From: Nitrospinaceae bacterium
Lineage (GTDB): Bacteria > Nitrospinota > Nitrospinia > Nitrospinales > VA-1
Direction: 5' to 3'
Length of the DNA: 64,000 bases
Assembly (NCBI GenBank): GCA_029261595.1
Contig: JAJDAZ010000010.1
Location: forward strand, 68,152-132,151
Below the pieces are notes generated by a model. It was not told the origin of the DNA, searched no databases, and worked only from the letters and a program-made list of their open reading frames with translations. Made by a program: the position numbers and the translations under genes. This document shows positions 1-64,000 of this stretch, one piece after another (position 1 is the first letter of the stretch; the number at the start of each line of letters is the position of its first letter).

Positions 1-136
1 AACTATCTCTTTTTCTTTGTCCCCTTCAATGATTATGAAACCTCCTGGTCGCAAACCTCCCCCCTCACTCTGGACCTGGAACCCGCCTCAACAGAGGCGT
101 TTAATAAAAAATCCAAAGAAGGCCGGGGTTTAAACC

Positions 137-2458
137 ATGTCATCCGCTCCTTCAATAAGTAAACGCCAGTTTTCGCAGCCTTCCGAAGAACAAATCCGAA
201 GAAAAAAAAAGAAGCGGACATGGCGGATCATCGCCGCTATCCTGTGCGCTCTGGTCGCTCTGACCGTCATCGAAAACTATATCCTGGAACAAAAAACCGC
301 CGCGCCCATAGCGAATAATATCGCCGTTCTGGCGGTGTTCAACATCATCCTGATCCTGCTTTTTGTCCTGATCGTTCTCATCACGAGAAACCTGGTCAAG
401 CTGTACAACGAGCGCAAGAGCAAAATTATCGGGTCCAAGTTCCAGACCAAGCTCATCATCGCATTTTTGATCCTGGCTCTGGTGCCATCCACTCTTCTTT
501 TCATGACCGCCAGCAAATTGTTCACGCTCAGTATTGGGAGCTGGTTCAACCTCCAGGTGGAGCAAACGTTGCAACGGTCCATGGACGTTGCCAGGGACTA
601 TTACTCCCATCTGGAAAAGGGAGCCTTGTTTCGCGCCCGAAAAATCGAAGGCTTTATAATAAAAGATAACCTCTTCCTGCAAAAAAACCGCGACTCATTG
701 CAGGCTCTGGCAGAAGATAAGGTAGATGAATATGAGCTTGCTGGATTGATGGTTTACGACAATAAAAAGCAGATCGTGGTTTCCGCTTACATTGAAGAAA
801 ACTCAGCCCACAGCAAGGCGGATTACCAGAATTTACTCAAGGAAAGCGTGGGCGGCGAAGGCGTTTCGGAAATTCGTTCCACCAGTCAGGGGACGTTTCT
901 GGTGGCCATGGCCCCACTCAAACAATCGCTGGAGGGAAAGGATGCCATCTGGGGTTATGTCCTCACTCTCACACCGATTCCGCAAAACTCCCTGGGCCGG
1001 ATCGAAGCCATCCGCAGTACTTTTGAGGATTACAAACAACAGCGCATTTTGAAATTACCCGTCAGCGGGAGTTATTACATCACCTTCCTCCTGATCACGT
1101 TGCTGATTTTATTTTCCGCCATCTGGCTGGGGTTCTATATGGCCAAGGGAATCACCATCCCCATTCAAAAACTGGCGGAAGGCACCCGGAGAATCGCCGA
1201 GGGCGACCTGGATTTTAAAATCGGTGTCCTGGCAAGCGATGAGATCGGTATTCTGGTGGATTCCTTCAACACAATGACCAACCAGCTCAACGAAAGCCAG
1301 CAAAGGACCCGGCAAGCGAATGAAAATCTAAAAACCACAAATACCGAGCTGGAACAGAGGCATTACTACATTCAAACGATCCTTGATAATATCGCCGCTG
1401 GAGTCGTCTCGGTGGATAAAAAGGGCCATGTCACCACCTTCAACAAGGCCGCCGAGAAAATACTCGGGGTTGGAGCGGAAGAAGTTTTTGGCTGTAGCTA
1501 TAGAGAAGCCTTCACCCCTTCCTTCCACGAACCCATTCGCAAAATGACCAAAGAAATGACCGATCAGCAAAAGGGTTCGTTGCAGGAGCATGTCGAAGTG
1601 AAAGTGGGCGAGGATCATTTAATCCTCCAGGTCAACATCCAGGTATTGCAAGACCCCAACGACAAGTATCTGGGACTGGTCATCGTGTTCGATGATTTGA
1701 CGCAATTGATCAAAACCCAGAAAATTGCCGCCTGGAAAGAAGTGGCCCAGGGCATCGCCCATGAAATTAAAAACCCCTTGACCCCCATTCAGCTCAACAC
1801 CCAGCGGTTGCGAAAGAAGTACCACGAGGACAAAGAAGATTTTGCCAGGGTCTTTGATGAAAGCATTGCCATCATCTGCCAGGAGGTTGAGGGGATGAAG
1901 GACATGCTGAGCGAGTTTCAGCGGTTCTCCCGCATGCCCGCTCCCAATCCCAGACCGGCGTCCCTGCACAAAATCATTGATGATGTTTCCATTTTATATG
2001 CGAATCATGAGAAAAAAATAACCGTTAACAAATTTTTTGATCCGAATATCAATCTGATCAAGGTGGACGCGGAGCAAATGCGGCGGGTTTTTATCAATCT
2101 GTTTGAGAACGCCCTGGACGCGATGGAGGTCAACGGAGAAATCAATGTCATCACCCGGTTGAACCAGCCGGAGAAGCAAATCCAGATCGAATTTTCAGAC
2201 AACGGAAGCGGTATCGCCCCTGAAGATATCAACAAACTGTTTCTTCCCCATTTCACCACTAAAAAACGCGGCTCAGGGTTGGGCCTTGCCATCATCAACC
2301 GGATCATTGTCGATCACAACGGCACCATTCAGGTCAAAGGGAATGCTCCGAAGGGAACCCGTTTCGTCATCGACCTGCCCTATTCCCTGGTTTCCCTCAA
2401 GACAACCCCTCCCCCTCCAGCCCAAATTCCTCCCAAAGCGTCCGGTTCGGTGTCCTGA
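137..2458 (+). CDS. NtrY-like membrane sensor histidine kinase (TM-HAMP-PAS-HisKA-HATPase)
   Basis: 773-aa ORF with an ATG start. N-terminal TM helices. HAMP-like segment IPIQKLAEGTRRIAEGDLDF. PAS-like ILDNIAAGVVSVDKKGHVTTFNKAAEKILG. H-box HEIKNPLTPIQL. ATPase boxes FENALDAM, DNGSGI and GSGLGLAI. No response regulator follows it. Confidence 0.9.
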   Translation: MSSAPSISKRQFSQPSEEQIRRKKKKRTWRIIAAILCALVALTVIENYILEQKTAAPIANNIAVLAVFNIILILLFVLIVLITRNLVKLYNERKSKIIGSKFQTKLIIAFLILALVPSTLLFMTASKLFTLSIGSWFNLQVEQTLQRSMDVARDYYSHLEKGALFRARKIEGFIIKDNLFLQKNRDSLQALAEDKVDEYELAGLMVYDNKKQIVVSAYIEENSAHSKADYQNLLKESVGGEGVSEIRSTSQGTFLVAMAPLKQSLEGKDAIWGYVLTLTPIPQNSLGRIEAIRSTFEDYKQQRILKLPVSGSYYITFLLITLLILFSAIWLGFYMAKGITIPIQKLAEGTRRIAEGDLDFKIGVLASDEIGILVDSFNTMTNQLNESQQRTRQANENLKTTNTELEQRHYYIQTILDNIAAGVVSVDKKGHVTTFNKAAEKILGVGAEEVFGCSYREAFTPSFHEPIRKMTKEMTDQQKGSLQEHVEVKVGEDHLILQVNIQVLQDPNDKYLGLVIVFDDLTQLIKTQKIAAWKEVAQGIAHEIKNPLTPIQLNTQRLRKKYHEDKEDFARVFDESIAIICQEVEGMKDMLSEFQRFSRMPAPNPRPASLHKIIDDVSILYANHEKKITVNKFFDPNINLIKVDAEQMRRVFINLFENALDAMEVNGEINVITRLNQPEKQIQIEFSDNGSGIAPEDINKLFLPHFTTKKRGSGLGLAIINRIIVDHNGTIQVKGNAPKGTRFVIDLPYSLVSLKTTPPPPAQIPPKASGSVS

Positions 2459-2586
2459 AAATATCAAATGCGCCGTCCGCTCTTTTCATCCACTGAAATT
2501 TGGTTTAAGATAAATCCACACTATTAATACGAGAGTTTTACATAAGTAAGAGAACCTGCATGAAGTTTATCCTAAGCCTATCCTAA

Positions 2587-2664
2587 ACGTCGTCGCGAGC
2601 CGCAAAGCGGCGTGGCGATCCAGAGTTCTGGATTGCTTCGTCGCTCACACTCCTCGCAACGACA
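2587..2664. repeat. GC-rich imperfect palindromic (nested hairpin) intergenic element
   Basis: Outer arms gtcgtcgcgag / ctcgcaacgac and inner arms gcgatccag / ctggattgc are near-perfect reverse complements around a short centre. An internal mini-hairpin ccgc-aaa-gcgg is present. The element is a GC island in an AT-rich spacer. Confidence 0.5.
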
Positions 2665-2727
2665 AATTATACAATGACGCGGAATTCCTTAACCGGCTCC
2701 CATGTCTGGTCCTTAGGGCCTCATAAT

Positions 2728-2961
2728 ATGAAAAAGAAATTGACCGTCGACCTGGATGAAAAAGTTTATCAGCGGCTTTTGGAGCATTTCAAGGGCGATG
2801 AAAACGCCTTGAAGGAATACGCCGCTGGGGTATTGGAAAATCAAAACCCCGATTCCGGGGACAAACCGGAGTCGGAGAAAATAAAAAAAGGGCTGGAAGA
2901 TTATTTAAACAAGGGAAGCGCCGGGACCCGTTCCTATGGGATCAAGGGACAGGGCTGGTAA
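2728..2961 (+). CDS. small hypothetical protein (possible ribbon-helix-helix-like N-terminus)
   Basis: I prefer the ATG at 2728 (MKKKLTVDLDEKVYQRLLEHF...) over the upstream ATG at 2674. There is no recognisable family, only coding-like composition. Confidence 0.35.
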   Translation: MKKKLTVDLDEKVYQRLLEHFKGDENALKEYAAGVLENQNPDSGDKPESEKIKKGLEDYLNKGSAGTRSYGIKGQGW

Positions 2962-2984
2962 CTCCAAACAGGATTTAAAACGTT

Positions 2985-3407
2985 ATGTCAGAAAATGGAC
3001 GATTCATAGACAATAATAATGGAACCATCACAGACACAAAAATGAATGTGATGTGGAAAAAAACCGATTCCTTTCAGGATAATAAAAAGTGGCTGAATTG
3101 GTTCAAGGGTCAGGATTTTGTGGAAATCGCCAACCTGGAACGGATTTCCGGATACGAGGACTGGCGCTTCCCCACGGAAGAAGAAGCCTGGAGCCTGTTT
3201 GATCTGGAAAAAACGAATCAAGACAAATACGGGGATGACATCTATCTGGACCCCATTTTTGAGCCGGGAAGCGCCGGCACGACCTGGACTCTGGAGGAAA
3301 AAGATTCTTCAGCTTTGATCATCCAGTATGAAGACGGGCAAAAAGTCTGGCCTTCGAAATACTCCCACCTGAACATGGCCTATCGCATGGTCCGGAAAAT
3401 TACCTGA
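2985..3407 (+). CDS. DUF1566 (Lcl C-terminal-like) domain protein
   Basis: 140 aa. 'NGTITDTKMNVMWKK' and 'GYEDWRFPTEEEAWSLF' resemble the DUF1566 signature (TVxDxxTGLMWq ... WRLPTxxEL). Confidence 0.55.
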   Translation: MSENGRFIDNNNGTITDTKMNVMWKKTDSFQDNKKWLNWFKGQDFVEIANLERISGYEDWRFPTEEEAWSLFDLEKTNQDKYGDDIYLDPIFEPGSAGTTWTLEEKDSSALIIQYEDGQKVWPSKYSHLNMAYRMVRKIT

Positions 3408-3533
3408 GTATAAAAGGAAACCGCAGACCGGGAAATCCTCACCCACCCTCACCTAACCGTCACCCCGCAGGTGCTCCCATGAGGGAAAGGGATTATTTTT
3501 CATCCGTGTTTATCTGTGTTTTAAAAAATCCCC

Positions 3534-5153
3534 TCAATTAAAATGTTTGTACGCGGCGCGAAAGGGATAAATCACTCGCACCTTTGGTTGATCAGGCCCT
3601 TGATAGCGGAACCAGGGTTGCACCACAAAGGCTATTTTTGAAATTTCAGAATTAAAGGTTTTGAAGTTTTTGGGATGCAAACGAGTCGCGCCCATTTCCA
3701 GCGTCAACCGCGTTCCCTCCGGGAGTGAAAATTCCTTATCCTGACCAGAAGACAGGTCGATTTTAACGGAACCATTGCCCCCCTCCGTCACCACATAATT
3801 TCCCTGGGCAATGGGCTTGTTTCCCGCCCCTTCGGCAAAAATTCGCCAGATGTACTTGGTATCAAAACCTCTGGTGTGGGCCACCGGGATAACCGGATCA
3901 AGAAACTGGAGGATGTCGCGCCCGTTTTCCCGGTAATAGTGGGCATTGGCGACGGGCCATTTCACCAGACTTTTCTCAAAAATCTTGCCGCTCACCCGAA
4001 CACAGCGTTCTTTCTTCAAAAATTTTTCCACCGGAATGCGTTTTTCTCGAACCAGTTGTTTGCGTAACTCCAGTGATTCCGGAGCCAGAAGATAACAACT
4101 GGCGAAGGCCAACTGATGGTCCCGGTTTTCCTCCTGAGGGCTGGATTCAAGAACCTCCTTCAGACGACTCACCATCTCCGCTTCCAGCCTGGGATGATAG
4201 CCCCGGCTCACCTCTACAATGATGCGGGTCGTCCCGGACCAATCTTTTTTTGCGATGGCCCCATCGAAGTCGGCCAGAATTTTATCGTGGTGGTTTGGGT
4301 TATTATCATCGGCGGGAAAATATTCCTTGCCGCCAAATACCTTCTCCTTGAGAAATTGGTAGCGGCCTGGATGGCTGTATCGGAAGTAAGGATAATGGAT
4401 ATAAGCCGCCACCGAGTTGGCAAAATCTTCCTGCATGTTCTGCCGTGAGTAGGTGGATAAATGACGTGTGGATATGGGCGCATAATTGTCCACCTCCGCA
4501 TCATTCAAAAAGGTAAAAAGAAAATCGCTGTCCGGTTTGCCGTCCAATGCAGGCATATTAAGAACCCGAAATTTTGTGAGCGCCGCCCATTCCTCCGAGA
4601 AACTTGGGAACCCATGCGTCATATCAAACAAATGCGCCATCTCATGGTGGACAATATTTTTAAAGTCCGTTTCGTCTTCATAAAATATGGAATTATAAAA
4701 TTCGGCCCGAGGGTCCTGATTGCCTACAATAACCTTATACGATCTGCTTTCCTGCTCGTACACGGTAGAGAAGGCCGGCAAAACGGCGGCGGGAATTTCA
4801 TCCTTTGGTATATTTCCGGACTCCACCATGATCGCGTCTAACCGGTAAAGCCCCTTCACCCCCGGCATGCGGTAAAACGTAGGAGGGAGATCGGAAATTG
4901 CGGATTGCAATTTTTCAATCTGATCGGTGCGCCAGGCCTGGCCGAATTCCACCAGTTCGTAACCAAAATCCGCCTTGAATTTATCCATTAACTTCTTTAC
5001 TTCCTGGCCGTAATCCCCCGGATATTCATAAAATTTCCTTTTAGGGGCATTCTCTTTAGAATCGGGTGCTTCATCTGATGTATAGTGAAACTGAAACCCG
5101 GACAAAAACGGTATCAAAACCAACAGGCCGATCACGGTGGACAGTTTTTTCAT
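3534..5153 (-). CDS. secreted HExxH protein, putative zinc metallopeptidase
   Basis: ATG at 5153 gives MKKLSTVIGLLVLIPFLSG, a signal peptide. The longest ORF begins at a TTG at 5171. HExxH motif 'VHHEMAHLFD'. No closer family recognised. Confidence 0.6.
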   Translation of the reverse strand: MKKLSTVIGLLVLIPFLSGFQFHYTSDEAPDSKENAPKRKFYEYPGDYGQEVKKLMDKFKADFGYELVEFGQAWRTDQIEKLQSAISDLPPTFYRMPGVKGLYRLDAIMVESGNIPKDEIPAAVLPAFSTVYEQESRSYKVIVGNQDPRAEFYNSIFYEDETDFKNIVHHEMAHLFDMTHGFPSFSEEWAALTKFRVLNMPALDGKPDSDFLFTFLNDAEVDNYAPISTRHLSTYSRQNMQEDFANSVAAYIHYPYFRYSHPGRYQFLKEKVFGGKEYFPADDNNPNHHDKILADFDGAIAKKDWSGTTRIIVEVSRGYHPRLEAEMVSRLKEVLESSPQEENRDHQLAFASCYLLAPESLELRKQLVREKRIPVEKFLKKERCVRVSGKIFEKSLVKWPVANAHYYRENGRDILQFLDPVIPVAHTRGFDTKYIWRIFAEGAGNKPIAQGNYVVTEGGNGSVKIDLSSGQDKEFSLPEGTRLTLEMGATRLHPKNFKTFNSEISKIAFVVQPWFRYQGPDQPKVRVIYPFRAAYKHFN

Positions 5154-5359
5154 TGAGAAGCGTCTCCACAAATAGGAAAAGTAGTTTCATTCAGACTAAC
5201 AAATGGCCGGATCAAAAGGCAATGGTTGTATTTTCCTGCCGGATTAAAGTTTTTTAATCCAGTCGGGGCCTGGTTTTTTTAATGGAATTTTGCAACGTTG
5301 GACCAATAGTTTCATCTTAAACAGATAAAATTCACCCAATATTAAAAGGAGGTTTATTG

Positions 5360-5833
5360 ATGGCGCAGTTACCTGGAATTGACGAAAAACTGATCAAATT
5401 GAATCCGGACTGGACGGTTGAAAATGCCGGTTCCACACCTCTGGAAAAAGAAGTATCTGTTAATGATTTCAATGGAAAACGGTTGGTTGTGACCTTGCCC
5501 GGAGCGGGTGGATTTTGCAACAAGGAAATCGATCTGATTAAAGAGAATATGGGCAAATTTAAAGACGCAGGAGCCGATGAGGTCGTGGTTATTGTTGGCA
5601 CGGATGTCCTGAGTAACGCGGGCCGTGGATTGCCCAATCTCCTGCAAGATCCAGATCAAGCGTTCGCCAAGGCCAACAAATTGAACCTGGAAGGAGTAAG
5701 GAGCCGGTATTTGCATCGTTCCGCCATTGCCGTGGACGCCAGCGGAAACCAGGTTGCTAGAGAAGACGCTGAATTGCTCGGTTGCCGGACGGTGGATGGG
5801 TTGGTGGAGGTCGCTAAAAAAGCCTTCTCCTGA
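5360..5833 (+). CDS. thioredoxin-fold redoxin / Prx5-like peroxiredoxin-like protein (single Cys)
   Basis: AGGAGG at 5347-5352 lies 7 nt upstream of the ATG at 5360. 'VSVNDFNGKRLVVTLPGAGGFCNKEIDLIKENMGKFKDAGADEVVVIVGTD' parallels the PGAFTPxC region of Prx5-type redoxins. Confidence 0.5.
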   Translation: MAQLPGIDEKLIKLNPDWTVENAGSTPLEKEVSVNDFNGKRLVVTLPGAGGFCNKEIDLIKENMGKFKDAGADEVVVIVGTDVLSNAGRGLPNLLQDPDQAFAKANKLNLEGVRSRYLHRSAIAVDASGNQVAREDAELLGCRTVDGLVEVAKKAFS

Positions 5834-5925
5834 GAATTACCCCAAAATCCAACTTTTTCAAAAGCTCTCCGCCGCCTGCGGCGGGGTTTCGCTTGCTTTC
5901 CCCCGAACAACTTTACATAAAAAAA

Positions 5926-5964
5926 CCCCAGGAACCTGACGGCTCCTGGGGTAATAATTTTTTT
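5926..5964. terminator. bidirectional rho-independent terminator between convergent genes
   Basis: Stem ccccagga (5926-5933) pairs with tcctgggg (5944-5951) around a 10-nt loop. It is flanked by an A-run upstream and taataattttttt downstream. Confidence 0.6.
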
Positions 5965-5979
5965 CGTGGTCGGAATGGA

Positions 5980-6381
5980 TTAACTTTTGTGACGCCCCCA
6001 CGCAATTTCTCCATCCGCCGCATCCGGCCCTGTATCATCTTCTGAAAATGCGGGCTCGGTTAGCGTAGGAGCCGCAGGTGCCGCTGGTTGCGCGGCGCTT
6101 CCACCGGACAACAAACTGTTTTTGGTGTCGCCGTCTACCTGCCCATTTGCGGCCAATCCCGCGCTTTCCTGAAATTTCATGAGCGCGGCTTTCGTCCTCG
6201 ATCCCCAGATACCGTCCACGGGACCCGGATCAAAACCTTTTTCAACCAGAGCTTCCTGAACCGACCGGGTCATGCTATCGGCAAACGAGGTAGAAATCCC
6301 GATTTGGAGGAACAGCCCCAAGAATATTGTGGCAATGACCAGCCTGGAACCCGCCGATTTAAAAAACATGAAAACTTTCAT
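5980..6381 (-). CDS. secreted peptidoglycan-binding (PG_binding_1) domain protein
   Basis: AGGAGG lies 4-5 nt upstream of the ATG. Signal peptide present. 'VQEALVEKGFDPGPVDGIWGSRTKAALMKFQESAGLAANGQVDGDT' is a typical PG-binding repeat. Confidence 0.7.
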   Translation of the reverse strand: MKVFMFFKSAGSRLVIATIFLGLFLQIGISTSFADSMTRSVQEALVEKGFDPGPVDGIWGSRTKAALMKFQESAGLAANGQVDGDTKNSLLSGGSAAQPAAPAAPTLTEPAFSEDDTGPDAADGEIAWGRHKS

Positions 6382-6594
6382 TTTTCCTCCTTTAATTGAG
6401 TTTTTCTCTTAAACAAAAAGGCTATCCAAATTGGACAAATAAATTTTTAAGGGATTGTAATCTATACCATAGATTCACATTAAGATGCCAGCACAATTAT
6501 TTATTATGAGATCCGAACCGGGAATCAGGCAGGCACAACCCAATCTGCCGGGCGCAGGCACATGACCCACCGGTTCCGGGACTTTCAGGGAGAT

Positions 6595-8826
6595 CTATTT
6601 GGATTGCATTTCATAGACCCCATCCCAATCATCCTGCGGGGGGTTGAGTTGATAGTCGATGCACCGCTGGCTGTAGGTCAAGGAAGGCCCGTCCTTGTCA
6701 TGAACTTTTAAAACTTTTTCAAAACAGGCGAGCGCTTTTTTCCATTCACGATTGGAATAATGCTGTAATCCTTGATGGAACAGGGGCAGGATGTCGCGAG
6801 TTTGCTGGTCCACTTCTCCCTTTCGACCCAGCACCTCGTAGATCTTTATGGGCTCCGACTTACCCACAACCCGTATCCTGTCCAATTCCCTGGTCTCGAT
6901 GTCCTCCCTCACCATTTCATAGGTGAACTGGCTGATCATGGTTTCGGTCTTGTACTGTTTGTTGACCCCCTCCAACCGCGCCGCCAGATTCACCGAGTCC
7001 CCCATCATGGTGTAATCCATCCGGGTTTTGGAGCCCATATTGCCAATGACCATTTCTCCTGTATTCATGCCAATCCGCATAAAAAGCTCATGCTTTCCTT
7101 CAGCCTTCCACACGGCCCGCATCTCCTCCAACCGCAGTTGCATCTCGATGGCCGCCAGACAGGCTCTCCGGGCGTGGTCCTCATAAGGAACCGGTGCGCC
7201 AAAAAAGGCAATGATGGCATCGCCTTCGAATTTGTCCACCGTCCCTTCATATTTCAGGATGATATCCGTCATCTCGGTCAGGTAATCGTTCAACAATTCC
7301 ACCAGTTCATGGGGAGTGAGTTTCTCGGAAATGGTGGAAAACCCGGCCACGTCGGAAAAAAACGCGGTCAGTTCCTTACTCTCTCCGCCCAGTTTGAGCA
7401 GGGAAGGATTATCGACCAGCCGGTTCACCACCACCGGCGAGAGGAACTGACCGAACGCGGATTTTATAAACCGTTTCTCGCCCTCTTCAAACGCATATTT
7501 ATATAAAGTAATTCCTGAATAAACAAAGATCTGAGTGAATACCGGATAAACCGTATCAATCCAGAGACCTTGAGCCGTGAACAGGTAATAATCCGCTACC
7601 AGATAAGACAAAATACCGCCTGCCAGAAATAACGCCATTCCATAGGCTTTGAAAAAATGTGCGATGATGCCTAAAAACAGTCCCGATCCCAATATCATAG
7701 CGACATTCAAAACCCTGAGCCATTCAGGCCGAATCAGGAAATCCTGCTGAAGCACGCTTTCCACCACATTCGCGTGTACCTCCACCCCCGGATAGAGCGG
7801 CCCATAGGGAGAAACATGCAGGTCGTAGGTTCCCGCGGCAGAGGCACCGAGTAGAACAATTTTGTTTTCCAGTTCCGCTTTCCCTATTTTCCCGGAAAGC
7901 ACATCGGCGGCGGATAGATGCGAAAAGGTATACGCCGGACCGTAATAGTTAACCAGGAAATCGCCGGACTCCGAAGTCGGAATGATGTCCTCTCCAAGCC
8001 GAACCCCGTCCACACCAAAGGGAGCAATGACCACCCCGGTGGGGAGCCTTTTGGCCTCATGCAGAACCTGCAGACTCAAGGGAGGAAACAGATAGTCCCC
8101 TGATTGCATGACCGTGGGCACCCAGCGAACCACCCCATCGGATTCGGGGATGAACGAAACAAATCCCGCGCTGTTGGCGGCATCCATCAAACTTGGGAGA
8201 CTCATTCCCACCGCATACACGGGGCGCAAGGGCACGGGATTGTCAGGAGAGTCGAACCTCTGGACCACTGAAAACTGGGAGAAGTCCAACAAATCTAAAT
8301 GCATCTGGCTCATTTTTTCAACGAACTGATCATTCGCCGCCGCCTCGGTGGGGAAAACGGAAAATCCCAGCACGGTGCGCTCGGACTTCAGGATCGCCTC
8401 GGCAAAATGTCCGTCCGAATCGCTGACTTTTTCCAACCAGCTAATCAATTCTTCGCTTCTCATGCCGCTAACATCCTGCTTATGAAGCGCCTGCTTCACT
8501 TCCGTGAAAGGCACATAGGCGTCTTTTTCCGGAAACAAAATATCGATGCCGACCACCGAAGCCCCTGCATCGGTGAGACGGGAAATCACTTTGGCCAGTT
8601 TGGTCCTTGGCCAGGGCCACCGGCCCACCTCTTTCAAGCTCTTCTCATCAATGGCGACGATCACCACCCGCCCTGTGATCTTTCGAACTCCCCGGGAACG
8701 GACCTTGAGGTCGTAACTCTTAAGCTCCAATAATTTAAATAATTCCAAATCGAGGGTGTAGGTGAATAAAGAAACCAGTGACAACAGCAGAGCCACCGTA
8801 AAACTGTTCACCCATTTTTTTTTCAT
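6595..8826 (-). CDS. CHASE2 sensor-domain class III adenylate/guanylate cyclase
   Basis: CHASE2-like N-terminus (KSYDLKVRSRG...VVIVAIDEKSLKEVGRWPWPR) followed by TM helices. Cyclase core FFSDVAGFSTISE ... KFEGDAIIAFFGAP ... RIGMNTGEMVIGNMGS ... YTMMGDSVNLAARLEG. The start is either the ATG at 8826 or the GTG at 8838. Confidence 0.9.
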   Translation of the reverse strand: MKKKWVNSFTVALLLSLVSLFTYTLDLELFKLLELKSYDLKVRSRGVRKITGRVVIVAIDEKSLKEVGRWPWPRTKLAKVISRLTDAGASVVGIDILFPEKDAYVPFTEVKQALHKQDVSGMRSEELISWLEKVSDSDGHFAEAILKSERTVLGFSVFPTEAAANDQFVEKMSQMHLDLLDFSQFSVVQRFDSPDNPVPLRPVYAVGMSLPSLMDAANSAGFVSFIPESDGVVRWVPTVMQSGDYLFPPLSLQVLHEAKRLPTGVVIAPFGVDGVRLGEDIIPTSESGDFLVNYYGPAYTFSHLSAADVLSGKIGKAELENKIVLLGASAAGTYDLHVSPYGPLYPGVEVHANVVESVLQQDFLIRPEWLRVLNVAMILGSGLFLGIIAHFFKAYGMALFLAGGILSYLVADYYLFTAQGLWIDTVYPVFTQIFVYSGITLYKYAFEEGEKRFIKSAFGQFLSPVVVNRLVDNPSLLKLGGESKELTAFFSDVAGFSTISEKLTPHELVELLNDYLTEMTDIILKYEGTVDKFEGDAIIAFFGAPVPYEDHARRACLAAIEMQLRLEEMRAVWKAEGKHELFMRIGMNTGEMVIGNMGSKTRMDYTMMGDSVNLAARLEGVNKQYKTETMISQFTYEMVREDIETRELDRIRVVGKSEPIKIYEVLGRKGEVDQQTRDILPLFHQGLQHYSNREWKKALACFEKVLKVHDKDGPSLTYSQRCIDYQLNPPQDDWDGVYEMQSK

Positions 8827-9059
8827 GAAATAATTCACTCGGAAAGGGGGGAGACTATTCAGGAATCAGGGACGTGAATTAAAATATCCGGCAACATATT
8901 AGCCCAATGTCGTAAGGCTAAACCAGTAAAAAAACCGCGGCAGGGGTAACCGAATAAATGGCGACATGGAGCCGTCATCCAATCCGGTCATTCGGACCGG
9001 AAGATATCGGCTTTGATGTATTTAAAGATAAGGCGTTGGCAATGAATCGGGCGGGGGAG

Positions 9060-9443
9060 CTATTTTGCAATGATCTCGGGCAATATCGTTTTTTTGTCGA
9101 TGACAGCGGCGTCGATTTGACTCTGGGAAAGGTTGCGGACATTGTTCAGATCAACGCCCATCAATTTTACGCCGCGCAAATTCGCACCTTTAAAATTTGC
9201 TCCGGCTAAAATGGCGTCGCCAAAATGGGCGGAGCGAAGGTTGGCCTGACTGAGGTCGGCGCCCGACAGATTGGCGCCCATCAAATTGGCACCCATGAGA
9301 TAGGCACCCATCAACTTGGCATTCCTCAAATTGGCGTTCACCAGATTGGCTCCCTCCAGACTGGCCCGCATGAGGTTGGCACCGGTCAAGTCGTTTTTCG
9401 TTTCTTCCACTTCCTGAATAAAAGATTTTTTCTGGTTTGCCAT
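9060..9443 (-). CDS. pentapeptide-repeat protein
   Basis: 127 aa, dominated by A(D/N)LxG-type pentapeptides (GANLMRASLEGANLVNANLRNAKLMGAYLMGANLMGANLSGADLSQANL...). Confidence 0.9.
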   Translation of the reverse strand: MANQKKSFIQEVEETKNDLTGANLMRASLEGANLVNANLRNAKLMGAYLMGANLMGANLSGADLSQANLRSAHFGDAILAGANFKGANLRGVKLMGVDLNNVRNLSQSQIDAAVIDKKTILPEIIAK

Positions 9444-9919
9444 GGAGCCCTATTTTACATCCTGGTTTTTTTGATATGATATGCAACCACATCGAGTTTA
9501 TTTGAAGGTAATCCCTCAAAATTTGCAAATAGCTTGCCAATCAATTTTCGGAGGCATCAACAATTATTTTATGTTGAAATTTCGTGGCTTTTCGAGGAAA
9601 AATAAGCAGGAAAAAAATAAGCAACTTACGTATAGTATGAATTTGTGCCATTGATTTGTCCTATATTGCAAACCTGAAAATCTATTTCCACCAGCCAGGA
9701 CACCATAGAAAAACCGGCCAACTCTTTAAAAGCGGATTTCCAGAATAAATGACACACGAAAAAATCATTCCGGGGGGGGGGGAATCCTTGAGAAGTTTGT
9801 TTGGGAAACTCTGCAAGCAGGTTGCAATGAAGTCGCAATTCAACAGAAAATATATATCCCGCAGTGAGCAAAAAGTTCGCCGGGCAAAATGTGACTTGTT
9901 TCTTTTTTAATATAAGTTT

Positions 9920-11149
9920 ATGAAAACCATCCATCGATACCTGTTCCTGGAGATGCTAACGGTATTCACCATTAGCGTGGTCTTCCTGACGACCATTTTT
10001 TTGCTGGAACAGATGCTGTACATGTCCCATATGATCGCCAACCGAGGGTTGACTTTCTGGGAAGGGATGAAATTGATGGTTTACACCTGTCCGGTGTTTT
10101 TGACCATCAGCATGCCGTTCAGTATTATGGTGGCCTCGGTCGCCGTCTTCAACCAGATATGCGGAGACAATGAATATGTCGCGATGAAAACCAGCGGCTG
10201 GAGTTTTCTTTTCCTGATGCGGCCTGTCATTTTATTTTCGGTTCTGGTTTATATAGCCACCAACTTCGTTGTTTTCTACGCCACCCCCTGGGGCACGCAG
10301 TCATTCAGAGAAGAGATTTTCAATATCATCAAACACCGCGCCCACATTGACATCAAACCGAAAATCTTCAATAAGGATTTCCAGAACCTCGTTTTATACG
10401 CAAATGACAAAAAGGGGGAAAACATATTAATCGATGTTTTTGTGGCGGACAATTCTGCCGAAGGCGATTCAAAAATTATTCTGGCCAAAAAAGGAGTCAT
10501 TGTTTCTGATCCCGGGACGTTTAAAATCAAGCTCCAGTTTGAGAATGGAACCGTCCACAACGTGACGAAAGACGGCAAGAGTTATAATATTCTCGACTTT
10601 GACCGTTACGAGCGATACTTAGAAATCCCGGATGTGGCTAAATTGAGCAAAAGGCTCACGGTAAGACACAAGGACATTTCCTATAGTCAACTGAAGAAAA
10701 AAATACAGGAAAGAATCGAGGAAGGAAAAAATCCCAGCCGCTACGAAGTCCGGCTCAGCAAAAAGTTTTCCATTCCCTTCGCCTGCCTGCTCTTTGGACT
10801 GCTGGGCGCAACCCTCGGAATCAAATCCAACCGTTCGGGAAAATCCGGCGGGATGATTGTGAGCGCTGTTGTGGTGGCCCTGTACTATATCACGATCGTA
10901 TTTTCCCAAAACCTGGGGTCCAATAACATTTTAAACCCTACCTTCTCCATGTGGATCCCCAACCTCTGGTTGTTTGCGCTTACGTTTTATATGGTCTGGA
11001 AAACGGCGCACGAAACTCCATTCACAACTATGGTCAAGATATGGAATTTCTGTTTAAATTGTTACGAGTTATCTCAAAAATTCCATAAGAAATTAACTTC
11101 GGGAAAACAGTATCAAAACTCAGTAACGCCTCCTGTCAATAGTAATTAA
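9920..11149 (+). CDS. LptF/LptG-family LPS export permease
   Basis: 409 aa. Typical YjgP/YjgQ N-terminus MKTIHRYLFLEMLTVFTISVVFLTTIFLL. Three N-terminal TM helices, a periplasmic beta-jellyroll-sized insert, then C-terminal TM helices. Confidence 0.85.
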   Translation: MKTIHRYLFLEMLTVFTISVVFLTTIFLLEQMLYMSHMIANRGLTFWEGMKLMVYTCPVFLTISMPFSIMVASVAVFNQICGDNEYVAMKTSGWSFLFLMRPVILFSVLVYIATNFVVFYATPWGTQSFREEIFNIIKHRAHIDIKPKIFNKDFQNLVLYANDKKGENILIDVFVADNSAEGDSKIILAKKGVIVSDPGTFKIKLQFENGTVHNVTKDGKSYNILDFDRYERYLEIPDVAKLSKRLTVRHKDISYSQLKKKIQERIEEGKNPSRYEVRLSKKFSIPFACLLFGLLGATLGIKSNRSGKSGGMIVSAVVVALYYITIVFSQNLGSNNILNPTFSMWIPNLWLFALTFYMVWKTAHETPFTTMVKIWNFCLNCYELSQKFHKKLTSGKQYQNSVTPPVNSN

Positions 11150-11211
11150 GAAGAAGTAGACCAGGATATAAGTATTCAACGCAAGAATAATGACGATGCT
11201 CGCAAGGGGAA

Positions 11212-11886
11212 TCATTTCGGCTGTGACAGAGGTTTGTCCGGCAAAGGGATTTTATAAATACAATAAAGGGATAATAACAACGCCAGGGCCGCGTTAAACT
11301 CCAGGAATTCTTCCACAAGTGAATTTCTCATTCCAGGTGGCAAATTCAATAATTCCAGATCCACGATGATAGTGGCGGCGATCAAAACCGTGAAAAACGA
11401 CATCAGGAGATACAGGGAGTGGTATCTTTTGACGGAAACACATTCCCAAATTTCTTTTCGATATTTATAAACAGCAGCCATGGTCAGGGAAAATGGAATC
11501 CATATATATAGCATATACCACCCTCCTCTCTTATAGCCCAATCCAATGAAATCATGAATGGCGTCTATTTTCATCCCGTCAATTTTAGGTCTTGTGTAAT
11601 GTATCCAGACTTGACCAAAACTTATTTCCTCAAGAAACCCCAACAGCCCAATTATCAATAAAAAGAAAATCCACCGGCGGGTGATTTTTTCTTTCATTTT
11701 TGGATTACGCAATAAGGATCGCCCCAGCAGAAAAGTCAATATGAATAGAGCGGCAGTGAGGCTTTCAAACGGCCCATTTTCTTTGTAAAGAAAATTCATG
11801 GGTTTCAAAAAATCGATATGCACCAGGAAATGAACGGCATTGCTTAAGACGGAGACTATTATGAAAATCCAAACAAACTTAGTCAT
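11212..11886 (-). CDS. hypothetical polytopic membrane protein
   Basis: 224 aa with an ATG start and about 6 hydrophobic segments. No family recognised. Confidence 0.5.
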   Translation of the reverse strand: MTKFVWIFIIVSVLSNAVHFLVHIDFLKPMNFLYKENGPFESLTAALFILTFLLGRSLLRNPKMKEKITRRWIFFLLIIGLLGFLEEISFGQVWIHYTRPKIDGMKIDAIHDFIGLGYKRGGWYMLYIWIPFSLTMAAVYKYRKEIWECVSVKRYHSLYLLMSFFTVLIAATIIVDLELLNLPPGMRNSLVEEFLEFNAALALLLSLYCIYKIPLPDKPLSQPK

Positions 11887-12149
11887 TGGCGATGTTTCCG
11901 ACCGGGTGATACCAGGAAAAACCAGTGGACTTTTAAAAATGCTTTCATATTTTCACGCAGACACGATGGACTCTGCCATCTCAATTTTTTTCTCAAATAA
12001 AGGCATTTGAAATGTTCCCCTCAAGCCGCCCCAAAGGTCTTTGGAATTTATAATTATTTTTCCAGGTTTTCAATTTATTATTTAGATCGACATGCCCGCT
12101 TCACAAAACGGGTTGACTCAAAATTCCGGTTGAAACTTTTAAGACCGCA

Positions 12150-13487
12150 TTAATTCGGCAAACCTTTCGCCCACCTGGAAAAGACCACGCACGCTTTTCC
12201 GCCATTGAGTTTGCATTCTTCTCCGTTGACTCGCGGCTCAACAACCGCAAGGCGGACTTCTCCAGACTGCAGATAATCCACCGCAATGAATCCGCCGGAT
12301 TTTTTATTGGTATGAGAAAATAATGTCCCCTCCCCTTTTCCTACTCTTGTCGCTTTCCACGCCGACCCGGCCCCGCTGACCAAATGCAATATCCCTTTTT
12401 GATCATCAATAATTTGCAGACTGTGGTCGTGGCCTGCCGCATAGATCATGGGAGTTTTTACTTTTCCAGAATACGTCTGAAGAGCACTCTCGATTTTAAC
12501 TCTCATGTTCTTGTACACTGCGTTGTGCAATTCCTGGCGACCCGCAAAAATAGACTTCCTAAAAATTTGTTCAATAAGGTACAGGGGACGAATCAGATCC
12601 CCGCTGGAATAATACCCCCCGTGCTGTCCATAGGATTTTAAAGGATGATGAGACGCCAGCAGAATGGGCCGCTTTAGATTTGTGGACTCTTCAATCCGTT
12701 TCTTAATAGATTCAATAACCTCTGTTTCCGTCACCTGATCGCAATGGGAAGGATTATCCTCCCTCGCGGGTTTTTTAAAGTCATGAAGCCACCATTGGGT
12801 GTCCAGGGCCATCAGCGAAATCTCCAATTCGTTGCCGGACAATGGAACCGTGACGGGACCGGGGCAACCGTTATCTGGGACCAAATCAATATTCACCTGC
12901 ATATTTTTTCCGGCATCCGCGATGTATTTATCGAGATTGCGGATTCGCTTCCAGCCTTTCCCGCCTGAGCTATGCCAGTCGTGATTTCCCGGAACAAAAA
13001 TTCCCCTGGCGCCGCTTCCTTTTACCGCATTGATCTGCGCATCGATCCTTTTTTCCGCGCAGGCCCGGCCTTGGCAATCCTCATCCAGAGCGGATGACGG
13101 CACGGACTCATCGGGCAATCCTTTTTTGTAAATATTATCTCCCAAAAAGACAATGGCTGTCCGGTCAGGAATGAATCCCGCAAAATATTCGAGCGCTTTC
13201 AAAACGGAAGCCTGAGCCGGGTTTTTATCATTCTTTTTAAACGGGGCGCCCGCATCTCCGATCAGAAGAACCCTGTAATCAACTTCGCCTTTTTCAAGGG
13301 ACGCCTTCAAACACGGCTCGCCGTCACAATAGGGAATGGAGTTGGCAGGTGGGGAACCATTGCAGGAGGCGATGATTATCAACGCGGAGAACACCATCAA
13401 ACGGGCAACTCCCGCACTGCCGGTCCGGATGCTGGCAACCGACTGATTGAACATTAATAGAATCCTGTTTCGCTCCCTGTTTTTCAT
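12150..13487 (-). CDS. calcineurin-like metallophosphoesterase, probable lipoprotein
   Basis: Lipobox-like 'IIIASC'. Metallophosphoesterase motifs LIGDAG, FLGDNIY, VPGNHDW and AAGHDHSLQ. Confidence 0.8.
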   Translation of the reverse strand: MKNRERNRILLMFNQSVASIRTGSAGVARLMVFSALIIIASCNGSPPANSIPYCDGEPCLKASLEKGEVDYRVLLIGDAGAPFKKNDKNPAQASVLKALEYFAGFIPDRTAIVFLGDNIYKKGLPDESVPSSALDEDCQGRACAEKRIDAQINAVKGSGARGIFVPGNHDWHSSGGKGWKRIRNLDKYIADAGKNMQVNIDLVPDNGCPGPVTVPLSGNELEISLMALDTQWWLHDFKKPAREDNPSHCDQVTETEVIESIKKRIEESTNLKRPILLASHHPLKSYGQHGGYYSSGDLIRPLYLIEQIFRKSIFAGRQELHNAVYKNMRVKIESALQTYSGKVKTPMIYAAGHDHSLQIIDDQKGILHLVSGAGSAWKATRVGKGEGTLFSHTNKKSGGFIAVDYLQSGEVRLAVVEPRVNGEECKLNGGKACVVFSRWAKGLPN

Positions 13488-14042
13488 CCTGGCATTTTCC
13501 TGGACAAGAAGAAAATAAAATGGTCCTCACAAGCGGCCACCCCTGTTTCATCCAAGCACGGGGAGTTGGTGGGATTCAATCATACAGGAATATTTTTGCA
13601 ATCATTATTTGGGAAATGTAGTATCTTTCGGGACACAGGATCAAAAACTCAAATAGGGCAAACAGGTTCTTGGAAAAACGAGCCGGTAATTCGGGAATTG
13701 TTCCATCGAATGTCACAACACTCTTCCCAATCCTGTGCGGGGGGAAACCATCCGCTGCGCTGACAGTCCATAAGGTTGGTTTCCTTAGTTCTCCTGCGAT
13801 CCGAGTCGTTCTATCCATCCACCCCTAAGGTTTCGTGGGCTTTTGGAGTATTAATCTGCACCTGGACCGCCGCAATTTTTTCGGTCCCATCTCCGTGGAT
13901 TGTCTGAGTTCGATCTAAAATTTTTCTAACCCGAAATACCCCTGCTCCAATGATGAATGAGGGTTCCTGGTCATGATTCAAACCAGACTCCCTGCGAAAA
14001 AAACTTATAAATAAAGCTTTTTCTAAATAACCGCAACGATTC

Positions 14043-15047
14043 ATGACCTCGGCTTTAAAGTCAAAAAAGAAGAGATTGTTATACGTCATCGCCTGGGTCG
14101 TGGCGTCGGCGTGCATTTACCTGGCAGTTGACAAATTTCAATGGGAGTCCGTTCTAGCCGAATTAAAGACCGTCAGTTTTTTCTGGTTGTCCCTGGCCGT
14201 TTTCGGCAATTTTTCAATCCTGATATTGTCGGCGTTGCAATGGCTCAATTTTCTTCCCAGGGACTTTCATTTTGGATTTCGCAAGATGGTCGAAATCATC
14301 GCGCTCATGGTCATGACCAGCAACACCGTGCCATTTTTAGCCGGTCACGCCCTTGCCGTGGTCCTGCTTGCCAAGCGGGCAAACGTCGGACATGCCGTCG
14401 CTCTATCGGTGATCGCATTGGACCAGTTTGCCGAAGGGTTCGCCAAACTCTCGCTTTTCCTTTTGGTCGTCGTTCTCACTCCCATTCCAGACTGGATGCA
14501 ACAGGGATTGCTGGTCGCCCTAACCGCCATTCTTTTGCTTTTTGCGATGCTGTATTTTTTCGCATTTCGGCATCGGCATTTTAAGGTTTTCATGGGCAGG
14601 AAATCCCATCCCCGCTGGTACAAGGTCTGGCATTTTATTTCCCGATGGGCACATCATCTGGAAGGTTTGCGAAACCCCAGGATTTTTGTGATTGGAATGG
14701 GACTGGCTCTGGCAATGAAAGGAGCGGAGGCGTTAGCGATTCTGGCGATTCAAAAAAGCTTCGGGGTGGAGTTACCCCTATGGTCGATTTTTCTGGTCCT
14801 GGCCTCCATCAGCCTGATCACGATGGTCCCCGTGGCTCCCGGCAACCTGGGAGTTTATGAAGCCGCAGTTTTTTTTGTTTACCAATATTTAGGCTTGCCG
14901 CCTGAGCAGGCGTTGGGGCTGGCTCTCATGCAACACCTTTGCCTTTTGGCCCCCAACATCGGGACGGGATACCTCTTCCTGCTATTTCGTAATATTTATC
15001 CCAGGCACCGCCCCCCGGCGGAAGAGGACCCGCGGAAAGCAAAATGA
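14043..15047 (+). CDS. UPF0104 / LPG-synthase-TM 'flippase-like' membrane protein
   Basis: 334 aa with about 8 TM helices. Basic N-terminus followed by '...FFWLSLAVFGNFSILILSALQWLNFLP', typical of the TIGR00374-type family. Confidence 0.65.
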   Translation: MTSALKSKKKRLLYVIAWVVASACIYLAVDKFQWESVLAELKTVSFFWLSLAVFGNFSILILSALQWLNFLPRDFHFGFRKMVEIIALMVMTSNTVPFLAGHALAVVLLAKRANVGHAVALSVIALDQFAEGFAKLSLFLLVVVLTPIPDWMQQGLLVALTAILLLFAMLYFFAFRHRHFKVFMGRKSHPRWYKVWHFISRWAHHLEGLRNPRIFVIGMGLALAMKGAEALAILAIQKSFGVELPLWSIFLVLASISLITMVPVAPGNLGVYEAAVFFVYQYLGLPPEQALGLALMQHLCLLAPNIGTGYLFLLFRNIYPRHRPPAEEDPRKAK

Positions 15048-15048
15048 T

Positions 15049-16200
15049 CTAACCCGTCGCTGGGTTTTTAAGCTTAATGGCCTTCAGGTAAAGCGCATCG
15101 TGCTGCGTCATGACCTCCTTCCAGTCGAAGGGAGGCTCCGTTTCCCGGTTGTTGCGGGCAATGGATTCTCTGAGTTCAGGCTCCAGAATCAAGCGGACCA
15201 GATGGTCTTCCAACTCCTGATCGGTCCGCGCTAAAAATCCCTCCTTACCGGCCCGGATGAATCCCTTGACCCCTCCCCGGATTTTTGCCACAACGGGCAA
15301 CCCTGCGCAACGGGCCTCAAGCGCGGCGATGCCAAACGATTCCCATCGCGTGGGTTGAACATAAATATCCACCCTGGAAAAAACCTTGCGTATCTCCTCG
15401 CGGGTACGGTATCCGGGAAGTTCCACAATATCTTCCAACCCCAAATGCTTTATCTGTTTTTCCAGGGCCGGGCGTTTGGGCCCCTCGCCGATAATCTTGA
15501 CTTTCACCCGGATGTTTTCTGGCAGGCGCTTGAGGACTTTTGGCATTAATCGCACCAGAGCGTTTCCACGCTTTTTGCGGAACAGGCGCATGACGGAAAC
15601 GATCCATATTTCCTCCGGGTCCCTTTCCAAAGGAGTCATCTTCCATTCGCGGATATTCAACGCATTGGTTAAAACGGTGATTTCCCGGTTTTTCACCAGG
15701 GAGACAACGTCCTGAACCACCACCTCGCTCACTCCAGAAAACAACACCGGCCAGCGGGACCATTTAAATACCCAATCCAGAATGGCCAGCCCCCAGCGAT
15801 AGGGACCTATGATGGAATCCCAGGTAATGACTGCGGGAATGCCCAGTTTCTGGCTCAAATAAAGGCTTCCGTAGGAGGTGGGAGAGATAATATTGCAATG
15901 GCAATGAACGATATCGAAAGCTTCTTCCTTTAAAATGCGTTCTATTTTCCTGAACGCGCCTGGCGTATAGACAATACGGAAATTGGGCAATAAAGGAACT
16001 TTCAGGCGATGGATGCGAAATCTTTCTCCTTCTGTCTCCCCCGGAATCGGGGTGATCACATGTACTTCGTGGCCTTCTTTTGAAAGTTGGTCGGCCAAAT
16101 CCCGCATATGCATCTCTGTCCCGCCCATTTGCGGCAGAAACCAGTCACAAACCAGGGCGATTTTTAGCTTATGAGAAGGTAATGGGGAGGAATCGCTCAT
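15049..16200 (-). CDS. GT4-family (GT-B) glycosyltransferase
   Basis: N-terminus KIALVCDWFLPQMGGTEMHMRDLADQLSKEGHEVHVITP. C-terminus IIGEGPKRPALE ... ESFGIAALEARCAGLPVVA (the E-x7-E region). The donor and acceptor cannot be inferred; the protein resembles both the PimA/PimB and PIG-A classes. Confidence 0.85.
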   Translation of the reverse strand: MSDSSPLPSHKLKIALVCDWFLPQMGGTEMHMRDLADQLSKEGHEVHVITPIPGETEGERFRIHRLKVPLLPNFRIVYTPGAFRKIERILKEEAFDIVHCHCNIISPTSYGSLYLSQKLGIPAVITWDSIIGPYRWGLAILDWVFKWSRWPVLFSGVSEVVVQDVVSLVKNREITVLTNALNIREWKMTPLERDPEEIWIVSVMRLFRKKRGNALVRLMPKVLKRLPENIRVKVKIIGEGPKRPALEKQIKHLGLEDIVELPGYRTREEIRKVFSRVDIYVQPTRWESFGIAALEARCAGLPVVAKIRGGVKGFIRAGKEGFLARTDQELEDHLVRLILEPELRESIARNNRETEPPFDWKEVMTQHDALYLKAIKLKNPATG

Positions 16201-16499
16201 TTACTCCAATTTCCATATTTACAGTTAATAACGACCCGGCTCAAATTGTTGAGAAACCAATTCATCGCCAGACAACGGTGGAGTCCATCAGGAGATTGCA
16301 TAAAGGACGTGGCAAACAATGGGGAACAAAACCCACATGCGGGATTAAACCGGGAGTGCCCTTGTACAAGAACTGCTGTGGATGGTATTATGATATTTGC
16401 TTTGAAATCAATGGTAATTTTGCAGGTTGCTGAGAAAACCCCTGAAGTTTTTCGCGAAAGCCCCATTCTCTTTAAAACAAATTAAACCCGGCTCTTTAG

Positions 16500-17177
16500 A
16501 TGACGCTCCCTCGTAATCGTTTTTTCTCAAAATTTTCCTTGGTACCGGCGGTGCTTGCGTTTTCATTGTTGCTTTGCTCGTGGGCTCTGGCAACTCCCGG
16601 GAAATTGCCGGCAACCGATCCGGTAGGTTGGGTGTTCATAAAAGACGAAGCTCTCATTGAAGCCCCGATCTCCGTTGTGGAGCAACATTTCAAGGATGTC
16701 CAGAAAGCGGACGCCATGATTCCCGGTCTGAAAACAAAAAAAATTCTGGAACAACTTTCTGATAGCGAACGCATCGACTACGATCATTATAAGTTGCCCT
16801 GGCCTTTTAAAGACCGGTACACCGTCTACCGGGCCAGGGAAGAATTCCTTTCCCGACAGAAAATACGCATCACCCTCAAATCCTTGGATAACTATTCGTT
16901 TGAAGATAAGGGTAAAGTCGCTGTTAAAATAAGAGAAAGCCATTTTCTATTAAAATCGCTTCCGGGGGATGAGACAAAAACCCAGGTCACGGTTAATCTG
17001 ACAGTGAATCCCGGCGGTTTTTTACCGGTCTGGCTCATTAACTTGAACGCGAAATCCATGTCGAAAGATTTATTTAAAAATTTGCGAAGAAACATCAGAA
17101 AAGAGTTTGCCAGACAAAAACACTTTCAGAAAGATAGTATCAAAGATGCGATAGTGGACTCGGTTTCCAATTTATGA
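16500..17177 (+). CDS. secreted START/SRPBCC lipid-binding domain protein
   Basis: Signal peptide ending SWALA. 'DYDHYKLPWPFKDRYTVYRAREEF' and the overall 200-aa size fit the START-like fold. Confidence 0.6.
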   Translation: MTLPRNRFFSKFSLVPAVLAFSLLLCSWALATPGKLPATDPVGWVFIKDEALIEAPISVVEQHFKDVQKADAMIPGLKTKKILEQLSDSERIDYDHYKLPWPFKDRYTVYRAREEFLSRQKIRITLKSLDNYSFEDKGKVAVKIRESHFLLKSLPGDETKTQVTVNLTVNPGGFLPVWLINLNAKSMSKDLFKNLRRNIRKEFARQKHFQKDSIKDAIVDSVSNL

Positions 17178-17464
17178 GTCTTCCAGAGCCAATAAATTGC
17201 TTTTGGGATCAATCCATATAATTACAGGAAACCCGTTTTAATGGAACGTATTATTAATTGACACCGTTGTATTTCTCATATATGTTTTTTGGTCCATCCA
17301 AATGGTGGGTTTTCTGGATTACAAACTGGAACTTTCGATGATGAGTTTATTGGATAAAAAGGGAATTTCAAAAAGCCCCGCTCCAAAGAAAGCACCGTTC
17401 CAAATAGAGATCTCCTTCGAGTCCAATCCTCAAAACACCCGCCGAACAACCCCGGGACCAGCCA

Positions 17465-18373
17465 ATGCTCCAATATAAAGAAGATTTACGAACTCTCTTT
17501 TTTATGTCTGCCATCACCACCCTGTTGGTCGTGCAATGGAAAATTGGCGAGATTCAATTTCTTCTTTATATTCCCAGCCTGATTCTGGCCGTTTCAGTGA
17601 GCATCATGGTTCACAACCACATTCATGTCCCCCTTTGGAAATCTAAAACTCTCAACCTTTTAACCGATTACTGGCTCACCTTTTTTTACGGTTATCCTAT
17701 CTGCGGATGGATCCCGACTCATGTGATGAGTCATCATGTTTTGAACAATCAGGACGGAGACACGTCACGAACCAGTTTAGTAGGAAAAAAGAATAATCTT
17801 TTCACTCTATTGATATATCCAACGGCGACGACCCGGGCTCAATTGCCAACTCATTTTGTTTTCCTGAAAAAACTTTGGGCAAAAAACCGTCGGCGCTGTT
17901 ACAAGTATATTTCACAATTCGCGGTCTTTGGCGGAATGATGCTCATCGCCCTGCTCTGGGATTGGAAGAAAACCCTTCTTTTTATTTTCATTCCACAGCA
18001 AACTGCCGTAACCACAGTCCTCTTTTTTAACTATGTCCAGCACGTTCATGCCGACCGCGATTCTCGCTGGAATCACACTCGGGATTTTATTGGGCGAATT
18101 TCAAACTTTCTGCTCTTAAATAATGGGTTTCATGGCGCACACCACGAGCGCCCCAACCTTCATTGGAGCCGGCTTCCTGAGTTGCACTCAAAAATTGAAA
18201 ATCAAATCAATCCTGTTTTGATTGAACAAAGCATATTGTGGTTCTTTTTCCGTGTTTATATTCTGGGTCTTTTCTTCAAACGTTTTCACACCCAGGATTT
18301 AAGAGAACTGCGTCTCAGTGGACATGCAACGGTCCCTCAGCCTCAAACGGCTTCCGGGGCAGGAGTCAATTAG
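17465..18373 (+). CDS. membrane fatty-acid desaturase family protein
   Basis: Three His boxes (HNHIH, HVMSHH, HGAHH) spaced as in the FA_desaturase family, with 4 or more TM segments. Confidence 0.8.
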   Translation: MLQYKEDLRTLFFMSAITTLLVVQWKIGEIQFLLYIPSLILAVSVSIMVHNHIHVPLWKSKTLNLLTDYWLTFFYGYPICGWIPTHVMSHHVLNNQDGDTSRTSLVGKKNNLFTLLIYPTATTRAQLPTHFVFLKKLWAKNRRRCYKYISQFAVFGGMMLIALLWDWKKTLLFIFIPQQTAVTTVLFFNYVQHVHADRDSRWNHTRDFIGRISNFLLLNNGFHGAHHERPNLHWSRLPELHSKIENQINPVLIEQSILWFFFRVYILGLFFKRFHTQDLRELRLSGHATVPQPQTASGAGVN

Positions 18374-18438
18374 TTGAAATAGGGCCTAAGAGGTTGTGAT
18401 GAACGAATAAAAATTGTACGCGCACATTTAAACCATTT

Positions 18439-19488
18439 ATGGGTAACACACCAAATTTAAAAGCACCGTTGGACTACATTCATGTCAATTCTCCTGAACC
18501 TCATGTTGCACGAACGAAAGAACTTTTAAAAAAATATCCTGAGATTCGGACCCTCTTCGGTCACACCCCTTCTACCGCCTGGTGGACGGTTGGCCTGGTT
18601 TCCCTCCAGTTTTTCCTGGCAATCACTCTTACAAACGCGGCATGGTGGGTGGTTATTTTGGCGGCATGGATTCTCGGGGCATTTATTGAACACGCTCTAT
18701 TTGTCATTATTCACGATTGCGCGCATAATCTGGCCTTCAAGCGGCCCTCCTGGAATAAGGTCCTTGGGATCATCGCCAACTTACCAGGTTTTTTTCCAGC
18801 AGCGATTGGGTTCCGTAATTTTCATTTGCTGCATCACCGAAATATGGGGGAACTGGGTTGGGACGCTGATATTCCCGGTCCTAAAGAAGCCGCCTGGATA
18901 GGAAAAAGCCCTTTTCGCAAAACCCTGAGCTTACTCTTCTTTACCGTAGTCGAAGGTCTCATTCGTCCTGCCCGTTTGAAGAAGGTCAATCTGCTGGATG
19001 CCTGGGGAGTGATTAATGGCATTGCTTCAATTGGCGCGGGCCTTTTGATCCTTTATTTTTTCGGCGGGTCTTCCTTTTTCTATCTGGTTCTATCCTGTAT
19101 GTTTGGAATAGGCCTGCACCCTCTTGGCGGTCGCTGGATTCAGGAGCATTATATATTTCGACCGGGCCAGGAAACCTACTCCTATTACGGTCCCTTAAAT
19201 AAACTGAGCTTCAACGTGGGTTATCATAATGAACATCACGATTTTATGATGGTTCCCTGGTCGCGACTACCCCAAATAAGAAAAATTGCTTCCGAATACT
19301 ATGATGACCTTTTGTATCACACCTCCTGGACGAAGGTCCTTTGGCAGTTTATTCTGGACCCAAATCTGACAGGATTCAGCCGCATGGTTCGCCAAGACCA
19401 TGAAGAAGGAAGCTCTGTAAAATTTTCCACCCAGGAAACCGATAAAATCAACGAGAGCAACCAAAACGCAGTTATTCCGGTCTCATAA
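18439..19488 (+). CDS. sphingolipid delta-4 desaturase (DEGS/Des1)-like protein
   Basis: His boxes HDCAHN, HLLHHR and HNEHHDF. '[25 protein letters not shown]' is nearly identical to my recollection of animal DEGS1 ('[25 protein letters not shown]'). The N-terminus '[12 protein letters not shown]' matches the Lipid_DES N-terminal domain. Confidence 0.85.
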   Translation: [349 protein letters not shown]

Positions 19489-19493
19489 ATATA

Positions 19494-20522
19494 TTACCCG
19501 GCCCAGCGCAGAATAACCTTTCCGGTGGATTTTCTCGTTTCCAGGAAGGCGTGCGCCTCAGCTACCTGATCCGCCGGGTACTCTCCTCCCACTGTCGGGT
19601 TCAGCTCTCCTTTTTCGGCCAAATCCACAACGGTACGCATGCAGCGTTGCAGAACCTCAGGCCTATTCTCGGCAATTTTCAGCATGTTCACTCCAAGAAC
19701 GCATTTGGAGTTTGAGAGAAGCTGAAGACTGTGGACAAACCCGAACCCCAGCACCGTCCGCAGGACGCGAAAAAAATCCCATCGACTACCGGTCATTCCT
19801 GCGACGCCGAAGGCCACGATCCGTCCTCCGGAACCAAGGAGGTTGTAGCCTTTGCGAAAGGTTTTACCGCCGATGGAATCAAAAACCACATCCAATCCTC
19901 TCTCTCCACAAATATTGCGGATTTCTTTTTCAAAATCATTTTGCCGGTAATTGATCGGATGATCCACGCCGATCTCCCGGAGATAATCGAGTTTCGTTTG
20001 CGAACCGGCTGTCCCAAAAACAACGCACCCTCGGCGTTTGGCCATTTGAACCAATGCCGTCCCGACTCCGCCAGCCGCCGCTTGGATGAGAACGTGGTCC
20101 CCGGTCTTAAGGCAAACCATTTCCGCCGCCGCGTACCAGGCCGTACAATATTGCGTGGCCAGCGCTGTGGCCACACCCGAATCCATCGCTTCCGGAATTT
20201 TCACCGTCACCATCGAATGGGTCACCACTTTATCTGAATAACCCCCGAATCGCGTGAAGGCCAACACGCGGTCGCCTGAACTCAATTTCTCAACCCCCTC
20301 ACCCACCCCAATTACCCTGCCCACCACTTCGTAACCCAGAACACAGGGTATCCTGGGTGCATCGGGATAAAGCCCCCGCCTGGCCAATACATCGGCAAAA
20401 TTCAGTCCGGAAGCTTCCACTTCGATCAGGACCTCGCCTTCACCCGGCACCGGGTCTTTTACCTCGCGCATTTCAAATGCGGTATTCGAATTTCCTAAGC
20501 GAATCAAGTAGATCGATTTCAT
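19494..20522 (-). CDS. MDR-superfamily NAD(P)H quinone oxidoreductase / enoyl-reductase-like (VAT-1-like)
   Basis: 342 aa. GroES-like N-terminus (EVLIEVEASGLNFADVLARRGLY). Rossmann segment 'HVLIQAAAGGVGTALVQMAKRRGCVVFGTAGS'. Confidence 0.85.
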   Translation of the reverse strand: MKSIYLIRLGNSNTAFEMREVKDPVPGEGEVLIEVEASGLNFADVLARRGLYPDAPRIPCVLGYEVVGRVIGVGEGVEKLSSGDRVLAFTRFGGYSDKVVTHSMVTVKIPEAMDSGVATALATQYCTAWYAAAEMVCLKTGDHVLIQAAAGGVGTALVQMAKRRGCVVFGTAGSQTKLDYLREIGVDHPINYRQNDFEKEIRNICGERGLDVVFDSIGGKTFRKGYNLLGSGGRIVAFGVAGMTGSRWDFFRVLRTVLGFGFVHSLQLLSNSKCVLGVNMLKIAENRPEVLQRCMRTVVDLAEKGELNPTVGGEYPADQVAEAHAFLETRKSTGKVILRWAG

Positions 20523-20583
20523 ATTCTAATAAATTACGAAACTCCCTGGACGAACCGCCAAATTCCGTCAGGGGGAAAAATGT

Positions 20584-21363
20584 TTACTCAGAAATTTGAG
20601 TTTGACAGGAAGTTGGTTTGGGAGGCGCATCATCTATGGGAATTCCTGATAATTTGGCAACCCACGGGAATCGGCTGATTTCTTCCCCGGTATACCCAAG
20701 ATTAAAAACCGTTGGGCTCAAGGGCACTTGCTTTGACTTTACTAGATAAGTTCCTAATACTCTGTCCGGGAAGGCGCTCGTGATACCGTAATTGCCGTGT
20801 TCATTGTGAAAGTGATGAGACAAATGCAGTTTCTTGAGGGTACGAAAAAATTTCGACTTTGGTGTATAGTTCAAGTGCTCGACACAATGGCAATATTCAT
20901 AAAAGCATGTGTACCACAATCCGGCGGCTAAAGCTCCAGCACAACCGCTGGCCCCGCCAAGCCCCAGCCAGCCCAATGGGGCGGCAATAATAAACACCGT
21001 GGGAATGATCGTGTAGGGCGCGGCAAATAAAACGCTCAGGTCATTCGGGTTTTGGTGGTGATCGAAGTGAATCCGTTTCCACAAAGCCGATGTGAACTGG
21101 AATTGGTAAAGTAAACGTGAGTGCAGTAAATACTGATGTATAAAATATTCTGAAAAAGGATATATAATACAACAGCCGAAAATCGCTACGATCAGCGACC
21201 AGAGGTTTTGGGCCCAATAAATGGATAAACCGGCAAAAAGGCTTCCCAATAGAAAATATAATTGGATCGATGGGTAAGAAATATAGGCTTTAAAAAATTC
21301 TCGAAAGCTTAATTTGTCGAGAAATTTTTCACTTTCCTTCCAATATCCGGATCCAAAAAACAT
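20584..21363 (-). CDS. FA2H/Scs7-like fatty-acid (sphingolipid alpha-) hydroxylase family protein, no cytochrome b5 domain
   Basis: His motifs align one-to-one with recalled human FA2H. EYFIHQYLLH aligns with EYVLHRFLFH. HFDHHQNP aligns with HGQHHKSP. YEYCHCVEH aligns with YDMTHYYLH. LKKLHLSHHFHNEHGNYGIT aligns with [20 protein letters not shown]. Confidence 0.75.
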   Translation of the reverse strand: MFFGSGYWKESEKFLDKLSFREFFKAYISYPSIQLYFLLGSLFAGLSIYWAQNLWSLIVAIFGCCIIYPFSEYFIHQYLLHSRLLYQFQFTSALWKRIHFDHHQNPNDLSVLFAAPYTIIPTVFIIAAPLGWLGLGGASGCAGALAAGLWYTCFYEYCHCVEHLNYTPKSKFFRTLKKLHLSHHFHNEHGNYGITSAFPDRVLGTYLVKSKQVPLSPTVFNLGYTGEEISRFPWVAKLSGIPIDDAPPKPTSCQTQISE

Positions 21364-21558
21364 TCAGCTCCTCCATATTTGATCCCATTGCGGAAAACCA
21401 AAAATAGCATCAAATACAGTTAAATGGATTCTTTCTTTTTATAAACTATCAAAACTTTAACCCAGGGTATTTTAGGAGTCAAACCTAATTCGACTGTCCT
21501 TCAGGCTTGCTTGCAAGCCATTTTTTCACCTGGAAAAAATATATTTTTGCCCCTACGA

Positions 21559-21587
21559 TTGACTTGGAAGCATATTTTTTTTAAATT
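21559..21587 (+). promoter_or_regulatory. candidate sigma70-type promoter for the Aur1-like gene
   Basis: TTGACT (21559-21564), a 17-nt spacer, then TAAATT (21582-21587). It lies about 80 nt upstream of the ATG at 21666. Confidence 0.3.
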
Positions 21588-21665
21588 TACGGGTCAGTTT
21601 AATGTTCTCTGCCCATTACTCTGGAATTTTTATTGCAGATTATAGATCAAGTTAAAGAAACAAGA

Positions 21666-22643
21666 ATGGAGCCACCCCTGGAAGAAGATTCAACAAACAC
21701 GATTTTGGTGAAACAATGGCTTCAATGGTGGAAAAGCCGCTCTGTCCTGCAAAAACTTTTGCCGCTTGTCATTTTGGCAGGTTTCTGGGGACTACACATA
21801 AGCATGGGCGGCTTTCGGCCTGACCATCTAGCAGTCGCACTCCTTGTATTCGCTTATTATGGAGGACCCCGCACGCAATGCTATTACAGGTTTTTTCTCC
21901 CCTTTACATTATTCATGGTCCTGTATGACAGCCAGGGTTATTACGCGGAATTGATTCGGGGGAAAGTCCATGTTGCCGAACCTTATCAGTTCGACCTGAC
22001 GTTTTTTGGCATTGAAACCTCCGAGGGAAGGCTGTTACCCAGCCAATGGTTGCAAAAACATACCCATCCGGCCATAGATGTCGTCACCAGTTTTGGCTAT
22101 ATAATATTCGTCCCGGTATGTTTTGGAGTGGCGACTTATTTCCGTTTTTTTTTGGTTTCGGGAAAAAATTCCTCTCTGGAAAAAGAAACGATTATAACCA
22201 AGGCCCATGCCTTGATGTGGGGCATGTGCTGGTTAAACATCCTGTCCTGTTCCACTTATTACTGGTATCCCGCCGCCCCTCCCTGGTATGTCGAAATATA
22301 TGGATTGGGACCCGCACAATTGGACGCAGCCCCCAGCGCGGCAGGAGCTCTACGACTCGATGAGTTTTTCGGCATTGACTTCGTATCCAGTTTCTATTCA
22401 AGAGTCCCAAATGTGTTTGGCGCCATTCCATCAGGCCATGTCGCCTTCCCTCTGCTGTGTTTGTATTTCGCTTTTAAGTTATCGTCACTGCGTGTTTTCT
22501 GTCTGTTGTATTTTTTACTGGTTTGCTTTTCCGCAGTGTATCTAAATCATCACTATGTTCTGGATGTCCTTTGGGGAATCACCTATGCTCTGATTGTGGC
22601 GTGGTTGATGGACAGGTTTTACAAGTCAGGTTCGCAAGAATAA
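21666..22643 (+). CDS. Aur1/Ipt1-type (PAP2_3) inositolphosphotransferase-like protein, i.e. IPC-synthase / sphingomyelin-synthase-like
   Basis: 'YPAAPPWYVEIYGLG ... GALRLDEFFGI ... FGAIPSGHVAFP ... YLNHHYVLDVLWG' parallels recalled yeast Aur1 'FPAAPPWYKILYGL ... GLARIDKLLGI ... FGAFPSLHSGCA ... YLTHHYFVDLMAG'. PAP2 C2 (SGH) and C3 (HxxxD) motifs are present. The ATG at 21666 is preferred over the TTG at 21633. Confidence 0.75.
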   Translation: MEPPLEEDSTNTILVKQWLQWWKSRSVLQKLLPLVILAGFWGLHISMGGFRPDHLAVALLVFAYYGGPRTQCYYRFFLPFTLFMVLYDSQGYYAELIRGKVHVAEPYQFDLTFFGIETSEGRLLPSQWLQKHTHPAIDVVTSFGYIIFVPVCFGVATYFRFFLVSGKNSSLEKETIITKAHALMWGMCWLNILSCSTYYWYPAAPPWYVEIYGLGPAQLDAAPSAAGALRLDEFFGIDFVSSFYSRVPNVFGAIPSGHVAFPLLCLYFAFKLSSLRVFCLLYFLLVCFSAVYLNHHYVLDVLWGITYALIVAWLMDRFYKSGSQE

Positions 22644-22686
22644 ACACCGCCACAAGTGGATTCACAAAACGCCCGCTACCTGCACG

Positions 22687-24273
22687 ATGCCGTTAATTAT
22701 AGGTCCTGGCGGGTGGAAAACAATCGTGTCTGGAGTCCCCAATAAATTGATGAAACTACTGGAGTCGAGATTCAGTTTTCGTTTTCTTTGGATGGCCGGT
22801 GTCATCGCATTGGGCGCGTCGCTGTTTCTCATCTTCTGGTTCTGGCGGGATGCCATTCCCACTGGAAATACCAGCGGAGTGTGGGCCGCTATTGCCAACG
22901 ACTTTGCTGAAGGGGTGCTTTACCGTCCTGTTTTCGATGAGTCCGGTTATGGTGGAACCCGCTACATGCCGCTTTTTTTCGTGCTCTACGGCCTGCTCAT
23001 TTCCTTTTTTAATGATCCGGTCACGGCGGGGGTGTCGTTATCTCTCACCGCCATGATCTTTCTTGACCTTGGCATTTACTTTTTGCTACGGGAAATGGGG
23101 GTCCCAAAATCAATCGCCATTCCCCTGACCTTTCTGGCTCACACATCTTTATCCTTTCAAAAGTTGACTCTGGAAACCAAGGGGGATTTCTTTGCGGCGG
23201 CCATGAATGTCTGGGGCATCCTGTTAGCTCTCAAACATCTGCGGACCCACTCCTGGGCTTTGTTGACCTTGAGCGCCGGCTTCTTTTTAGCGGCGATATT
23301 CACTAAATTCACCACCATCGGCGGATTGGCGGTGGTCACTCTACTTTTTCTGATCCGGAAAAAATATTCCTCCGCCATTTTCCTTGTCGGGCTGATTGGA
23401 GTCTCCACCTTGACCCTGCTTTGGGGAGTCAATGAGATCAGCGAGGGAAGAGCCCTCGCGGCTTTTCAAGCTTGCGCTCTGGGCGGATTCAATTTTGACT
23501 ACGCGATGAAAACCCCACTCTGGTTTCTAACCGTCACCATTCAGGACCCGTTCTTCTTTGCCATGATGTGTCTTGGGATTTATCTCATGACGAAAATAAA
23601 GGCCGAGCAATGGAAATCCTTCGTCCCTCTTTATTTCGCCTTCACTCTGGCTTCGACGTTCGCTATTTTTTCCTCACCGGGAACCGACAGCAATCACCTG
23701 ATCGATTTGCATGTCACCTGTATTTTGTTGATGGCGATTCAGTTCAAGAAAGAGGAGCGGTTTTCAAAAATGTACAATTTTTGTTTTATATTCATAATTG
23801 CCGGCAACCTGTTCATGGCGATCCCCGGAACCCTTTCCATAAAAGATCATCTTGAACTCAAAGGAAGACCGACGCGGGCCACCGTCCAGGCTATCCAGGA
23901 GGAACTGGGCCCGCAGATAAAAAATCTGCTCAGCGAAAATCCACTGGTCCCTCTGCTGATGGGTCAGCGTCCCATCGTTATGGACGCGTTCAGCCTGAGG
24001 CTCATGGCTCAAAAGTCCCCTGAAGTGCAGGCTGATTTCACTCAGAAAATCGAAAATCATTTTTTTGAGGCCATTGTTTTACAGGACTGGTCCGGCGCTC
24101 CCCGGGACCAACTGGAGGATGCCATGGAAAAGCATTCTTCCCTGGGCGTGGATCGATTTTACGGCGAAGTTCATTTCCCACCGGGCTTTTTGGACCTGAT
24201 GAAAAAACATTATTTTCTGAGCTTCGTCAAAAGACCTTATGTGATTTATGAGCCCATAAAACCTTCCCCATAA
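22687..24273 (+). CDS. GT-C fold membrane glycosyltransferase (ArnT/PMT GT39-like)
   Basis: 528 aa with 10 or more TM helices. An acidic motif sits in the first external loop (VFDESGYGGTRYMPLFF). A C-terminal soluble domain of about 150 aa is present. An alternative ATG lies at 22750. Confidence 0.55.
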   Translation: MPLIIGPGGWKTIVSGVPNKLMKLLESRFSFRFLWMAGVIALGASLFLIFWFWRDAIPTGNTSGVWAAIANDFAEGVLYRPVFDESGYGGTRYMPLFFVLYGLLISFFNDPVTAGVSLSLTAMIFLDLGIYFLLREMGVPKSIAIPLTFLAHTSLSFQKLTLETKGDFFAAAMNVWGILLALKHLRTHSWALLTLSAGFFLAAIFTKFTTIGGLAVVTLLFLIRKKYSSAIFLVGLIGVSTLTLLWGVNEISEGRALAAFQACALGGFNFDYAMKTPLWFLTVTIQDPFFFAMMCLGIYLMTKIKAEQWKSFVPLYFAFTLASTFAIFSSPGTDSNHLIDLHVTCILLMAIQFKKEERFSKMYNFCFIFIIAGNLFMAIPGTLSIKDHLELKGRPTRATVQAIQEELGPQIKNLLSENPLVPLLMGQRPIVMDAFSLRLMAQKSPEVQADFTQKIENHFFEAIVLQDWSGAPRDQLEDAMEKHSSLGVDRFYGEVHFPPGFLDLMKKHYFLSFVKRPYVIYEPIKPSP

Positions 24274-24313
24274 AACCCTTTTAATATCAATTGGTTATAG
24301 AGCTTATTATAAA

Positions 24314-24341
24314 GTGACTTTTTCAGGGCGGATAGTATAAT
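24314..24341 (+). promoter_or_regulatory. candidate sigma70-type promoter for the polyprenol-P-mannose synthase gene
   Basis: GTGACT (24314-24319), a 16-nt spacer, then a perfect TATAAT (24336-24341). It lies 36 nt upstream of the ATG at 24378. Confidence 0.35.
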
Positions 24342-24377
24342 GACTGCCTGCTGTTCACAGAAATCCATTATTTTTTT

Positions 24378-25217
24378 ATGCGGAAGAATATGTCGTTGAC
24401 CACCACCTCCAAACGAAACATTGAACGCACTCTGGTCATCCTTCCGACCTACAACGAAGCCGATTCATTGATAAAAGTGGTGGATGCGGTACTGAGTTTG
24501 CCTGAGAATCTGGATATTCTGGTGGTGGATGATTCCTCGCCCGATGGCACCGCGGACCTCGCAAAAAATCATTCCGCTTTTGATGATCGGCTTTTTCTGT
24601 TACAGCGGCCTGGCAAACAGGGGCTGGCCACAGCTTACAAGGAAGGGTTCCAATGGGGGTTGAATAAGGGATACGACGTGTGCATGGAAATGGACAGCGA
24701 CCTTTCACACGACCCGACGGATATTTCCCGGCTGTTGCAGACGATTACAGAGGGAGCCGACATTGCCATTGGCTCGCGATATTTGAATGGCATCAGCGTC
24801 ATCAACTGGCCGCTCAGCCGGTTGCTGGTCAGCATCGGCGCCGGTATTTATACGCGGTGGGTGTCCGGTCTGCCGCTGTCCGACCCGACGGGGGGATTCA
24901 AAGCAATCCACCGGGATGTGATCGAACATCTGGACTGGAATAAGGTGAAAAGCGATGGCTACGGTTTTCAGATCGAAGTGAGTTTTTTTGCTTTTAAAAA
25001 GGGTTTTCTGATTAAAGAGATCCCTATCATTTTTACCGAGCGCCGCGATGGGGAATCCAAGTTTTCCCTGTCGATCGCGATCGAGGCCGCTTTTAGAGTT
25101 CTGCAACTAGGGTGTCTGGAACGCTTTCAAAGTTCCAAAAAAATTTCCTCCCCCTCTTACAATAGAAACCTGTACGAAGCCCCTCCAGGCGAGCCCGCTA
25201 CGCGGGAGGAGGGGTAG
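24378..25217 (+). CDS. polyprenol/dolichol-phosphate mannose synthase (Dpm1/Ppm1-like GT2)
   Basis: LVILPTYNEADSL ... ILVVDDSSPDGTADLA ... RPGKQGLATAYKEGF ... MDSDLSHDP ... GSRY ... GGFKA ... DGYGFQIE. This is a full Dpm1-type motif set. Confidence 0.9.
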   Translation: MRKNMSLTTTSKRNIERTLVILPTYNEADSLIKVVDAVLSLPENLDILVVDDSSPDGTADLAKNHSAFDDRLFLLQRPGKQGLATAYKEGFQWGLNKGYDVCMEMDSDLSHDPTDISRLLQTITEGADIAIGSRYLNGISVINWPLSRLLVSIGAGIYTRWVSGLPLSDPTGGFKAIHRDVIEHLDWNKVKSDGYGFQIEVSFFAFKKGFLIKEIPIIFTERRDGESKFSLSIAIEAAFRVLQLGCLERFQSSKKISSPSYNRNLYEAPPGEPATREEG

Positions 25218-25259
25218 CTTCCTCACGAGCCTCGGAGAATTTCCGAAGGAAAATTCTGG

Positions 25260-26816
25260 ATGAAAAATTCGGCCTCAAGTAGAATTCCACCCGCCAAAAA
25301 TCCGCCGAACGTCAATGCTGGGCCCAGCGACCAGCTGGCCAGCCCCCAGGCGGGTTGGTGGCATTATAAATCCATCCTTTTAGCTTTGGCCCTGCATGCA
25401 TTTTTGTTTCTTTGGCTGTTCCAGTTGGGTTATTCGGCGGAGGAATGGAAGCGCATCAATATAATCGCCAAATCTCCCTCCGTGAAGCCCATGGCGAAAA
25501 CCATCATGCAGGAGCACGGACCTTTCGGTTTTGTGGTCTGGTACTACAGTACCCACTTTGAGGCGCAACTTTATTACCGATACGCCAAATTGACTCTGTA
25601 CGGGGATGTGGATTATTGGACAAGAAACAATAACCTGCAAATCAACAGTGAACGCCCCTTACCTTATCGGGATATCCCTATCGAATACCAACCGGGAGCA
25701 CTCCTAGCAATCACATTGCCGGCTTTATTTGCCGACAATCTTAGAGAGTATAGATTCTGGCTGGCCACCTGGTTCGGGTTCCTTTATATGTTAAACCTTT
25801 TCCTGGGTATCAAACTCGTGACCGGGGGGTCGCCCTCTGTCGGCCAGGCGAAACGTTTGCTCTGGTGGTCTTTCGCCTTTTTAGTCCTTTTGGGCGGAAT
25901 CGTCACCTCCCGGTTCGACCACGTCGTGGTGACCAGCATTTTGCTTTCCACTCTCGTGCTCATCCACGCACTTAAGAAAAGGGGAAAGAAATCTTTACTG
26001 TGGTTTGGTTTTTTTGGGGTGGTCACGTCAATGGGCGTGTTGACCAAAATCGTGCCCGGTCTCATTCTGATTTCAGTGTTGCTGTTTTTGCTCGTACAAC
26101 ACAAAAATACGCCACGCTGGGCGGAAGCCATGGCTTCGATTGCGGGATTGGGAGCGGGACTGGTTTTTCTGAATGCTGTGTTTTATGGTATTTTCGGTCC
26201 CGGTTACTGGGAAAGCTTCACTTATCATATGGACCGGGGAGTCCAACAGGAATCTGCCTATGCCGGGATAATGTTGCTGGCTCAATTGGTGGGCATTGGC
26301 ACCGTGACCCATGACGTTTCCTTTGGGTCGTCCAATGTGATCTTCGCGCTCGCCGACCAGGTCAAACTCATTTCCCCCTTTCTATTTATTGGAATCGTGG
26401 CTGTTCTTGTTCGGAGGGTTTGGCGCCAGCCTCAAGCGGACGCCAAGGCGGAAGAGTCGGGGCATTTTGTTTGCAGTCAAATCTTATTGCTGACCCTGAT
26501 CCTGCTTCTTGCGTTCATGCTCACCAATAAGGTATTTTCCCCACAATACATGATTTGGGTCGGGCCGTTGCTCGCCATCTTGGTGGCTGTCCACAAAAAC
26601 ATGTGGAAAATCGGCATACTATTTTTAGTCGCGACCACCATGACCCAGGGAATTTTCCCTCAGCTTTATAAACTCATGAATCTATTTCACCCGGCCATGG
26701 TGGTTCTTTTGAACCTGCGCAATGCTTTGCTCATCGTGATTCTGATAATGCTGATTCGGGATCTGCCAGTTTTGTTGGAAAAGAATCACTCCTCCCGGCT
26801 TTCCCCGGAAAGCTGA
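25260..26816 (+). CDS. polytopic membrane protein, possible GT-C glycosyltransferase (DUF2029/GT87, PimE-like)
   Basis: 518 aa with 11 or more TM helices. The first loop 'LYGDVDYW...PYRDIPIEYQPGALLAITLPALF' resembles the GT87 signature (D...Y....pY..f.YPP). The assignment is tentative. Confidence 0.45.
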   Translation: MKNSASSRIPPAKNPPNVNAGPSDQLASPQAGWWHYKSILLALALHAFLFLWLFQLGYSAEEWKRINIIAKSPSVKPMAKTIMQEHGPFGFVVWYYSTHFEAQLYYRYAKLTLYGDVDYWTRNNNLQINSERPLPYRDIPIEYQPGALLAITLPALFADNLREYRFWLATWFGFLYMLNLFLGIKLVTGGSPSVGQAKRLLWWSFAFLVLLGGIVTSRFDHVVVTSILLSTLVLIHALKKRGKKSLLWFGFFGVVTSMGVLTKIVPGLILISVLLFLLVQHKNTPRWAEAMASIAGLGAGLVFLNAVFYGIFGPGYWESFTYHMDRGVQQESAYAGIMLLAQLVGIGTVTHDVSFGSSNVIFALADQVKLISPFLFIGIVAVLVRRVWRQPQADAKAEESGHFVCSQILLLTLILLLAFMLTNKVFSPQYMIWVGPLLAILVAVHKNMWKIGILFLVATTMTQGIFPQLYKLMNLFHPAMVVLLNLRNALLIVILIMLIRDLPVLLEKNHSSRLSPES

Positions 26817-27442
26817 TTTTTGACATAAATGATCCTTTGCACCGCGGTGTAATTGCTGAGAACGGCAATAATCAATATGGTTCCTATCATAATGTATTGG
26901 CCCACAACAGGAATGCCCGCAAGCAGGGACCCCAGAATTATCAGGGCGATGCGTTCGGGCCGTTGCATCCACCCGACCTTGCAATCGACGCCCAAACCTT
27001 CGGCGCGGGCGCGGGTGTAGCTGACCATGAACGAACCGGACAAAGCCAGAATAATAATTAGAACCATGACGGACCCAAGAAACGACTCCGGATCATTCGC
27101 AGACAAGCGGGAAAAATGCCAGGCCAATCCCAGGAAAACAAACAGCTCGCTGAACCGGTCGATGGCGCTGTCCAGAAAAGCTCCAAACGAGGAAATTCTC
27201 CCAGTCAGCCTGGCCATTTGACCGTCCAGAACATCACAGGTTCCCGCCAGAATCAGGACTGCCCCGGCGCAGAAGAAGGCGCCGTTTGCGTAAATCAGCC
27301 CGGCGATCATACTCAGCGACAAACCCACGAGGGACAAGGCATTGGGGCTCACGCCCAGGCCCGAAAGAAAACTGCAAAAAGGAGCCATCGCCCGGACAAA
27401 GCCTTCCTTGATCTTTTCGCTCAATAGGGAATATTCCGGCAT
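26786..27442 (-). CDS. CDP-alcohol phosphatidyltransferase, PgsA1/AIPS-like (possible phosphatidylinositol-phosphate synthase)
   Basis: Canonical D-G-x2-A-R-x8-G-x3-D-x3-D motif (DVLDGQMARLTGRISSFGAFLDSAIDRFSE). 'SYTRARAEGLGVDCKVGWMQRPERIALIILG' parallels recalled M. tuberculosis PgsA1 'SYIKARAEASGLRGDGGFIERPERLIIVLTG'. ATG at 27442 (TTG at 27448). The 3' end overlaps the convergent upstream gene by 31 nt. Confidence 0.9.
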   Translation of the reverse strand: MPEYSLLSEKIKEGFVRAMAPFCSFLSGLGVSPNALSLVGLSLSMIAGLIYANGAFFCAGAVLILAGTCDVLDGQMARLTGRISSFGAFLDSAIDRFSELFVFLGLAWHFSRLSANDPESFLGSVMVLIIILALSGSFMVSYTRARAEGLGVDCKVGWMQRPERIALIILGSLLAGIPVVGQYIMIGTILIIAVLSNYTAVQRIIYVKNQLSGESREE

Positions 27443-27490
27443 CCGCAATCAACCTTGGAATCCGATGAAAGCGCGGTTCGCGCTTCCCTC

Positions 27491-27574
27491 AAAAAAATTT
27501 ATAAAATGCAATGAGGTCTTTTCCAAAGCGCCTGGTGCGGACCCGGCTTCCGGACGCTTTGGAAAAGACCTCAT
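27491..27574 (-). terminator. long-stem rho-independent terminator / RNA hairpin downstream of the PKS
   Basis: A perfect 20-bp inverted repeat: atgaggtcttttccaaagcg (27511-27530) pairs with cgctttggaaaagacctcat (27555-27574), with a 24-nt loop. On the minus strand it is followed by tgcattttataaattttttt. Confidence 0.65.
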
Positions 27575-27652
27575 TAGATGAACGAACTGGCCGCGATCCT
27601 CATTTAAACGTGTTTTGCATCGATTTTTATTCCATCAACCGCTCTTAAACAT

Positions 27653-30600
27653 TCAGGAGTTTTCCTCATCCGGCTCCTCTTCGTCGTCCTCCTGGTTTTT
27701 AATTTCCTCCAGTAACCAGGGGACCATATGGTCGATACTGGGTCCACCCAGAAAGCGCACCACGGGAACGGTGATTTGTAAATCCGTTTCAATCCTGACA
27801 ATCAACTCCATTGCCATTAAGGAATCCAGCCCCAGATCGGCGAGCGGGAGATCCATCTCAAGTTTGGAGGGAGCGAGTCTCAATACCTTGGCGATCGACT
27901 CTTTAAGATGTTCGGCAAGAATCTGCGGTCGCTCATCCGGGAGTGCGGCTAAAAGTTTGGGCCGGATGAGTTCATCGCCTTCCCCATCACCTGCACTTTC
28001 ACTCTGGGCGCCATCCCCCTGCACATAGGAAAACCTGGCAGGGTTCGAGCCCGACCGGCTCAAGGAGAGGAGTTTCTTCCAGTCCACCGGAAAGACCCCG
28101 ATCTGTACCGGATTTTGATGCATCACCCGGCCAAGCATTTCCACCGCCTGCCGGGACGACAGACTCATCAGACCTTGATTCTCCATGCTTTTGATCAATC
28201 CTTGTTGCCGGGCGGCGACTCCCACACCGGATAATGGCCCCCAGTCAATCACCTGCCCGGAGAGACCCTGGGCGCGGCGATACCGGGCCAACGATTCCAG
28301 GAACGCATTGGCGGCGACGTAGTTTGCCTGACCCGGATTGCCCATCACGTTTGCCACCGAGGAAAACAGGGTGAAAAAGTCCAACTGTTTGTCCTGAGTC
28401 TGCTGGTGCAGGTTCCAGGCGCCCTGAACTTTCGGACCCATGACTCGTTTTAGCCGTTGCGGGGTCAGATGAATCAAAAGACCGTCGTCGAGCACCGCCG
28501 CCGCATGATGGATGCCCTTAAGTGGTGGCATGCTGGATTCGATCTCTCCCAACACACGGGTCACATCTTCCTGCAAAGAAACATCGCCCCGAACCACCTG
28601 CACCACCGCTCCCGTTTCTTCCATCCGGGCGATGGCAGTCTTGGCTTCTATCGATGGTGTTTCACTGCGGCCCATGAGTGCCAGATGCCGCGCTCCCTGC
28701 TGAACCATCCACTCGGCAATCGCCAGGCCAAAACCACCCAGTCCTCCGGTGATCAGATATGAAGCCTCCCGAGAAAACTTCATGGAAGCCTCTTCGTGTC
28801 GGATGATTTTCAGATCAGGTTCTTCCAGGGATAAAACCACCTTCCCCATGTGCCTGCCCTGGGCCATGGTGCGAAAGGCACTCACTGCATTGGAAATTGG
28901 GAAAATTCTATGTGGAAGTGGATGGAGTGATCCTTCTTCCATATGTCGCATGATTTCTATAAATATAGCGCGGAACTCATTATTCAGGGACTTGAAGCCT
29001 TCTTTGATTTCGACCATGGTGATGAAGGAAATTCCCTTCAAAAAGGGCCGCAAGCCAATCTTATTATTTTCATAGATATCGCGTTTGCCGATTTCCAGAA
29101 AACGGCCGAGCGGTTTCAAAATTTCAATGCTCTTGAAAATAAACTTGCCCGCCAGCGAGTTCAAAACCAGGTCAACGCCTTCACCCTGAGTTTGTTGCAT
29201 AATTTGCTCTGCGAAGGCCAGGGACCGCGAATCAAAAATATGCTCCACTCCCAGGTCGCGGAGGAAACCTCTTTTTTCGTCATTGCCCGCAGTGGCGAAA
29301 ACCTGGGCACCGGCCAATTGGGCAATCTGCACCGCCGCCATCCCCACTCCACCGGAGGCGGCATGGATCAGAACCCTTTCCCCTTTTTGCATTTTACCCG
29401 CCGAGTGCAGCATGTACCAGGCGGTTAAAAAAGTCACCGGAATGGTGGCCGCATCGGAAAATCCGATCTTGGGAGGTTTGTGAACCGTGGCAAACGTCGG
29501 TGCCAACGTATAAGAACCGAAGCACCCTCCCCCTGCAAGGGCCGCCACTTCGTCGCCCACCTTAAAATCCGTCACGCCTTCGCCCACGGCACTCACCACG
29601 CCCGCGCACTCCAATCCCAGAGTCTCCCAGGTGTTATCGACACCTTCCAACTCTCCCGGAAGCAAGCCCATGCCAATCATCACATCGCGAAAATTAAGAC
29701 CCGCCGCAAATACCCTGATTTCCAACTCCCCCGGACCGGGCTTCGAACGACTCACAGATCTGAGCTGGAAATTTTCCAGGATTCCGGGAGCGCCTATATC
29801 CATCACAAACGCGGGAGGTTCCTCATTATTCTCCTGAATCAAACTATCGACACAGGTTTCTTCGGGTTCAGGGCGATGCAGACGATAGACAAATCTCCGA
29901 TCCTGACGATAGGCAACTTCTTCTTCCGCATCTTCCTGCCATAATTCTTCGAACAGGGCGCGGGCCGGAGGGTCCCCTGACTCAGGATCAAGGTCCACCA
30001 GCTTGCACTTGAAATTGGAATGCTCGGACTGGATCACCCGGCCAATTCCCCAGGCAGGTGCCTGGGCCACGGAAATATTTTTTTCCTGGGAGCGCACCGA
30101 CTGCCCCCCCTGGGTGATGATAAAAAGCCGAGGTGTTTTGGACCACTTGGCATTGGCCAGTTCGTTGACGAGATGAATCGCGCTCATACCGCCTACCGCT
30201 TCCGCCTGCTGGAGAGAGTCGGGAGATAAATCTCCTGTTTCCGGCAAGTCCAGATTCCATAAGTGAACAATGCCGCGCAAGGCCGGTGTTTTCTTGCGCA
30301 CAAAATGGATCAGGTCTCCCATATCTTCCAGGGACTCGGGACGAATCTGGATCGGGCCGTCTTCATCTGCTTTAAATATTTTCCCTGGAGTCACCAGAAA
30401 AGGATTTTCGCCAAAGTTTTTTAATGATTCGGCCAGGGCCTGTCCTGTGCCTTTGCCGTCACTGAATATTATCCAACTGCCCTTTTTACCGGGTTTGGGT
30501 GTTTTAATTTCTTCTGAGGAATCCTCAACGTAGACTTTTGGACCTCTTGCGACAAAAAACGTTTGCAAGGAATGGGAACGCTCTTTGGAACCTGCCCATT

Positions 30601-33600
30601 TCGACACGTTTTCAAAGCCTGCGCCCTGCAACTCTCTCGAAACATCACTGCCGTCTATCAATGGGAGGGCCGGCACTTTTTCCGCTCCGGTATCGACTTC
30701 ACAAGACCCGAGGATCAACCTCAACCAGTTTGAAGTTGAGGTCCAGTCCAACTCCAGCAGGAGACCCCGGGATGCAAGCAACTCCAAAAGATTCCGCGCA
30801 ACTTTTTGAGGTTCTTCTGTCCCAAAGTTTAAATGCGACCCGAGGATCAAATCAAAAGAATGAGGAATAAACTCCTGCGTGGCTGGAGAAACGTTTAGAT
30901 CCAGCGTTTGAAACTCGACGAATGAAAATTCGCGCAGTTTTTGCGTGGCTTTTTCAAGCCCTGCCTCGGAAGATTCCGTATGAATGTATTCCACCCGGTC
31001 CTCGGGGCAGTGGCGAAGAAAGGCAGGGGCCATCGCTCTCCCGGTCACGCCCCCTATTCCCAGCACCCTTAACTTTCTGCCTTCCGGCAAATGACCGAGC
31101 AGTGAAGAAACCACTTTTTGCGCCAGCGAATTATAAATCTGCGAACTCAATGCGCTCTGCTGGAGTCGATCAAAAATCGCATCCTGTTCCAGAAAATTTG
31201 CTTGCAGTCCTTCGCTTTCGCCTTTAAGGATGCCCGCAAGGTTTTCCCCCGCAATCCGTAATAAATTGAGTTCGCCTAAAAATGCAGGAAATTCGCCGAT
31301 CAGCGATTTCCATAGGGTCTGCGGATTATCAATTTTTGCGGGAAGGGAACCCATCTGCCACTCGGAACCTTCCTTCTTTAAAATTCCTTCGTTTTTAAAA
31401 ATACAAAAACAACTCTCCAGATACGCGGAGTGTTTGGGGACCAATTGGAACTGCTCGATAAAAGACGCGGTGGAAAACCCGGTCAGCGAATCAAACTCAG
31501 GAGCGAGATTTTTTAAAGCACTCAGCACATAAGCCGCACCCAGGCGATTGAATCGGGGCTCGATGGAATTATAAAAATCGGCCAAATGGAGGGCCTCGGT
31601 CAAACCCTCCATCTCCTTTTTCAGGGAGGATACGATTTGATCGGGTGTTGGGAGAAAGGCGGCAGAACGGCATTGCCTTTCACCTACCTCTTCAACACAA
31701 GGTTCCCAACGCCACTGATACAGCCAGTCATCCGGGTTCAGCAGGTCCCGCCCCCGGGATGGATTCAAGGCTCGAAAATGAAGCCCCTGGCACTCGACCC
31801 AGACTTTCCCCGAGTCATCGAACATCTTGATGTCCACCACCGCCTGACTGCTGTCAAATTTCACCGCCTGCACGTGGACCCAAAGAGGACTTTCGGGCGA
31901 GCCATGAAATCGAACCCGGTCCGCCGAGATCGGTAGGAAAAGTTTTTTTGTGAGCGCATCCACGTCCAAAGCCAATAACGCGGAAACCTGAAACGCCGCA
32001 TCCAGAATGGCGGGATGGATCTGATACCGCTTCGCATTTAGCCCAAGTGCTTTGGGACTTTTAAGCAATGCCAAAGCCTCTCCATCTCCGCGCCAGGATT
32101 TGTCGATCCCCTGAAACGCAGGACCATAGTCCAATCCCATTTTTCGGAAGGTTTCATACAGTTTATCCGACAACACTTCATTTACGCATCGGCTCTTAAT
32201 GTTTTCCAGATCGATTGTTTCGGGATCACCCTGGTTAAATGGATCGCCCAGTGTTCCACTGGCATGCAAGGTCCAGGTCTGATTGGTCCGGTCGGAAAGA
32301 CTGTGGATTTTGAAGGACGCATCGATGGGGTCGTGGGTCATCTGGGTTTTTAGACCCCGGTTTTTTGGAACGACCAACGCATTATGAAACTCGATCGATT
32401 CCAGAACACATGAAACGTCTTTGTTGACCTGTTTGGCCATGGCCAGAGCCGACTCGACAAACCCTGCGCCTGGGAAAATGAGGATTCCCTTGACCGCATG
32501 ATCGCCAAGATAGGTCAACTCGCGCTTGTCGATTCGGGTTTGCCAGTGGCAGGATGAAGATTCCATCGCCCATCCAAGCAAAGGATGTACATCGGGGGCC
32601 AACGGGTCGAACCCTTTCTCTTCTCTCTCATGCCAATGGCGCTCCCTTTGCCAGGGATAGTACGGCAATGAAACGCAATGCCCACCATGCGGAAAAATCG
32701 GATTCCAATCAATCGATCGCCCCAGGCTGTAAAGGTTTCCCAGCGAATTCACCATCACTTTGCGGTCGTCCTCTTTGTGGTTTAAAGAAGGCAGAACCGT
32801 TCCCTCGCGTTTTAAATGGGAAAGGCATTCGGAGATATTGGCTCCCAAAACGGGGTGCGGGCTCAATTCCAAAAACGTGGTGTACCCATCGTTGACCAGT
32901 TCTTCAGTCGCTTTATAAAAGCGGACGGGGTTCCTGACATTGCCCCACCAGTAATCGGCATCCAATTGATCTCCGCCCTCTAGTTTTCCGCTTACGGTGG
33001 AATAAAAGGGAATTGAACTTGACTGGCACTGCAGGCCATTCAAGGACTCCACCAACCCCTGACGGATGGAATCCATTTGATGACTATGAAAGGCGTAATT
33101 GACTTTCAGGTAGCGACAGAAAACTTCCTGTTGCTGAAGGGGTTCGATCATTTTTTCCAGAGCTTCGGGATCTCCTGAAACGGTGACGGATTTGGGACTG
33201 TTCACCGCCGCCAGGGAGATTTCATTTTCCCGGCCCTTGAGCGCTTCAGCGATTTTCCCTTCAGGATAACCGACGACCGCCATCTTCCCCTTGCCTGCCA
33301 TTTTGTGAAGCCAGCGCCCGCGATGATAAACAACCCGAACCGCCTCTTCCAGGGAATAAATCCCCGCCACATAAGCCGCCGCCGCCTCCCCGATACTGTG
33401 CCCTATGACGGCAGAAGGTTCGATGCCCCACGAGCGCCATAAATCGGCCAGAGCCACCTGAAGAGAAAAAAGTGCGGGCTGGGTAATATGAGTTTCATTG
33501 ATTTTGGATTTGTTTTCATCCGCCATCAATTCTTCCCACAAAGACCAGTCTGCATGGCGACTGAACAGTTCGTCGCAACGCTTGATCACCGCGCGAAATA

Positions 33601-35353
33601 CCGGTTCCTGTTCCAGAAGCTTTCGGCCCATTCCCCACCATTGCGGCCCCTGCCCGGAAAAAACGAAAGCGATTCTGGGGTTTTCAATTTTGACCTTTTT
33701 TTCACTTGGCTTGATTCCCGTGGCCAGACCGCTGGATTTTTTTTCACTGATTTTTTTTCCGGTGGACAAGCCGGTATGCTTTTCATTATTTAAAAAGGCC
33801 TGTAGCCCATCCATAAAATCTTGAACGGAAGTGCCCGTCACTGCAAGTCGATGATCGTGATGGCTTCTTCTGAGGGATGCGGTGTAGCAGACATCATTCA
33901 GGTCGCGTTGAATCCAGTTATCTTTTCGGGAAAAAAATTCGATATAAGATGCGGCAAAATCTTTCAGCGCATCCTGACTGCGGGCCGACAGGGGCAGGCA
34001 ATATGACTGGGAATCTTTGGAAGATGATTCCGGACTCTCAGGCTCGGTCGTGACCGGGGATTCTTTTAAAATGACGTTTGCGTTGGTGCCACCGAAGCCA
34101 AAAGAATTGACCCCTGCGAGGGCCGGTTCGGTTCTTTTGGGCCAGGGGACCCGGTTTTTGGGAACCTGCAATTGCAGTTTCTCAAAATTTATTTCAGGGT
34201 TGGGTTGATTAAAATGGAGATTGGGCGGGATTTCCTTATGCTTCAGAGAAAGGGCCGCTTTCATCAAACCGGCGATTCCCGAGGCCGACTCCAAATGACC
34301 GATATTGGTTTTCACGGAACCTATGAAACAGTTGTCCTCTGCAGGACGGTCCTCGGCCAGAACCGCTCCCAAGGCATTGGCTTCAATGGGGTCGCCAATC
34401 GGTGTGCCGGTGCCGTGAGCTTCCATGTACTGAATCTGGTGGGCTGAAATCCCGGCATTTTTACAACCTTCTAAAAACAGCGCTTTCTGCGATTCCCCGT
34501 TTGGAACCGGCATGGCCAGAGTTTGACCGTCTTGATTGGAGGTCGTCGAAAGAATGAGCGCATAGATCGGATCGTTGTCTTCAATCGCTTTTTTTACCGG
34601 CTTTAATAGTGCGATTCCGGCCCCTTCTCCCCGAACATAGCCTTTTCCCGCCGCATCGAAAGACCGGCACCGGCCATCGGGAGACAGCATCCCCCCTTTG
34701 CCAAGGGTGATGGTGACTTCCGGGGTCAACATGGCATTGACGCCTCCGGCCACCGCCATGCTGGATTCGCCATTCCAGATACTCTGGCAGGCCTGATGAG
34801 CCGCCACCAGCGCCGAGGAGCAGGCCGTATCCACCACAAAACTTGGCCCCTTAAAATCAAAGAAATAAGAAATGCGATTGGCCGCTACACTCTGTGCCAC
34901 CCCGGTTCCGGTATGGCCATCGACGCAATGCAGGTCGAGTCTGATGAGATCCCTGTAGTCCGATCCGGAAATACCAAGGAAGACCCCGACCGGCGTCCCG
35001 GCAAGACGGTCTGCTGTCTGGCCGCCGTCTTCTAAAGCTTGCCACACGCATTCCAGGAGGATGCGTTGCTGGGGGTCCATTTGATTGGCTTCCCTGGGGG
35101 AAATGCCAAAAAAACGGGCGTCGAACATTTCGATAGAATCGATGAACCCACCCCACCGGGAAACGGTTTTTCCTGGAGCTTTGGGATTGGGACTGTAATA
35201 GGTTTCTGCATTCCATCGGTCCGGCGGAACTTCTATAATGGCGTCTTTCCCCTGACGCAACAGGTCCCAGTATTCCTGTGGGCTATTGGCGCCACCGGGA
35301 AACCGGCAGCCCAATCCAACAATGGCTATGGGTTCATTTCGGAGGGCACTCAT
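27653..35353 (-). CDS. FAS-like fully reducing type I polyketide synthase, KS-AT-DH-(MT-like)-psiKR-ER-KR-ACP, no TE/R/C release domain
   Basis: 2566 aa. KS aa 6-430 (nt 34064-35338): DTACSS C178, EAHGTGT, NIGHLE. AT aa 560-860 (nt 32774-33676): GHSIGE S653, YAFHS. DH aa 920-1195 (nt 31769-32596): H952 in LGDHAVKGILIFP. MT-like aa 1240-1600 (nt 30554-31636): VLGIGGVTG, FDLILGSHLNFGT. ER aa 1870-2178 (nt 28820-29746): LIHAASGGVGMAA. KR aa 2195-2375 (nt 28229-28771): ITGGLGGFG, Y2345. ACP aa 2465-2545 (nt 27719-27961): LGLDSL S2511. Acidic C-terminal tail. Confidence 0.95.
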   Translation of the reverse strand: MSALRNEPIAIVGLGCRFPGGANSPQEYWDLLRQGKDAIIEVPPDRWNAETYYSPNPKAPGKTVSRWGGFIDSIEMFDARFFGISPREANQMDPQQRILLECVWQALEDGGQTADRLAGTPVGVFLGISGSDYRDLIRLDLHCVDGHTGTGVAQSVAANRISYFFDFKGPSFVVDTACSSALVAAHQACQSIWNGESSMAVAGGVNAMLTPEVTITLGKGGMLSPDGRCRSFDAAGKGYVRGEGAGIALLKPVKKAIEDNDPIYALILSTTSNQDGQTLAMPVPNGESQKALFLEGCKNAGISAHQIQYMEAHGTGTPIGDPIEANALGAVLAEDRPAEDNCFIGSVKTNIGHLESASGIAGLMKAALSLKHKEIPPNLHFNQPNPEINFEKLQLQVPKNRVPWPKRTEPALAGVNSFGFGGTNANVILKESPVTTEPESPESSSKDSQSYCLPLSARSQDALKDFAASYIEFFSRKDNWIQRDLNDVCYTASLRRSHHDHRLAVTGTSVQDFMDGLQAFLNNEKHTGLSTGKKISEKKSSGLATGIKPSEKKVKIENPRIAFVFSGQGPQWWGMGRKLLEQEPVFRAVIKRCDELFSRHADWSLWEELMADENKSKINETHITQPALFSLQVALADLWRSWGIEPSAVIGHSIGEAAAAYVAGIYSLEEAVRVVYHRGRWLHKMAGKGKMAVVGYPEGKIAEALKGRENEISLAAVNSPKSVTVSGDPEALEKMIEPLQQQEVFCRYLKVNYAFHSHQMDSIRQGLVESLNGLQCQSSSIPFYSTVSGKLEGGDQLDADYWWGNVRNPVRFYKATEELVNDGYTTFLELSPHPVLGANISECLSHLKREGTVLPSLNHKEDDRKVMVNSLGNLYSLGRSIDWNPIFPHGGHCVSLPYYPWQRERHWHEREEKGFDPLAPDVHPLLGWAMESSSCHWQTRIDKRELTYLGDHAVKGILIFPGAGFVESALAMAKQVNKDVSCVLESIEFHNALVVPKNRGLKTQMTHDPIDASFKIHSLSDRTNQTWTLHASGTLGDPFNQGDPETIDLENIKSRCVNEVLSDKLYETFRKMGLDYGPAFQGIDKSWRGDGEALALLKSPKALGLNAKRYQIHPAILDAAFQVSALLALDVDALTKKLFLPISADRVRFHGSPESPLWVHVQAVKFDSSQAVVDIKMFDDSGKVWVECQGLHFRALNPSRGRDLLNPDDWLYQWRWEPCVEEVGERQCRSAAFLPTPDQIVSSLKKEMEGLTEALHLADFYNSIEPRFNRLGAAYVLSALKNLAPEFDSLTGFSTASFIEQFQLVPKHSAYLESCFCIFKNEGILKKEGSEWQMGSLPAKIDNPQTLWKSLIGEFPAFLGELNLLRIAGENLAGILKGESEGLQANFLEQDAIFDRLQQSALSSQIYNSLAQKVVSSLLGHLPEGRKLRVLGIGGVTGRAMAPAFLRHCPEDRVEYIHTESSEAGLEKATQKLREFSFVEFQTLDLNVSPATQEFIPHSFDLILGSHLNFGTEEPQKVARNLLELLASRGLLLELDWTSTSNWLRLILGSCEVDTGAEKVPALPLIDGSDVSRELQGAGFENVSKWAGSKERSHSLQTFFVARGPKVYVEDSSEEIKTPKPGKKGSWIIFSDGKGTGQALAESLKNFGENPFLVTPGKIFKADEDGPIQIRPESLEDMGDLIHFVRKKTPALRGIVHLWNLDLPETGDLSPDSLQQAEAVGGMSAIHLVNELANAKWSKTPRLFIITQGGQSVRSQEKNISVAQAPAWGIGRVIQSEHSNFKCKLVDLDPESGDPPARALFEELWQEDAEEEVAYRQDRRFVYRLHRPEPEETCVDSLIQENNEEPPAFVMDIGAPGILENFQLRSVSRSKPGPGELEIRVFAAGLNFRDVMIGMGLLPGELEGVDNTWETLGLECAGVVSAVGEGVTDFKVGDEVAALAGGGCFGSYTLAPTFATVHKPPKIGFSDAATIPVTFLTAWYMLHSAGKMQKGERVLIHAASGGVGMAAVQIAQLAGAQVFATAGNDEKRGFLRDLGVEHIFDSRSLAFAEQIMQQTQGEGVDLVLNSLAGKFIFKSIEILKPLGRFLEIGKRDIYENNKIGLRPFLKGISFITMVEIKEGFKSLNNEFRAIFIEIMRHMEEGSLHPLPHRIFPISNAVSAFRTMAQGRHMGKVVLSLEEPDLKIIRHEEASMKFSREASYLITGGLGGFGLAIAEWMVQQGARHLALMGRSETPSIEAKTAIARMEETGAVVQVVRGDVSLQEDVTRVLGEIESSMPPLKGIHHAAAVLDDGLLIHLTPQRLKRVMGPKVQGAWNLHQQTQDKQLDFFTLFSSVANVMGNPGQANYVAANAFLESLARYRRAQGLSGQVIDWGPLSGVGVAARQQGLIKSMENQGLMSLSSRQAVEMLGRVMHQNPVQIGVFPVDWKKLLSLSRSGSNPARFSYVQGDGAQSESAGDGEGDELIRPKLLAALPDERPQILAEHLKESIAKVLRLAPSKLEMDLPLADLGLDSLMAMELIVRIETDLQITVPVVRFLGGPSIDHMVPWLLEEIKNQEDDEEEPDEENS

Positions 35354-35497
35354 TTAATTTGTTGGGCTATTGCTTTTATTGGCTTCTTGAGAGAAAGTTC
35401 TACCCTAAGACCTTATTATAGTCGCGGTTGAGGGGGCTATTCTAAATTGTCGCACATTGGGAAGCAAATAATATATTGTTCGCCGCTACCGCACTGT

Positions 35498-35514
35498 ATG
35501 GATTAAAAATCCAT
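35498..35514. promoter_or_regulatory. 17-bp palindrome in the PKS/GNAT divergent promoter region (candidate operator)
   Basis: ATGGATT-AAA-AATCCAT, i.e. perfect 7-bp arms. It lies 41 nt upstream of the GNAT ATG (35555) and 145 nt upstream of the PKS ATG (35353). Confidence 0.3.
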
Positions 35515-35554
35515 TATTTTCAATCGTTTTGATATTTTCTCAGGACCCGTCTTC

Positions 35555-36691
35555 ATGCTGATCGTAAAACAGGTTAACGGCAATAAAAAGGGGATGGCTG
35601 ATTTCCTTAAACTCCCCTATTCGCTTTACAAGAATGACAAAAACTGGTGCCCGCAACTAAGGTATGAAAGAAAAATATTCTTCAGCGACAAAAATCCCTT
35701 CATGAAACACAGCGAGGTCGGTTTTTTCGTCGCTTACCAGGATAATCAACCGGTCGGGCGGGTCACCGCGCATCGAGACGATGTTTACGATGATTTCTAT
35801 AAAATCCGGCAAGGGTTTTTTGGTTTCTATGAAGCGATTGAAAAAGACGAGGTTGCCGGGAAGCTGATGCACTCCTGTGAAGAGTGGATTAAAAGCCGGG
35901 GAATGGCTTCGTTAATCGGGCCCTGCAATTTTACCACCAACCACGAGGTGGGATTATTGACCCAGGGTTTTAACAACCCTCCCGTAATCATGATGCCCTA
36001 TACCAAACCCTATTATCCGGATCAGCTATATAAATTGGGTTACCAAAAAGAAAAGGAGCTCCTTGCTTTCTGGGTCGATAGAAACACCGAGGTGCCAGAA
36101 CTATTTACCGTCATGGCCAAGCGGGTGGCGCGGGAACTCGACGGGAATTTTGAAATCAGAACGATTGATATTGGGAAACTGAAATCGGAATTGAAAATTA
36201 TTTTAGATATCTACAACGAGGCGTGGAACAAAAACTGGGGATTCGTTCCCATGACGGAAGAAGAAATCGATGTCATGGCCCAGCAGCTCAAACATTTCGC
36301 CTTCCCGGATTTTATTTATATTTTGTATAAAGATGATGAACCTACCGCGTTTTTGCTCGCCCTTCCAGATATCAACAATGCGTTGATCCAGATCAAATCG
36401 GGGAAACTTTTTCCCACCGGAATTTTCAAGCTTCTTGCCCCGCAAAAATATTTCAAGACCGGAAGAGTCCTCCTGATGGGGGTGAAAAGCGCATTCCGGA
36501 ATCAGGGGCTCGATTTTCTGCTTTACCATCGCATGATGGAGGACATCATCACGAAAGCCCCGAAACAAATTCAGGGCATGGAGCTTTCCTGGATTCTTGA
36601 AGATAATCTCGTGATAATCAATATTCTAAAAACTTTGAATGCGGAACTCTATAAGCGCTATGTCATTTTGAAAAAAACCCTCGACCCGTGA
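35555..36691 (+). CDS. tandem-GNAT-fold (NMT/FemX-like) acyltransferase family protein, function unknown
   Basis: 378 aa. 'GPCNFTTNHEVGLLTQGFNNPPVIMMPYTKPYYPDQLYKLGY' and the C-terminal 'ELSWILEDN' match a widespread uncharacterised ~380-aa GNAT family as I recall it. Confidence 0.6.
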   Translation: MLIVKQVNGNKKGMADFLKLPYSLYKNDKNWCPQLRYERKIFFSDKNPFMKHSEVGFFVAYQDNQPVGRVTAHRDDVYDDFYKIRQGFFGFYEAIEKDEVAGKLMHSCEEWIKSRGMASLIGPCNFTTNHEVGLLTQGFNNPPVIMMPYTKPYYPDQLYKLGYQKEKELLAFWVDRNTEVPELFTVMAKRVARELDGNFEIRTIDIGKLKSELKIILDIYNEAWNKNWGFVPMTEEEIDVMAQQLKHFAFPDFIYILYKDDEPTAFLLALPDINNALIQIKSGKLFPTGIFKLLAPQKYFKTGRVLLMGVKSAFRNQGLDFLLYHRMMEDIITKAPKQIQGMELSWILEDNLVIINILKTLNAELYKRYVILKKTLDP

Positions 36692-36698
36692 CGAGTGT

Positions 36699-37427
36699 TT
36701 AATAGTCCACTATCTCGCCACCTGGAATACGGCGCGGCTGTTTGCCGAAGTCCAGCGGATGGTCGGTGCCAGGCAGGATGGTGCCGTCCATGGAATAAGG
36801 GCCGATTTTGCTCCAGGTCCCCGCTTGAAAATTGGACACATACTCCATTTTCAAAATCGCCTTCGGATTTTTGTAGCCGTACTTGAACGGAATGATGATC
36901 CGCAAGGGGAACCCATGTTCATCGGTCAAGGGTTTCCCGTCCATGCTGTGGACTAAAAGAGTTTCCGGTTTCAGCAAACTTTCCCTGGAAAGATACTCTA
37001 TATAAGCGTCGGCGCAATGAAACACAACGCCGATGGCTTCGGGCAAGGGTTGGACCTTTTTCTCCAATTCCGCAATTGAAAACCCTTGCCATTTCGCACG
37101 CGCCGACCAACACTCCACACATTTCATGCGCGAAGACCTCGTTTTGACCGGGAAGGATTTAATGTCCTCAATTCTAAAAGCACCGGGATTTTTGCAGAGC
37201 CCTGTAACCTCCAGTTTCCACCGTTCAGGCTTAATGCGGCGCATGGGCTTCCAGTAATTGATGTAGAACGATTCATGCTCGCCTGCGCGGGTTTTGCCGA
37301 CGAAATCCGTCCCGACGAAAGGATCGGTGTCCGCCCATGCTTTGGAGAAGGGGCGAAAAAGCATTTGCCCAATCAGCAACAGAAATGCGCTCATCCAGCG
37401 AACAAGAAAATTTCTTCTGGTAATCAT
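36699..37427 (-). CDS. MsrP/YedY-like periplasmic molybdopterin oxidoreductase (sulfite-oxidase fold), Tat-exported
   Basis: The ATG at 37427 gives MITRRNFLVRW, a twin-arginine signal. 'SRMKCVECWSARAKWQGF' parallels the YedY 'RCVEGWSMVVPWIGF' Mo-ligand Cys region. Shorter than E. coli MsrP. No msrQ lies adjacent. Confidence 0.75.
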   Translation of the reverse strand: MITRRNFLVRWMSAFLLLIGQMLFRPFSKAWADTDPFVGTDFVGKTRAGEHESFYINYWKPMRRIKPERWKLEVTGLCKNPGAFRIEDIKSFPVKTRSSRMKCVECWSARAKWQGFSIAELEKKVQPLPEAIGVVFHCADAYIEYLSRESLLKPETLLVHSMDGKPLTDEHGFPLRIIIPFKYGYKNPKAILKMEYVSNFQAGTWSKIGPYSMDGTILPGTDHPLDFGKQPRRIPGGEIVDY

Positions 37428-38101
37428 TTCGACCTCGCGCAACGAAAACCCAGGAAAATAAACTGGCTATCTGGAGGAATCAAATTCCGTTCATAGGCTT
37501 TACTGTATTCATAATCCAGGTGCAGGTTCCACAATCCTCCCCGCGCCACCGCTTTCCCGTCGACATGGTCGGCAGTCCATTCCCAGACCGACCCCGCCAT
37601 GTCCCGCGCTCCGTAATATGATATATCCTTGCGATTGAGCCCGACCCGGCGCTTGATGATTCCCGAATAATAGGGATGCGGTTTTTTTTTAAGAACTTTG
37701 TTTCCCCAGGGGTAAATCCGGCCATCGGGTCCGCGTGCGGATTTTTCCCACTCCATTTCGGTGGGCAGACGTTTGCCCTCCATCTGGCAATATAGTTCGG
37801 CTTCGTGCCAGGTGATCTGACTCACAGGGTGAGCTTCCGCTCCCGGCCAGAAGGTGCGGGTGGGGAATTTTTCTGAAAATGCCGCATTGGTGACTTCATG
37901 CGTGTCGATAAAAAATGTTTCCATAGAAACGCCGGGTCTTTTAGCCGGCGATGCGTTGGAGGGATTTCCTGAAATGAAAGGTCCGCCGGGAATTTCCACC
38001 ATTTGGAGAGTCGATCCCCAAACATGCAGAACGAAGAGTCCTGATGCAATAAAACACATCGAAAACACCTGCAGGGTTTTTTGAACGATTGATTGCGTCA
38101 C
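37424..38101 (-). CDS. formylglycine-generating-enzyme (SUMF1/FGE-sulfatase) family protein, secreted
   Basis: MVEIPGGPFISGN ... FFIDTHEVTNAAF ... WHEAELYCQMEGKRLPTEMEWEKSARG ... PWGN ... VARGGLW. GTG start with a signal peptide. The stop overlaps the next gene's start (ATGA). Confidence 0.85.
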   Translation of the reverse strand: MTQSIVQKTLQVFSMCFIASGLFVLHVWGSTLQMVEIPGGPFISGNPSNASPAKRPGVSMETFFIDTHEVTNAAFSEKFPTRTFWPGAEAHPVSQITWHEAELYCQMEGKRLPTEMEWEKSARGPDGRIYPWGNKVLKKKPHPYYSGIIKRRVGLNRKDISYYGARDMAGSVWEWTADHVDGKAVARGGLWNLHLDYEYSKAYERNLIPPDSQFIFLGFRCARSK

Positions 38102-38149
38102 CTTGTCGTCAGGGCTCTTGGTACCTGAGGTAAAATGAGTATCAAATCA

Positions 38150-38884
38150 TTATTTTCCGAACACCTTTTCCAGAAGACCCGTGACCCTGGCGGTAGGTTC
38201 GGACCGGATCTTTGCTTCTTCTTCCCCGACGCGCAGGAATAGCCCACCGAGCGCTTTATCCGTCACATAATGATCCAGGTCGAGGGATTGGGCAGACATG
38301 AACGGAAGATTCGCAAAGGACGCCATCATGTCTTTATAAGCCTTGGTCGCGCCCACCTGGTCGAGGCTGGAGGACACGGTGGGTTTGAAAGCGGCATAAA
38401 TCTTTTCGGAAGTTTTGGCCTTCAGATAATCCGTGGCTTCGGTGTCGGCGCCATTAAGAATTTTTTTGGCATCGTCAAAAGTCATCTCCTTGATAGCGTC
38501 GACAAAAAACTCTTTGGCCTTGGGAGCCGCTTGTTCCGCCGCCCGGTTCATCGTCAGCTCAAAAGTATCCACCTGCGAACCCATGCCGACTTTTCTAAGC
38601 ATGTCAGCCACATTCTGGATTTTTTCGGGCATGAGAATTTTGGTCAGTTCATTGCCGAAATAGCCGTCCTCTTTGGAAAGAAGGCCGACGGCATTGCCGG
38701 TGCCAACGGACAGCGCTTCTTTAAGACCTGAAATTGTATCAGCCAGACTGAGAACTTTCTCTGTCGTGTCCCCACCCTTAAGAGTGGGACTGACTTTTTC
38801 CATGAAATCATCAAACATGCCTGAATTGGCAGGGGACGCGATGAGGAAACTTAAGACTGATATGAGGGCGATTTTAATTTTCAT
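38150..38884 (-). CDS. DUF4197-family secreted protein
   Basis: Signal peptide, then 'ISGLKEALSVGTGNAVGLLSKEDGYFGNELTKILMPEKIQNV ... MNRAAEQAAPKAKEFFVDAIKEMTFDDAKKILNGADTEATDYLKAKT', the typical DUF4197 pattern. Confidence 0.7.
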   Translation of the reverse strand: MKIKIALISVLSFLIASPANSGMFDDFMEKVSPTLKGGDTTEKVLSLADTISGLKEALSVGTGNAVGLLSKEDGYFGNELTKILMPEKIQNVADMLRKVGMGSQVDTFELTMNRAAEQAAPKAKEFFVDAIKEMTFDDAKKILNGADTEATDYLKAKTSEKIYAAFKPTVSSSLDQVGATKAYKDMMASFANLPFMSAQSLDLDHYVTDKALGGLFLRVGEEEAKIRSEPTARVTGLLEKVFGK

Positions 38885-39098
38885 AAAAAGTTCACTTGGT
38901 TAAATTGTCAAATGGGAACGTTTTACTAGCCTCTCGCAAACCCTGTCCCATTGCAAACATTAATTTCCCCGCAAACGACTCCGGCGCTTGCGGCCTGTGT
39001 ATCGCGGGACTATAAATTACTGTACTTAAGGATTCATGCCTTTTAGGGGCCCGTGAGGTGAGAGAACCTCCCCCCTGATTGCCCTCCCGCGTAGCGGG

Positions 39099-40925
39099 TT
39101 AAAACGGCAATCCCAGGTCTTTCAATCCGCCGGGGATCGGCAATTTTTCTTTTAACGGAAGTTTATCTTTCAATCCCGCTGGAGCAGCACTTTCCCTGGC
39201 CTTGTTTAACAACCCGCTCCACGCGGTAGACTTGTCGCCCAGGAGGTCGCCGGATTTCAATATCCCTCCCAGCGAATCGTTCAGCCCAGCCAGGGGACCC
39301 TCCGTGGCAGAAAAAATCGAACTTCGCAAAGATTTTTCAAATTCTTTGGCTTTCCCGGTCACGGCTCCTTTAATGGCTTTGGAAATGATCCGATCCAGAT
39401 CGGAGTCTATTTTCAAAGCATAATTTTCCCGTGAACCGTCAATGGCGATCTTTACGTAAAATTTATCCGTCGAAGCCAGGGTATCGGAAACCGCTTTTAA
39501 TATTTCATTTCCCTGCTCAGGAAGCTTCAACGCCAACCCACCGAGGTCCGCCTGAATCACGCCGGACATATTTTTCTCATCGGCAATTTTAAAAGTGCTT
39601 TGAATATTGGCGAAACCTTTTTCAATCCCCGGGCCCTCCCCTGCCATCAGGCCATTCAGTTTCAGGGATTTCACATTGAGGTCGATGGAGTCGTTGGAAA
39701 CGGACTGCGTTCGGTCCAGTTTTGCAGTCAGGGCAAAGCTGTCGAACTTTTCATCCTGGTCGGAACTGAAGTTCATCACTGCGGGTTTTCCATACACCCG
39801 CTGGTTGTCGGAAAAATCGTTCAACTCACCCGCAATCTTAGTATCCAGCAGATCCAGCGAAAGTTTGGCGTGCCGGATTAAAAAATCCGGAAAAGGAGCC
39901 TGCTCTTTGAATGTAACAAACACGCCCTTGCCCCGCACATATTCCGTTTCTTCTTCCTTGGGTTTTGCATCGGACCCTTTGTTCAAATAAGGGCTGACCA
40001 TTTCATAGTATTTCCAGAACATGTCGATCTTTTCCTTGATCTCCGGTCCCAGCACAGAGGCCAGAATATTGGAACTGCCTTTGAGATCCAGAGAATATTT
40101 TTTCTTCAGCCTTTCGAAATCCTTTTGCGGCATGTCCTTCAATTCAGTAATCAATTGCTTGGCCCGCTCGGTATCCGCCTGCATTTCCTTTTTGAGATTC
40201 GTTACCTTATCCAGGTTTCCCTGGATGGTTTCCTGGATTTCTTTCAAGTCCTGAACTGCGGTGGCAATTCCAGCAACGTCGGAACCCTTGGTTTTGCTCT
40301 GGAGAGCCTCGATTTTTTTCTTCGTGTCTTCCAGGGCCTGGGTGCTGAGCTCGGTTTCCAGTTTTTTCTCCCACTTGTCCTTTAACGCCTGGAGTTCTTC
40401 CCTGACTTTTTTGGCCGCCTCAACAGTTTCCAGCTTCTCGGATTTCAATATTTCCTCAGGCGACTTCGGGTCCAGAATTTTTCCAAAAGAAAACGGATCT
40501 TTTTTTTCGCCGGCCTTTTCTCCACTGGAAGCTTCGCCATCTTTGCCCGTTCCAGGTGGTCTGTAGGCTTTGGCGGGAGATTCTCTTTTCTGGTTCAGGC
40601 GGATGCCCTCCACTGACATCTCATCGATCACCACTTTTTTGGAAACCATTTTGGCCGCGTCCACGCTGAAGGCAACGGATGCGATCTCAACCATGTTTTC
40701 CATAAGATTGTCGGCATTGGCCACGGCCAGATTTTTGAATCCGGCCGATTGCGATGGAAGAGAGGTCCCGACGGATTGCACTTCAATTTGCGTTTGCAAC
40801 ATTTCCGATCCATCTTCTTCCAGGCCTTTTTTGATCAACCCGTCCAGGTAAAACGACAAGAACCCCCATATGAGGAGAAAAAGAACCGCAAATACAACGA
40901 GACCCTGCCAGCGAAAAATTTTCAT
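39099..40925 (-). CDS. large membrane-anchored AsmA-like / TIGR03545-like protein with a central coiled coil
   Basis: 608 aa. N-terminal anchor MKIFRWQGLVVFAVLFLLIWGF. A K/E-rich coiled-coil middle section. A beta-rich C-terminal half. Its ATG overlaps the upstream gene's stop (ATGA at 40922-40925). Confidence 0.55.
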   Translation of the reverse strand: MKIFRWQGLVVFAVLFLLIWGFLSFYLDGLIKKGLEEDGSEMLQTQIEVQSVGTSLPSQSAGFKNLAVANADNLMENMVEIASVAFSVDAAKMVSKKVVIDEMSVEGIRLNQKRESPAKAYRPPGTGKDGEASSGEKAGEKKDPFSFGKILDPKSPEEILKSEKLETVEAAKKVREELQALKDKWEKKLETELSTQALEDTKKKIEALQSKTKGSDVAGIATAVQDLKEIQETIQGNLDKVTNLKKEMQADTERAKQLITELKDMPQKDFERLKKKYSLDLKGSSNILASVLGPEIKEKIDMFWKYYEMVSPYLNKGSDAKPKEEETEYVRGKGVFVTFKEQAPFPDFLIRHAKLSLDLLDTKIAGELNDFSDNQRVYGKPAVMNFSSDQDEKFDSFALTAKLDRTQSVSNDSIDLNVKSLKLNGLMAGEGPGIEKGFANIQSTFKIADEKNMSGVIQADLGGLALKLPEQGNEILKAVSDTLASTDKFYVKIAIDGSRENYALKIDSDLDRIISKAIKGAVTGKAKEFEKSLRSSIFSATEGPLAGLNDSLGGILKSGDLLGDKSTAWSGLLNKARESAAPAGLKDKLPLKEKLPIPGGLKDLGLPF

Positions 40926-41428
40926 CCTCGTCCCCCGGTGATTGTTTGATAAACTCGTACTATCTTAAGCGACCTGAGAATGGGGAACTTTTCAATATAG
41001 ACTTGGAGTTTCTCCCGGTATTTTTCTATGAACACATTAAAAATAAAAAACAGCGGCAACGCTAATACCAGCGAAACCACGAGACTCCCCATGACAATGG
41101 AATTGTTGAGGTTAGCGACCAGAGCAACCGGATAACTGAAAACACTTTCCCAGGTTCCCTGGAGTGAATCGGATTTTAAAATCGAGTAACCGAGGTTGTG
41201 AAATACCGGATCTAAAATATAGGCGAAACCAGAGAACACCACGAAACTTAAAATCATGATCCCGATGTTCATGTTGATGATGAACGCTAAAAACAGCAGG
41301 GCTAGGTTGTGCAGACTGAGGGTGGGCGTGAGCCCTATGATGGCCCCAAAACACACACCCAGACTGAGTTGCCAGGGTTTGGCGTTTGAGTTTAACGCTT
41401 TAAAAACTTTAAAAATTTGACGAATCAT
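40922..41428 (-). CDS. small polytopic membrane protein, TIGR03546/DUF2062-like
   Basis: 168 aa. 'KPWQLSLGVCFGAIIGLTPTLSLHNLALLFLAFII' is DUF2062-like. Translationally coupled to the AsmA-like gene. Confidence 0.55.
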   Translation of the reverse strand: MIRQIFKVFKALNSNAKPWQLSLGVCFGAIIGLTPTLSLHNLALLFLAFIINMNIGIMILSFVVFSGFAYILDPVFHNLGYSILKSDSLQGTWESVFSYPVALVANLNNSIVMGSLVVSLVLALPLFFIFNVFIEKYREKLQVYIEKFPILRSLKIVRVYQTITGGRG

Positions 41429-41550
41429 GGCGCGGCCTTTTATTGGGGAATGCGGTAAAAATCAGGATGACGAAAATTCCAACATTACGTATCGGCGTAA
41501 AGATATTTCAAATCTTAACATGGCCCCAAGAAATTTTTCGATTTAATTGT

Positions 41551-42432
41551 ATGAAAAATTTTGTCCCAACTCACACTTTTACAAGAGCTTACAATCTATT
41601 CGGTCGCGTCATTATTTTGTTCATGACCCTCCTGTTGATTGCAAGTTGCAGCAGGACCCAGATCTCCTATAAGTTTTCCGACTGGTTTCTTTTAGAAAGA
41701 GTGGATCATTTATTTGATATCACCCGTTCCCAGGAACAATTTCTTGAGGGTAAACTTGAGCATTTACTGGTGTGGCATCGCACCCGCGAATTGTCGACAA
41801 TAATCATCACTCTCACTGAATTCAAGCAGAGGTATCAGGACGGGCTGGACCCTGAAGACCTCGAATGGTTTGCAGAAGATCATCACAGTTATTTCAAACG
41901 CTTTTTAATAAAAGCCGTTCCGGATTTTTCTCGGTTTCTGGCCACTTTGACGAAAAACCAAATCCAACACTTCAATATTCAACTGGAAAAAAGGAATGAC
42001 TTTTTGATAAAACAAGCCAATATGACCGATGAAGAACTTGTGCGGGACACGCAAAAATGGTTTATTGAGTTGCTTGAGGATTGGTTTGGCAAACTCAATA
42101 GAGGGCAGGTGGAAAACATTCATACCTGGCTGGAAATTGAAAAAGGCTGGGTTGAGAGCAAGCTTGCAAACAGGCGCCATTTTCAAGAATCCTTCATCTC
42201 ATTTTTGCAGGCGCATAAAACGGAATCGGAAATTAACGCCCAACTGACAATGAGGATTGAAGAGCCTGAAACCAGATGGACGCCGGAGTTCGAGGTGCAG
42301 TTGGATAAAAAAATAGCTCAGTGGAAGGAACTCCTCTTAAAAGTGGATTCTACGATAACGCCAATCCAAAGAAATCAGGCTTTGGAGAGAATTCAGGAAT
42401 ACATTGACGATTTTAAAACCCTCGTTATTTAA
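41551..42432 (+). CDS. DUF6279-like lipoprotein
   Basis: The ATG at 41551 gives a signal plus lipobox (LLLIASC). 'YKFSDWFLLERVDHLFDITRSQEQFLEGKLEHLLVWHRTRELS' resembles the DUF6279 signature. The longest ORF starts at 41443. Confidence 0.5.
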   Translation: MKNFVPTHTFTRAYNLFGRVIILFMTLLLIASCSRTQISYKFSDWFLLERVDHLFDITRSQEQFLEGKLEHLLVWHRTRELSTIIITLTEFKQRYQDGLDPEDLEWFAEDHHSYFKRFLIKAVPDFSRFLATLTKNQIQHFNIQLEKRNDFLIKQANMTDEELVRDTQKWFIELLEDWFGKLNRGQVENIHTWLEIEKGWVESKLANRRHFQESFISFLQAHKTESEINAQLTMRIEEPETRWTPEFEVQLDKKIAQWKELLLKVDSTITPIQRNQALERIQEYIDDFKTLVI

Positions 42433-42446
42433 CAAGGTGACGCTCT

Positions 42447-43883
42447 ATGGGAGACGAAATTTCAAGCTCGGAATTTTCCAGCGAGGATTTTAAGGAATTC
42501 AAGCAGAGACTGAGGAACGAAACCCAAATCCTCAAGGGCTGGTTTGATAATGATGACTTTGAAGCTACCGACGGAAAATGCGGCTTTGAGCTGGAAGCCT
42601 GGCTGATCGATAAAAATTACCGCCCCGCGCCAGTGAATGAAGCTTTTTTAGAAAGGGTGGACGATCCCCTGGTGGTTCCCGAGTTGTCCAAATTTAATTT
42701 TGAAATCAATAGCATCCCCCATCGGATTGAAGGCAATATATTAAGTCATTTGGAATCCGAACTTTCCGGGAACTGGGGGAAGTGCGTGACCCATGCGGAA
42801 GCACTGGGTTCAAATATTCTGGCCATAGGAATTTTGCCTACGATCCGGGACGAGATGTTGACCCTGGATAAAATGTCTTCCCTTAAGCGTTATGTCGCGC
42901 TTAACCATCAGGTCATCCGATTACGGCAAGGCATGCCGCTGGAACTTAAAATTGAAGGCAGGGATTTTCTCAATATAAAACACTATGACGTCATGCTGGA
43001 AGCGGTCGCAACTTCCCTGCAGATCCATTGTCAGGTGAACCCCGAAAACGCCGTCCGGCAATACAATCTTTCCCAGATCCTATCCGCGCCCATGGCGGCT
43101 GTGGCAGCCAATTCCCCCTACCTGTTTGGCAAGGACTTGTGGGATGAAACCCGGATTCCTGCATTTGAACAAGCGGTCTCGGTAGCAAGTTTTCCTGACG
43201 GTCAGGGACAAACCATCGGACGCGTCACTTTCGGCACGGGTTACGCCAAAGACTCTATACTGGAACCGTTTCTGGAAAATTTGGATGGGTTCCCTATTTT
43301 ATTGCCGATGGTTCTCTATGACGATCCTTCATGGTTGAGTCATCTACGGCTCCAGAATGGAACCATCTGGCGATGGACGCGTCCTCTGATCGGTTTGACA
43401 AAAGAAGGCAGACCGCACATCCGACTGGAACACCGGGTCCCGGCGGCAGGCCCCAGCATTGCAGACACCATCGCGAATATCGCTTTTTTTCTCGGATTGA
43501 TGGCGTATTATGGAAAAAGGGAAACCCCTCTGGAAGGCGAAATACCATTCAGCGATGCGAAAGAAAATTTTTATCGCGCCGCAAAGCATGGTCTGAAGGC
43601 AGACGTCAAATGGACGGGCGGGAAGTCCATCGCTTTGCTCACTCTTTTAGAGCAGTCTCTTCTGCCGAACGCGAAAAAGGGATTGCAAATGGCAGGCTTG
43701 CTCTCCCAGGATATTGACCATTATCTGGGTGACGTGATTGGCAACCGAATAAAAACCGGGCAAAATGGCGCGGTCTGGCAAAGGGCTTTTATCGCCAAGC
43801 ACGGGTTGGATTTCCGGGAGATGACACACGCTTATTTTGAAAATCAGAAACAGAATCTGCCCATTTACAAATGGACTCTTTAA
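42447..43883 (+). CDS. glutamate-cysteine ligase family 2 (GCS2) / carboxylate-amine ligase
   Basis: 478 aa. 'GKCGFELEAWLID' and 'FNFEINS' are typical GCS2 N-terminal strands. Size and composition are consistent with the family. Confidence 0.7.
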   Translation: MGDEISSSEFSSEDFKEFKQRLRNETQILKGWFDNDDFEATDGKCGFELEAWLIDKNYRPAPVNEAFLERVDDPLVVPELSKFNFEINSIPHRIEGNILSHLESELSGNWGKCVTHAEALGSNILAIGILPTIRDEMLTLDKMSSLKRYVALNHQVIRLRQGMPLELKIEGRDFLNIKHYDVMLEAVATSLQIHCQVNPENAVRQYNLSQILSAPMAAVAANSPYLFGKDLWDETRIPAFEQAVSVASFPDGQGQTIGRVTFGTGYAKDSILEPFLENLDGFPILLPMVLYDDPSWLSHLRLQNGTIWRWTRPLIGLTKEGRPHIRLEHRVPAAGPSIADTIANIAFFLGLMAYYGKRETPLEGEIPFSDAKENFYRAAKHGLKADVKWTGGKSIALLTLLEQSLLPNAKKGLQMAGLLSQDIDHYLGDVIGNRIKTGQNGAVWQRAFIAKHGLDFREMTHAYFENQKQNLPIYKWTL

Positions 43884-43886
43884 AAA

Positions 43887-44912
43887 ATGAAGTTAAACAT
43901 ATTCGAATCCGCTCCCGATGGTTTTCTGGAGTTGCTCCCCAACGAGTTGTTCAAAGTCCTGCCCGGTCCATCCCTGATTCGTTTTCAGGGTGAAGAAGAA
44001 GCGCCGCTTTTTCTGGCGACGCTTCTGCATGGCAATGAACCGACAGGCATTCAGGCGATTCAGAAATTGCTTAAAAAATATCAGGCGGAAGGAAAAACGC
44101 TTCCCAGGCGGCTTGATTTGTTTATCGGCAATGTGGAGGCGGCAAAATCCGGTGAACGGCGGTTTTCCAAACAACCCGATTTCAACCGGGTCTGGAACGG
44201 AGGAAGCCTGCCGGAACATAACCTGGCGAGAGAAGTTAAAGCACTGGTTAAAAATTCCGGCGCGTTTGCCTCTGTCGACATTCACAACACCTCCGGAAAA
44301 AACCCGCATTATTCCTGCGTCAACCGGCTGGAGGCTCCTTATGTCAATCTGGCTCACCTGTTCAGTCAGACCCTGGTGTATTTCAACCGGCCCAAAGAAG
44401 TGCTATCGAACGCGATGGCGGAATTTTGTCCTTCCATTACCATTGAAGCGGGTCAACCGGGGGATTCCTACGGGGTCCAGCACGTTTACGAGTTCCTCGA
44501 AAAATGTCTGAACTTGAAGCAGGTTCCGCCGGACTGGAACGGCAAGGAGGACCTTTATGTCTACCATACGATTGCGAGGATTCTTGTCCCTAAAAACAGC
44601 CGGATAGGATTTGACCGGGATTCCCACAATAAGGATTTTTGCTTTATCAGCGACCTTGACCAGCAGAATTTTTCCGAAATTCCGGCAAATACGTTGATCG
44701 GCTGGCGGCATAATCCTAATTTAAAATTATCTGTGATCGATGAAGAAGACGAGGAAGTGGAGTCGAGATTTATTGAATACCAGGAGTCGGAAATACGCCT
44801 GAAGCGGGCCGTCGTGCCATCCATGTTCAGCACCAATGAACGTATCGTTCAACAGGACTGCCTGGGATACCTCATGGAACGGTTTGCTCTTCCGACTCTC
44901 AACGACTCCTGA
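43887..44912 (+). CDS. succinylglutamate desuccinylase/aspartoacylase (AstE/AspA, M14-like) family zinc hydrolase
   Basis: 'LFLATLLHGNEPTGIQAIQKLL' contains the HxxE zinc motif, and 'DIHNTSG' follows later. It starts 3 nt after the GCS2 stop. Confidence 0.7.
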   Translation: MKLNIFESAPDGFLELLPNELFKVLPGPSLIRFQGEEEAPLFLATLLHGNEPTGIQAIQKLLKKYQAEGKTLPRRLDLFIGNVEAAKSGERRFSKQPDFNRVWNGGSLPEHNLAREVKALVKNSGAFASVDIHNTSGKNPHYSCVNRLEAPYVNLAHLFSQTLVYFNRPKEVLSNAMAEFCPSITIEAGQPGDSYGVQHVYEFLEKCLNLKQVPPDWNGKEDLYVYHTIARILVPKNSRIGFDRDSHNKDFCFISDLDQQNFSEIPANTLIGWRHNPNLKLSVIDEEDEEVESRFIEYQESEIRLKRAVVPSMFSTNERIVQQDCLGYLMERFALPTLNDS

Positions 44913-44951
44913 TATCTTCTGAAAATAAAAAACCACGGAGAACTAAAACTA

Positions 44952-45389
44952 TTATTTTGCCTTCCCGTAGGGTTCCAGCAAATTGCAAAGCTGGACGAAG
45001 GCTTTCAGAATATCCGTCGCGGTGATGATGCCCACCAGTTTTTCCTTATGAACCACCGGCAAAGCACCGATCTTCTTTTTTGCCATGATGGCGGCGGCAT
45101 CCGCCGCTCGTTGCTCTGGCTCAATGGTGACGAGCTTCCGGGTCATGAGAGTTCTCACCTGGCGGGAAACAATCGTCACCGTGGTCCCATCCGATTTTTC
45201 CACCATCTTTTTGGTCGGACCCAACACCTTTTTTAAATCCCTGTCCGATAACATGCCCACCAGTTTTCCTTTATCCACGACAGGAACATGGCGGATATTT
45301 TCAAAATTGATCAGGAAAAACACCCGGTCAATTTTATCCAACGGCGAAACGGTCAAAACATCTTTGGTCATCAACTCTTTAACTTTCAT
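44952..45389 (-). CDS. CBS-domain pair protein
   Basis: 145 aa with two CBS repeats (MTKDVLTVSP...HVPVVDKGKLVGMLSDRDL and LVTIEP...GALPVVHKEKLVGIITATDIL). Confidence 0.85.
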   Translation of the reverse strand: MKVKELMTKDVLTVSPLDKIDRVFFLINFENIRHVPVVDKGKLVGMLSDRDLKKVLGPTKKMVEKSDGTTVTIVSRQVRTLMTRKLVTIEPEQRAADAAAIMAKKKIGALPVVHKEKLVGIITATDILKAFVQLCNLLEPYGKAK

Positions 45390-45488
45390 GAAACCCTCGA
45401 AAATAAATCCTTTAAAATACCAATTAATCTAAGAGATCATTTACCAAAAAAATTCCCGGTTGCATACCTTAATTTAAGATAAAACATT

Positions 45489-47459
45489 TCATTTCCCAGA
45501 CTGCAAGCGCTGAAGGGACCGGTCCAGGCTTTCGTGCCGTCCGAAAACAACGATGATGTCTCCCGCCTCGAACCTAAAGTCGGAGGCGGGATCGGCCTGT
45601 AACTGGTCGTTTCGGACTACAGCGATCAGTTTTGCATCCAAATCTTTATTCCAGTTCAGCTCCTGAATAGATTTTTCGTGACACCAGGAGTCTTCCAAAA
45701 CGTGAAAGGATTCCGTCAAGCTCGCTGTCAGATATGTAGAAAACTTTTTCATGCTGGTGATATCCAGGGACAATCCGCGAAACATGCTGTAACCCTCCAA
45801 CCTTGCCAGTTCCACCTGCTGTTCAATGATGTTGTTGGCGATATGATATTCGCGCAGGACCCTGGAAAAAATTTCGATGGACGTTTCAAACTCCTCCGGA
45901 ATCACCTGGTTGGCCCCTGCTTTGTTCAAAGCTTCCACCTGATTGGCGTAACGAACCCGCACCAGAATGTAAACGTCCGGATTCAACTGTCGGGCCAGCC
46001 GCACCGCCTGCTCTGCGGCATTAAAATCGGAAGTGGCAAACACCATCATCTTCGCTTGCTGAATTCCCGCACGAATCAATATGTCGCGGTGGGTGGAATC
46101 GCCATATAAGGCCGTGATGCCTTCACTCAAAGCCTGTTTGATCCTCTCGCCATCCAGCTCAAGGACGATGAACGGTGTGCGTGTTTCCTTAAGCACTCTG
46201 GAAAGGTTCCGGCCCACCATACCAAATCCGGCGATGATCACATGTCCGGACAATTTTTTCTGTTCCTCAGACTCCGATTCAACTGAAGATGCTGCTCCGA
46301 ACAGAGAATTGAGTTTCATTGATAATCCTTCGGAGAATTGGATCAAAAGAGGAGTGGCCAGCATGCTTAGAATCGTGACGATTAAAAACGATTGATAATG
46401 GCCCGGCATAAACAAATCTTTTTCCAGAGCCAGGCTGGCTAAAAGTAAAGAAAACTCCCCCACCTGTGCAAGCCGAACGCCGACAACGAACGAAACCCTG
46501 AAGGTATTTTTTAACAACAGACAAGCCAGGAAACCTAAAAAAGCTTTCAGCCCGATCACCGCTCCTGCCAATCCCAGATACCAGAGTACAGAATCATAAA
46601 ATATCTCGACCTGAAGAAGCATGCCCACGGATATAAAAAAGACACTGCCGAAATAATCTTTTAAGGGCAGAATATCCAGAATGATCTGGTGGCTGTACTC
46701 GGATTCCGAAATAATGATTCCCGCGATAAAAGCCCCCATCGCCAAAGACAATCCTAAAGACTCCGATACCCAGCCCGTCCCCAGAATGATCAAAATCACA
46801 AACAGCATGAGGTGTTCTTTACTGCCCAATCGGGCGATAGCCTGCAAGGATCGGGGTACGATCATCCGGGATAGAAAAAATATCCCCGCTACAGCGGCGA
46901 TCGATTTCAAAGTGGCCACTCCAAAGTCCAATGGGGACAATTGCCCCGATTGCGTCAGCAAAGGGATTATGAGCATCATCGGAACCACGCAAATATCCTG
47001 AAACAATAAGGTCCCAATACAAAGTCGACCGTGACGGGTGTCTATTTCAGCCCGGTCGGTGATCATCTTCAACACAATGGCGGTGCTACTCAATGGAATC
47101 AACAACCCAAACAGCAAGCCCTGATTCATGGGATATCCAAACCCAAGGACAATGAAATAACTCACCAATGCCGTCAATCCAACCTGAATAGAGCCGACGC
47201 CAAGAATCACTTTCAAATCTTTCAGCATGCGTTGCAGCGAAAATTCCAGGCCGATGACAAAAAGCAGTAAAATCACACCGATCTCCGCCAACTGCTTGAC
47301 TTCTTCTGAGTCATCGATCAAATTGAGTCCATAAGGACCAATGATGATTCCCGCCAATAAAAATCCCATCACCGAAGAAACCTTGATCCTGTGAAAAACA
47401 ATATTGATCGGCAGGGAAACCAGTAAAAGGATGGCCAGATCTTTGATGAGGTGGTGCAT
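45489..47459 (-). CDS. CPA2-family K+/H+ antiporter (KefB/KefC-like) with RCK_N and RCK_C domains
   Basis: The ATG at 47459 (MHHLIKDLAILLLVSLP) is preferred; the TTG at 47591 would add a non-homologous 44-aa leader. 12-13 TM Na_H_exchanger core. TrkA-N 'HVIIAGFGMVGRNLSRVL'. C-terminal TrkA-C. Confidence 0.9.
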   Translation of the reverse strand: MHHLIKDLAILLLVSLPINIVFHRIKVSSVMGFLLAGIIIGPYGLNLIDDSEEVKQLAEIGVILLLFVIGLEFSLQRMLKDLKVILGVGSIQVGLTALVSYFIVLGFGYPMNQGLLFGLLIPLSSTAIVLKMITDRAEIDTRHGRLCIGTLLFQDICVVPMMLIIPLLTQSGQLSPLDFGVATLKSIAAVAGIFFLSRMIVPRSLQAIARLGSKEHLMLFVILIILGTGWVSESLGLSLAMGAFIAGIIISESEYSHQIILDILPLKDYFGSVFFISVGMLLQVEIFYDSVLWYLGLAGAVIGLKAFLGFLACLLLKNTFRVSFVVGVRLAQVGEFSLLLASLALEKDLFMPGHYQSFLIVTILSMLATPLLIQFSEGLSMKLNSLFGAASSVESESEEQKKLSGHVIIAGFGMVGRNLSRVLKETRTPFIVLELDGERIKQALSEGITALYGDSTHRDILIRAGIQQAKMMVFATSDFNAAEQAVRLARQLNPDVYILVRVRYANQVEALNKAGANQVIPEEFETSIEIFSRVLREYHIANNIIEQQVELARLEGYSMFRGLSLDITSMKKFSTYLTASLTESFHVLEDSWCHEKSIQELNWNKDLDAKLIAVVRNDQLQADPASDFRFEAGDIIVVFGRHESLDRSLQRLQSGK

Positions 47460-47821
47460 GGGTCGAACCCGAAGTTTCAGGACATTAATAATAATTAACA
47501 GAACACACTGGCGGCTGTAAATTGTACAGTAAAAAAGCGAATGTACTGCGAATGAAAATTCGGTTAAATCCAATTCTTTCTTTTTCGCCAAATTATTTTA
47601 ATTCGACAAACTGCAATCCATTCAGCAAACAAATGCATAGAACCCCCTCTTTTCCCCATTTTGCCTTCTCGGGGAGTTTGAAATAGCCTCAAATTTTTCC
47701 TTTCCTATTGACAAAACCGGCCTGAAGAACAAGATTTTAGGTGAGGGGATTTTGTGCATTGAAATTCCTTCAATATGTGCCTCAAACTTTCAGTTTCATT
47801 TAAATAAGGAGGGCCTTTCGA

Positions 47822-47962
47822 GTGAATGAATTAGATACTAAAAAAGGCTTTACGATGGAATGGTTGGAATTTGGCGGAGATATGAACGCAATGGCTATTG
47901 TTGCGGCAGTCGCGGTGATCGGGTTGGGCATTTTCTTCTTCACTCGAAAAAATATTGAATGA
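47822..47962 (+). CDS. small (46-aa) single-TM protein, not in the ORF track
   Basis: AAGGAGG (47806-47812) lies 9 nt upstream of the GTG at 47822. An in-frame ATG is at 47855. Product ...MEWLEFGGDMNAMAIVAAVAVIGLGIFFFTRKNIE. A hairpin terminator follows. Confidence 0.4.
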   Translation: MNELDTKKGFTMEWLEFGGDMNAMAIVAAVAVIGLGIFFFTRKNIE

Positions 47963-47994
47963 GCGTTGAAGTTTTTTTTAATCTTTATCTTTTC

Positions 47995-48026
47995 GGGCCA
48001 CCCAGGAGGGTGGCCCTTCATTTATT
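47995..48026 (+). terminator. rho-independent terminator after the small ORF
   Basis: gggccaccc (47995-48003), loop agga, gggtggccc (48008-48016), followed by ttcatttatt. Confidence 0.5.
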
Positions 48027-48095
48027 CAGGGCCGATGATAAAAATATGCTAAGGTCGGACGTCGAAACGGAAACAACCGATTTTGAGAAGAAATT

Positions 48096-49202
48096 ATGAT
48101 CAAATTGCCACTCACTGTACTATTCGCACTGTTCTTGTTAATCAACTCTTTTCACGTTGAATCCTGGGCCAATCCCTCCGGCGACCCTAAAAATTCATCC
48201 GGGATCCCGCCAAAATCCGCCACGGATTATATTCATTCCGTTATCGAAGCGGGCCGAACGATATATTCGGAAGTCATTGTCGAACGTCTGGGCGTTACCA
48301 TCGACCTCAAAGCAACGGAAAACTGGAAAGAGGAAAACACACTTCCCCTTCCGGCTCAGTTTTTATTACTGTCTTCCACGACTTCCAATGCCAAAGATAT
48401 CGGGATGGACTATCGGCTGATGAGTTTGTGGCCCATCAGTGAAAAAAACGGTCCCAAAACCAAATTCGAAAAAATTGGATTGGAAGAAATTCTAAAATCC
48501 CCCGACAAACCTTTCACCAAGGTCGTGACCATCCAGGGGAAACCGTTTTTCAAAGCCATTTACCCGGATCTCGCCGTCACCAAGGCCTGCATCAACTGCC
48601 ACAATCATCATCCCAAAAGCCCGAAAAAGGATTTTAAAATGGGAGATGTCATGGGCGGAATTTCCATCTTATTGCCGCTTAATAGCCAGGGCGCAAATAC
48701 TAAAGAAGAGGATTACCGGATTCCCGCTGAAGTGGTTGCGGATTATATCCATTCCATTCTGGAATCTGACAGACAGGTTTATTCGAAGCATGTGGTGAAT
48801 CGTCTGCAGGAAAAAAATATCGTCTACGCTTCCGAGAATTGGTGGGAGGACAACGCCCTGCTCCTGCCGGCGCAATTTCTATTAAACGCTTCCGATCTGA
48901 TCATCAATAAAAATATCGACCTGGATTTTAAACTGATCAGTTCCTGGCCCATCAACAAACACAACGGCCCCGCCAATGAATTTGAACGCAAAGGGTTGAA
49001 AAACGTCGTCCGCCACCCGGTTCGGCCTTTCATTGAATACCGGGAAATCGGCGGCAGAAAATATTTTCAAGCCGTTTACCCGGATTTTGCGGTGAGCCCG
49101 GCCTGCGTGTCCTGCCACAACGATCACCCCAACAGCCCCAAGAAGGACTTCAAGCTGAACGATGTCATGGGAGGCATTGTCATGACGCTTCCGCTCCAGT
49201 AA
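48096..49202 (+). CDS. secreted tandem DUF3365 (Tll0287-like) c-type haem protein
   Basis: Signal peptide. Two homologous ~155-aa repeats (aa ~42-195 and ~213-368). Each ends in 'YPD(L/F)AV..AC..CHN.HP.SPKKDFK..DVMGGI' with a CxxCH motif (nt 48588-48602 and 49104-49118). Confidence 0.8.
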   Translation: MIKLPLTVLFALFLLINSFHVESWANPSGDPKNSSGIPPKSATDYIHSVIEAGRTIYSEVIVERLGVTIDLKATENWKEENTLPLPAQFLLLSSTTSNAKDIGMDYRLMSLWPISEKNGPKTKFEKIGLEEILKSPDKPFTKVVTIQGKPFFKAIYPDLAVTKACINCHNHHPKSPKKDFKMGDVMGGISILLPLNSQGANTKEEDYRIPAEVVADYIHSILESDRQVYSKHVVNRLQEKNIVYASENWWEDNALLLPAQFLLNASDLIINKNIDLDFKLISSWPINKHNGPANEFERKGLKNVVRHPVRPFIEYREIGGRKYFQAVYPDFAVSPACVSCHNDHPNSPKKDFKLNDVMGGIVMTLPLQ

Positions 49203-49205
49203 ATT

Positions 49206-49574
49206 TTACTCGTAATACGCGGCGCCGCAGTTTTCCATCTCTCTAATCTCCACCCGTTTTACTTTCACGGTGTCCGAGCCGATGTCGGCACTCAATTCCT
49301 CAAACACCCAACGGGCGATGTTTTCAGCTGACGGGTTCTGCTTGTCGAAGGGCGGGATTTCGTTGATGTTCTGGTAGTCCAGTTTTGACAGGATGGTTTC
49401 CACCTTTTTCTTGAGCACCACAAAGTCGATGCCCAATCCGATGGCGTCGAGTTCCTTGGCTTCCACGAGCACAGTGGCCCCCCAGTTATGGCCGTGCAGG
49501 TTTTCGTATTTGCCGTCGTACCCGCGCAATTGGTGGGCGGCGGAGAAGGTGGTGTTTATTTTGACTTCGTACAT
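49206..49574 (-). CDS. QueD / 6-pyruvoyl-tetrahydropterin synthase family protein (catalytic Cys position is Tyr)
   Basis: 122 aa. 'FSAAHQLRGYDGKYENLHGHNW' matches the family motif ..AH.L.....KC..LHGH.. except for Y23 (codon 49506-49508) where Cys is expected. Confidence 0.8.
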   Translation of the reverse strand: MYEVKINTTFSAAHQLRGYDGKYENLHGHNWGATVLVEAKELDAIGLGIDFVVLKKKVETILSKLDYQNINEIPPFDKQNPSAENIARWVFEELSADIGSDTVKVKRVEIREMENCGAAYYE

Positions 49575-49597
49575 GGTTTATCTTTTGTTTAATGGTT

Positions 49598-50959
49598 TTA
49601 ATCCAACACTGCTCGGATGCACTCGGATGCAGTGTCCATCATCATTTTTATTTCCGCGATCGAAATCACCAGCGGCGGGACAAAATATATCACGTTTCCA
49701 AGGGGACGCATCAATACGCCACGCTTCAACCCCTCCTGGTATATTTTGTACCCTACCCGGTCTTCAAAAGGAAATGCTTCTTTGGTTCCCTTATCCTTGA
49801 CCAGTTCCACAGCCGCAATCATCCCGGTTTGCCGAAAATCGCCCACCCATTTTAATTCCACAAGACGTTTTCCGCCTGCTTCCAAAGCCTGAATCTTCGG
49901 CTTTAAGGTGTCAAGGAAGTCGTTTTCTGTCAACATCGCCAGCGATTCATTGGCCACTGCACAGGCCAGTGGGTTAGCGGAATAACTGTGGCTGTGGATG
50001 AATAATTTCATCGTGGCAAAATCATCATAAAAGGCCGAATAAATTTCATCTTCCATAAGCGTCGCCGCCAACGGAAGGTAGCCGGAGGTGATGCCCTTGG
50101 AGAGACATAAAAAAGTCGGGCTCAATTCACATTCTCCGCAAACAAACAGCGAACCCGTCCGACCAAATCCGACGGCGATTTCATCGTAAATCGTATGAAC
50201 GTTTTGGCGTTGGCAGGCCGACTCAAGTTTTTTCAAATAAACCGGAGGATACATCTTCATCCCTGCGGCTCCCTGCACTAAAGGTTCGATGATGACACCG
50301 GCCAGGGAGTCCCGATGCTCTTTGAGCGTCTTTTGCATGGGTTCAAAACATTCTGCCTGGCAGGTATCGGGTTTCAGCCCATAAGGACAGCGATAGCAAT
50401 CGGGGCCTTCCACTTCCAGGTTAGACAGGAGCACTTCTTCAAAGTTATCACGAAACATTTCGATCCCGCACAGGGACAAGGCCCCGAGCGTCTCGCCATG
50501 ATACCCGCCTTTGAGATAAGCAAATTTTGTTTTGTTCCGGTGCCCGGTCTGCCGCCAGTATTGCAAGCTCATTTTGACAGCCACCTCCACCGCCGTCGAA
50601 CCGTTGTCGGAAAAAAAGACTTTCTTGAGATTATCGGGCGACAACTCCACCAGCCGGGTAGCCAGGTCGATGGCGGGTTGGTGCGTGATACCGGCAAACA
50701 TGACGTGGGCGACTTTGTCCAACTGGGCTTTCAATGCAGAATTAAGGCGCGGATGATTGTGGCCGAACAGGTTCACCCACCAGGACGAAATCACGTCGAG
50801 GTATTGATTGCCGTCCCTGTCATAGAGATAAACCCCCTCCCCGCGCTCGATCAAAAGGGGCGGAACGGTTTCGTGATCCTTCATTTGCGTGCACGGATGC
50901 CACACGGCATGGAAATCTTTGGATAGATCTGTGGACGGTTTTGGGTTCAATGGTTTCAT
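49598..50959 (-). CDS. bioA: adenosylmethionine-8-amino-7-oxononanoate aminotransferase
   Basis: Collinear with recalled E. coli BioA: WHPCTQM ... SSWWVNLFGHNHPRLNSAL ... VMFAGITHQPAIDL ... SDNGSTAVEVAVKMSLQYW ... GYHGETLGALS ... IIEPLVQGAAGM ... DEIAVGFGRTG ... LSKGITSGYLPL. The ATG at 50959 lies 4 nt after the upstream stop. Confidence 0.9.
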   Translation of the reverse strand: MKPLNPKPSTDLSKDFHAVWHPCTQMKDHETVPPLLIERGEGVYLYDRDGNQYLDVISSWWVNLFGHNHPRLNSALKAQLDKVAHVMFAGITHQPAIDLATRLVELSPDNLKKVFFSDNGSTAVEVAVKMSLQYWRQTGHRNKTKFAYLKGGYHGETLGALSLCGIEMFRDNFEEVLLSNLEVEGPDCYRCPYGLKPDTCQAECFEPMQKTLKEHRDSLAGVIIEPLVQGAAGMKMYPPVYLKKLESACQRQNVHTIYDEIAVGFGRTGSLFVCGECELSPTFLCLSKGITSGYLPLAATLMEDEIYSAFYDDFATMKLFIHSHSYSANPLACAVANESLAMLTENDFLDTLKPKIQALEAGGKRLVELKWVGDFRQTGMIAAVELVKDKGTKEAFPFEDRVGYKIYQEGLKRGVLMRPLGNVIYFVPPLVISIAEIKMMMDTASECIRAVLD

Positions 50960-50963
50960 CTTC

Positions 50964-52076
50964 CTAAAGCTGATAGCGACTGGGTGAAAATGCCGCGATT
51001 TCATCCTGCATGGTTTCCAGGATGATGTCCGTTAAATAGTCCGCCTGGTTGGGCGTCTGCAAAATCCCGTTGCGAAAATGGCCGGTGGAATAATATAAAT
51101 TCTCATAGCGGACACTTTTCCCCATGACCGGCATCAAATCCTCCGCTGCGGGGCGCAGGCCGGTCCACGACTCGATCAACGGGGCCTCTTTCAAACACGG
51201 GAGAATGGCCGACGCCCGATCGATCAATCCTTCGATGACCTCATCTTCCACGGAATTGTCGAACCCCCGGTCTTCCATGGTGGAACCGATGACAAACCCA
51301 TGCCCTCCGCGCCAGGGGGCGATGTAAGTCAAAAGCCCATGCACCGTGTATTCCAGCAGGCCGTCTTCCACCTGAACCCGGCACATCTGGCCCTTGATCG
51401 GTTTGATGGGTAAGGACACATCGAGGATTTTACCCAGTTGTTGGGACCAACTCCCCGAAGCCAAAACAAACTTTTTTCCTTTGATGATTCCTGAGTCAGT
51501 CACAGCACACTCGATGACCGACCCGTCTCGCAAGAATCCGGTGACATTTTTCTCCAGAACAGTTATTCCCAAGACATTTGCCGCCGCAATCAGCGCATCG
51601 TGCAATTGCCGGTTGTTGACCTGCCCTTCCCCGACCCACAACACTTCACCACAGTTCGCGGAAAGATGGGGAACCTTCTCGCGCACCGTGGCTGGGTCCC
51701 AAACCTCATGGGAAATATTTTCCTGCTTTAAAAAGCGTTTCCGGTCTTCCCAGCAATCGCCATAAAAGGACGAGGGCATGAGAGACCCCTGCATGGAAAA
51801 AAACACCGGGACATCGGTCATGGAAGCCAGTTCTTCAATGAATCCGGGATATTTTTCCAGCGATTGCCGGCAAAATCCGAAAAACCGGTCGGCGTGTTCG
51901 CACTCGCCAAAAGGAGCCAGCATGCCTGCCGCCGCGCGGGACGCCATCAGGGAATTCATAGGATCTCCCAAAACAGCTATTTTCAACTGTTTGTTTACAC
52001 GCTTCAACCGAAACGCAAGGCTCAACCCGATGACCCCGGCGCCTATGAGGACAATATCAAATTCGTTATTTTCCAT
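50964..52076 (-). CDS. FAD-dependent oxidoreductase of the DAO family, glycine-oxidase (ThiO)-like
   Basis: Dinucleotide fold 'DIVLIGAGVIGLSLAFRL'. C-terminal 'GHFRNGILQTP' resembles the ThiO 'GHYRNGILLAP'. Confidence 0.65.
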   Translation of the reverse strand: MENNEFDIVLIGAGVIGLSLAFRLKRVNKQLKIAVLGDPMNSLMASRAAAGMLAPFGECEHADRFFGFCRQSLEKYPGFIEELASMTDVPVFFSMQGSLMPSSFYGDCWEDRKRFLKQENISHEVWDPATVREKVPHLSANCGEVLWVGEGQVNNRQLHDALIAAANVLGITVLEKNVTGFLRDGSVIECAVTDSGIIKGKKFVLASGSWSQQLGKILDVSLPIKPIKGQMCRVQVEDGLLEYTVHGLLTYIAPWRGGHGFVIGSTMEDRGFDNSVEDEVIEGLIDRASAILPCLKEAPLIESWTGLRPAAEDLMPVMGKSVRYENLYYSTGHFRNGILQTPNQADYLTDIILETMQDEIAAFSPSRYQL

Positions 52077-52327
52077 GGACTCGCATCAATTCTCGCCTTC
52101 CCGGTCTTGAGATCAAAATTCAACTTATTGTTTTTAAATATATTATAGAGTTCTCCACCGGATCTCTCCGGCCTCATGCCGGCAAAACAGGAACCTTCCC
52201 CTGTTATACGATCATGAGCTTGCTCCCGCAAATGAGATTGTGCTATTTTAAACCCAAGGCACGGAATAAAATCAATGGAATTTATGCCGGTTCGGTCAAA
52301 TAATTCCATCTTCTATAAAGGCATATC

Positions 52328-52981
52328 ATGAATGACAAAGTAGACAGCACTTCTTCAGCAACCCCGTCAACCGCTGAAAGCCGGGTCAATCCCCTTCTGG
52401 ACCACCTGAACGTTGAAGGAGCGGAGGTGGACAAAAGTAAAATCCGGGATCTTTTTATCCAGCTTTGGGATTTCGAAGATGCCGAGAACCTTTCTCCAGA
52501 AAACCAGTATCTGACCACGGTAGGTCTCTTTATCTATACCAGCCATAATATTCTGGACGATCATAATATTCGCATGGATCGCATTCGACAAGCCATCACT
52601 CAAGCTTTTGAACAGTGGAAAAAACCGGAGCTGGAAAAAATGGTGGCCGCAGAGAAGGCTTCCGATAACCCTTTTAAAGCTTTCGTCGATTCCAATCTCC
52701 CCCTGGTGGATGAAATCTACACCTGGGAAAATTTTCGTTTGGACCATAAGCAGGCGGATGAGAAGCAATGGGCCTACAAGATGGAAAAGTGCTGGTTCAA
52801 GGATTTTTTTGTTCGCTTCGGACGGGTGGACTATATCGAGACCGCCTGCATGTTCGACCAGATCCCCTTAAACGCCCGCAAGGATTATGTGGACCTGAAG
52901 CTCAGCAATATGTTCCGCAAATTGGGAAAGGTTTGCAAGTTCGATTACAAACCGGCCAAACCTGAAAAAAAGGATTCCTGA
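52328..52981 (+). CDS. hypothetical protein, possibly ATC-hydrolase-family-like
   Basis: 217 aa. The C-terminal 'KCWFKDFFVRFGRVDYIETACMFDQ' resembles the Cys-containing core of the L-2-amino-thiazoline-4-carboxylate hydrolase family. This is a weak recollection. Confidence 0.35.
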   Translation: MNDKVDSTSSATPSTAESRVNPLLDHLNVEGAEVDKSKIRDLFIQLWDFEDAENLSPENQYLTTVGLFIYTSHNILDDHNIRMDRIRQAITQAFEQWKKPELEKMVAAEKASDNPFKAFVDSNLPLVDEIYTWENFRLDHKQADEKQWAYKMEKCWFKDFFVRFGRVDYIETACMFDQIPLNARKDYVDLKLSNMFRKLGKVCKFDYKPAKPEKKDS

Positions 52982-53042
52982 CTCCCGGGGTCACTGAATA
53001 AGGCGCTTCTTTTTTCCACCCCCCTCATGCGCAGGTAAAAAA

Positions 53043-54110
53043 ATCAAACGGATCGTTTATTACATCAGCTCACACGGCTATGGGCACGCCGCCCGATCTG
53101 CCGTTGTCCTGGAAAAACTCGCGCCGAACTTCCGGGTCCATATAAAATCTGAAATTCCCGATGCCTTTTTTCGCCAGTATTTGAATGGCGACTGTTCCCC
53201 CATCCCCGCTCAGGTGGATGCCGGATGCGTCCAGGAAAATTTCATTCACATCAATTTTGATAAAACGTTTCAAAGACTGGAACAATTTTTCAGTATTGCG
53301 GATCAACGTTTGGCGGAGGAAACCCGTTGGCTCGAGGAGAATGAGATCGACCTCATAATATCGGATGCGTCCAGCCTGCCTCTTAAAGCGGGCCAGGCGC
53401 TTGGCATTCCGTCGCTTCTGATCTGCAATTTCACCTGGCACGACATCTACAGCCATTTCCCCGACGCGGAGAAATACCAGGGAATCCTCGATGCGCTGAA
53501 AGAAGAATACGCCCTGGCCACCCTGCAAATCCTCCCCCAATGCCATATCGTCAACGACGTCATCGCAAACCAGCAAGAGGTGGGGTTCATTGCGAGAAAA
53601 GGAAAGAATGTTAGAAACCGGTTGGAGCAGGCATTGGGCATCACTTTTAAAAACAAAACGGTCGTCTTTATTTACCTGGGAGATATGGGAGCCCAGTCGG
53701 TGCAATGGGAAAATTTAAAAACACTGAATGATGTGGTTTTTTTAACACGGGACCCGCTTCCAAAAAACCTGCCCAATTTATTTGTCCTGGATGAAAATTT
53801 TCTTTATCAGGATTTGATCGCAAGTTCGGACATCGTCTTCACCAAGGCCGGGTATTCCACTCTGGCGACAGCGTTTTCTCACGACAAGCCGGTGCTCTCC
53901 TGCTCGCGGCCGGATTTCAGCGAGTTCACGGTGATGCGGGAATACATGGAACAGAAGCAGATTGGATCTATCATGGGCTCGGATAAATTCTTTGCCTGCG
54001 ACTGGGGAGAAGATCTCCGAAAAGTGCAGAAATTATCCGTTTCAGGCAAAGTGCCGTTCAACGGTGAGGAGGAAGTTCTTAAAACCATTGATCGCATGTT
54101 GCCACAATAA
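53043..54110 (+). CDS. GT-B glycosyltransferase (GT28/MGT-like, TIGR00661/MJ1255-like); start codon uncertain
   Basis: The frame is open from 52998. The conserved N-terminal loop 'IVYYISSHGYGHAARSAVVLEKL' (53052-53120) lies upstream of the first canonical start (TTG at 53181). ATC at 53043, preceded by AGGT, would give MKRIVYYISSHGYGH. C-terminal 'FTKAGYSTLATAF'. Confidence 0.65.
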   Translation: MKRIVYYISSHGYGHAARSAVVLEKLAPNFRVHIKSEIPDAFFRQYLNGDCSPIPAQVDAGCVQENFIHINFDKTFQRLEQFFSIADQRLAEETRWLEENEIDLIISDASSLPLKAGQALGIPSLLICNFTWHDIYSHFPDAEKYQGILDALKEEYALATLQILPQCHIVNDVIANQQEVGFIARKGKNVRNRLEQALGITFKNKTVVFIYLGDMGAQSVQWENLKTLNDVVFLTRDPLPKNLPNLFVLDENFLYQDLIASSDIVFTKAGYSTLATAFSHDKPVLSCSRPDFSEFTVMREYMEQKQIGSIMGSDKFFACDWGEDLRKVQKLSVSGKVPFNGEEEVLKTIDRMLPQ

Positions 54111-54116
54111 TTTTTT

Positions 54117-55076
54117 ATGAAACCCGACATCACACTCATCATCACCAACTGGAATGGCCGAGAACTATTAAGGGAATGCCTCCCCTCCGTTCTGGCTGCG
54201 GTTGAACACGACACCGCCCATTCCTATGAAGTGATGGTCATTGACGATTGCAGTGCTGATGACAGTCTGGACATTCTCGCAAAAGAATTCCCCGAAGTGC
54301 GTCGGGAAAAAACGCCACGCAACCTGGGGTTTCAGGGAGCGAATAATTATGCCGTCGAACTTTCTCAGTCTGCCATTGTGATGCCGATGAACAACGACGT
54401 CAAGCTGGATGAAAAAGCTCTTTTCCATCTGGCCCGGTATTTTGACGAAGGCGATGTGTTCTCGGTGAGCGGCAAGATTTTCGATTTTGATCAGACCACT
54501 TTTTTATACGGCAACCGGGGCGGATATTTCCGCAAAGGGCATTTTTACCTCTATGAAAAAAGCCCGGACGACGATAGCCAGACGCTGTTTGCCTGCGGCG
54601 GGGCCTTCATGGTGGATCGAAAACGTTATCTGGAACTGGGAGGATTCGATACTCTTTATCATCCTCTTTATTACGAAGAAATTGATTTGTCCTACCGGGC
54701 TTTGAAACGAGGGTGGCAGGTGGCTTACGAACCGAAGTCCATCGCTTATCACAAGGTTCAGTCCACCATCACCCGCCAGGAAAAACACCGACAAATCGGC
54801 TTGATCTCCGCCCGGAACAATTACCTGTTCGTCTGGAAAAATATTCTCGACCCTGAAATGACCAGGCAATTTTTAATTTTTATTCCGCTGTTTTTGCTTC
54901 GCGACCTGTTCCGGCTCAAATCCCGTTTCTGGATCGCCTTTTTCATGGCACTCAAACGATTGCCCGTGGCCTTGTCCGGCAGGAAGAAGGAGCACGCCTC
55001 GGTCCGCTTTTCCGATCGGGAGATTCTCGAACAGATCAACGTCAACCGCCCTGATCCAGGGACCCTCGATGAATAA
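54117..55076 (+). CDS. GT2-family glycosyltransferase
   Basis: 'ITLIITNWNGRELLRECLPSV', 'VMVIDDCSADDS', 'NNDV' and 'YYEEIDLSYR'. Confidence 0.85.
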   Translation: MKPDITLIITNWNGRELLRECLPSVLAAVEHDTAHSYEVMVIDDCSADDSLDILAKEFPEVRREKTPRNLGFQGANNYAVELSQSAIVMPMNNDVKLDEKALFHLARYFDEGDVFSVSGKIFDFDQTTFLYGNRGGYFRKGHFYLYEKSPDDDSQTLFACGGAFMVDRKRYLELGGFDTLYHPLYYEEIDLSYRALKRGWQVAYEPKSIAYHKVQSTITRQEKHRQIGLISARNNYLFVWKNILDPEMTRQFLIFIPLFLLRDLFRLKSRFWIAFFMALKRLPVALSGRKKEHASVRFSDREILEQINVNRPDPGTLDE

Positions 55077-56073
55077 AATCGCCATCGTGTGTAAGGCGTC
55101 CTTCTCTTGGGGCATGGGACATGTGTATCGGCAGGTTCGCCTGGGCAGGGTCTTAAGAAATCGAGGTTTGGACATCGAATTTTTCCTGTCGGATCATTCT
55201 CCTTCCCTCGAACTTTTGCAGAAAGAAAATTTCCTTTTCAAAATTATCGCCAATGAAGATAACCTGCCCGCGCAAATGGACCGCAATTTTGATCTGGTCA
55301 TTCTGGATATTCAGGATACGAAGAAAGCATTTATCTCAGCTCTTCGCGAACGTTCACGTAAGGTCATGAGTTTTGAAGATCTTGGGGAAGGACGCAATTA
55401 CGTGGACCTTCTGGTCGATTGCAATCTTGATCCCCAGAAGGCCAGAAAGGAAACGCAAAATTTAAAACCGGAAGTAAACACTCTTTTCGGTTTGTCCTAC
55501 TCTGTTCTTACGGAAGAATTCAGGCAATATCACCAGCGAAAAAAAGTATTTACCCCGAATCTTGAATCCCTTCTGGTCACAATGGGCGGGACCGACCCAA
55601 ATCATTTGACCCTGCAACTCGCGAAATGTTTTCTGCAAGCAAAGAAGGAAACCTCCATCACCTTTGTTGCGGGACCGGGATTCAAAGATACTCCTTCGCT
55701 CATTGAACTCGCGTCTTCAAGGATATCCTTTATGGTTCTCTGCCAGCCTGACAATATGGCAGAATTGTTGTTCAATCACCAGGCGGTCTGTTGCTCCGGC
55801 GGCGTCACCCTGCACGAAGCACTGGCTGTGGGCACACCCGCATTCGTGATCAGTCAGGTCGAACATCAGTTGGAAAAAACCCGGCCACTCGAAAAACTGG
55901 GCGCCGCCGTGGATCTTGGTCTGGCAAAGGATTTCGACCCAAAAAAAATTTCACAGATCTGGAATAGAACCCAGGATCAATTGGAACGCATGAGCGTCAA
56001 AGGCAAGGAACTGGTGGACGGCAAGGGAATTGTCCGGGTGGCCGATGAAATCTCTGCGTTGATCTCACACTGA
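55069..56073 (+). CDS. PseG-like / Glyco_tran_28_C-type nucleotide-sugar hydrolase or glycosyltransferase
   Basis: 'IAIVCKASFSWGMGHVYRQVRLGRVL' resembles the PseG 'RADAS..IG.GH.MRCL.LA'. C-terminal 'CCSGGVTLHEALAVGTPAFVI'. Overlaps the GT2 gene by 8 nt. Confidence 0.55.
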   Translation: MNKIAIVCKASFSWGMGHVYRQVRLGRVLRNRGLDIEFFLSDHSPSLELLQKENFLFKIIANEDNLPAQMDRNFDLVILDIQDTKKAFISALRERSRKVMSFEDLGEGRNYVDLLVDCNLDPQKARKETQNLKPEVNTLFGLSYSVLTEEFRQYHQRKKVFTPNLESLLVTMGGTDPNHLTLQLAKCFLQAKKETSITFVAGPGFKDTPSLIELASSRISFMVLCQPDNMAELLFNHQAVCCSGGVTLHEALAVGTPAFVISQVEHQLEKTRPLEKLGAAVDLGLAKDFDPKKISQIWNRTQDQLERMSVKGKELVDGKGIVRVADEISALISH

Positions 56074-56084
56074 AATTTTAAAAA

Positions 56085-56930
56085 TCAGTATTCAACCAAT
56101 TGAGTCACCTCTTTGACGACCTTGTTGATTTGGGTTTCTTTCAGACCGATTTCTTTCAGCCGTTCAGGATTTTCAATAATTTCATGGCACAGCACCAAGT
56201 TCATGTCCAATAATTGTTTCTTTTGCCGACTTTTGAGCGATGTCAGGCAAGTGATGGGGTGAATTTCCTCTCTTTCGATCTGCTGTTTCAAGCTGTTGCC
56301 TTCAGGATAATCCCAGCTCAACAATTTGAGACCCACGCAGGTCCCATACTTGACGGCATCGGAAGTGAATTTAGTGTTGGTGACCAACCAGAATTCATGG
56401 ATGGATTCATCGGGGGAATTATTCTGCAGGTCAAGGGACCGGGCATGAACGTAAAGCGGCACTTTGACATCGCATTTGATCCCCTCGCGATTATGGTATT
56501 TGCATTCCACCAGGCGGCGAAGCCTGCCCTTTTTAGCCACCACGTCCACCTCATGGGTGACGCAGGCTCCTTCAAGGATGACCCCCACCTCGGTTTGATA
56601 ACCCTGCTTTTCGAGTAGCGCCCCGATAAATTTCTCGAAGGGATAACCACTCGGTCCCAGACTCATCACGGCCCGTTTCAAACTGTAGCGGGCGGCCAGG
56701 TGCCGCGCTTCCTTGCGCAACAACTGAAACGCCATCTGATGCAGTTTCCGGCTTGTGACGCCATGACTGGCCTTCTTGCGCACCCGATCGATCACCCGTT
56801 GCACCAACTGCGGGGAAGCGCCGGTCATCCTGAGGGACCGCTCTAGTTTTTCAGTGGAAAATGCCTCTATTTCACCGGACGCCTTTTTGACGCGGATGGA
56901 GTCATTACCTGGATGCGGGGAGGAACCCAT
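56085..56930 (-). CDS. ATP-cone domain fused to an Mrr-like (PD-(D/E)xK) restriction-endonuclease domain
   Basis: ATP-cone 'IRVKKASGEIEAFSTEKLERSLRMTGASPQLVQRVIDRV'. Nuclease core 'FEKFIGALLEKQGYQTEV...HEVDVVAKKGRLRRLVECKYH'. Confidence 0.7.
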   Translation of the reverse strand: MGSSPHPGNDSIRVKKASGEIEAFSTEKLERSLRMTGASPQLVQRVIDRVRKKASHGVTSRKLHQMAFQLLRKEARHLAARYSLKRAVMSLGPSGYPFEKFIGALLEKQGYQTEVGVILEGACVTHEVDVVAKKGRLRRLVECKYHNREGIKCDVKVPLYVHARSLDLQNNSPDESIHEFWLVTNTKFTSDAVKYGTCVGLKLLSWDYPEGNSLKQQIEREEIHPITCLTSLKSRQKKQLLDMNLVLCHEIIENPERLKEIGLKETQINKVVKEVTQLVEY

Positions 56931-56941
56931 GTGAGGGAAGG

Positions 56942-57079
56942 TTATCCTTTAAAAAAAATGGAAACGATATGCCAAGCGAAAGATATGCCTGCGATGATGA
57001 CGCCGATGATCAACAGGGAAAAATTCAACTTCAGCCGTTTGATCTCTTCCGGGGATTCCGGTTTTTCTTCTTTATCCAT
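56942..57079 (-). CDS. small (45-aa) single-TM protein, not in the ORF track
   Basis: ATG at 57079, 4 nt after the FMN-binding gene's stop. Product MDKEEKPESPEEIKRLKLNFSLLIIGVIIAGISFAWHIVSIFFKG. Confidence 0.35.
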   Translation of the reverse strand: MDKEEKPESPEEIKRLKLNFSLLIIGVIIAGISFAWHIVSIFFKG

Positions 57080-57083
57080 TGGA

Positions 57084-57695
57084 TTATTTTTCTGCATCCA
57101 GAAAAAGCACCTTGTAGGCGGACACCGCCTTTTTCACTCCCTTGGTGATCGCACGCACGGAAAGAGTCGCTCCGGTGATGGAATTGATGTTGCGGAAATC
57201 CGAGTTGGCATCCATACCAAAAAACTGGCTCATGAAGGAAGGAAATCTCACCTCCCAGCCGCGCGGTTCCCGGTAAACCAGGATTTCCACATCCCGCACC
57301 GAACCGTCCACGTTGAGCACGGTCATGAAGGTGATGGGAAACGATTTTCCGATGATATGGTCGATCAGCATATAACCCATGGGCTTGCCGTCCTTTTTGC
57401 CCACATAAAAAGTGAACCGGTTTTCCGTGATTTCCACAAAGGATAATTTTCTGATGACGGTTTTCTGCTCCTCCGTGAGCCACTTGCGCTCTTTATCAAT
57501 GGTATCGGCGCCCGGAAAGGCAATATCCAAAGCCTGTTTTTTGGTGAGATACACCTGCAGGTCAAATTTTTTCTCTTCTTCGGCGTAAGAATTTGCGGGG
57601 AAAAAGAAAACGGCCGCAAAAAACCCTGAGAGAATGAGAAGAAAAAATAGAAGCCCCTCATCCCTGTTCACGAAACTCCGCAGATATTTAGTCAT
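57084..57695 (-). CDS. membrane-anchored FMN-binding (FMN_bind) domain protein
   Basis: N-terminal anchor. C-terminal 'INSITGATLSVRAITKGVKKA' is the FMN-attachment motif region (S/T-G-A-T) known from RnfG, NqrC and NosR. Confidence 0.7.
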   Translation of the reverse strand: MTKYLRSFVNRDEGLLFFLLILSGFFAAVFFFPANSYAEEEKKFDLQVYLTKKQALDIAFPGADTIDKERKWLTEEQKTVIRKLSFVEITENRFTFYVGKKDGKPMGYMLIDHIIGKSFPITFMTVLNVDGSVRDVEILVYREPRGWEVRFPSFMSQFFGMDANSDFRNINSITGATLSVRAITKGVKKAVSAYKVLFLDAEK

Positions 57696-57865
57696 AAGTA
57701 TCTATTGCTGTTGGGTTAACCCTGTATTGGCGAGGACATGTTTTATCATAATAAAACGATTTTGTGCAGGAAAGAAAAAAATCCTGACGCTCTGAAACCT
57801 TTGGAGGAGGGATGTAACTTCAGAGCGCCAGGATATGAAGGCCATTCATGCCATCAGGAGGCATA

Positions 57866-59152
57866 TCAATACATATATGCAATTCCCAGATTAGCTGTAG
57901 ATGCTGATTTACCAACTTTACCAACGGCAAAATTGGCATTGTCAAAACGTTGATGTTTAAAATCGGCTTTGATGGCTACTGCGGGAATCGGCAAATAGGT
58001 GATGCCGCCCTGAAACACATTATAATTGACCCCGGCGGTCGGCGTCGTTCCTGATGGAACACTGTCCTGGGGACGGATACGCTCGAACATGAACCAAGTG
58101 ACCACGTCATGCGAGGTGGGCAATCCCAGCAACTGAGGCACGTGAACGCCCGCCTGTACGTTCCAGCCAAAAATGTTATCGCCAACATCAGCCGTACATG
58201 TACCCGCTGTGATAACATTTTGAGCCGTACAATAGGCGTTTATCGCCGCGGCGTCATTGACATCGATGTTAGCGACCGAAGCGTTCATTTCGAACCATTG
58301 CTTGCGAAATTTCATGTCAGCCTCAAGAAGAGTAATGAGCCCGCCTTCTGGAATGAGGTCATGAGTGGTGTTACCTACGTAAAAGGAAAACCCCAATTGA
58401 AGCCCAGGGAACAACTTGGTCAACTCCAGACGCCCGGTGGCGGCAAAATCTTCAGCGGTGAGTTCATTGATTTGCTGACGGCCGCTTCGGATACCACTGG
58501 AGCCCCTGAACCGTCCGCCATCTCCACCGCTACCACCAGATCCCCCGCCCGTAGAGAAACCTGCAGGCCGGATAGACTGTACAGAATTGACCGCATAAAG
58601 CCGGTAATTCACGCCCTCTACTGGAGTTCCAAAAATACCGGCTCCGGCTCCCGACCAAGTGGTGGGAATGATATTTTTTTGGAAATCCGGACGCTCCACC
58701 GACCAGAAAAGATTGGGCTCATGAAATTCGTTTAATAACCCTATGGGTAAAATCATCACCCCCGCCCGGGCATTGAAGGTTTCGTCGATGAGAAAATCAA
58801 GGTAAGCCAGTTCGAATTCCAGCTCCTGCGCCGCGTGTTCGAAATCAATCTCGGCATTGAGGTGAATCCAATCCGCCAAAATGGCATGAACTCCAATGAC
58901 GAACCTATGCTGATCTATTTCCGTGTTTCCGCCATTTTCATCCAATTTGTTGTTGTAATGCATTTCACCATAACCATGGACTTTGACGCGATCAGGTTCG
59001 CTGCCCGCCCCTTTTTTGAATTTAAAGCTTTCAATTTCATCCGCCATGAGATCCATTTGACGTTGCATAGCATCGAAATCCACCGCGAATGCCGGACTGC
59101 TCCATATAAGGACCATCCACGCCAGCAATCCTGTTAAAAAAGTTTTCTTCAC
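57866..59152 (-). CDS. outer-membrane beta-barrel porin-like protein
   Basis: AAGGAG lies 6 nt upstream of the GTG. Signal peptide ...SSPAFA. Alternating amphipathic strands. A Gly/Ser loop (GGGSGGSGGDGG). Aromatic C-terminus ...LGIAYMY. Confidence 0.6.
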   Translation of the reverse strand: MKKTFLTGLLAWMVLIWSSPAFAVDFDAMQRQMDLMADEIESFKFKKGAGSEPDRVKVHGYGEMHYNNKLDENGGNTEIDQHRFVIGVHAILADWIHLNAEIDFEHAAQELEFELAYLDFLIDETFNARAGVMILPIGLLNEFHEPNLFWSVERPDFQKNIIPTTWSGAGAGIFGTPVEGVNYRLYAVNSVQSIRPAGFSTGGGSGGSGGDGGRFRGSSGIRSGRQQINELTAEDFAATGRLELTKLFPGLQLGFSFYVGNTTHDLIPEGGLITLLEADMKFRKQWFEMNASVANIDVNDAAAINAYCTAQNVITAGTCTADVGDNIFGWNVQAGVHVPQLLGLPTSHDVVTWFMFERIRPQDSVPSGTTPTAGVNYNVFQGGITYLPIPAVAIKADFKHQRFDNANFAVGKVGKSASTANLGIAYMY

Positions 59153-59241
59153 CTTTTGCTCCTTTCAAAATTTAAACACAATAAAACCACACCCATTTCG
59201 TAAGTCGAGAATAATCGGCAATTAAACAAAAATTTAAAATT

Positions 59242-59257
59242 GAAAATGGTTCTCATT
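59242..59257. promoter_or_regulatory. candidate Fur box upstream of the porin / FMN-binding operon
   Basis: GAAAATGGTTCTCATT matches the GATAATGATTATCATT core at 13/16 positions. It lies about 90 nt upstream of the porin start. A weaker second site, gagaatttttatc, is at 59320-59332. Confidence 0.35.
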
Positions 59258-59738
59258 TATAAAAATAAGAACACTTTTTATCAGGTTATTGGTTTTTGTC
59301 AATTATTATTTTGATTTTTCTGCTCATTTGAGAATTTTTATCTAGCAAGGCCATCCTAAAAAACATACCTTTTATACGAATAAATCATATTATTTCAATT
59401 GGTTAAATAATATTTTAGCATACCCCTATCGTTCAACACCCTTTTCATAAAAACATTTACTAACTGAAATCGATTTTCAATTAAATATGGCTTGGTCCCT
59501 TAGCCACGTGGCTATTCAGACTTATAGCAATGGTTTTAAAGACAAGTATAAAATGGCGGAGGGGGCGCAACTCCCCCCCGCCCTCCATGTTTCCAGGATA
59601 ATGAACTCTCTGGTTCCCCGGAAACCTGAAGATATTGAATTTGCTCACTTCTTTGTCGTCACTCAAATTCCTTCCTCTCCATCAAAACAAGATTTAAGAA
59701 CCCAACAAGAAAATCGCCATTTCAAAATGCTTGTGCTA

Positions 59739-60146
59739 TCAACCACATGCCTTGGTTTCTAATTGATATCCCTTAAGGTTCTCTATGAAAAAGTCGCAGA
59801 CAATAACGGCGAATTGAACGGGGCTGATGGGTTTACGCACATACTCAAAGGCTCCTAGATTAACGACCTGCACAAACTCCTCAACGCTTCCCTTGGCGGA
59901 CAAATAGAGCACCTTGGCATTGCAATCCCTTTTATTCTGACCTATAAAATGAAGGCCCGTCATATCAGCCAGCTCATCGTTGACAATGACCAAATCAAAA
60001 TCCTCCCTCTGGATGCACTTTTTGGCTTCCTCACCGTGCGTGGTCATACGAACTTGATGGCCGAACCGATTCAACATCATCGCGATGGGCAAACGCTCCT
60101 TCTTGTTTCCATCGATCAACAATATATTTTTTGGTGATACGTTCAT
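59739..60146 (-). CDS. stand-alone response-regulator receiver domain (partly atypical acidic pocket)
   Basis: 135 aa. 'ILLIDGNKKE' (DG rather than DD/ED), 'FDLVIVNDELADMTG', 'LYLSAKG' and 'YVRKP'. No output domain. Confidence 0.75.
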   Translation of the reverse strand: MNVSPKNILLIDGNKKERLPIAMMLNRFGHQVRMTTHGEEAKKCIQREDFDLVIVNDELADMTGLHFIGQNKRDCNAKVLYLSAKGSVEEFVQVVNLGAFEYVRKPISPVQFAVIVCDFFIENLKGYQLETKACG

Positions 60147-60149
60147 TTT

Positions 60150-60437
60150 TTAGCTCCAGGCGGAAATATCGGAAAGACATCTTTTGAAAGCCGAAACGCT
60201 ACTGGACTGGCTCCGTCCAATAGGAATTTTATGCTTTTTGGCCACCCGGTTGGCGTCCTCCACCATGTGATGAGCAATCGCTCCCGTAAAAATGACGATG
60301 CCGTTAACCCCACTCAACCTCTGGGCCAAATTTGGAACCCGCTGACTGAACACCTTGACGCTGTACCCAAGGTCTTTGCCTTTTTGCTCATAATAATTTT
60401 TCAGGCGGTCCAACCCTCCAAGAATCGCGATACTCAT
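60150..60437 (-). CDS. DUF2325-family protein
   Basis: GGAGG lies 4 nt upstream of the ATG at 60437. 'SIAILGGLDRLKNYYEQ...GIVIFTGAIAHHMVEDANRVAKKHKIPIGRSQSSSVSAF' fits the DUF2325 pattern. It lies 3 nt upstream of the receiver gene. Confidence 0.6.
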   Translation of the reverse strand: MSIAILGGLDRLKNYYEQKGKDLGYSVKVFSQRVPNLAQRLSGVNGIVIFTGAIAHHMVEDANRVAKKHKIPIGRSQSSSVSAFKRCLSDISAWS

Positions 60438-60584
60438 ACAACCTCCATATTTATTCATTGCCAACGGCAAGAAGAGTTTTAAATAGAGTGCCCTAGCCCT
60501 TATTAAGCTTTCTGAAAAAACCTTTTAAATTTATGATATTGAAACCTATTATCAATAAAAAAAGAAAAAAAAGCTGACTTCAGC

Positions 60585-60845
60585 TCAGCATAAAACTGGG
60601 GACAGGCTTTCAGGAATCAAGGCATCTAAAGCTTCTTCAAAGGTGCGCATTTTGAGCACTTCATTTGAGGGAGCCATTTGAACCGTCGCTCCTCCTCCAC
60701 ATTTTTTCATGCAGGCAACCCGGCAAACCTTAACCCCCTCCCACTCCATACCTTCCAACTCCAGGGCTATTTTTTCTGACGCCCACGCCCTGCAACCAGG
60801 CCCCGAACAAACCTTGATATTTTTGCATTTGGAAGAATTTCTCAT
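60585..60845 (-). CDS. small thioredoxin-like [2Fe-2S] ferredoxin-domain protein
   Basis: 86 aa from the ATG at 60845. Cys pattern C-x4-C (CSGPGC) ... C-x3-C (CRVAC), with a following KKCGGG. Confidence 0.6.
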   Translation of the reverse strand: MRNSSKCKNIKVCSGPGCRAWASEKIALELEGMEWEGVKVCRVACMKKCGGGATVQMAPSNEVLKMRTFEEALDALIPESLSPVLC

Positions 60846-61053
60846 CACAACCTCAATAAACTAGTTGATAACGAATCTCAAAATAATATAAGCGAACTGA
60901 ACGCTTCTGTCAAATCTTTTTTGAATTTATCTACAAATAGTTTTTTACTTTTAAAATCAATGATTTATATAAAATATGAGTTCAAAATATTTTGCCCCGT
61001 CCCCGGTCTTTTTCAAATTTTTATTTTTTTGTTGATTAAATTTTCACAAAAAT

Positions 61054-61072
61054 GATAATGGATATCAATTTA
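61054..61072. promoter_or_regulatory. candidate Fur box (autoregulation) upstream of fur
   Basis: GATAATGGATATCAATTTA matches GATAATGATAATCATTATC at 13/19 positions. It ends 18 nt upstream of the fur ATG. Confidence 0.4.
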
Positions 61073-61089
61073 AATAGCTGTCTATCGCA

Positions 61090-61518
61090 ATGTTTGATGA
61101 AATCGAAATATTAAAGAGTTTTCTGCGGGAAAGTAAATTGCGATTCACCCCCCAGCGTCAGACCATCCTAGAGGTTTTCCTGAGCCATGAGGGCCATGTG
61201 GAGGTGGAGGATTTGTTCCTGAATATCCAGAAAATTGACCCGTCAATTGGGATCGCTACGGTCTATAGGACGATGAACCTTTTGGTGGAGTGCGGGTTGG
61301 CCAGGGACAGTGTTCTTTTAAAGGGTCAACAATCTTTTGAAAAACTTTACCACCAGAGCCATCACGATCATCTGATTTGCACGCAATGCGAAAAAATCGT
61401 GGAATTTGAGCATCCGCTGATAGAAAAGTACCAGCTGGAGATTTGCCACACCTACGGATTTACTTTGAACCATCATAAAATGGAAATTTATGGCATTTGC
61501 CTCGATTGCCAAAAATAA
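61090..61518 (+). CDS. fur: Fur-family ferric uptake regulator
   Basis: 'RFTPQRQTILEVF', 'GIATVYRTMNLLVECGL', 'HHDHLICTQCEKIVEF' and a C-terminal 'CLDC' zinc site. Confidence 0.9.
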   Translation: MFDEIEILKSFLRESKLRFTPQRQTILEVFLSHEGHVEVEDLFLNIQKIDPSIGIATVYRTMNLLVECGLARDSVLLKGQQSFEKLYHQSHHDHLICTQCEKIVEFEHPLIEKYQLEICHTYGFTLNHHKMEIYGICLDCQK

Positions 61519-61551
61519 AAAGGGGAAAGAGTTCTTTCGAACTCCCTCCCC
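61511..61551 (-). terminator. rho-independent terminator for bfr (hairpin shared with the convergent fur)
   Basis: ggggaaagagttc (61522-61534), loop tttc, gaactccctcccc (61539-61551): 11 of 13 positions pair. On the minus strand it is followed by tttttattttt. Confidence 0.55.
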
Positions 61552-61617
61552 TGCTTTGACCCTTTCGGTACACCACCCTGCCCAGCTATTATTTCGACAA
61601 TGTGAATTCCGGCTGTT

Positions 61618-62088
61618 TTATTCGTGCATGTGTTCGGAGAGATAATTTTCGATGCCAACGTCCTTGATCCTCTGAAACTGGGTTTCCAACCAATCGCAAC
61701 TCTCCTCGGTATCTTCCAGAATACCATCCAGAATTTCCTTACTGCCAAAGTCATTTTTACTGATGCAAAGCGCGATGTGCTTCTGCAATCGCGCGACATG
61801 TTTTGTTTCTATCTCATACTGGTTTTTTAATTGCTCCTCGCAGGTATCTCCAACCAGGATGGTATCGTACTTTGCCATATCGGGCGTACCATCCAGATAC
61901 AGAATGCGTTCGATCATCAGGTCGGCGTGCTTCATCTCCCCCATCGACTCTTCTCGCGCATGGTGCGCTAATTTTTTATATCCCCAGTCAACCTGCATTT
62001 TGTAGTGAATATAATAAATATTGATGGCCGTCAGTTCCGCCATCAATACATCATTGAGAGCTTCTATGACCTGTTTGTCTCCCTGCAT
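61618..62088 (-). CDS. bfr: bacterioferritin
   Basis: GGAGG lies 5 nt upstream of the ATG. 'MQGDKQVIEALNDVLMAELTAINIYYIHYKM...EESMGEMKHADLMIERILYLDG' includes the ferroxidase ligands and the haem-ligand Met region. Confidence 0.92.
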   Translation of the reverse strand: MQGDKQVIEALNDVLMAELTAINIYYIHYKMQVDWGYKKLAHHAREESMGEMKHADLMIERILYLDGTPDMAKYDTILVGDTCEEQLKNQYEIETKHVARLQKHIALCISKNDFGSKEILDGILEDTEESCDWLETQFQRIKDVGIENYLSEHMHE

Positions 62089-62406
62089 AACAACCTCCCC
62101 TATTAAGAACCATCATTAGTAATTTGCGGTAATCGGTTCAGCCGGGACCATCCTAGCAGGCCAAAAGTTCCATGCAAGCCTTTATTTTCCCGCTGGTTAT
62201 AATTATGAGACCACGTATCAACTGGAATACTCGCCGACATACAGGGAAGCTCTCTCCTCCCTTCGGGAAGGCATAATATCAATGCGATTTGCGGTCCGGG
62301 AAATTTTGCGGAATATTAAACGAAAACTGTTATCAGTAAGAGGCAGGATTTTTTTTCGGAATTCAAACTCTGAAAAGTTGAAAATCACATTTTGATATCT
62401 GCATAG

Positions 62407-63171
62407 TCAAAACACGGTTTGCCCATCCAGGCGTGTCAGGATATCGGGGCCATTGTCGGTAATATGAATGGTGTGCTCAAACTGGGCCGAGTACGATCCG
62501 TCCTGTGTCACTGCCGTCCACTTATCCGGCAGGATGCGCAAGTCCGGCCCGCCCAGATTGATCATGGGTTCAATCGTGAACACCATGCCTTTGGTGATCT
62601 TGACGCCTTCACCGGGATTACCGAAGTGCAGGATTTGCGGTTCTTCATGAAAATTTTTACCGATCCCGTGACCGCAGAATTCGCGCACTATCGAATATCC
62701 TTTGGGTTCGACGAATTTCTGGATGGCATGGCCGATGTCTCCGGTTTTCCCGCCCAGACTAATGGCCTCTATCCCTTTTTGCAGGGCTTCTTTACACGTT
62801 TCCACCAGTTTGCCGGTTTTGGCCCTTGGGGACCCGACAAAAAATGTCCGGCTGGTGTCGCCATGATATTCCTTGAAATAGGTCGTGATGTCCAGATTCA
62901 CGATGTCCCCGTTCCTCAGTTTGCGATCGGAAGGAATGCCGTGACAGATTTCCTCATTGACCGAAGAGCAGATGCTCTTGGGGAATCCTCTGTAATTCAA
63001 GGGTGACGGGATCGCCCCGTGCGCCACGATATAATCGTGGCAAATGGTGTTCAGCTCATCGGTCGTCACCCCCGGCTTCACATAAGGATCAATCATGATC
63101 AGAACTTCCGCCGCCATTCGGCAGGATTCACGCATGACCTCGACTTCTTCATCGGTTTTAATATTAATCAT
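62407..63171 (-). CDS. map: type I methionine aminopeptidase
   Basis: 254 aa. 'CHGIP', 'GDIVNLDIT', 'GHGIG', 'FTIEPM' and 'AQFEHT' metal-ligand motifs. Confidence 0.95.
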   Translation of the reverse strand: MINIKTDEEVEVMRESCRMAAEVLIMIDPYVKPGVTTDELNTICHDYIVAHGAIPSPLNYRGFPKSICSSVNEEICHGIPSDRKLRNGDIVNLDITTYFKEYHGDTSRTFFVGSPRAKTGKLVETCKEALQKGIEAISLGGKTGDIGHAIQKFVEPKGYSIVREFCGHGIGKNFHEEPQILHFGNPGEGVKITKGMVFTIEPMINLGGPDLRILPDKWTAVTQDGSYSAQFEHTIHITDNGPDILTRLDGQTVF

Positions 63172-64000
63172 TGAAATACCCGAACTCCCTTATATACCTG
63201 TCGTTGTCCCGCCAGTGGCTTTTCACTTTCACGAAAAGGTTTAGATACACTTTGATGGCAAAACGTTTCTCAATTTCTTTGCGCGCCAGAGATCCCACTT
63301 TCTTGAGCATGGCGCCTTTTTCTCCGATCAATATTTTTTTTTGCGAGTCCTTCTCGGTATAGACCGTCGCGTCAATGACCAGAACGTCCGATTTACTTTC
63401 CTCGACCTTTTCCACCACCACCGCCACCGCGTAGGGAACTTCAAAATGCGTCTGGTGGATGATTTTTTCCCGGATGATCTCGGCGATCAAAAAATCCTCC
63501 GGGCAATCGGTGATCATGGTTTCGGGGAAATATTGCGGCCCTTCCGGTAAGTACTTAAGAATTAGAGGCGTAAGAAGGTCCAATCCGTCTCTTTTTAACG
63601 CTGAAATTGGAATGATTTCTTCAAATAAGGACCTCTTATGCATCGCACCCATCAACCCAAGAAGGTCCGCTTTGGGAACCAGGTCGATCTTGTTGAGGAT
63701 AAGAATTTTTGCCGTGGTCACGTTTTGCATCGACTGCAGGACATATTCGTCTTCCGGACTGAACCCCCTGCTCGCGTCGATCAGAAACAAAATCAAATCG
63801 ACATCATTGTAAGTGCTGAAACTGGCTTTGACCATAACCCGGTTCAGTTTTGTGTTCGACTCATGAATCCCCGGCGTGTCCACCAACACAATCTGGCCAC
63901 CGGGAAGATGCACCACTCCGGTGATCTTGTTGCGGGTGGTTTGCGGTTTGGCAGACATCGCCGCTATTTTCCGGGCCACCAGACGGTTGAGCAGAGTGGA
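63164..64000 (-). CDS. era: GTPase Era (5' end runs off the window)
   Basis: The frame stays open to nt 64000 (...STLLNRLVARKIAAMSAKPQTTRNKITGV...DTPGIHE...NKIDL... and a KH domain). The GTG at 63979 in the ORF track is internal. The 3' end overlaps the map start by 8 nt. Confidence 0.9.
   Translation of the reverse strand, partial: STLLNRLVARKIAAMSAKPQTTRNKITGVVHLPGGQIVLVDTPGIHESNTKLNRVMVKASFSTYNDVDLILFLIDASRGFSPEDEYVLQSMQNVTTAKILILNKIDLVPKADLLGLMGAMHKRSLFEEIIPISALKRDGLDLLTPLILKYLPEGPQYFPETMITDCPEDFLIAEIIREKIIHQTHFEVPYAVAVVVEKVEESKSDVLVIDATVYTEKDSQKKILIGEKGAMLKKVGSLARKEIEKRFAIKVYLNLFVKVKSHWRDNDRYIREFGYFND

Follow-up and report, generated by a model that had tools for sequence, protein, structure and literature searches.

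Bacterial sphingolipids were long held to be rare, and characterised bacterial ceramide synthase (bCerS) activity has been described with acyl-CoA. Among the type I polyketide synthases (PKSs) that build lipids, mycocerosic acid synthase (MAS) is an iterative KS-AT-DH-ER-KR-ACP enzyme that has no thioesterase (TE), draws on methylmalonyl-CoA through an AT of the YASH type, and is unloaded in trans by the acyltransferase PapA5. The inositol-lipid cluster of Bacteroides is not known to include a PKS. A PKS-fed sphingolipid route was first shown in 2025, in a Pseudomonas and for the long-chain base alone (PMC12134224). In this PfSgaAB system of Pseudomonas fluorescens MYb115, SgaA is a monomodular iterative type I PKS that provides the acyl chain of a bacterial sphingolipid, and it is proposed to act together with its neighbour, the SPT-type enzyme SgaB (Peters et al. 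2025, PMC12134224). The Spt-bCerS-CerR pathway of Caulobacter and E. coli B operates with the AcpR/AasR system and relies on a dedicated carrier protein (PMC9386255, PMC11087976). Its YghO component corresponds to 'aca' in the ceramide cluster and is named there as a putative acyl-CoA N-acyltransferase (PMC9386255).

The locus described here belongs to a Nitrospinaceae bacterium and lies within a window of 64,000 nucleotides, the whole stretch of DNA that was analysed. The genes around and including its PKS are as follows.

17465..21363 (.): four lipid-tailoring genes, encoding a fatty acid (FA) desaturase, a Lipid_DES sphingolipid delta-4 desaturase, an ER-like quinone oxidoreductase and an FA hydroxylase
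21633..22643 (+): PAP2_3 protein similar to phosphoinositol-dihydroceramide (IPC) synthase
22687..26816 (+): three glycosylation genes conserved in relatives, encoding a 528-aa membrane protein, a GT2 (Dpm1-like) and a PMT_2-like GT-C
26786..27448 (-): CDP-alcohol phosphatidyltransferase, PIP-synthase-like (NF045883, 139.8 against a cut-off of 170; NF040950, 150 against 180)
27653..35353 (-): type I PKS of 2566 aa, read as KS-AT-DH-pseudoMT-ER-KR-ACP without a release domain (single ORF, Pfam/NCBIfam)
35555..36691 (+): tandem-GNAT gene, 378 aa, a bCerS/YghO-family paralogue of the inositol-lipid-cluster type by sequence similarity and tree

By sequence similarity, this neighbourhood is a conserved inositol-phosphoceramide/glycolipid cluster of the Nitrospinaceae, a context absent from the initial annotation of this DNA. 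The PAP2_3 protein matches the phosphoinositol dihydroceramide synthase of the Bacteroides BT_1522 type (NF052609) with E = 2.4e-39, and the CDP-alcohol transferase matches the PIP synthase of the BT_1523 type (NF052561) with E = 3.1e-42, both under the curated cut-offs. The gene for the latter lies 204 bp downstream of the PKS, and the enzyme had been put forward as a candidate for trans release or as an acceptor; it resembles PIP synthases, would make the phospho-inositol donor lipid and is an implausible acyl acceptor. Inositol-phosphate synthase domains are encoded in the genome as two copies of PF01658, so that the lack of a match in a genome search with the PF07994 profile reads as a model-specific miss and not as absence. 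We ruled out a PKS-linked tailoring role for the FA hydroxylase, since PKS-less genera have orthologues of it too. Promoter and terminator scans of both PKS flanks returned no matches.

The PKS itself is divided into the following regions.

34061..35335 (-): KS domain, residues 7-431, with active site Cys175, His313 and His352
33695..33763 (-): Lys/Ser-rich stretch of the KS-AT linker (TGKKISEKK...TGIKPSEKK), inside an insert of ~19 aa
32765..33667 (-): AT domain, residues 563-863, with GHSIGE at 651 and YAFH at 753; malonyl loading predicted
31760..32587 (-): DH domain, residues 923-1198, with HPLLG and LDAAFQ motifs
30602..31624 (-): putative pseudo-C-methyltransferase region, residues 1244-1584 (HTH_51/Methyltransf_12), with SHLNFGT and VLGIGGVTG
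28829..29788 (-): ER domain, residues 1856-2175, with a HAASGGVG motif
28229..28765 (-): KR domain, residues 2197-2375, with TGGLGGFG, an LDD motif and Tyr2345
27656..27910 (-): ACP (residues 2482-2544, LGLDSLMA) and, after it, the acidic tail at the C terminus (2549-2566)

Every motif quoted in the initial annotation was located in the protein, namely YAFH, GHSIGE, VLGIGGVTG, YIHTE, SHLNFGT, TGKKISEKK (at 531), TGIKPSEKK (at 545) and the acidic tail, EEIKNQEDDEEEPDEENS, at residues 2549-2566. Pfam places KS, AT, DH, ER, KR and ACP in one polypeptide in canonical order, with scores far over the cut-offs. The catalytic residues are intact (the Cys-His-His of the KS, the GHSxG of the AT, the DH histidine, the NADPH motif of the ER, the tyrosine and LDD of the KR, and the ACP serine) and are kept across 10/10 orthologues in all six domains. 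The protein comprises a single module, has no loading module and is the sole type I PKS of the genome; we infer that it uses its one module iteratively. Full-length orthologues are present in eight other Nitrospinaceae genomes at 53-79% identity, with the ACP as the best-conserved domain (mean identity 0.84).

The proposal of a single-module FAS/MAS-like synthase thus agrees with the single ORF, with its Pfam domain order and with its best solved-structure relative, MAS, at 1128.8 bits (PDB 9D2Z, 5BP1 and 5BP4 for MAS and MAS-like PKSs). The two differ in that MAS has no MT-like insert and the Nitrospinaceae PKS has one, and the acyl acceptor would differ as well, with a sphingoid base in place of phthiocerol. 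The absence of a cis off-loading domain, likewise proposed from the sequence, was borne out: Pfam and NCBIfam detect no TE, R, C, sulfotransferase or AONS domain in the protein, and the same profiles find no cryptic release domain in the ~20 residues left after the ACP. The genome has no gene of TE family PF00975. Several described classes were tried and rejected for this PKS. It scores 1356 against a cut-off of 2400 for the Pks2/MAS-type equivalog NF041183, 782 against 2100 for the Pks13 equivalog NF040607, and far under the cut-off for the PKS_plus_SDR equivalog; a PUFA synthase of the PfaA type was discarded on a TIGR02813 score of 391.7 against 1010, a single ACP and no Pfa-like neighbours.

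The closest homologues outside Nitrospinota are cyanobacterial KS-AT-DH-cMT-ER-KR-ACP PKSs (P0167 and P0169, for example), which share 44-47% identity over the full length and the same domain order, whereas they are followed by an NRPS module and are linked to NRPS, not sphingolipid, genes. They also keep the MT motifs ILEIGAGTG and LHAT and carry VPYH as the AT motif. The likeness to SgaA, taken from its published description and not from its sequence, lies in the monomodular type I architecture, and the Nitrospinaceae PKS also lacks a release domain, as a synthase unloaded by a partner enzyme would. The surroundings set the two apart: SgaA belongs to a two-gene cluster with an adjacent Spt-type alpha-oxoamine synthase (AOS), whereas here no Spt-type AOS gene adjoins the PKS, Spt is unlinked, and the neighbours are a bCerS paralogue and inositol-phosphoceramide and glycosylation genes. 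The possibility raised at the outset, that the synthase belongs to a characterised product class with the same neighbours, is borne out in part: a product class of PKS-derived sphingolipids was described in 2025 (PMC12134224), although the neighbours differ.

The tandem-GNAT gene is divergent from the PKS gene across a 201-bp spacer. Its product is 37% identical to YghO of E. coli B (BL21) over 370 of 378 aa (E = 6e-84), and homologues form Spt-GNAT-CerR trios in three other lineages, including Calditrichota and Zixibacteria; members of the bCerS family stand beside Spt and CerR at loci L005, L006, L007, L008, L011 and L015. The earlier choice of this protein as a candidate trans partner is a sensible one, and from these similarities, the trios and the tree we assign it to the bCerS/YghO family with a putative role in N-acylation of a sphingoid base. 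The window's own copy adjoins the PKS, not Spt. The GNAT tree splits into two paralogue clades (SH-aLRT 99-100), and the protein encoded here falls in the clade tied to the inositol-lipid cluster, distinct from the bCerS of the Spt-bCerS-CerR pathway. It is the only bCerS-family member in this genome, which also encodes Spt, CerR and the IPC-synthase-like protein. This genus has lost the bCerS of the canonical type that adjoins Spt; Spt-CerR persists, and the cluster-type GNAT remains.

We scanned 120 Nitrospinota genomes and found the cluster in 11 of them, nine of which have the PKS. The PAP2_3 protein and the cluster-type GNAT co-occur in exactly the same 11/120 genomes, and GNAT homologues are found in PKS-less Nitrospinota as well. 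The gene order GNAT <-> PKS -> CDP-OH <- GT-C <- GT2 <- PAP2_3 is conserved at loci L002-L004. In all nine genomes the PKS sits between the genes for the CDP-OH transferase and the bCerS paralogue, an insertion site that is identical in three genera. Two genomes, G007 and G049, share the cluster and this GNAT paralogue and have no PKS, and tblastn detects no PKS remnants at the CDP-OH/GNAT junction of these PKS-less clusters. The nesting of G049 between PKS-bearing genera in the GNAT tree hints at one loss of the PKS. Because G007 and G049 retain cluster and GNAT without it, the GNAT is independent of the PKS, and the adjacency of the two genes reflects in part an older linkage between the GNAT and the cluster. 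PKS-bearing genomes and PKS-less relatives that otherwise share the cluster offer a natural contrast in which the question is directly testable.

Taken with the cluster context, these comparisons lead us to favour, at a probability of roughly 70%, a PKS that supplies acyl chains for sphingolipids and is unloaded in trans by bCerS or Spt. The iterative, fully reducing FAS/MAS-like synthase would be a private fatty-acyl source for the inositol-phosphoceramide (glyco)lipid pathway of the Nitrospinaceae. It would be phosphopantetheinylated, possibly by the genome's one Sfp-type PPTase, and would assemble on its ACP an acyl chain that is long or very long. The bCerS paralogue could then use the acyl-S-ACP to N-acylate what Spt produces (3-ketosphinganine or sphinganine), in which case formation of the amide bond would itself be the release step. 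CerR, the IPC-synthase-like PAP2 protein, GT2/GT-C, the hydroxylase and the delta-4 desaturase would complete the lipid.

Within this supply role, we regard removal of the chain by the adjacent bCerS paralogue as somewhat short of an even bet. Its support includes the conserved position of the PKS beside this paralogue, the trans unloading of MAS, which has no TE either, and the nearest TE-less homologues, those of cyanobacteria, from which the chain goes to the C domain of an NRPS that forms an amide. Against it, characterised bCerS activity has been described with acyl-CoA; the enzyme known to prefer a dedicated acyl-ACP is Spt, not bCerS (PMC9386255); Spt is also the partner in the only characterised sphingolipid PKS (PMC12134224); and G007 and G049 keep the GNAT and the cluster without the PKS. 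The full proposal, in which a bCerS-family GNAT acts as the release enzyme of a TE-less iterative PKS and loads a long or very long saturated chain from a carrier domain into a ceramide amide, is more tentative still.

Release by Spt is a possibility that we consider somewhat less probable than release by bCerS. The unlinked Spt would in that case release the PKS-bound chain by decarboxylative Claisen condensation with serine, as in an SgaA-like role, and what the PKS sets would be the long-chain base instead of the N-acyl chain. PfSgaAB, an iterative type I PKS and an alpha-oxoamine synthase that together make sphinganines (PMC12134224), is of this kind, and rhodobacterial Spts favour a dedicated acyl-ACP over acyl-CoA (PMC9386255). 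The genome encodes an Spt orthologue whose best NCBIfam match is Spt and which shares 37% identity with the active Spt of E. coli B. No orthologues of AcpR/AasR were found in this genome, which leaves the PKS ACP as its sole sphingolipid-linked carrier protein; relative to the Spt-bCerS-CerR pathway, the PKS, with its 2566 aa and an ACP of its own, stands conceptually in place of that system. The genomic arrangement speaks against an Spt partnership, however. Spt is on another contig (C68), paired with a CerR candidate (28% identity to the E. coli epimerase, 50% to the operon-linked Nitrospinaceae CerR) rather than with the PKS, and none of the genome's 16 matches to class I/II aminotransferases falls on contig C10. 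The same Spt orthologue serves PKS-less genera at 69-84% identity with no PKS-specific feature seen, and the PKS is integrated in the head-group/bCerS cluster.

We think it less probable again that the chain is made for a target other than ceramide, such as an O-acyl group on inositol or glycan, a chain for a glycerolipid, or a fatty acid (or its derivative) set free by an unlinked hydrolase, with the locus merely shared. That the cluster works without a PKS in G007 and G049 would make the PKS an accessory, its GC content exceeds that of the flanks by 2-5 points, and the cyanobacterial PKS-NRPS genes among which its nearest outside relatives lie suggest acquisition from a secondary-metabolite context. 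Yet the conserved block holds no other acyltransferase, FAAL, thioesterase or NRPS partner, the genome is devoid of PF00975 thioesterases, and the insertion site does not vary among the three genera.

Our literature search on Nitrospina with sphingolipids or PKSs, and on bCerS with polyketides, returned nothing relevant. Nitrospinaceae are important marine nitrite oxidisers. If the preferred reading, a PKS that feeds ceramide through the bCerS paralogue, is true, it would represent an undescribed way of unloading a PKS and an equally undescribed route by which these bacteria make eukaryote-like glycosyl-inositol-phosphoceramides without elongases. It would also account for unusual, possibly very long ceramide acyl chains in a bacterium and would bear on how lipid biomarkers in the ocean are interpreted and on how eukaryote-like sphingolipid chemistry evolved in bacteria.

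The nature of the chain depends on the AT and on the MT-like region. GHSIGE and YAFH are conserved, the latter in 10/10 orthologues. The initial annotation took YAFH for a hybrid of HAFH and YASH; it is better taken as malonyl-accepting, given that DEBS AT6 admitted malonyl units once its YASH had been changed to YAFH (PMC6090053). From these malonyl-type motifs, we predict a malonyl-only synthase.

The MT-like region just exceeds the Pfam cut-off (30.9 bits against 30 for HTH_51/Methyltransf_12, residues 1244-1584) and is homologous to the C-MT fold (CurJ C-MT 5THY, E = 3e-35; 5MPT, E = 4.7e-21). The His/Glu dyad of the CurJ domain is reportedly catalytic. In the alignment to this active C-MT, the 'NVLHAT' box corresponds to SHLNFGT, the catalytic histidine aligns to phenylalanine, and its glutamate partner to aspartate. 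The histidine is missing in 10/10 orthologues, which have F, Y, T, P or S at that site, and the partner position is D, E or G. The MT core is also the least conserved domain among the orthologues, with an identity of 0.44 against 0.71-0.76 for KS, AT, ER and KR, whereas it reaches 0.73 in cyanobacterial homologues with intact MT motifs. We therefore read the domain as a pseudo-MT, in line with what had been suggested at first, and the acyl chain made without the catalytic histidine should be linear and saturated. An active MT and a methyl-branched, mycocerosate-like product are very improbable: the clear fold homology and the ILEIGG-type motif I of several orthologues (ILEIGG(A/G)(A/G)GG), which match more methyltransferase Pfam models, stand against the replaced histidine, the variable partner, the substitution of valine for the second glycine of GxGxG in this protein (VLGIGGVTG), the relaxed conservation and the malonyl-type AT motifs.

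The KS-AT linker had been described as containing a duplicated Lys/Ser motif. Both motifs are present, but the apparent duplication amounts to a weak A-rich similarity, and Tandem Repeats Finder calls no repeat in this stretch. The ~19-aa insert that contains it is confined to the closest orthologues.

The polyketide synthase (PKS) is encoded by an ORF at 27653-35353 on the minus strand, and its 2566-residue product is the sole type I PKS of the genome, a 3.78-Mb MAG that is 90.7% complete, so that absences are judged from contiguous loci wherever this can be done. Judged by the names of its homologues, the organism belongs to the marine Nitrospinaceae. Because the KS starts at residue 7, the protein is without a loading module. 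Pfam profiles place the following domains (residues of the minus-strand product):

7-431, KS
563-863, AT
923-1198, DH
1244-1584, HTH_51/Methyltransf_12 region (30.9 bits against a cut-off of 30)
1856-2175, ER
2197-2375, KR
2482-2544, ACP

All motifs quoted in the initial annotation are present in the protein, in the regions it named. Its claim that an off-loading domain is lacking holds as well: Pfam detects no domain C-terminal to the ACP, NCBIfam adds no release domain, and every orthologue likewise ends without a TE or R domain, closing with an acidic tail 20-45 residues past the ACP. The catalytic motifs of the KS (Cys175, His313, His352), AT (GHSIGE), DH (HPLLG and LDAAFQ), ER (HAASGGVG), KR (TGGLGGFG, LDD and Tyr2345) and ACP (LGLDSLMA) are intact and are kept in nine full-length orthologues (53-76% identity), with the ACP the best-conserved domain at 0.84 identity. 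The YAFH motif of the AT is invariant across the clade and, together with GHSIGE rather than GHSQGE, predicts malonyl extender units; in DEBS AT6, a YASH to YAFH change admitted malonyl units, as PMC6090053 relates (citing Del Vecchio 2003).

The MT-like region aligns to the CurJ C-methyltransferase (5THY, E = 3e-35) and, judged by sequence, is genuinely homologous to PKS C-methyltransferases. In this alignment, the histidine of the CurJ NVLHAT box is replaced by phenylalanine (SHLNFGT). This histidine is lost in 10/10 orthologues, and its partner glutamate is an aspartate in the PKS studied here and variable in the others. Among the Nitrospinaceae proteins, the MT core averages 0.44 in pairwise identity, compared with 0.71-0.76 for KS, AT, ER and KR, whereas in cyanobacterial homologues that keep canonical motifs the core (0.73) is conserved like the catalytic domains. 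We conclude that the region is probably a structural pseudo-MT, as had been proposed on first reading, and predict that the PKS makes a linear, saturated acyl chain.

The KS-AT linker had been described as carrying a duplicated Lys/Ser motif; both motifs are present, but there is no detectable DNA repeat. The Lys/Ser-rich stretch sits in a ~19-residue insert limited to the closest orthologues, and the coding sequence of this insert (33695-33763, minus strand) contains two A8 runs that are potential slippage sites.

The neighbours of the PKS are a non-generic gene set:

18439-20522, Lipid_DES sphingolipid delta-4 desaturase and, adjacent and convergent to it, an ER-like oxidoreductase (quinone oxidoreductase, PIG3 family)
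20584-21363, FA hydroxylase
PKS neighbourhood, FA desaturase
PKS neighbourhood, two GT-C-like proteins and one GT2
PKS neighbourhood, PAP2_3 protein with similarity to phosphoinositol-dihydroceramide synthase (NF052609, below cut-off at E = 2.4e-39)
26786-27448, minus strand, CDP-alcohol transferase (best matches PIP and archaetidylinositol-phosphate synthases)
35555-36691, plus strand, tandem-GNAT protein

Two inositol-1-phosphate synthase domains are also encoded in the genome. The tandem GNAT shares 37% identity over 370 residues (E = 6e-84) with YghO of E. coli BL21(DE3), the N-acyltransferase ("aca") gene product of the E. coli B ceramide cluster (PMC9386255), and by sequence it is assigned to the ceramide synthase (bCerS) family. 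Homologues of ~40% identity in three other lineages, including Calditrichota and Zixibacteria, directly adjoin an Spt-like AONS and a CerR-like epimerase.

We scanned 120 Nitrospinota genomes for bCerS paralogues, PAP2_3 and PKS. Most Nitrospinaceae carry an Spt-GNAT-CerR operon (for example L008 and L011) whose GNAT is 33-39% identical to that beside the PKS. The cluster-type GNAT (60-82% identical) occurs in 11/120 genomes, exactly those with a PAP2_3 orthologue. In a tree, it forms a clade (56 rows, SH-aLRT 99) apart from the canonical Nitrospinota bCerS (SH-aLRT 100) and nested among Spt-adjacent bCerS sequences. Both paralogues are found in genera g4, g7 and g13, and the cluster type alone in the genus studied here (six genomes) and in G049, another Nitrospinota genome. 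The serine palmitoyltransferase (Spt) candidate lies on contig C68; its best NCBIfam match is Spt (472 bits against a cut-off of 640), it shares 37% identity with the active Spt of E. coli B, and Kbl and BioF are encoded separately. Directly downstream is a CerR candidate with 50% identity to a relative's operon-linked reductase and 28% to the E. coli epimerase. In this genome and in its relative G044, CerR directly follows Spt and the canonical bCerS is missing (C68:69700-72300 = L001:9707-12253; also L013:7092-9603); the operon of this genus has lost its bCerS gene, and the sole family member it retains is the copy adjoining the PKS.

PKS orthologues are present in 9/11 cluster-bearing genomes (genera g1, g4 and g7) and in none of the others among the 120. 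Gene order is constant: the GNAT is divergent from the PKS, the CDP-alcohol transferase follows the PKS, and the GT-C, GT2 and, further on, PAP2_3 genes converge on it. G007 and G049 have the same cluster, in which the CDP-alcohol transferase and GNAT genes directly adjoin each other and diverge across 49 and 559 bp, and no PKS remnants are present at the junction; this makes the PKS an accessory module located at precisely that point. Some other lineages have a PAP2_3/GT-C/GT2/GNAT cluster without a PKS, as at locus L016. The GC content of the PKS gene (28001-36000) is 0.51-0.54 against 0.46-0.49 in flanking lipid genes, an excess weakly consistent with foreign origin.

These data establish that the PKS is an intact and conserved single-module synthase, malonyl-type and fully reducing, that lacks a release domain and lies in a sphingolipid/inositol-lipid cluster beside a bCerS paralogue. 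It would build a saturated acyl chain on its own ACP for the cluster's lipid, with two plausible routes of release in trans. We favor unloading by the adjacent bCerS paralogue through N-acyl transfer, at a probability of roughly 40%, because the insertion site is conserved, the nearest homologues set a precedent for amide formation, and the ACP is strongly conserved. The closest full-length homologues outside Nitrospinota are cyanobacterial KS-AT-DH-cMT-ER-KR-ACP proteins (44-47% identity), with or without a TE; two TE-less ones each precede an NRPS C-A-PCP-TE module and thus offload their chains by forming an amide. The best solved-structure relative, mycocerosic acid synthase, also lacks a TE and gives up its chain to a trans acyltransferase. 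The linkage of GNAT and cluster in G007 and G049 predates or outlives the PKS, which weakens the argument from PKS-GNAT adjacency.

Release by Spt, which we regard as somewhat less likely, is better backed by published precedent: PMC9386255 describes a preference of Spts for dedicated acyl-ACPs, and PMC12134224 describes SgaAB, a PKS paired with an Spt-type enzyme. However, Spt is unlinked to the PKS here and is common, unchanged, to PKS-less genera. That the chain goes to neither enzyme is improbable.

PKS-derived bacterial sphingolipids are already known (2025, PMC12134224). Compared by gene arrangement, our locus differs from SgaAB in that the PKS has as its partners a bCerS paralogue and an inositol-phosphoceramide/glycosylation cluster, and it departs from the defining SgaAB adjacency because no AOS neighbours the PKS. 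In the searchable literature, we found no description of this pairing or of Nitrospina sphingolipids. The bCerS clusters of other lineages carry different acyl-chain machinery. One example is the compact cluster of L014 (GCA_054013415.1, 4062-11170), with Spt, a stand-alone KS, ACP, CerR, Glyco_transf_21 (ceramide glucosyltransferase family) and a GNAT of the bCerS family; by analogy, it appears to parallel the PKS-linked arrangement in type-II style.

For carrier activation, the genome has one AcpS and one Sfp-type PPTase candidate (233-residue ORF, C17:31207-31461). The latter adjoins a pair of NRPS-like ORFs (1588 and 1435 residues, C17:21900-31500), each with AMP-binding and PP-binding domains, and likely also activates the PKS ACP. 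Neither a PF00975 thioesterase nor an AcpR/AasR system was found in the genome. A second stand-alone KS and ACP pair, distinct from acpP-fabF (C26), lies in a minus-strand gene run (C14:37600-39140); its KS shares only 35% identity with the KS linked to Spt in L014.

The Lipid_DES desaturase and PIG3-family oxidoreductase occur in the identical 6/120 genomes, every one PKS-bearing, and may work as a functional pair, for example in electron transfer between them or in double-bond chemistry. The FA hydroxylase has orthologues in PKS-less genera as well (g9, g11, g13 and g17), and within the genus studied here this genome alone carries one; given that spread, it is a general sphingolipid tailoring enzyme and not PKS-linked. 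Next to the cluster (14043-16200; likewise in two relatives, L003 and L004) are genes for a GT4 glycosyltransferase and a membrane protein of the LPG_synthase_TM family, which may act in the same glycolipid pathway. An LptF/LptG-family permease gene (9920-11149) lies ~16.5 kb from the cluster, and in E. coli BL21 extra lptG/lptF genes directly follow the ceramide cluster (L019:4921-7067); by analogy, this vicinity may reflect a shared export logic for outer-membrane sphingolipids.
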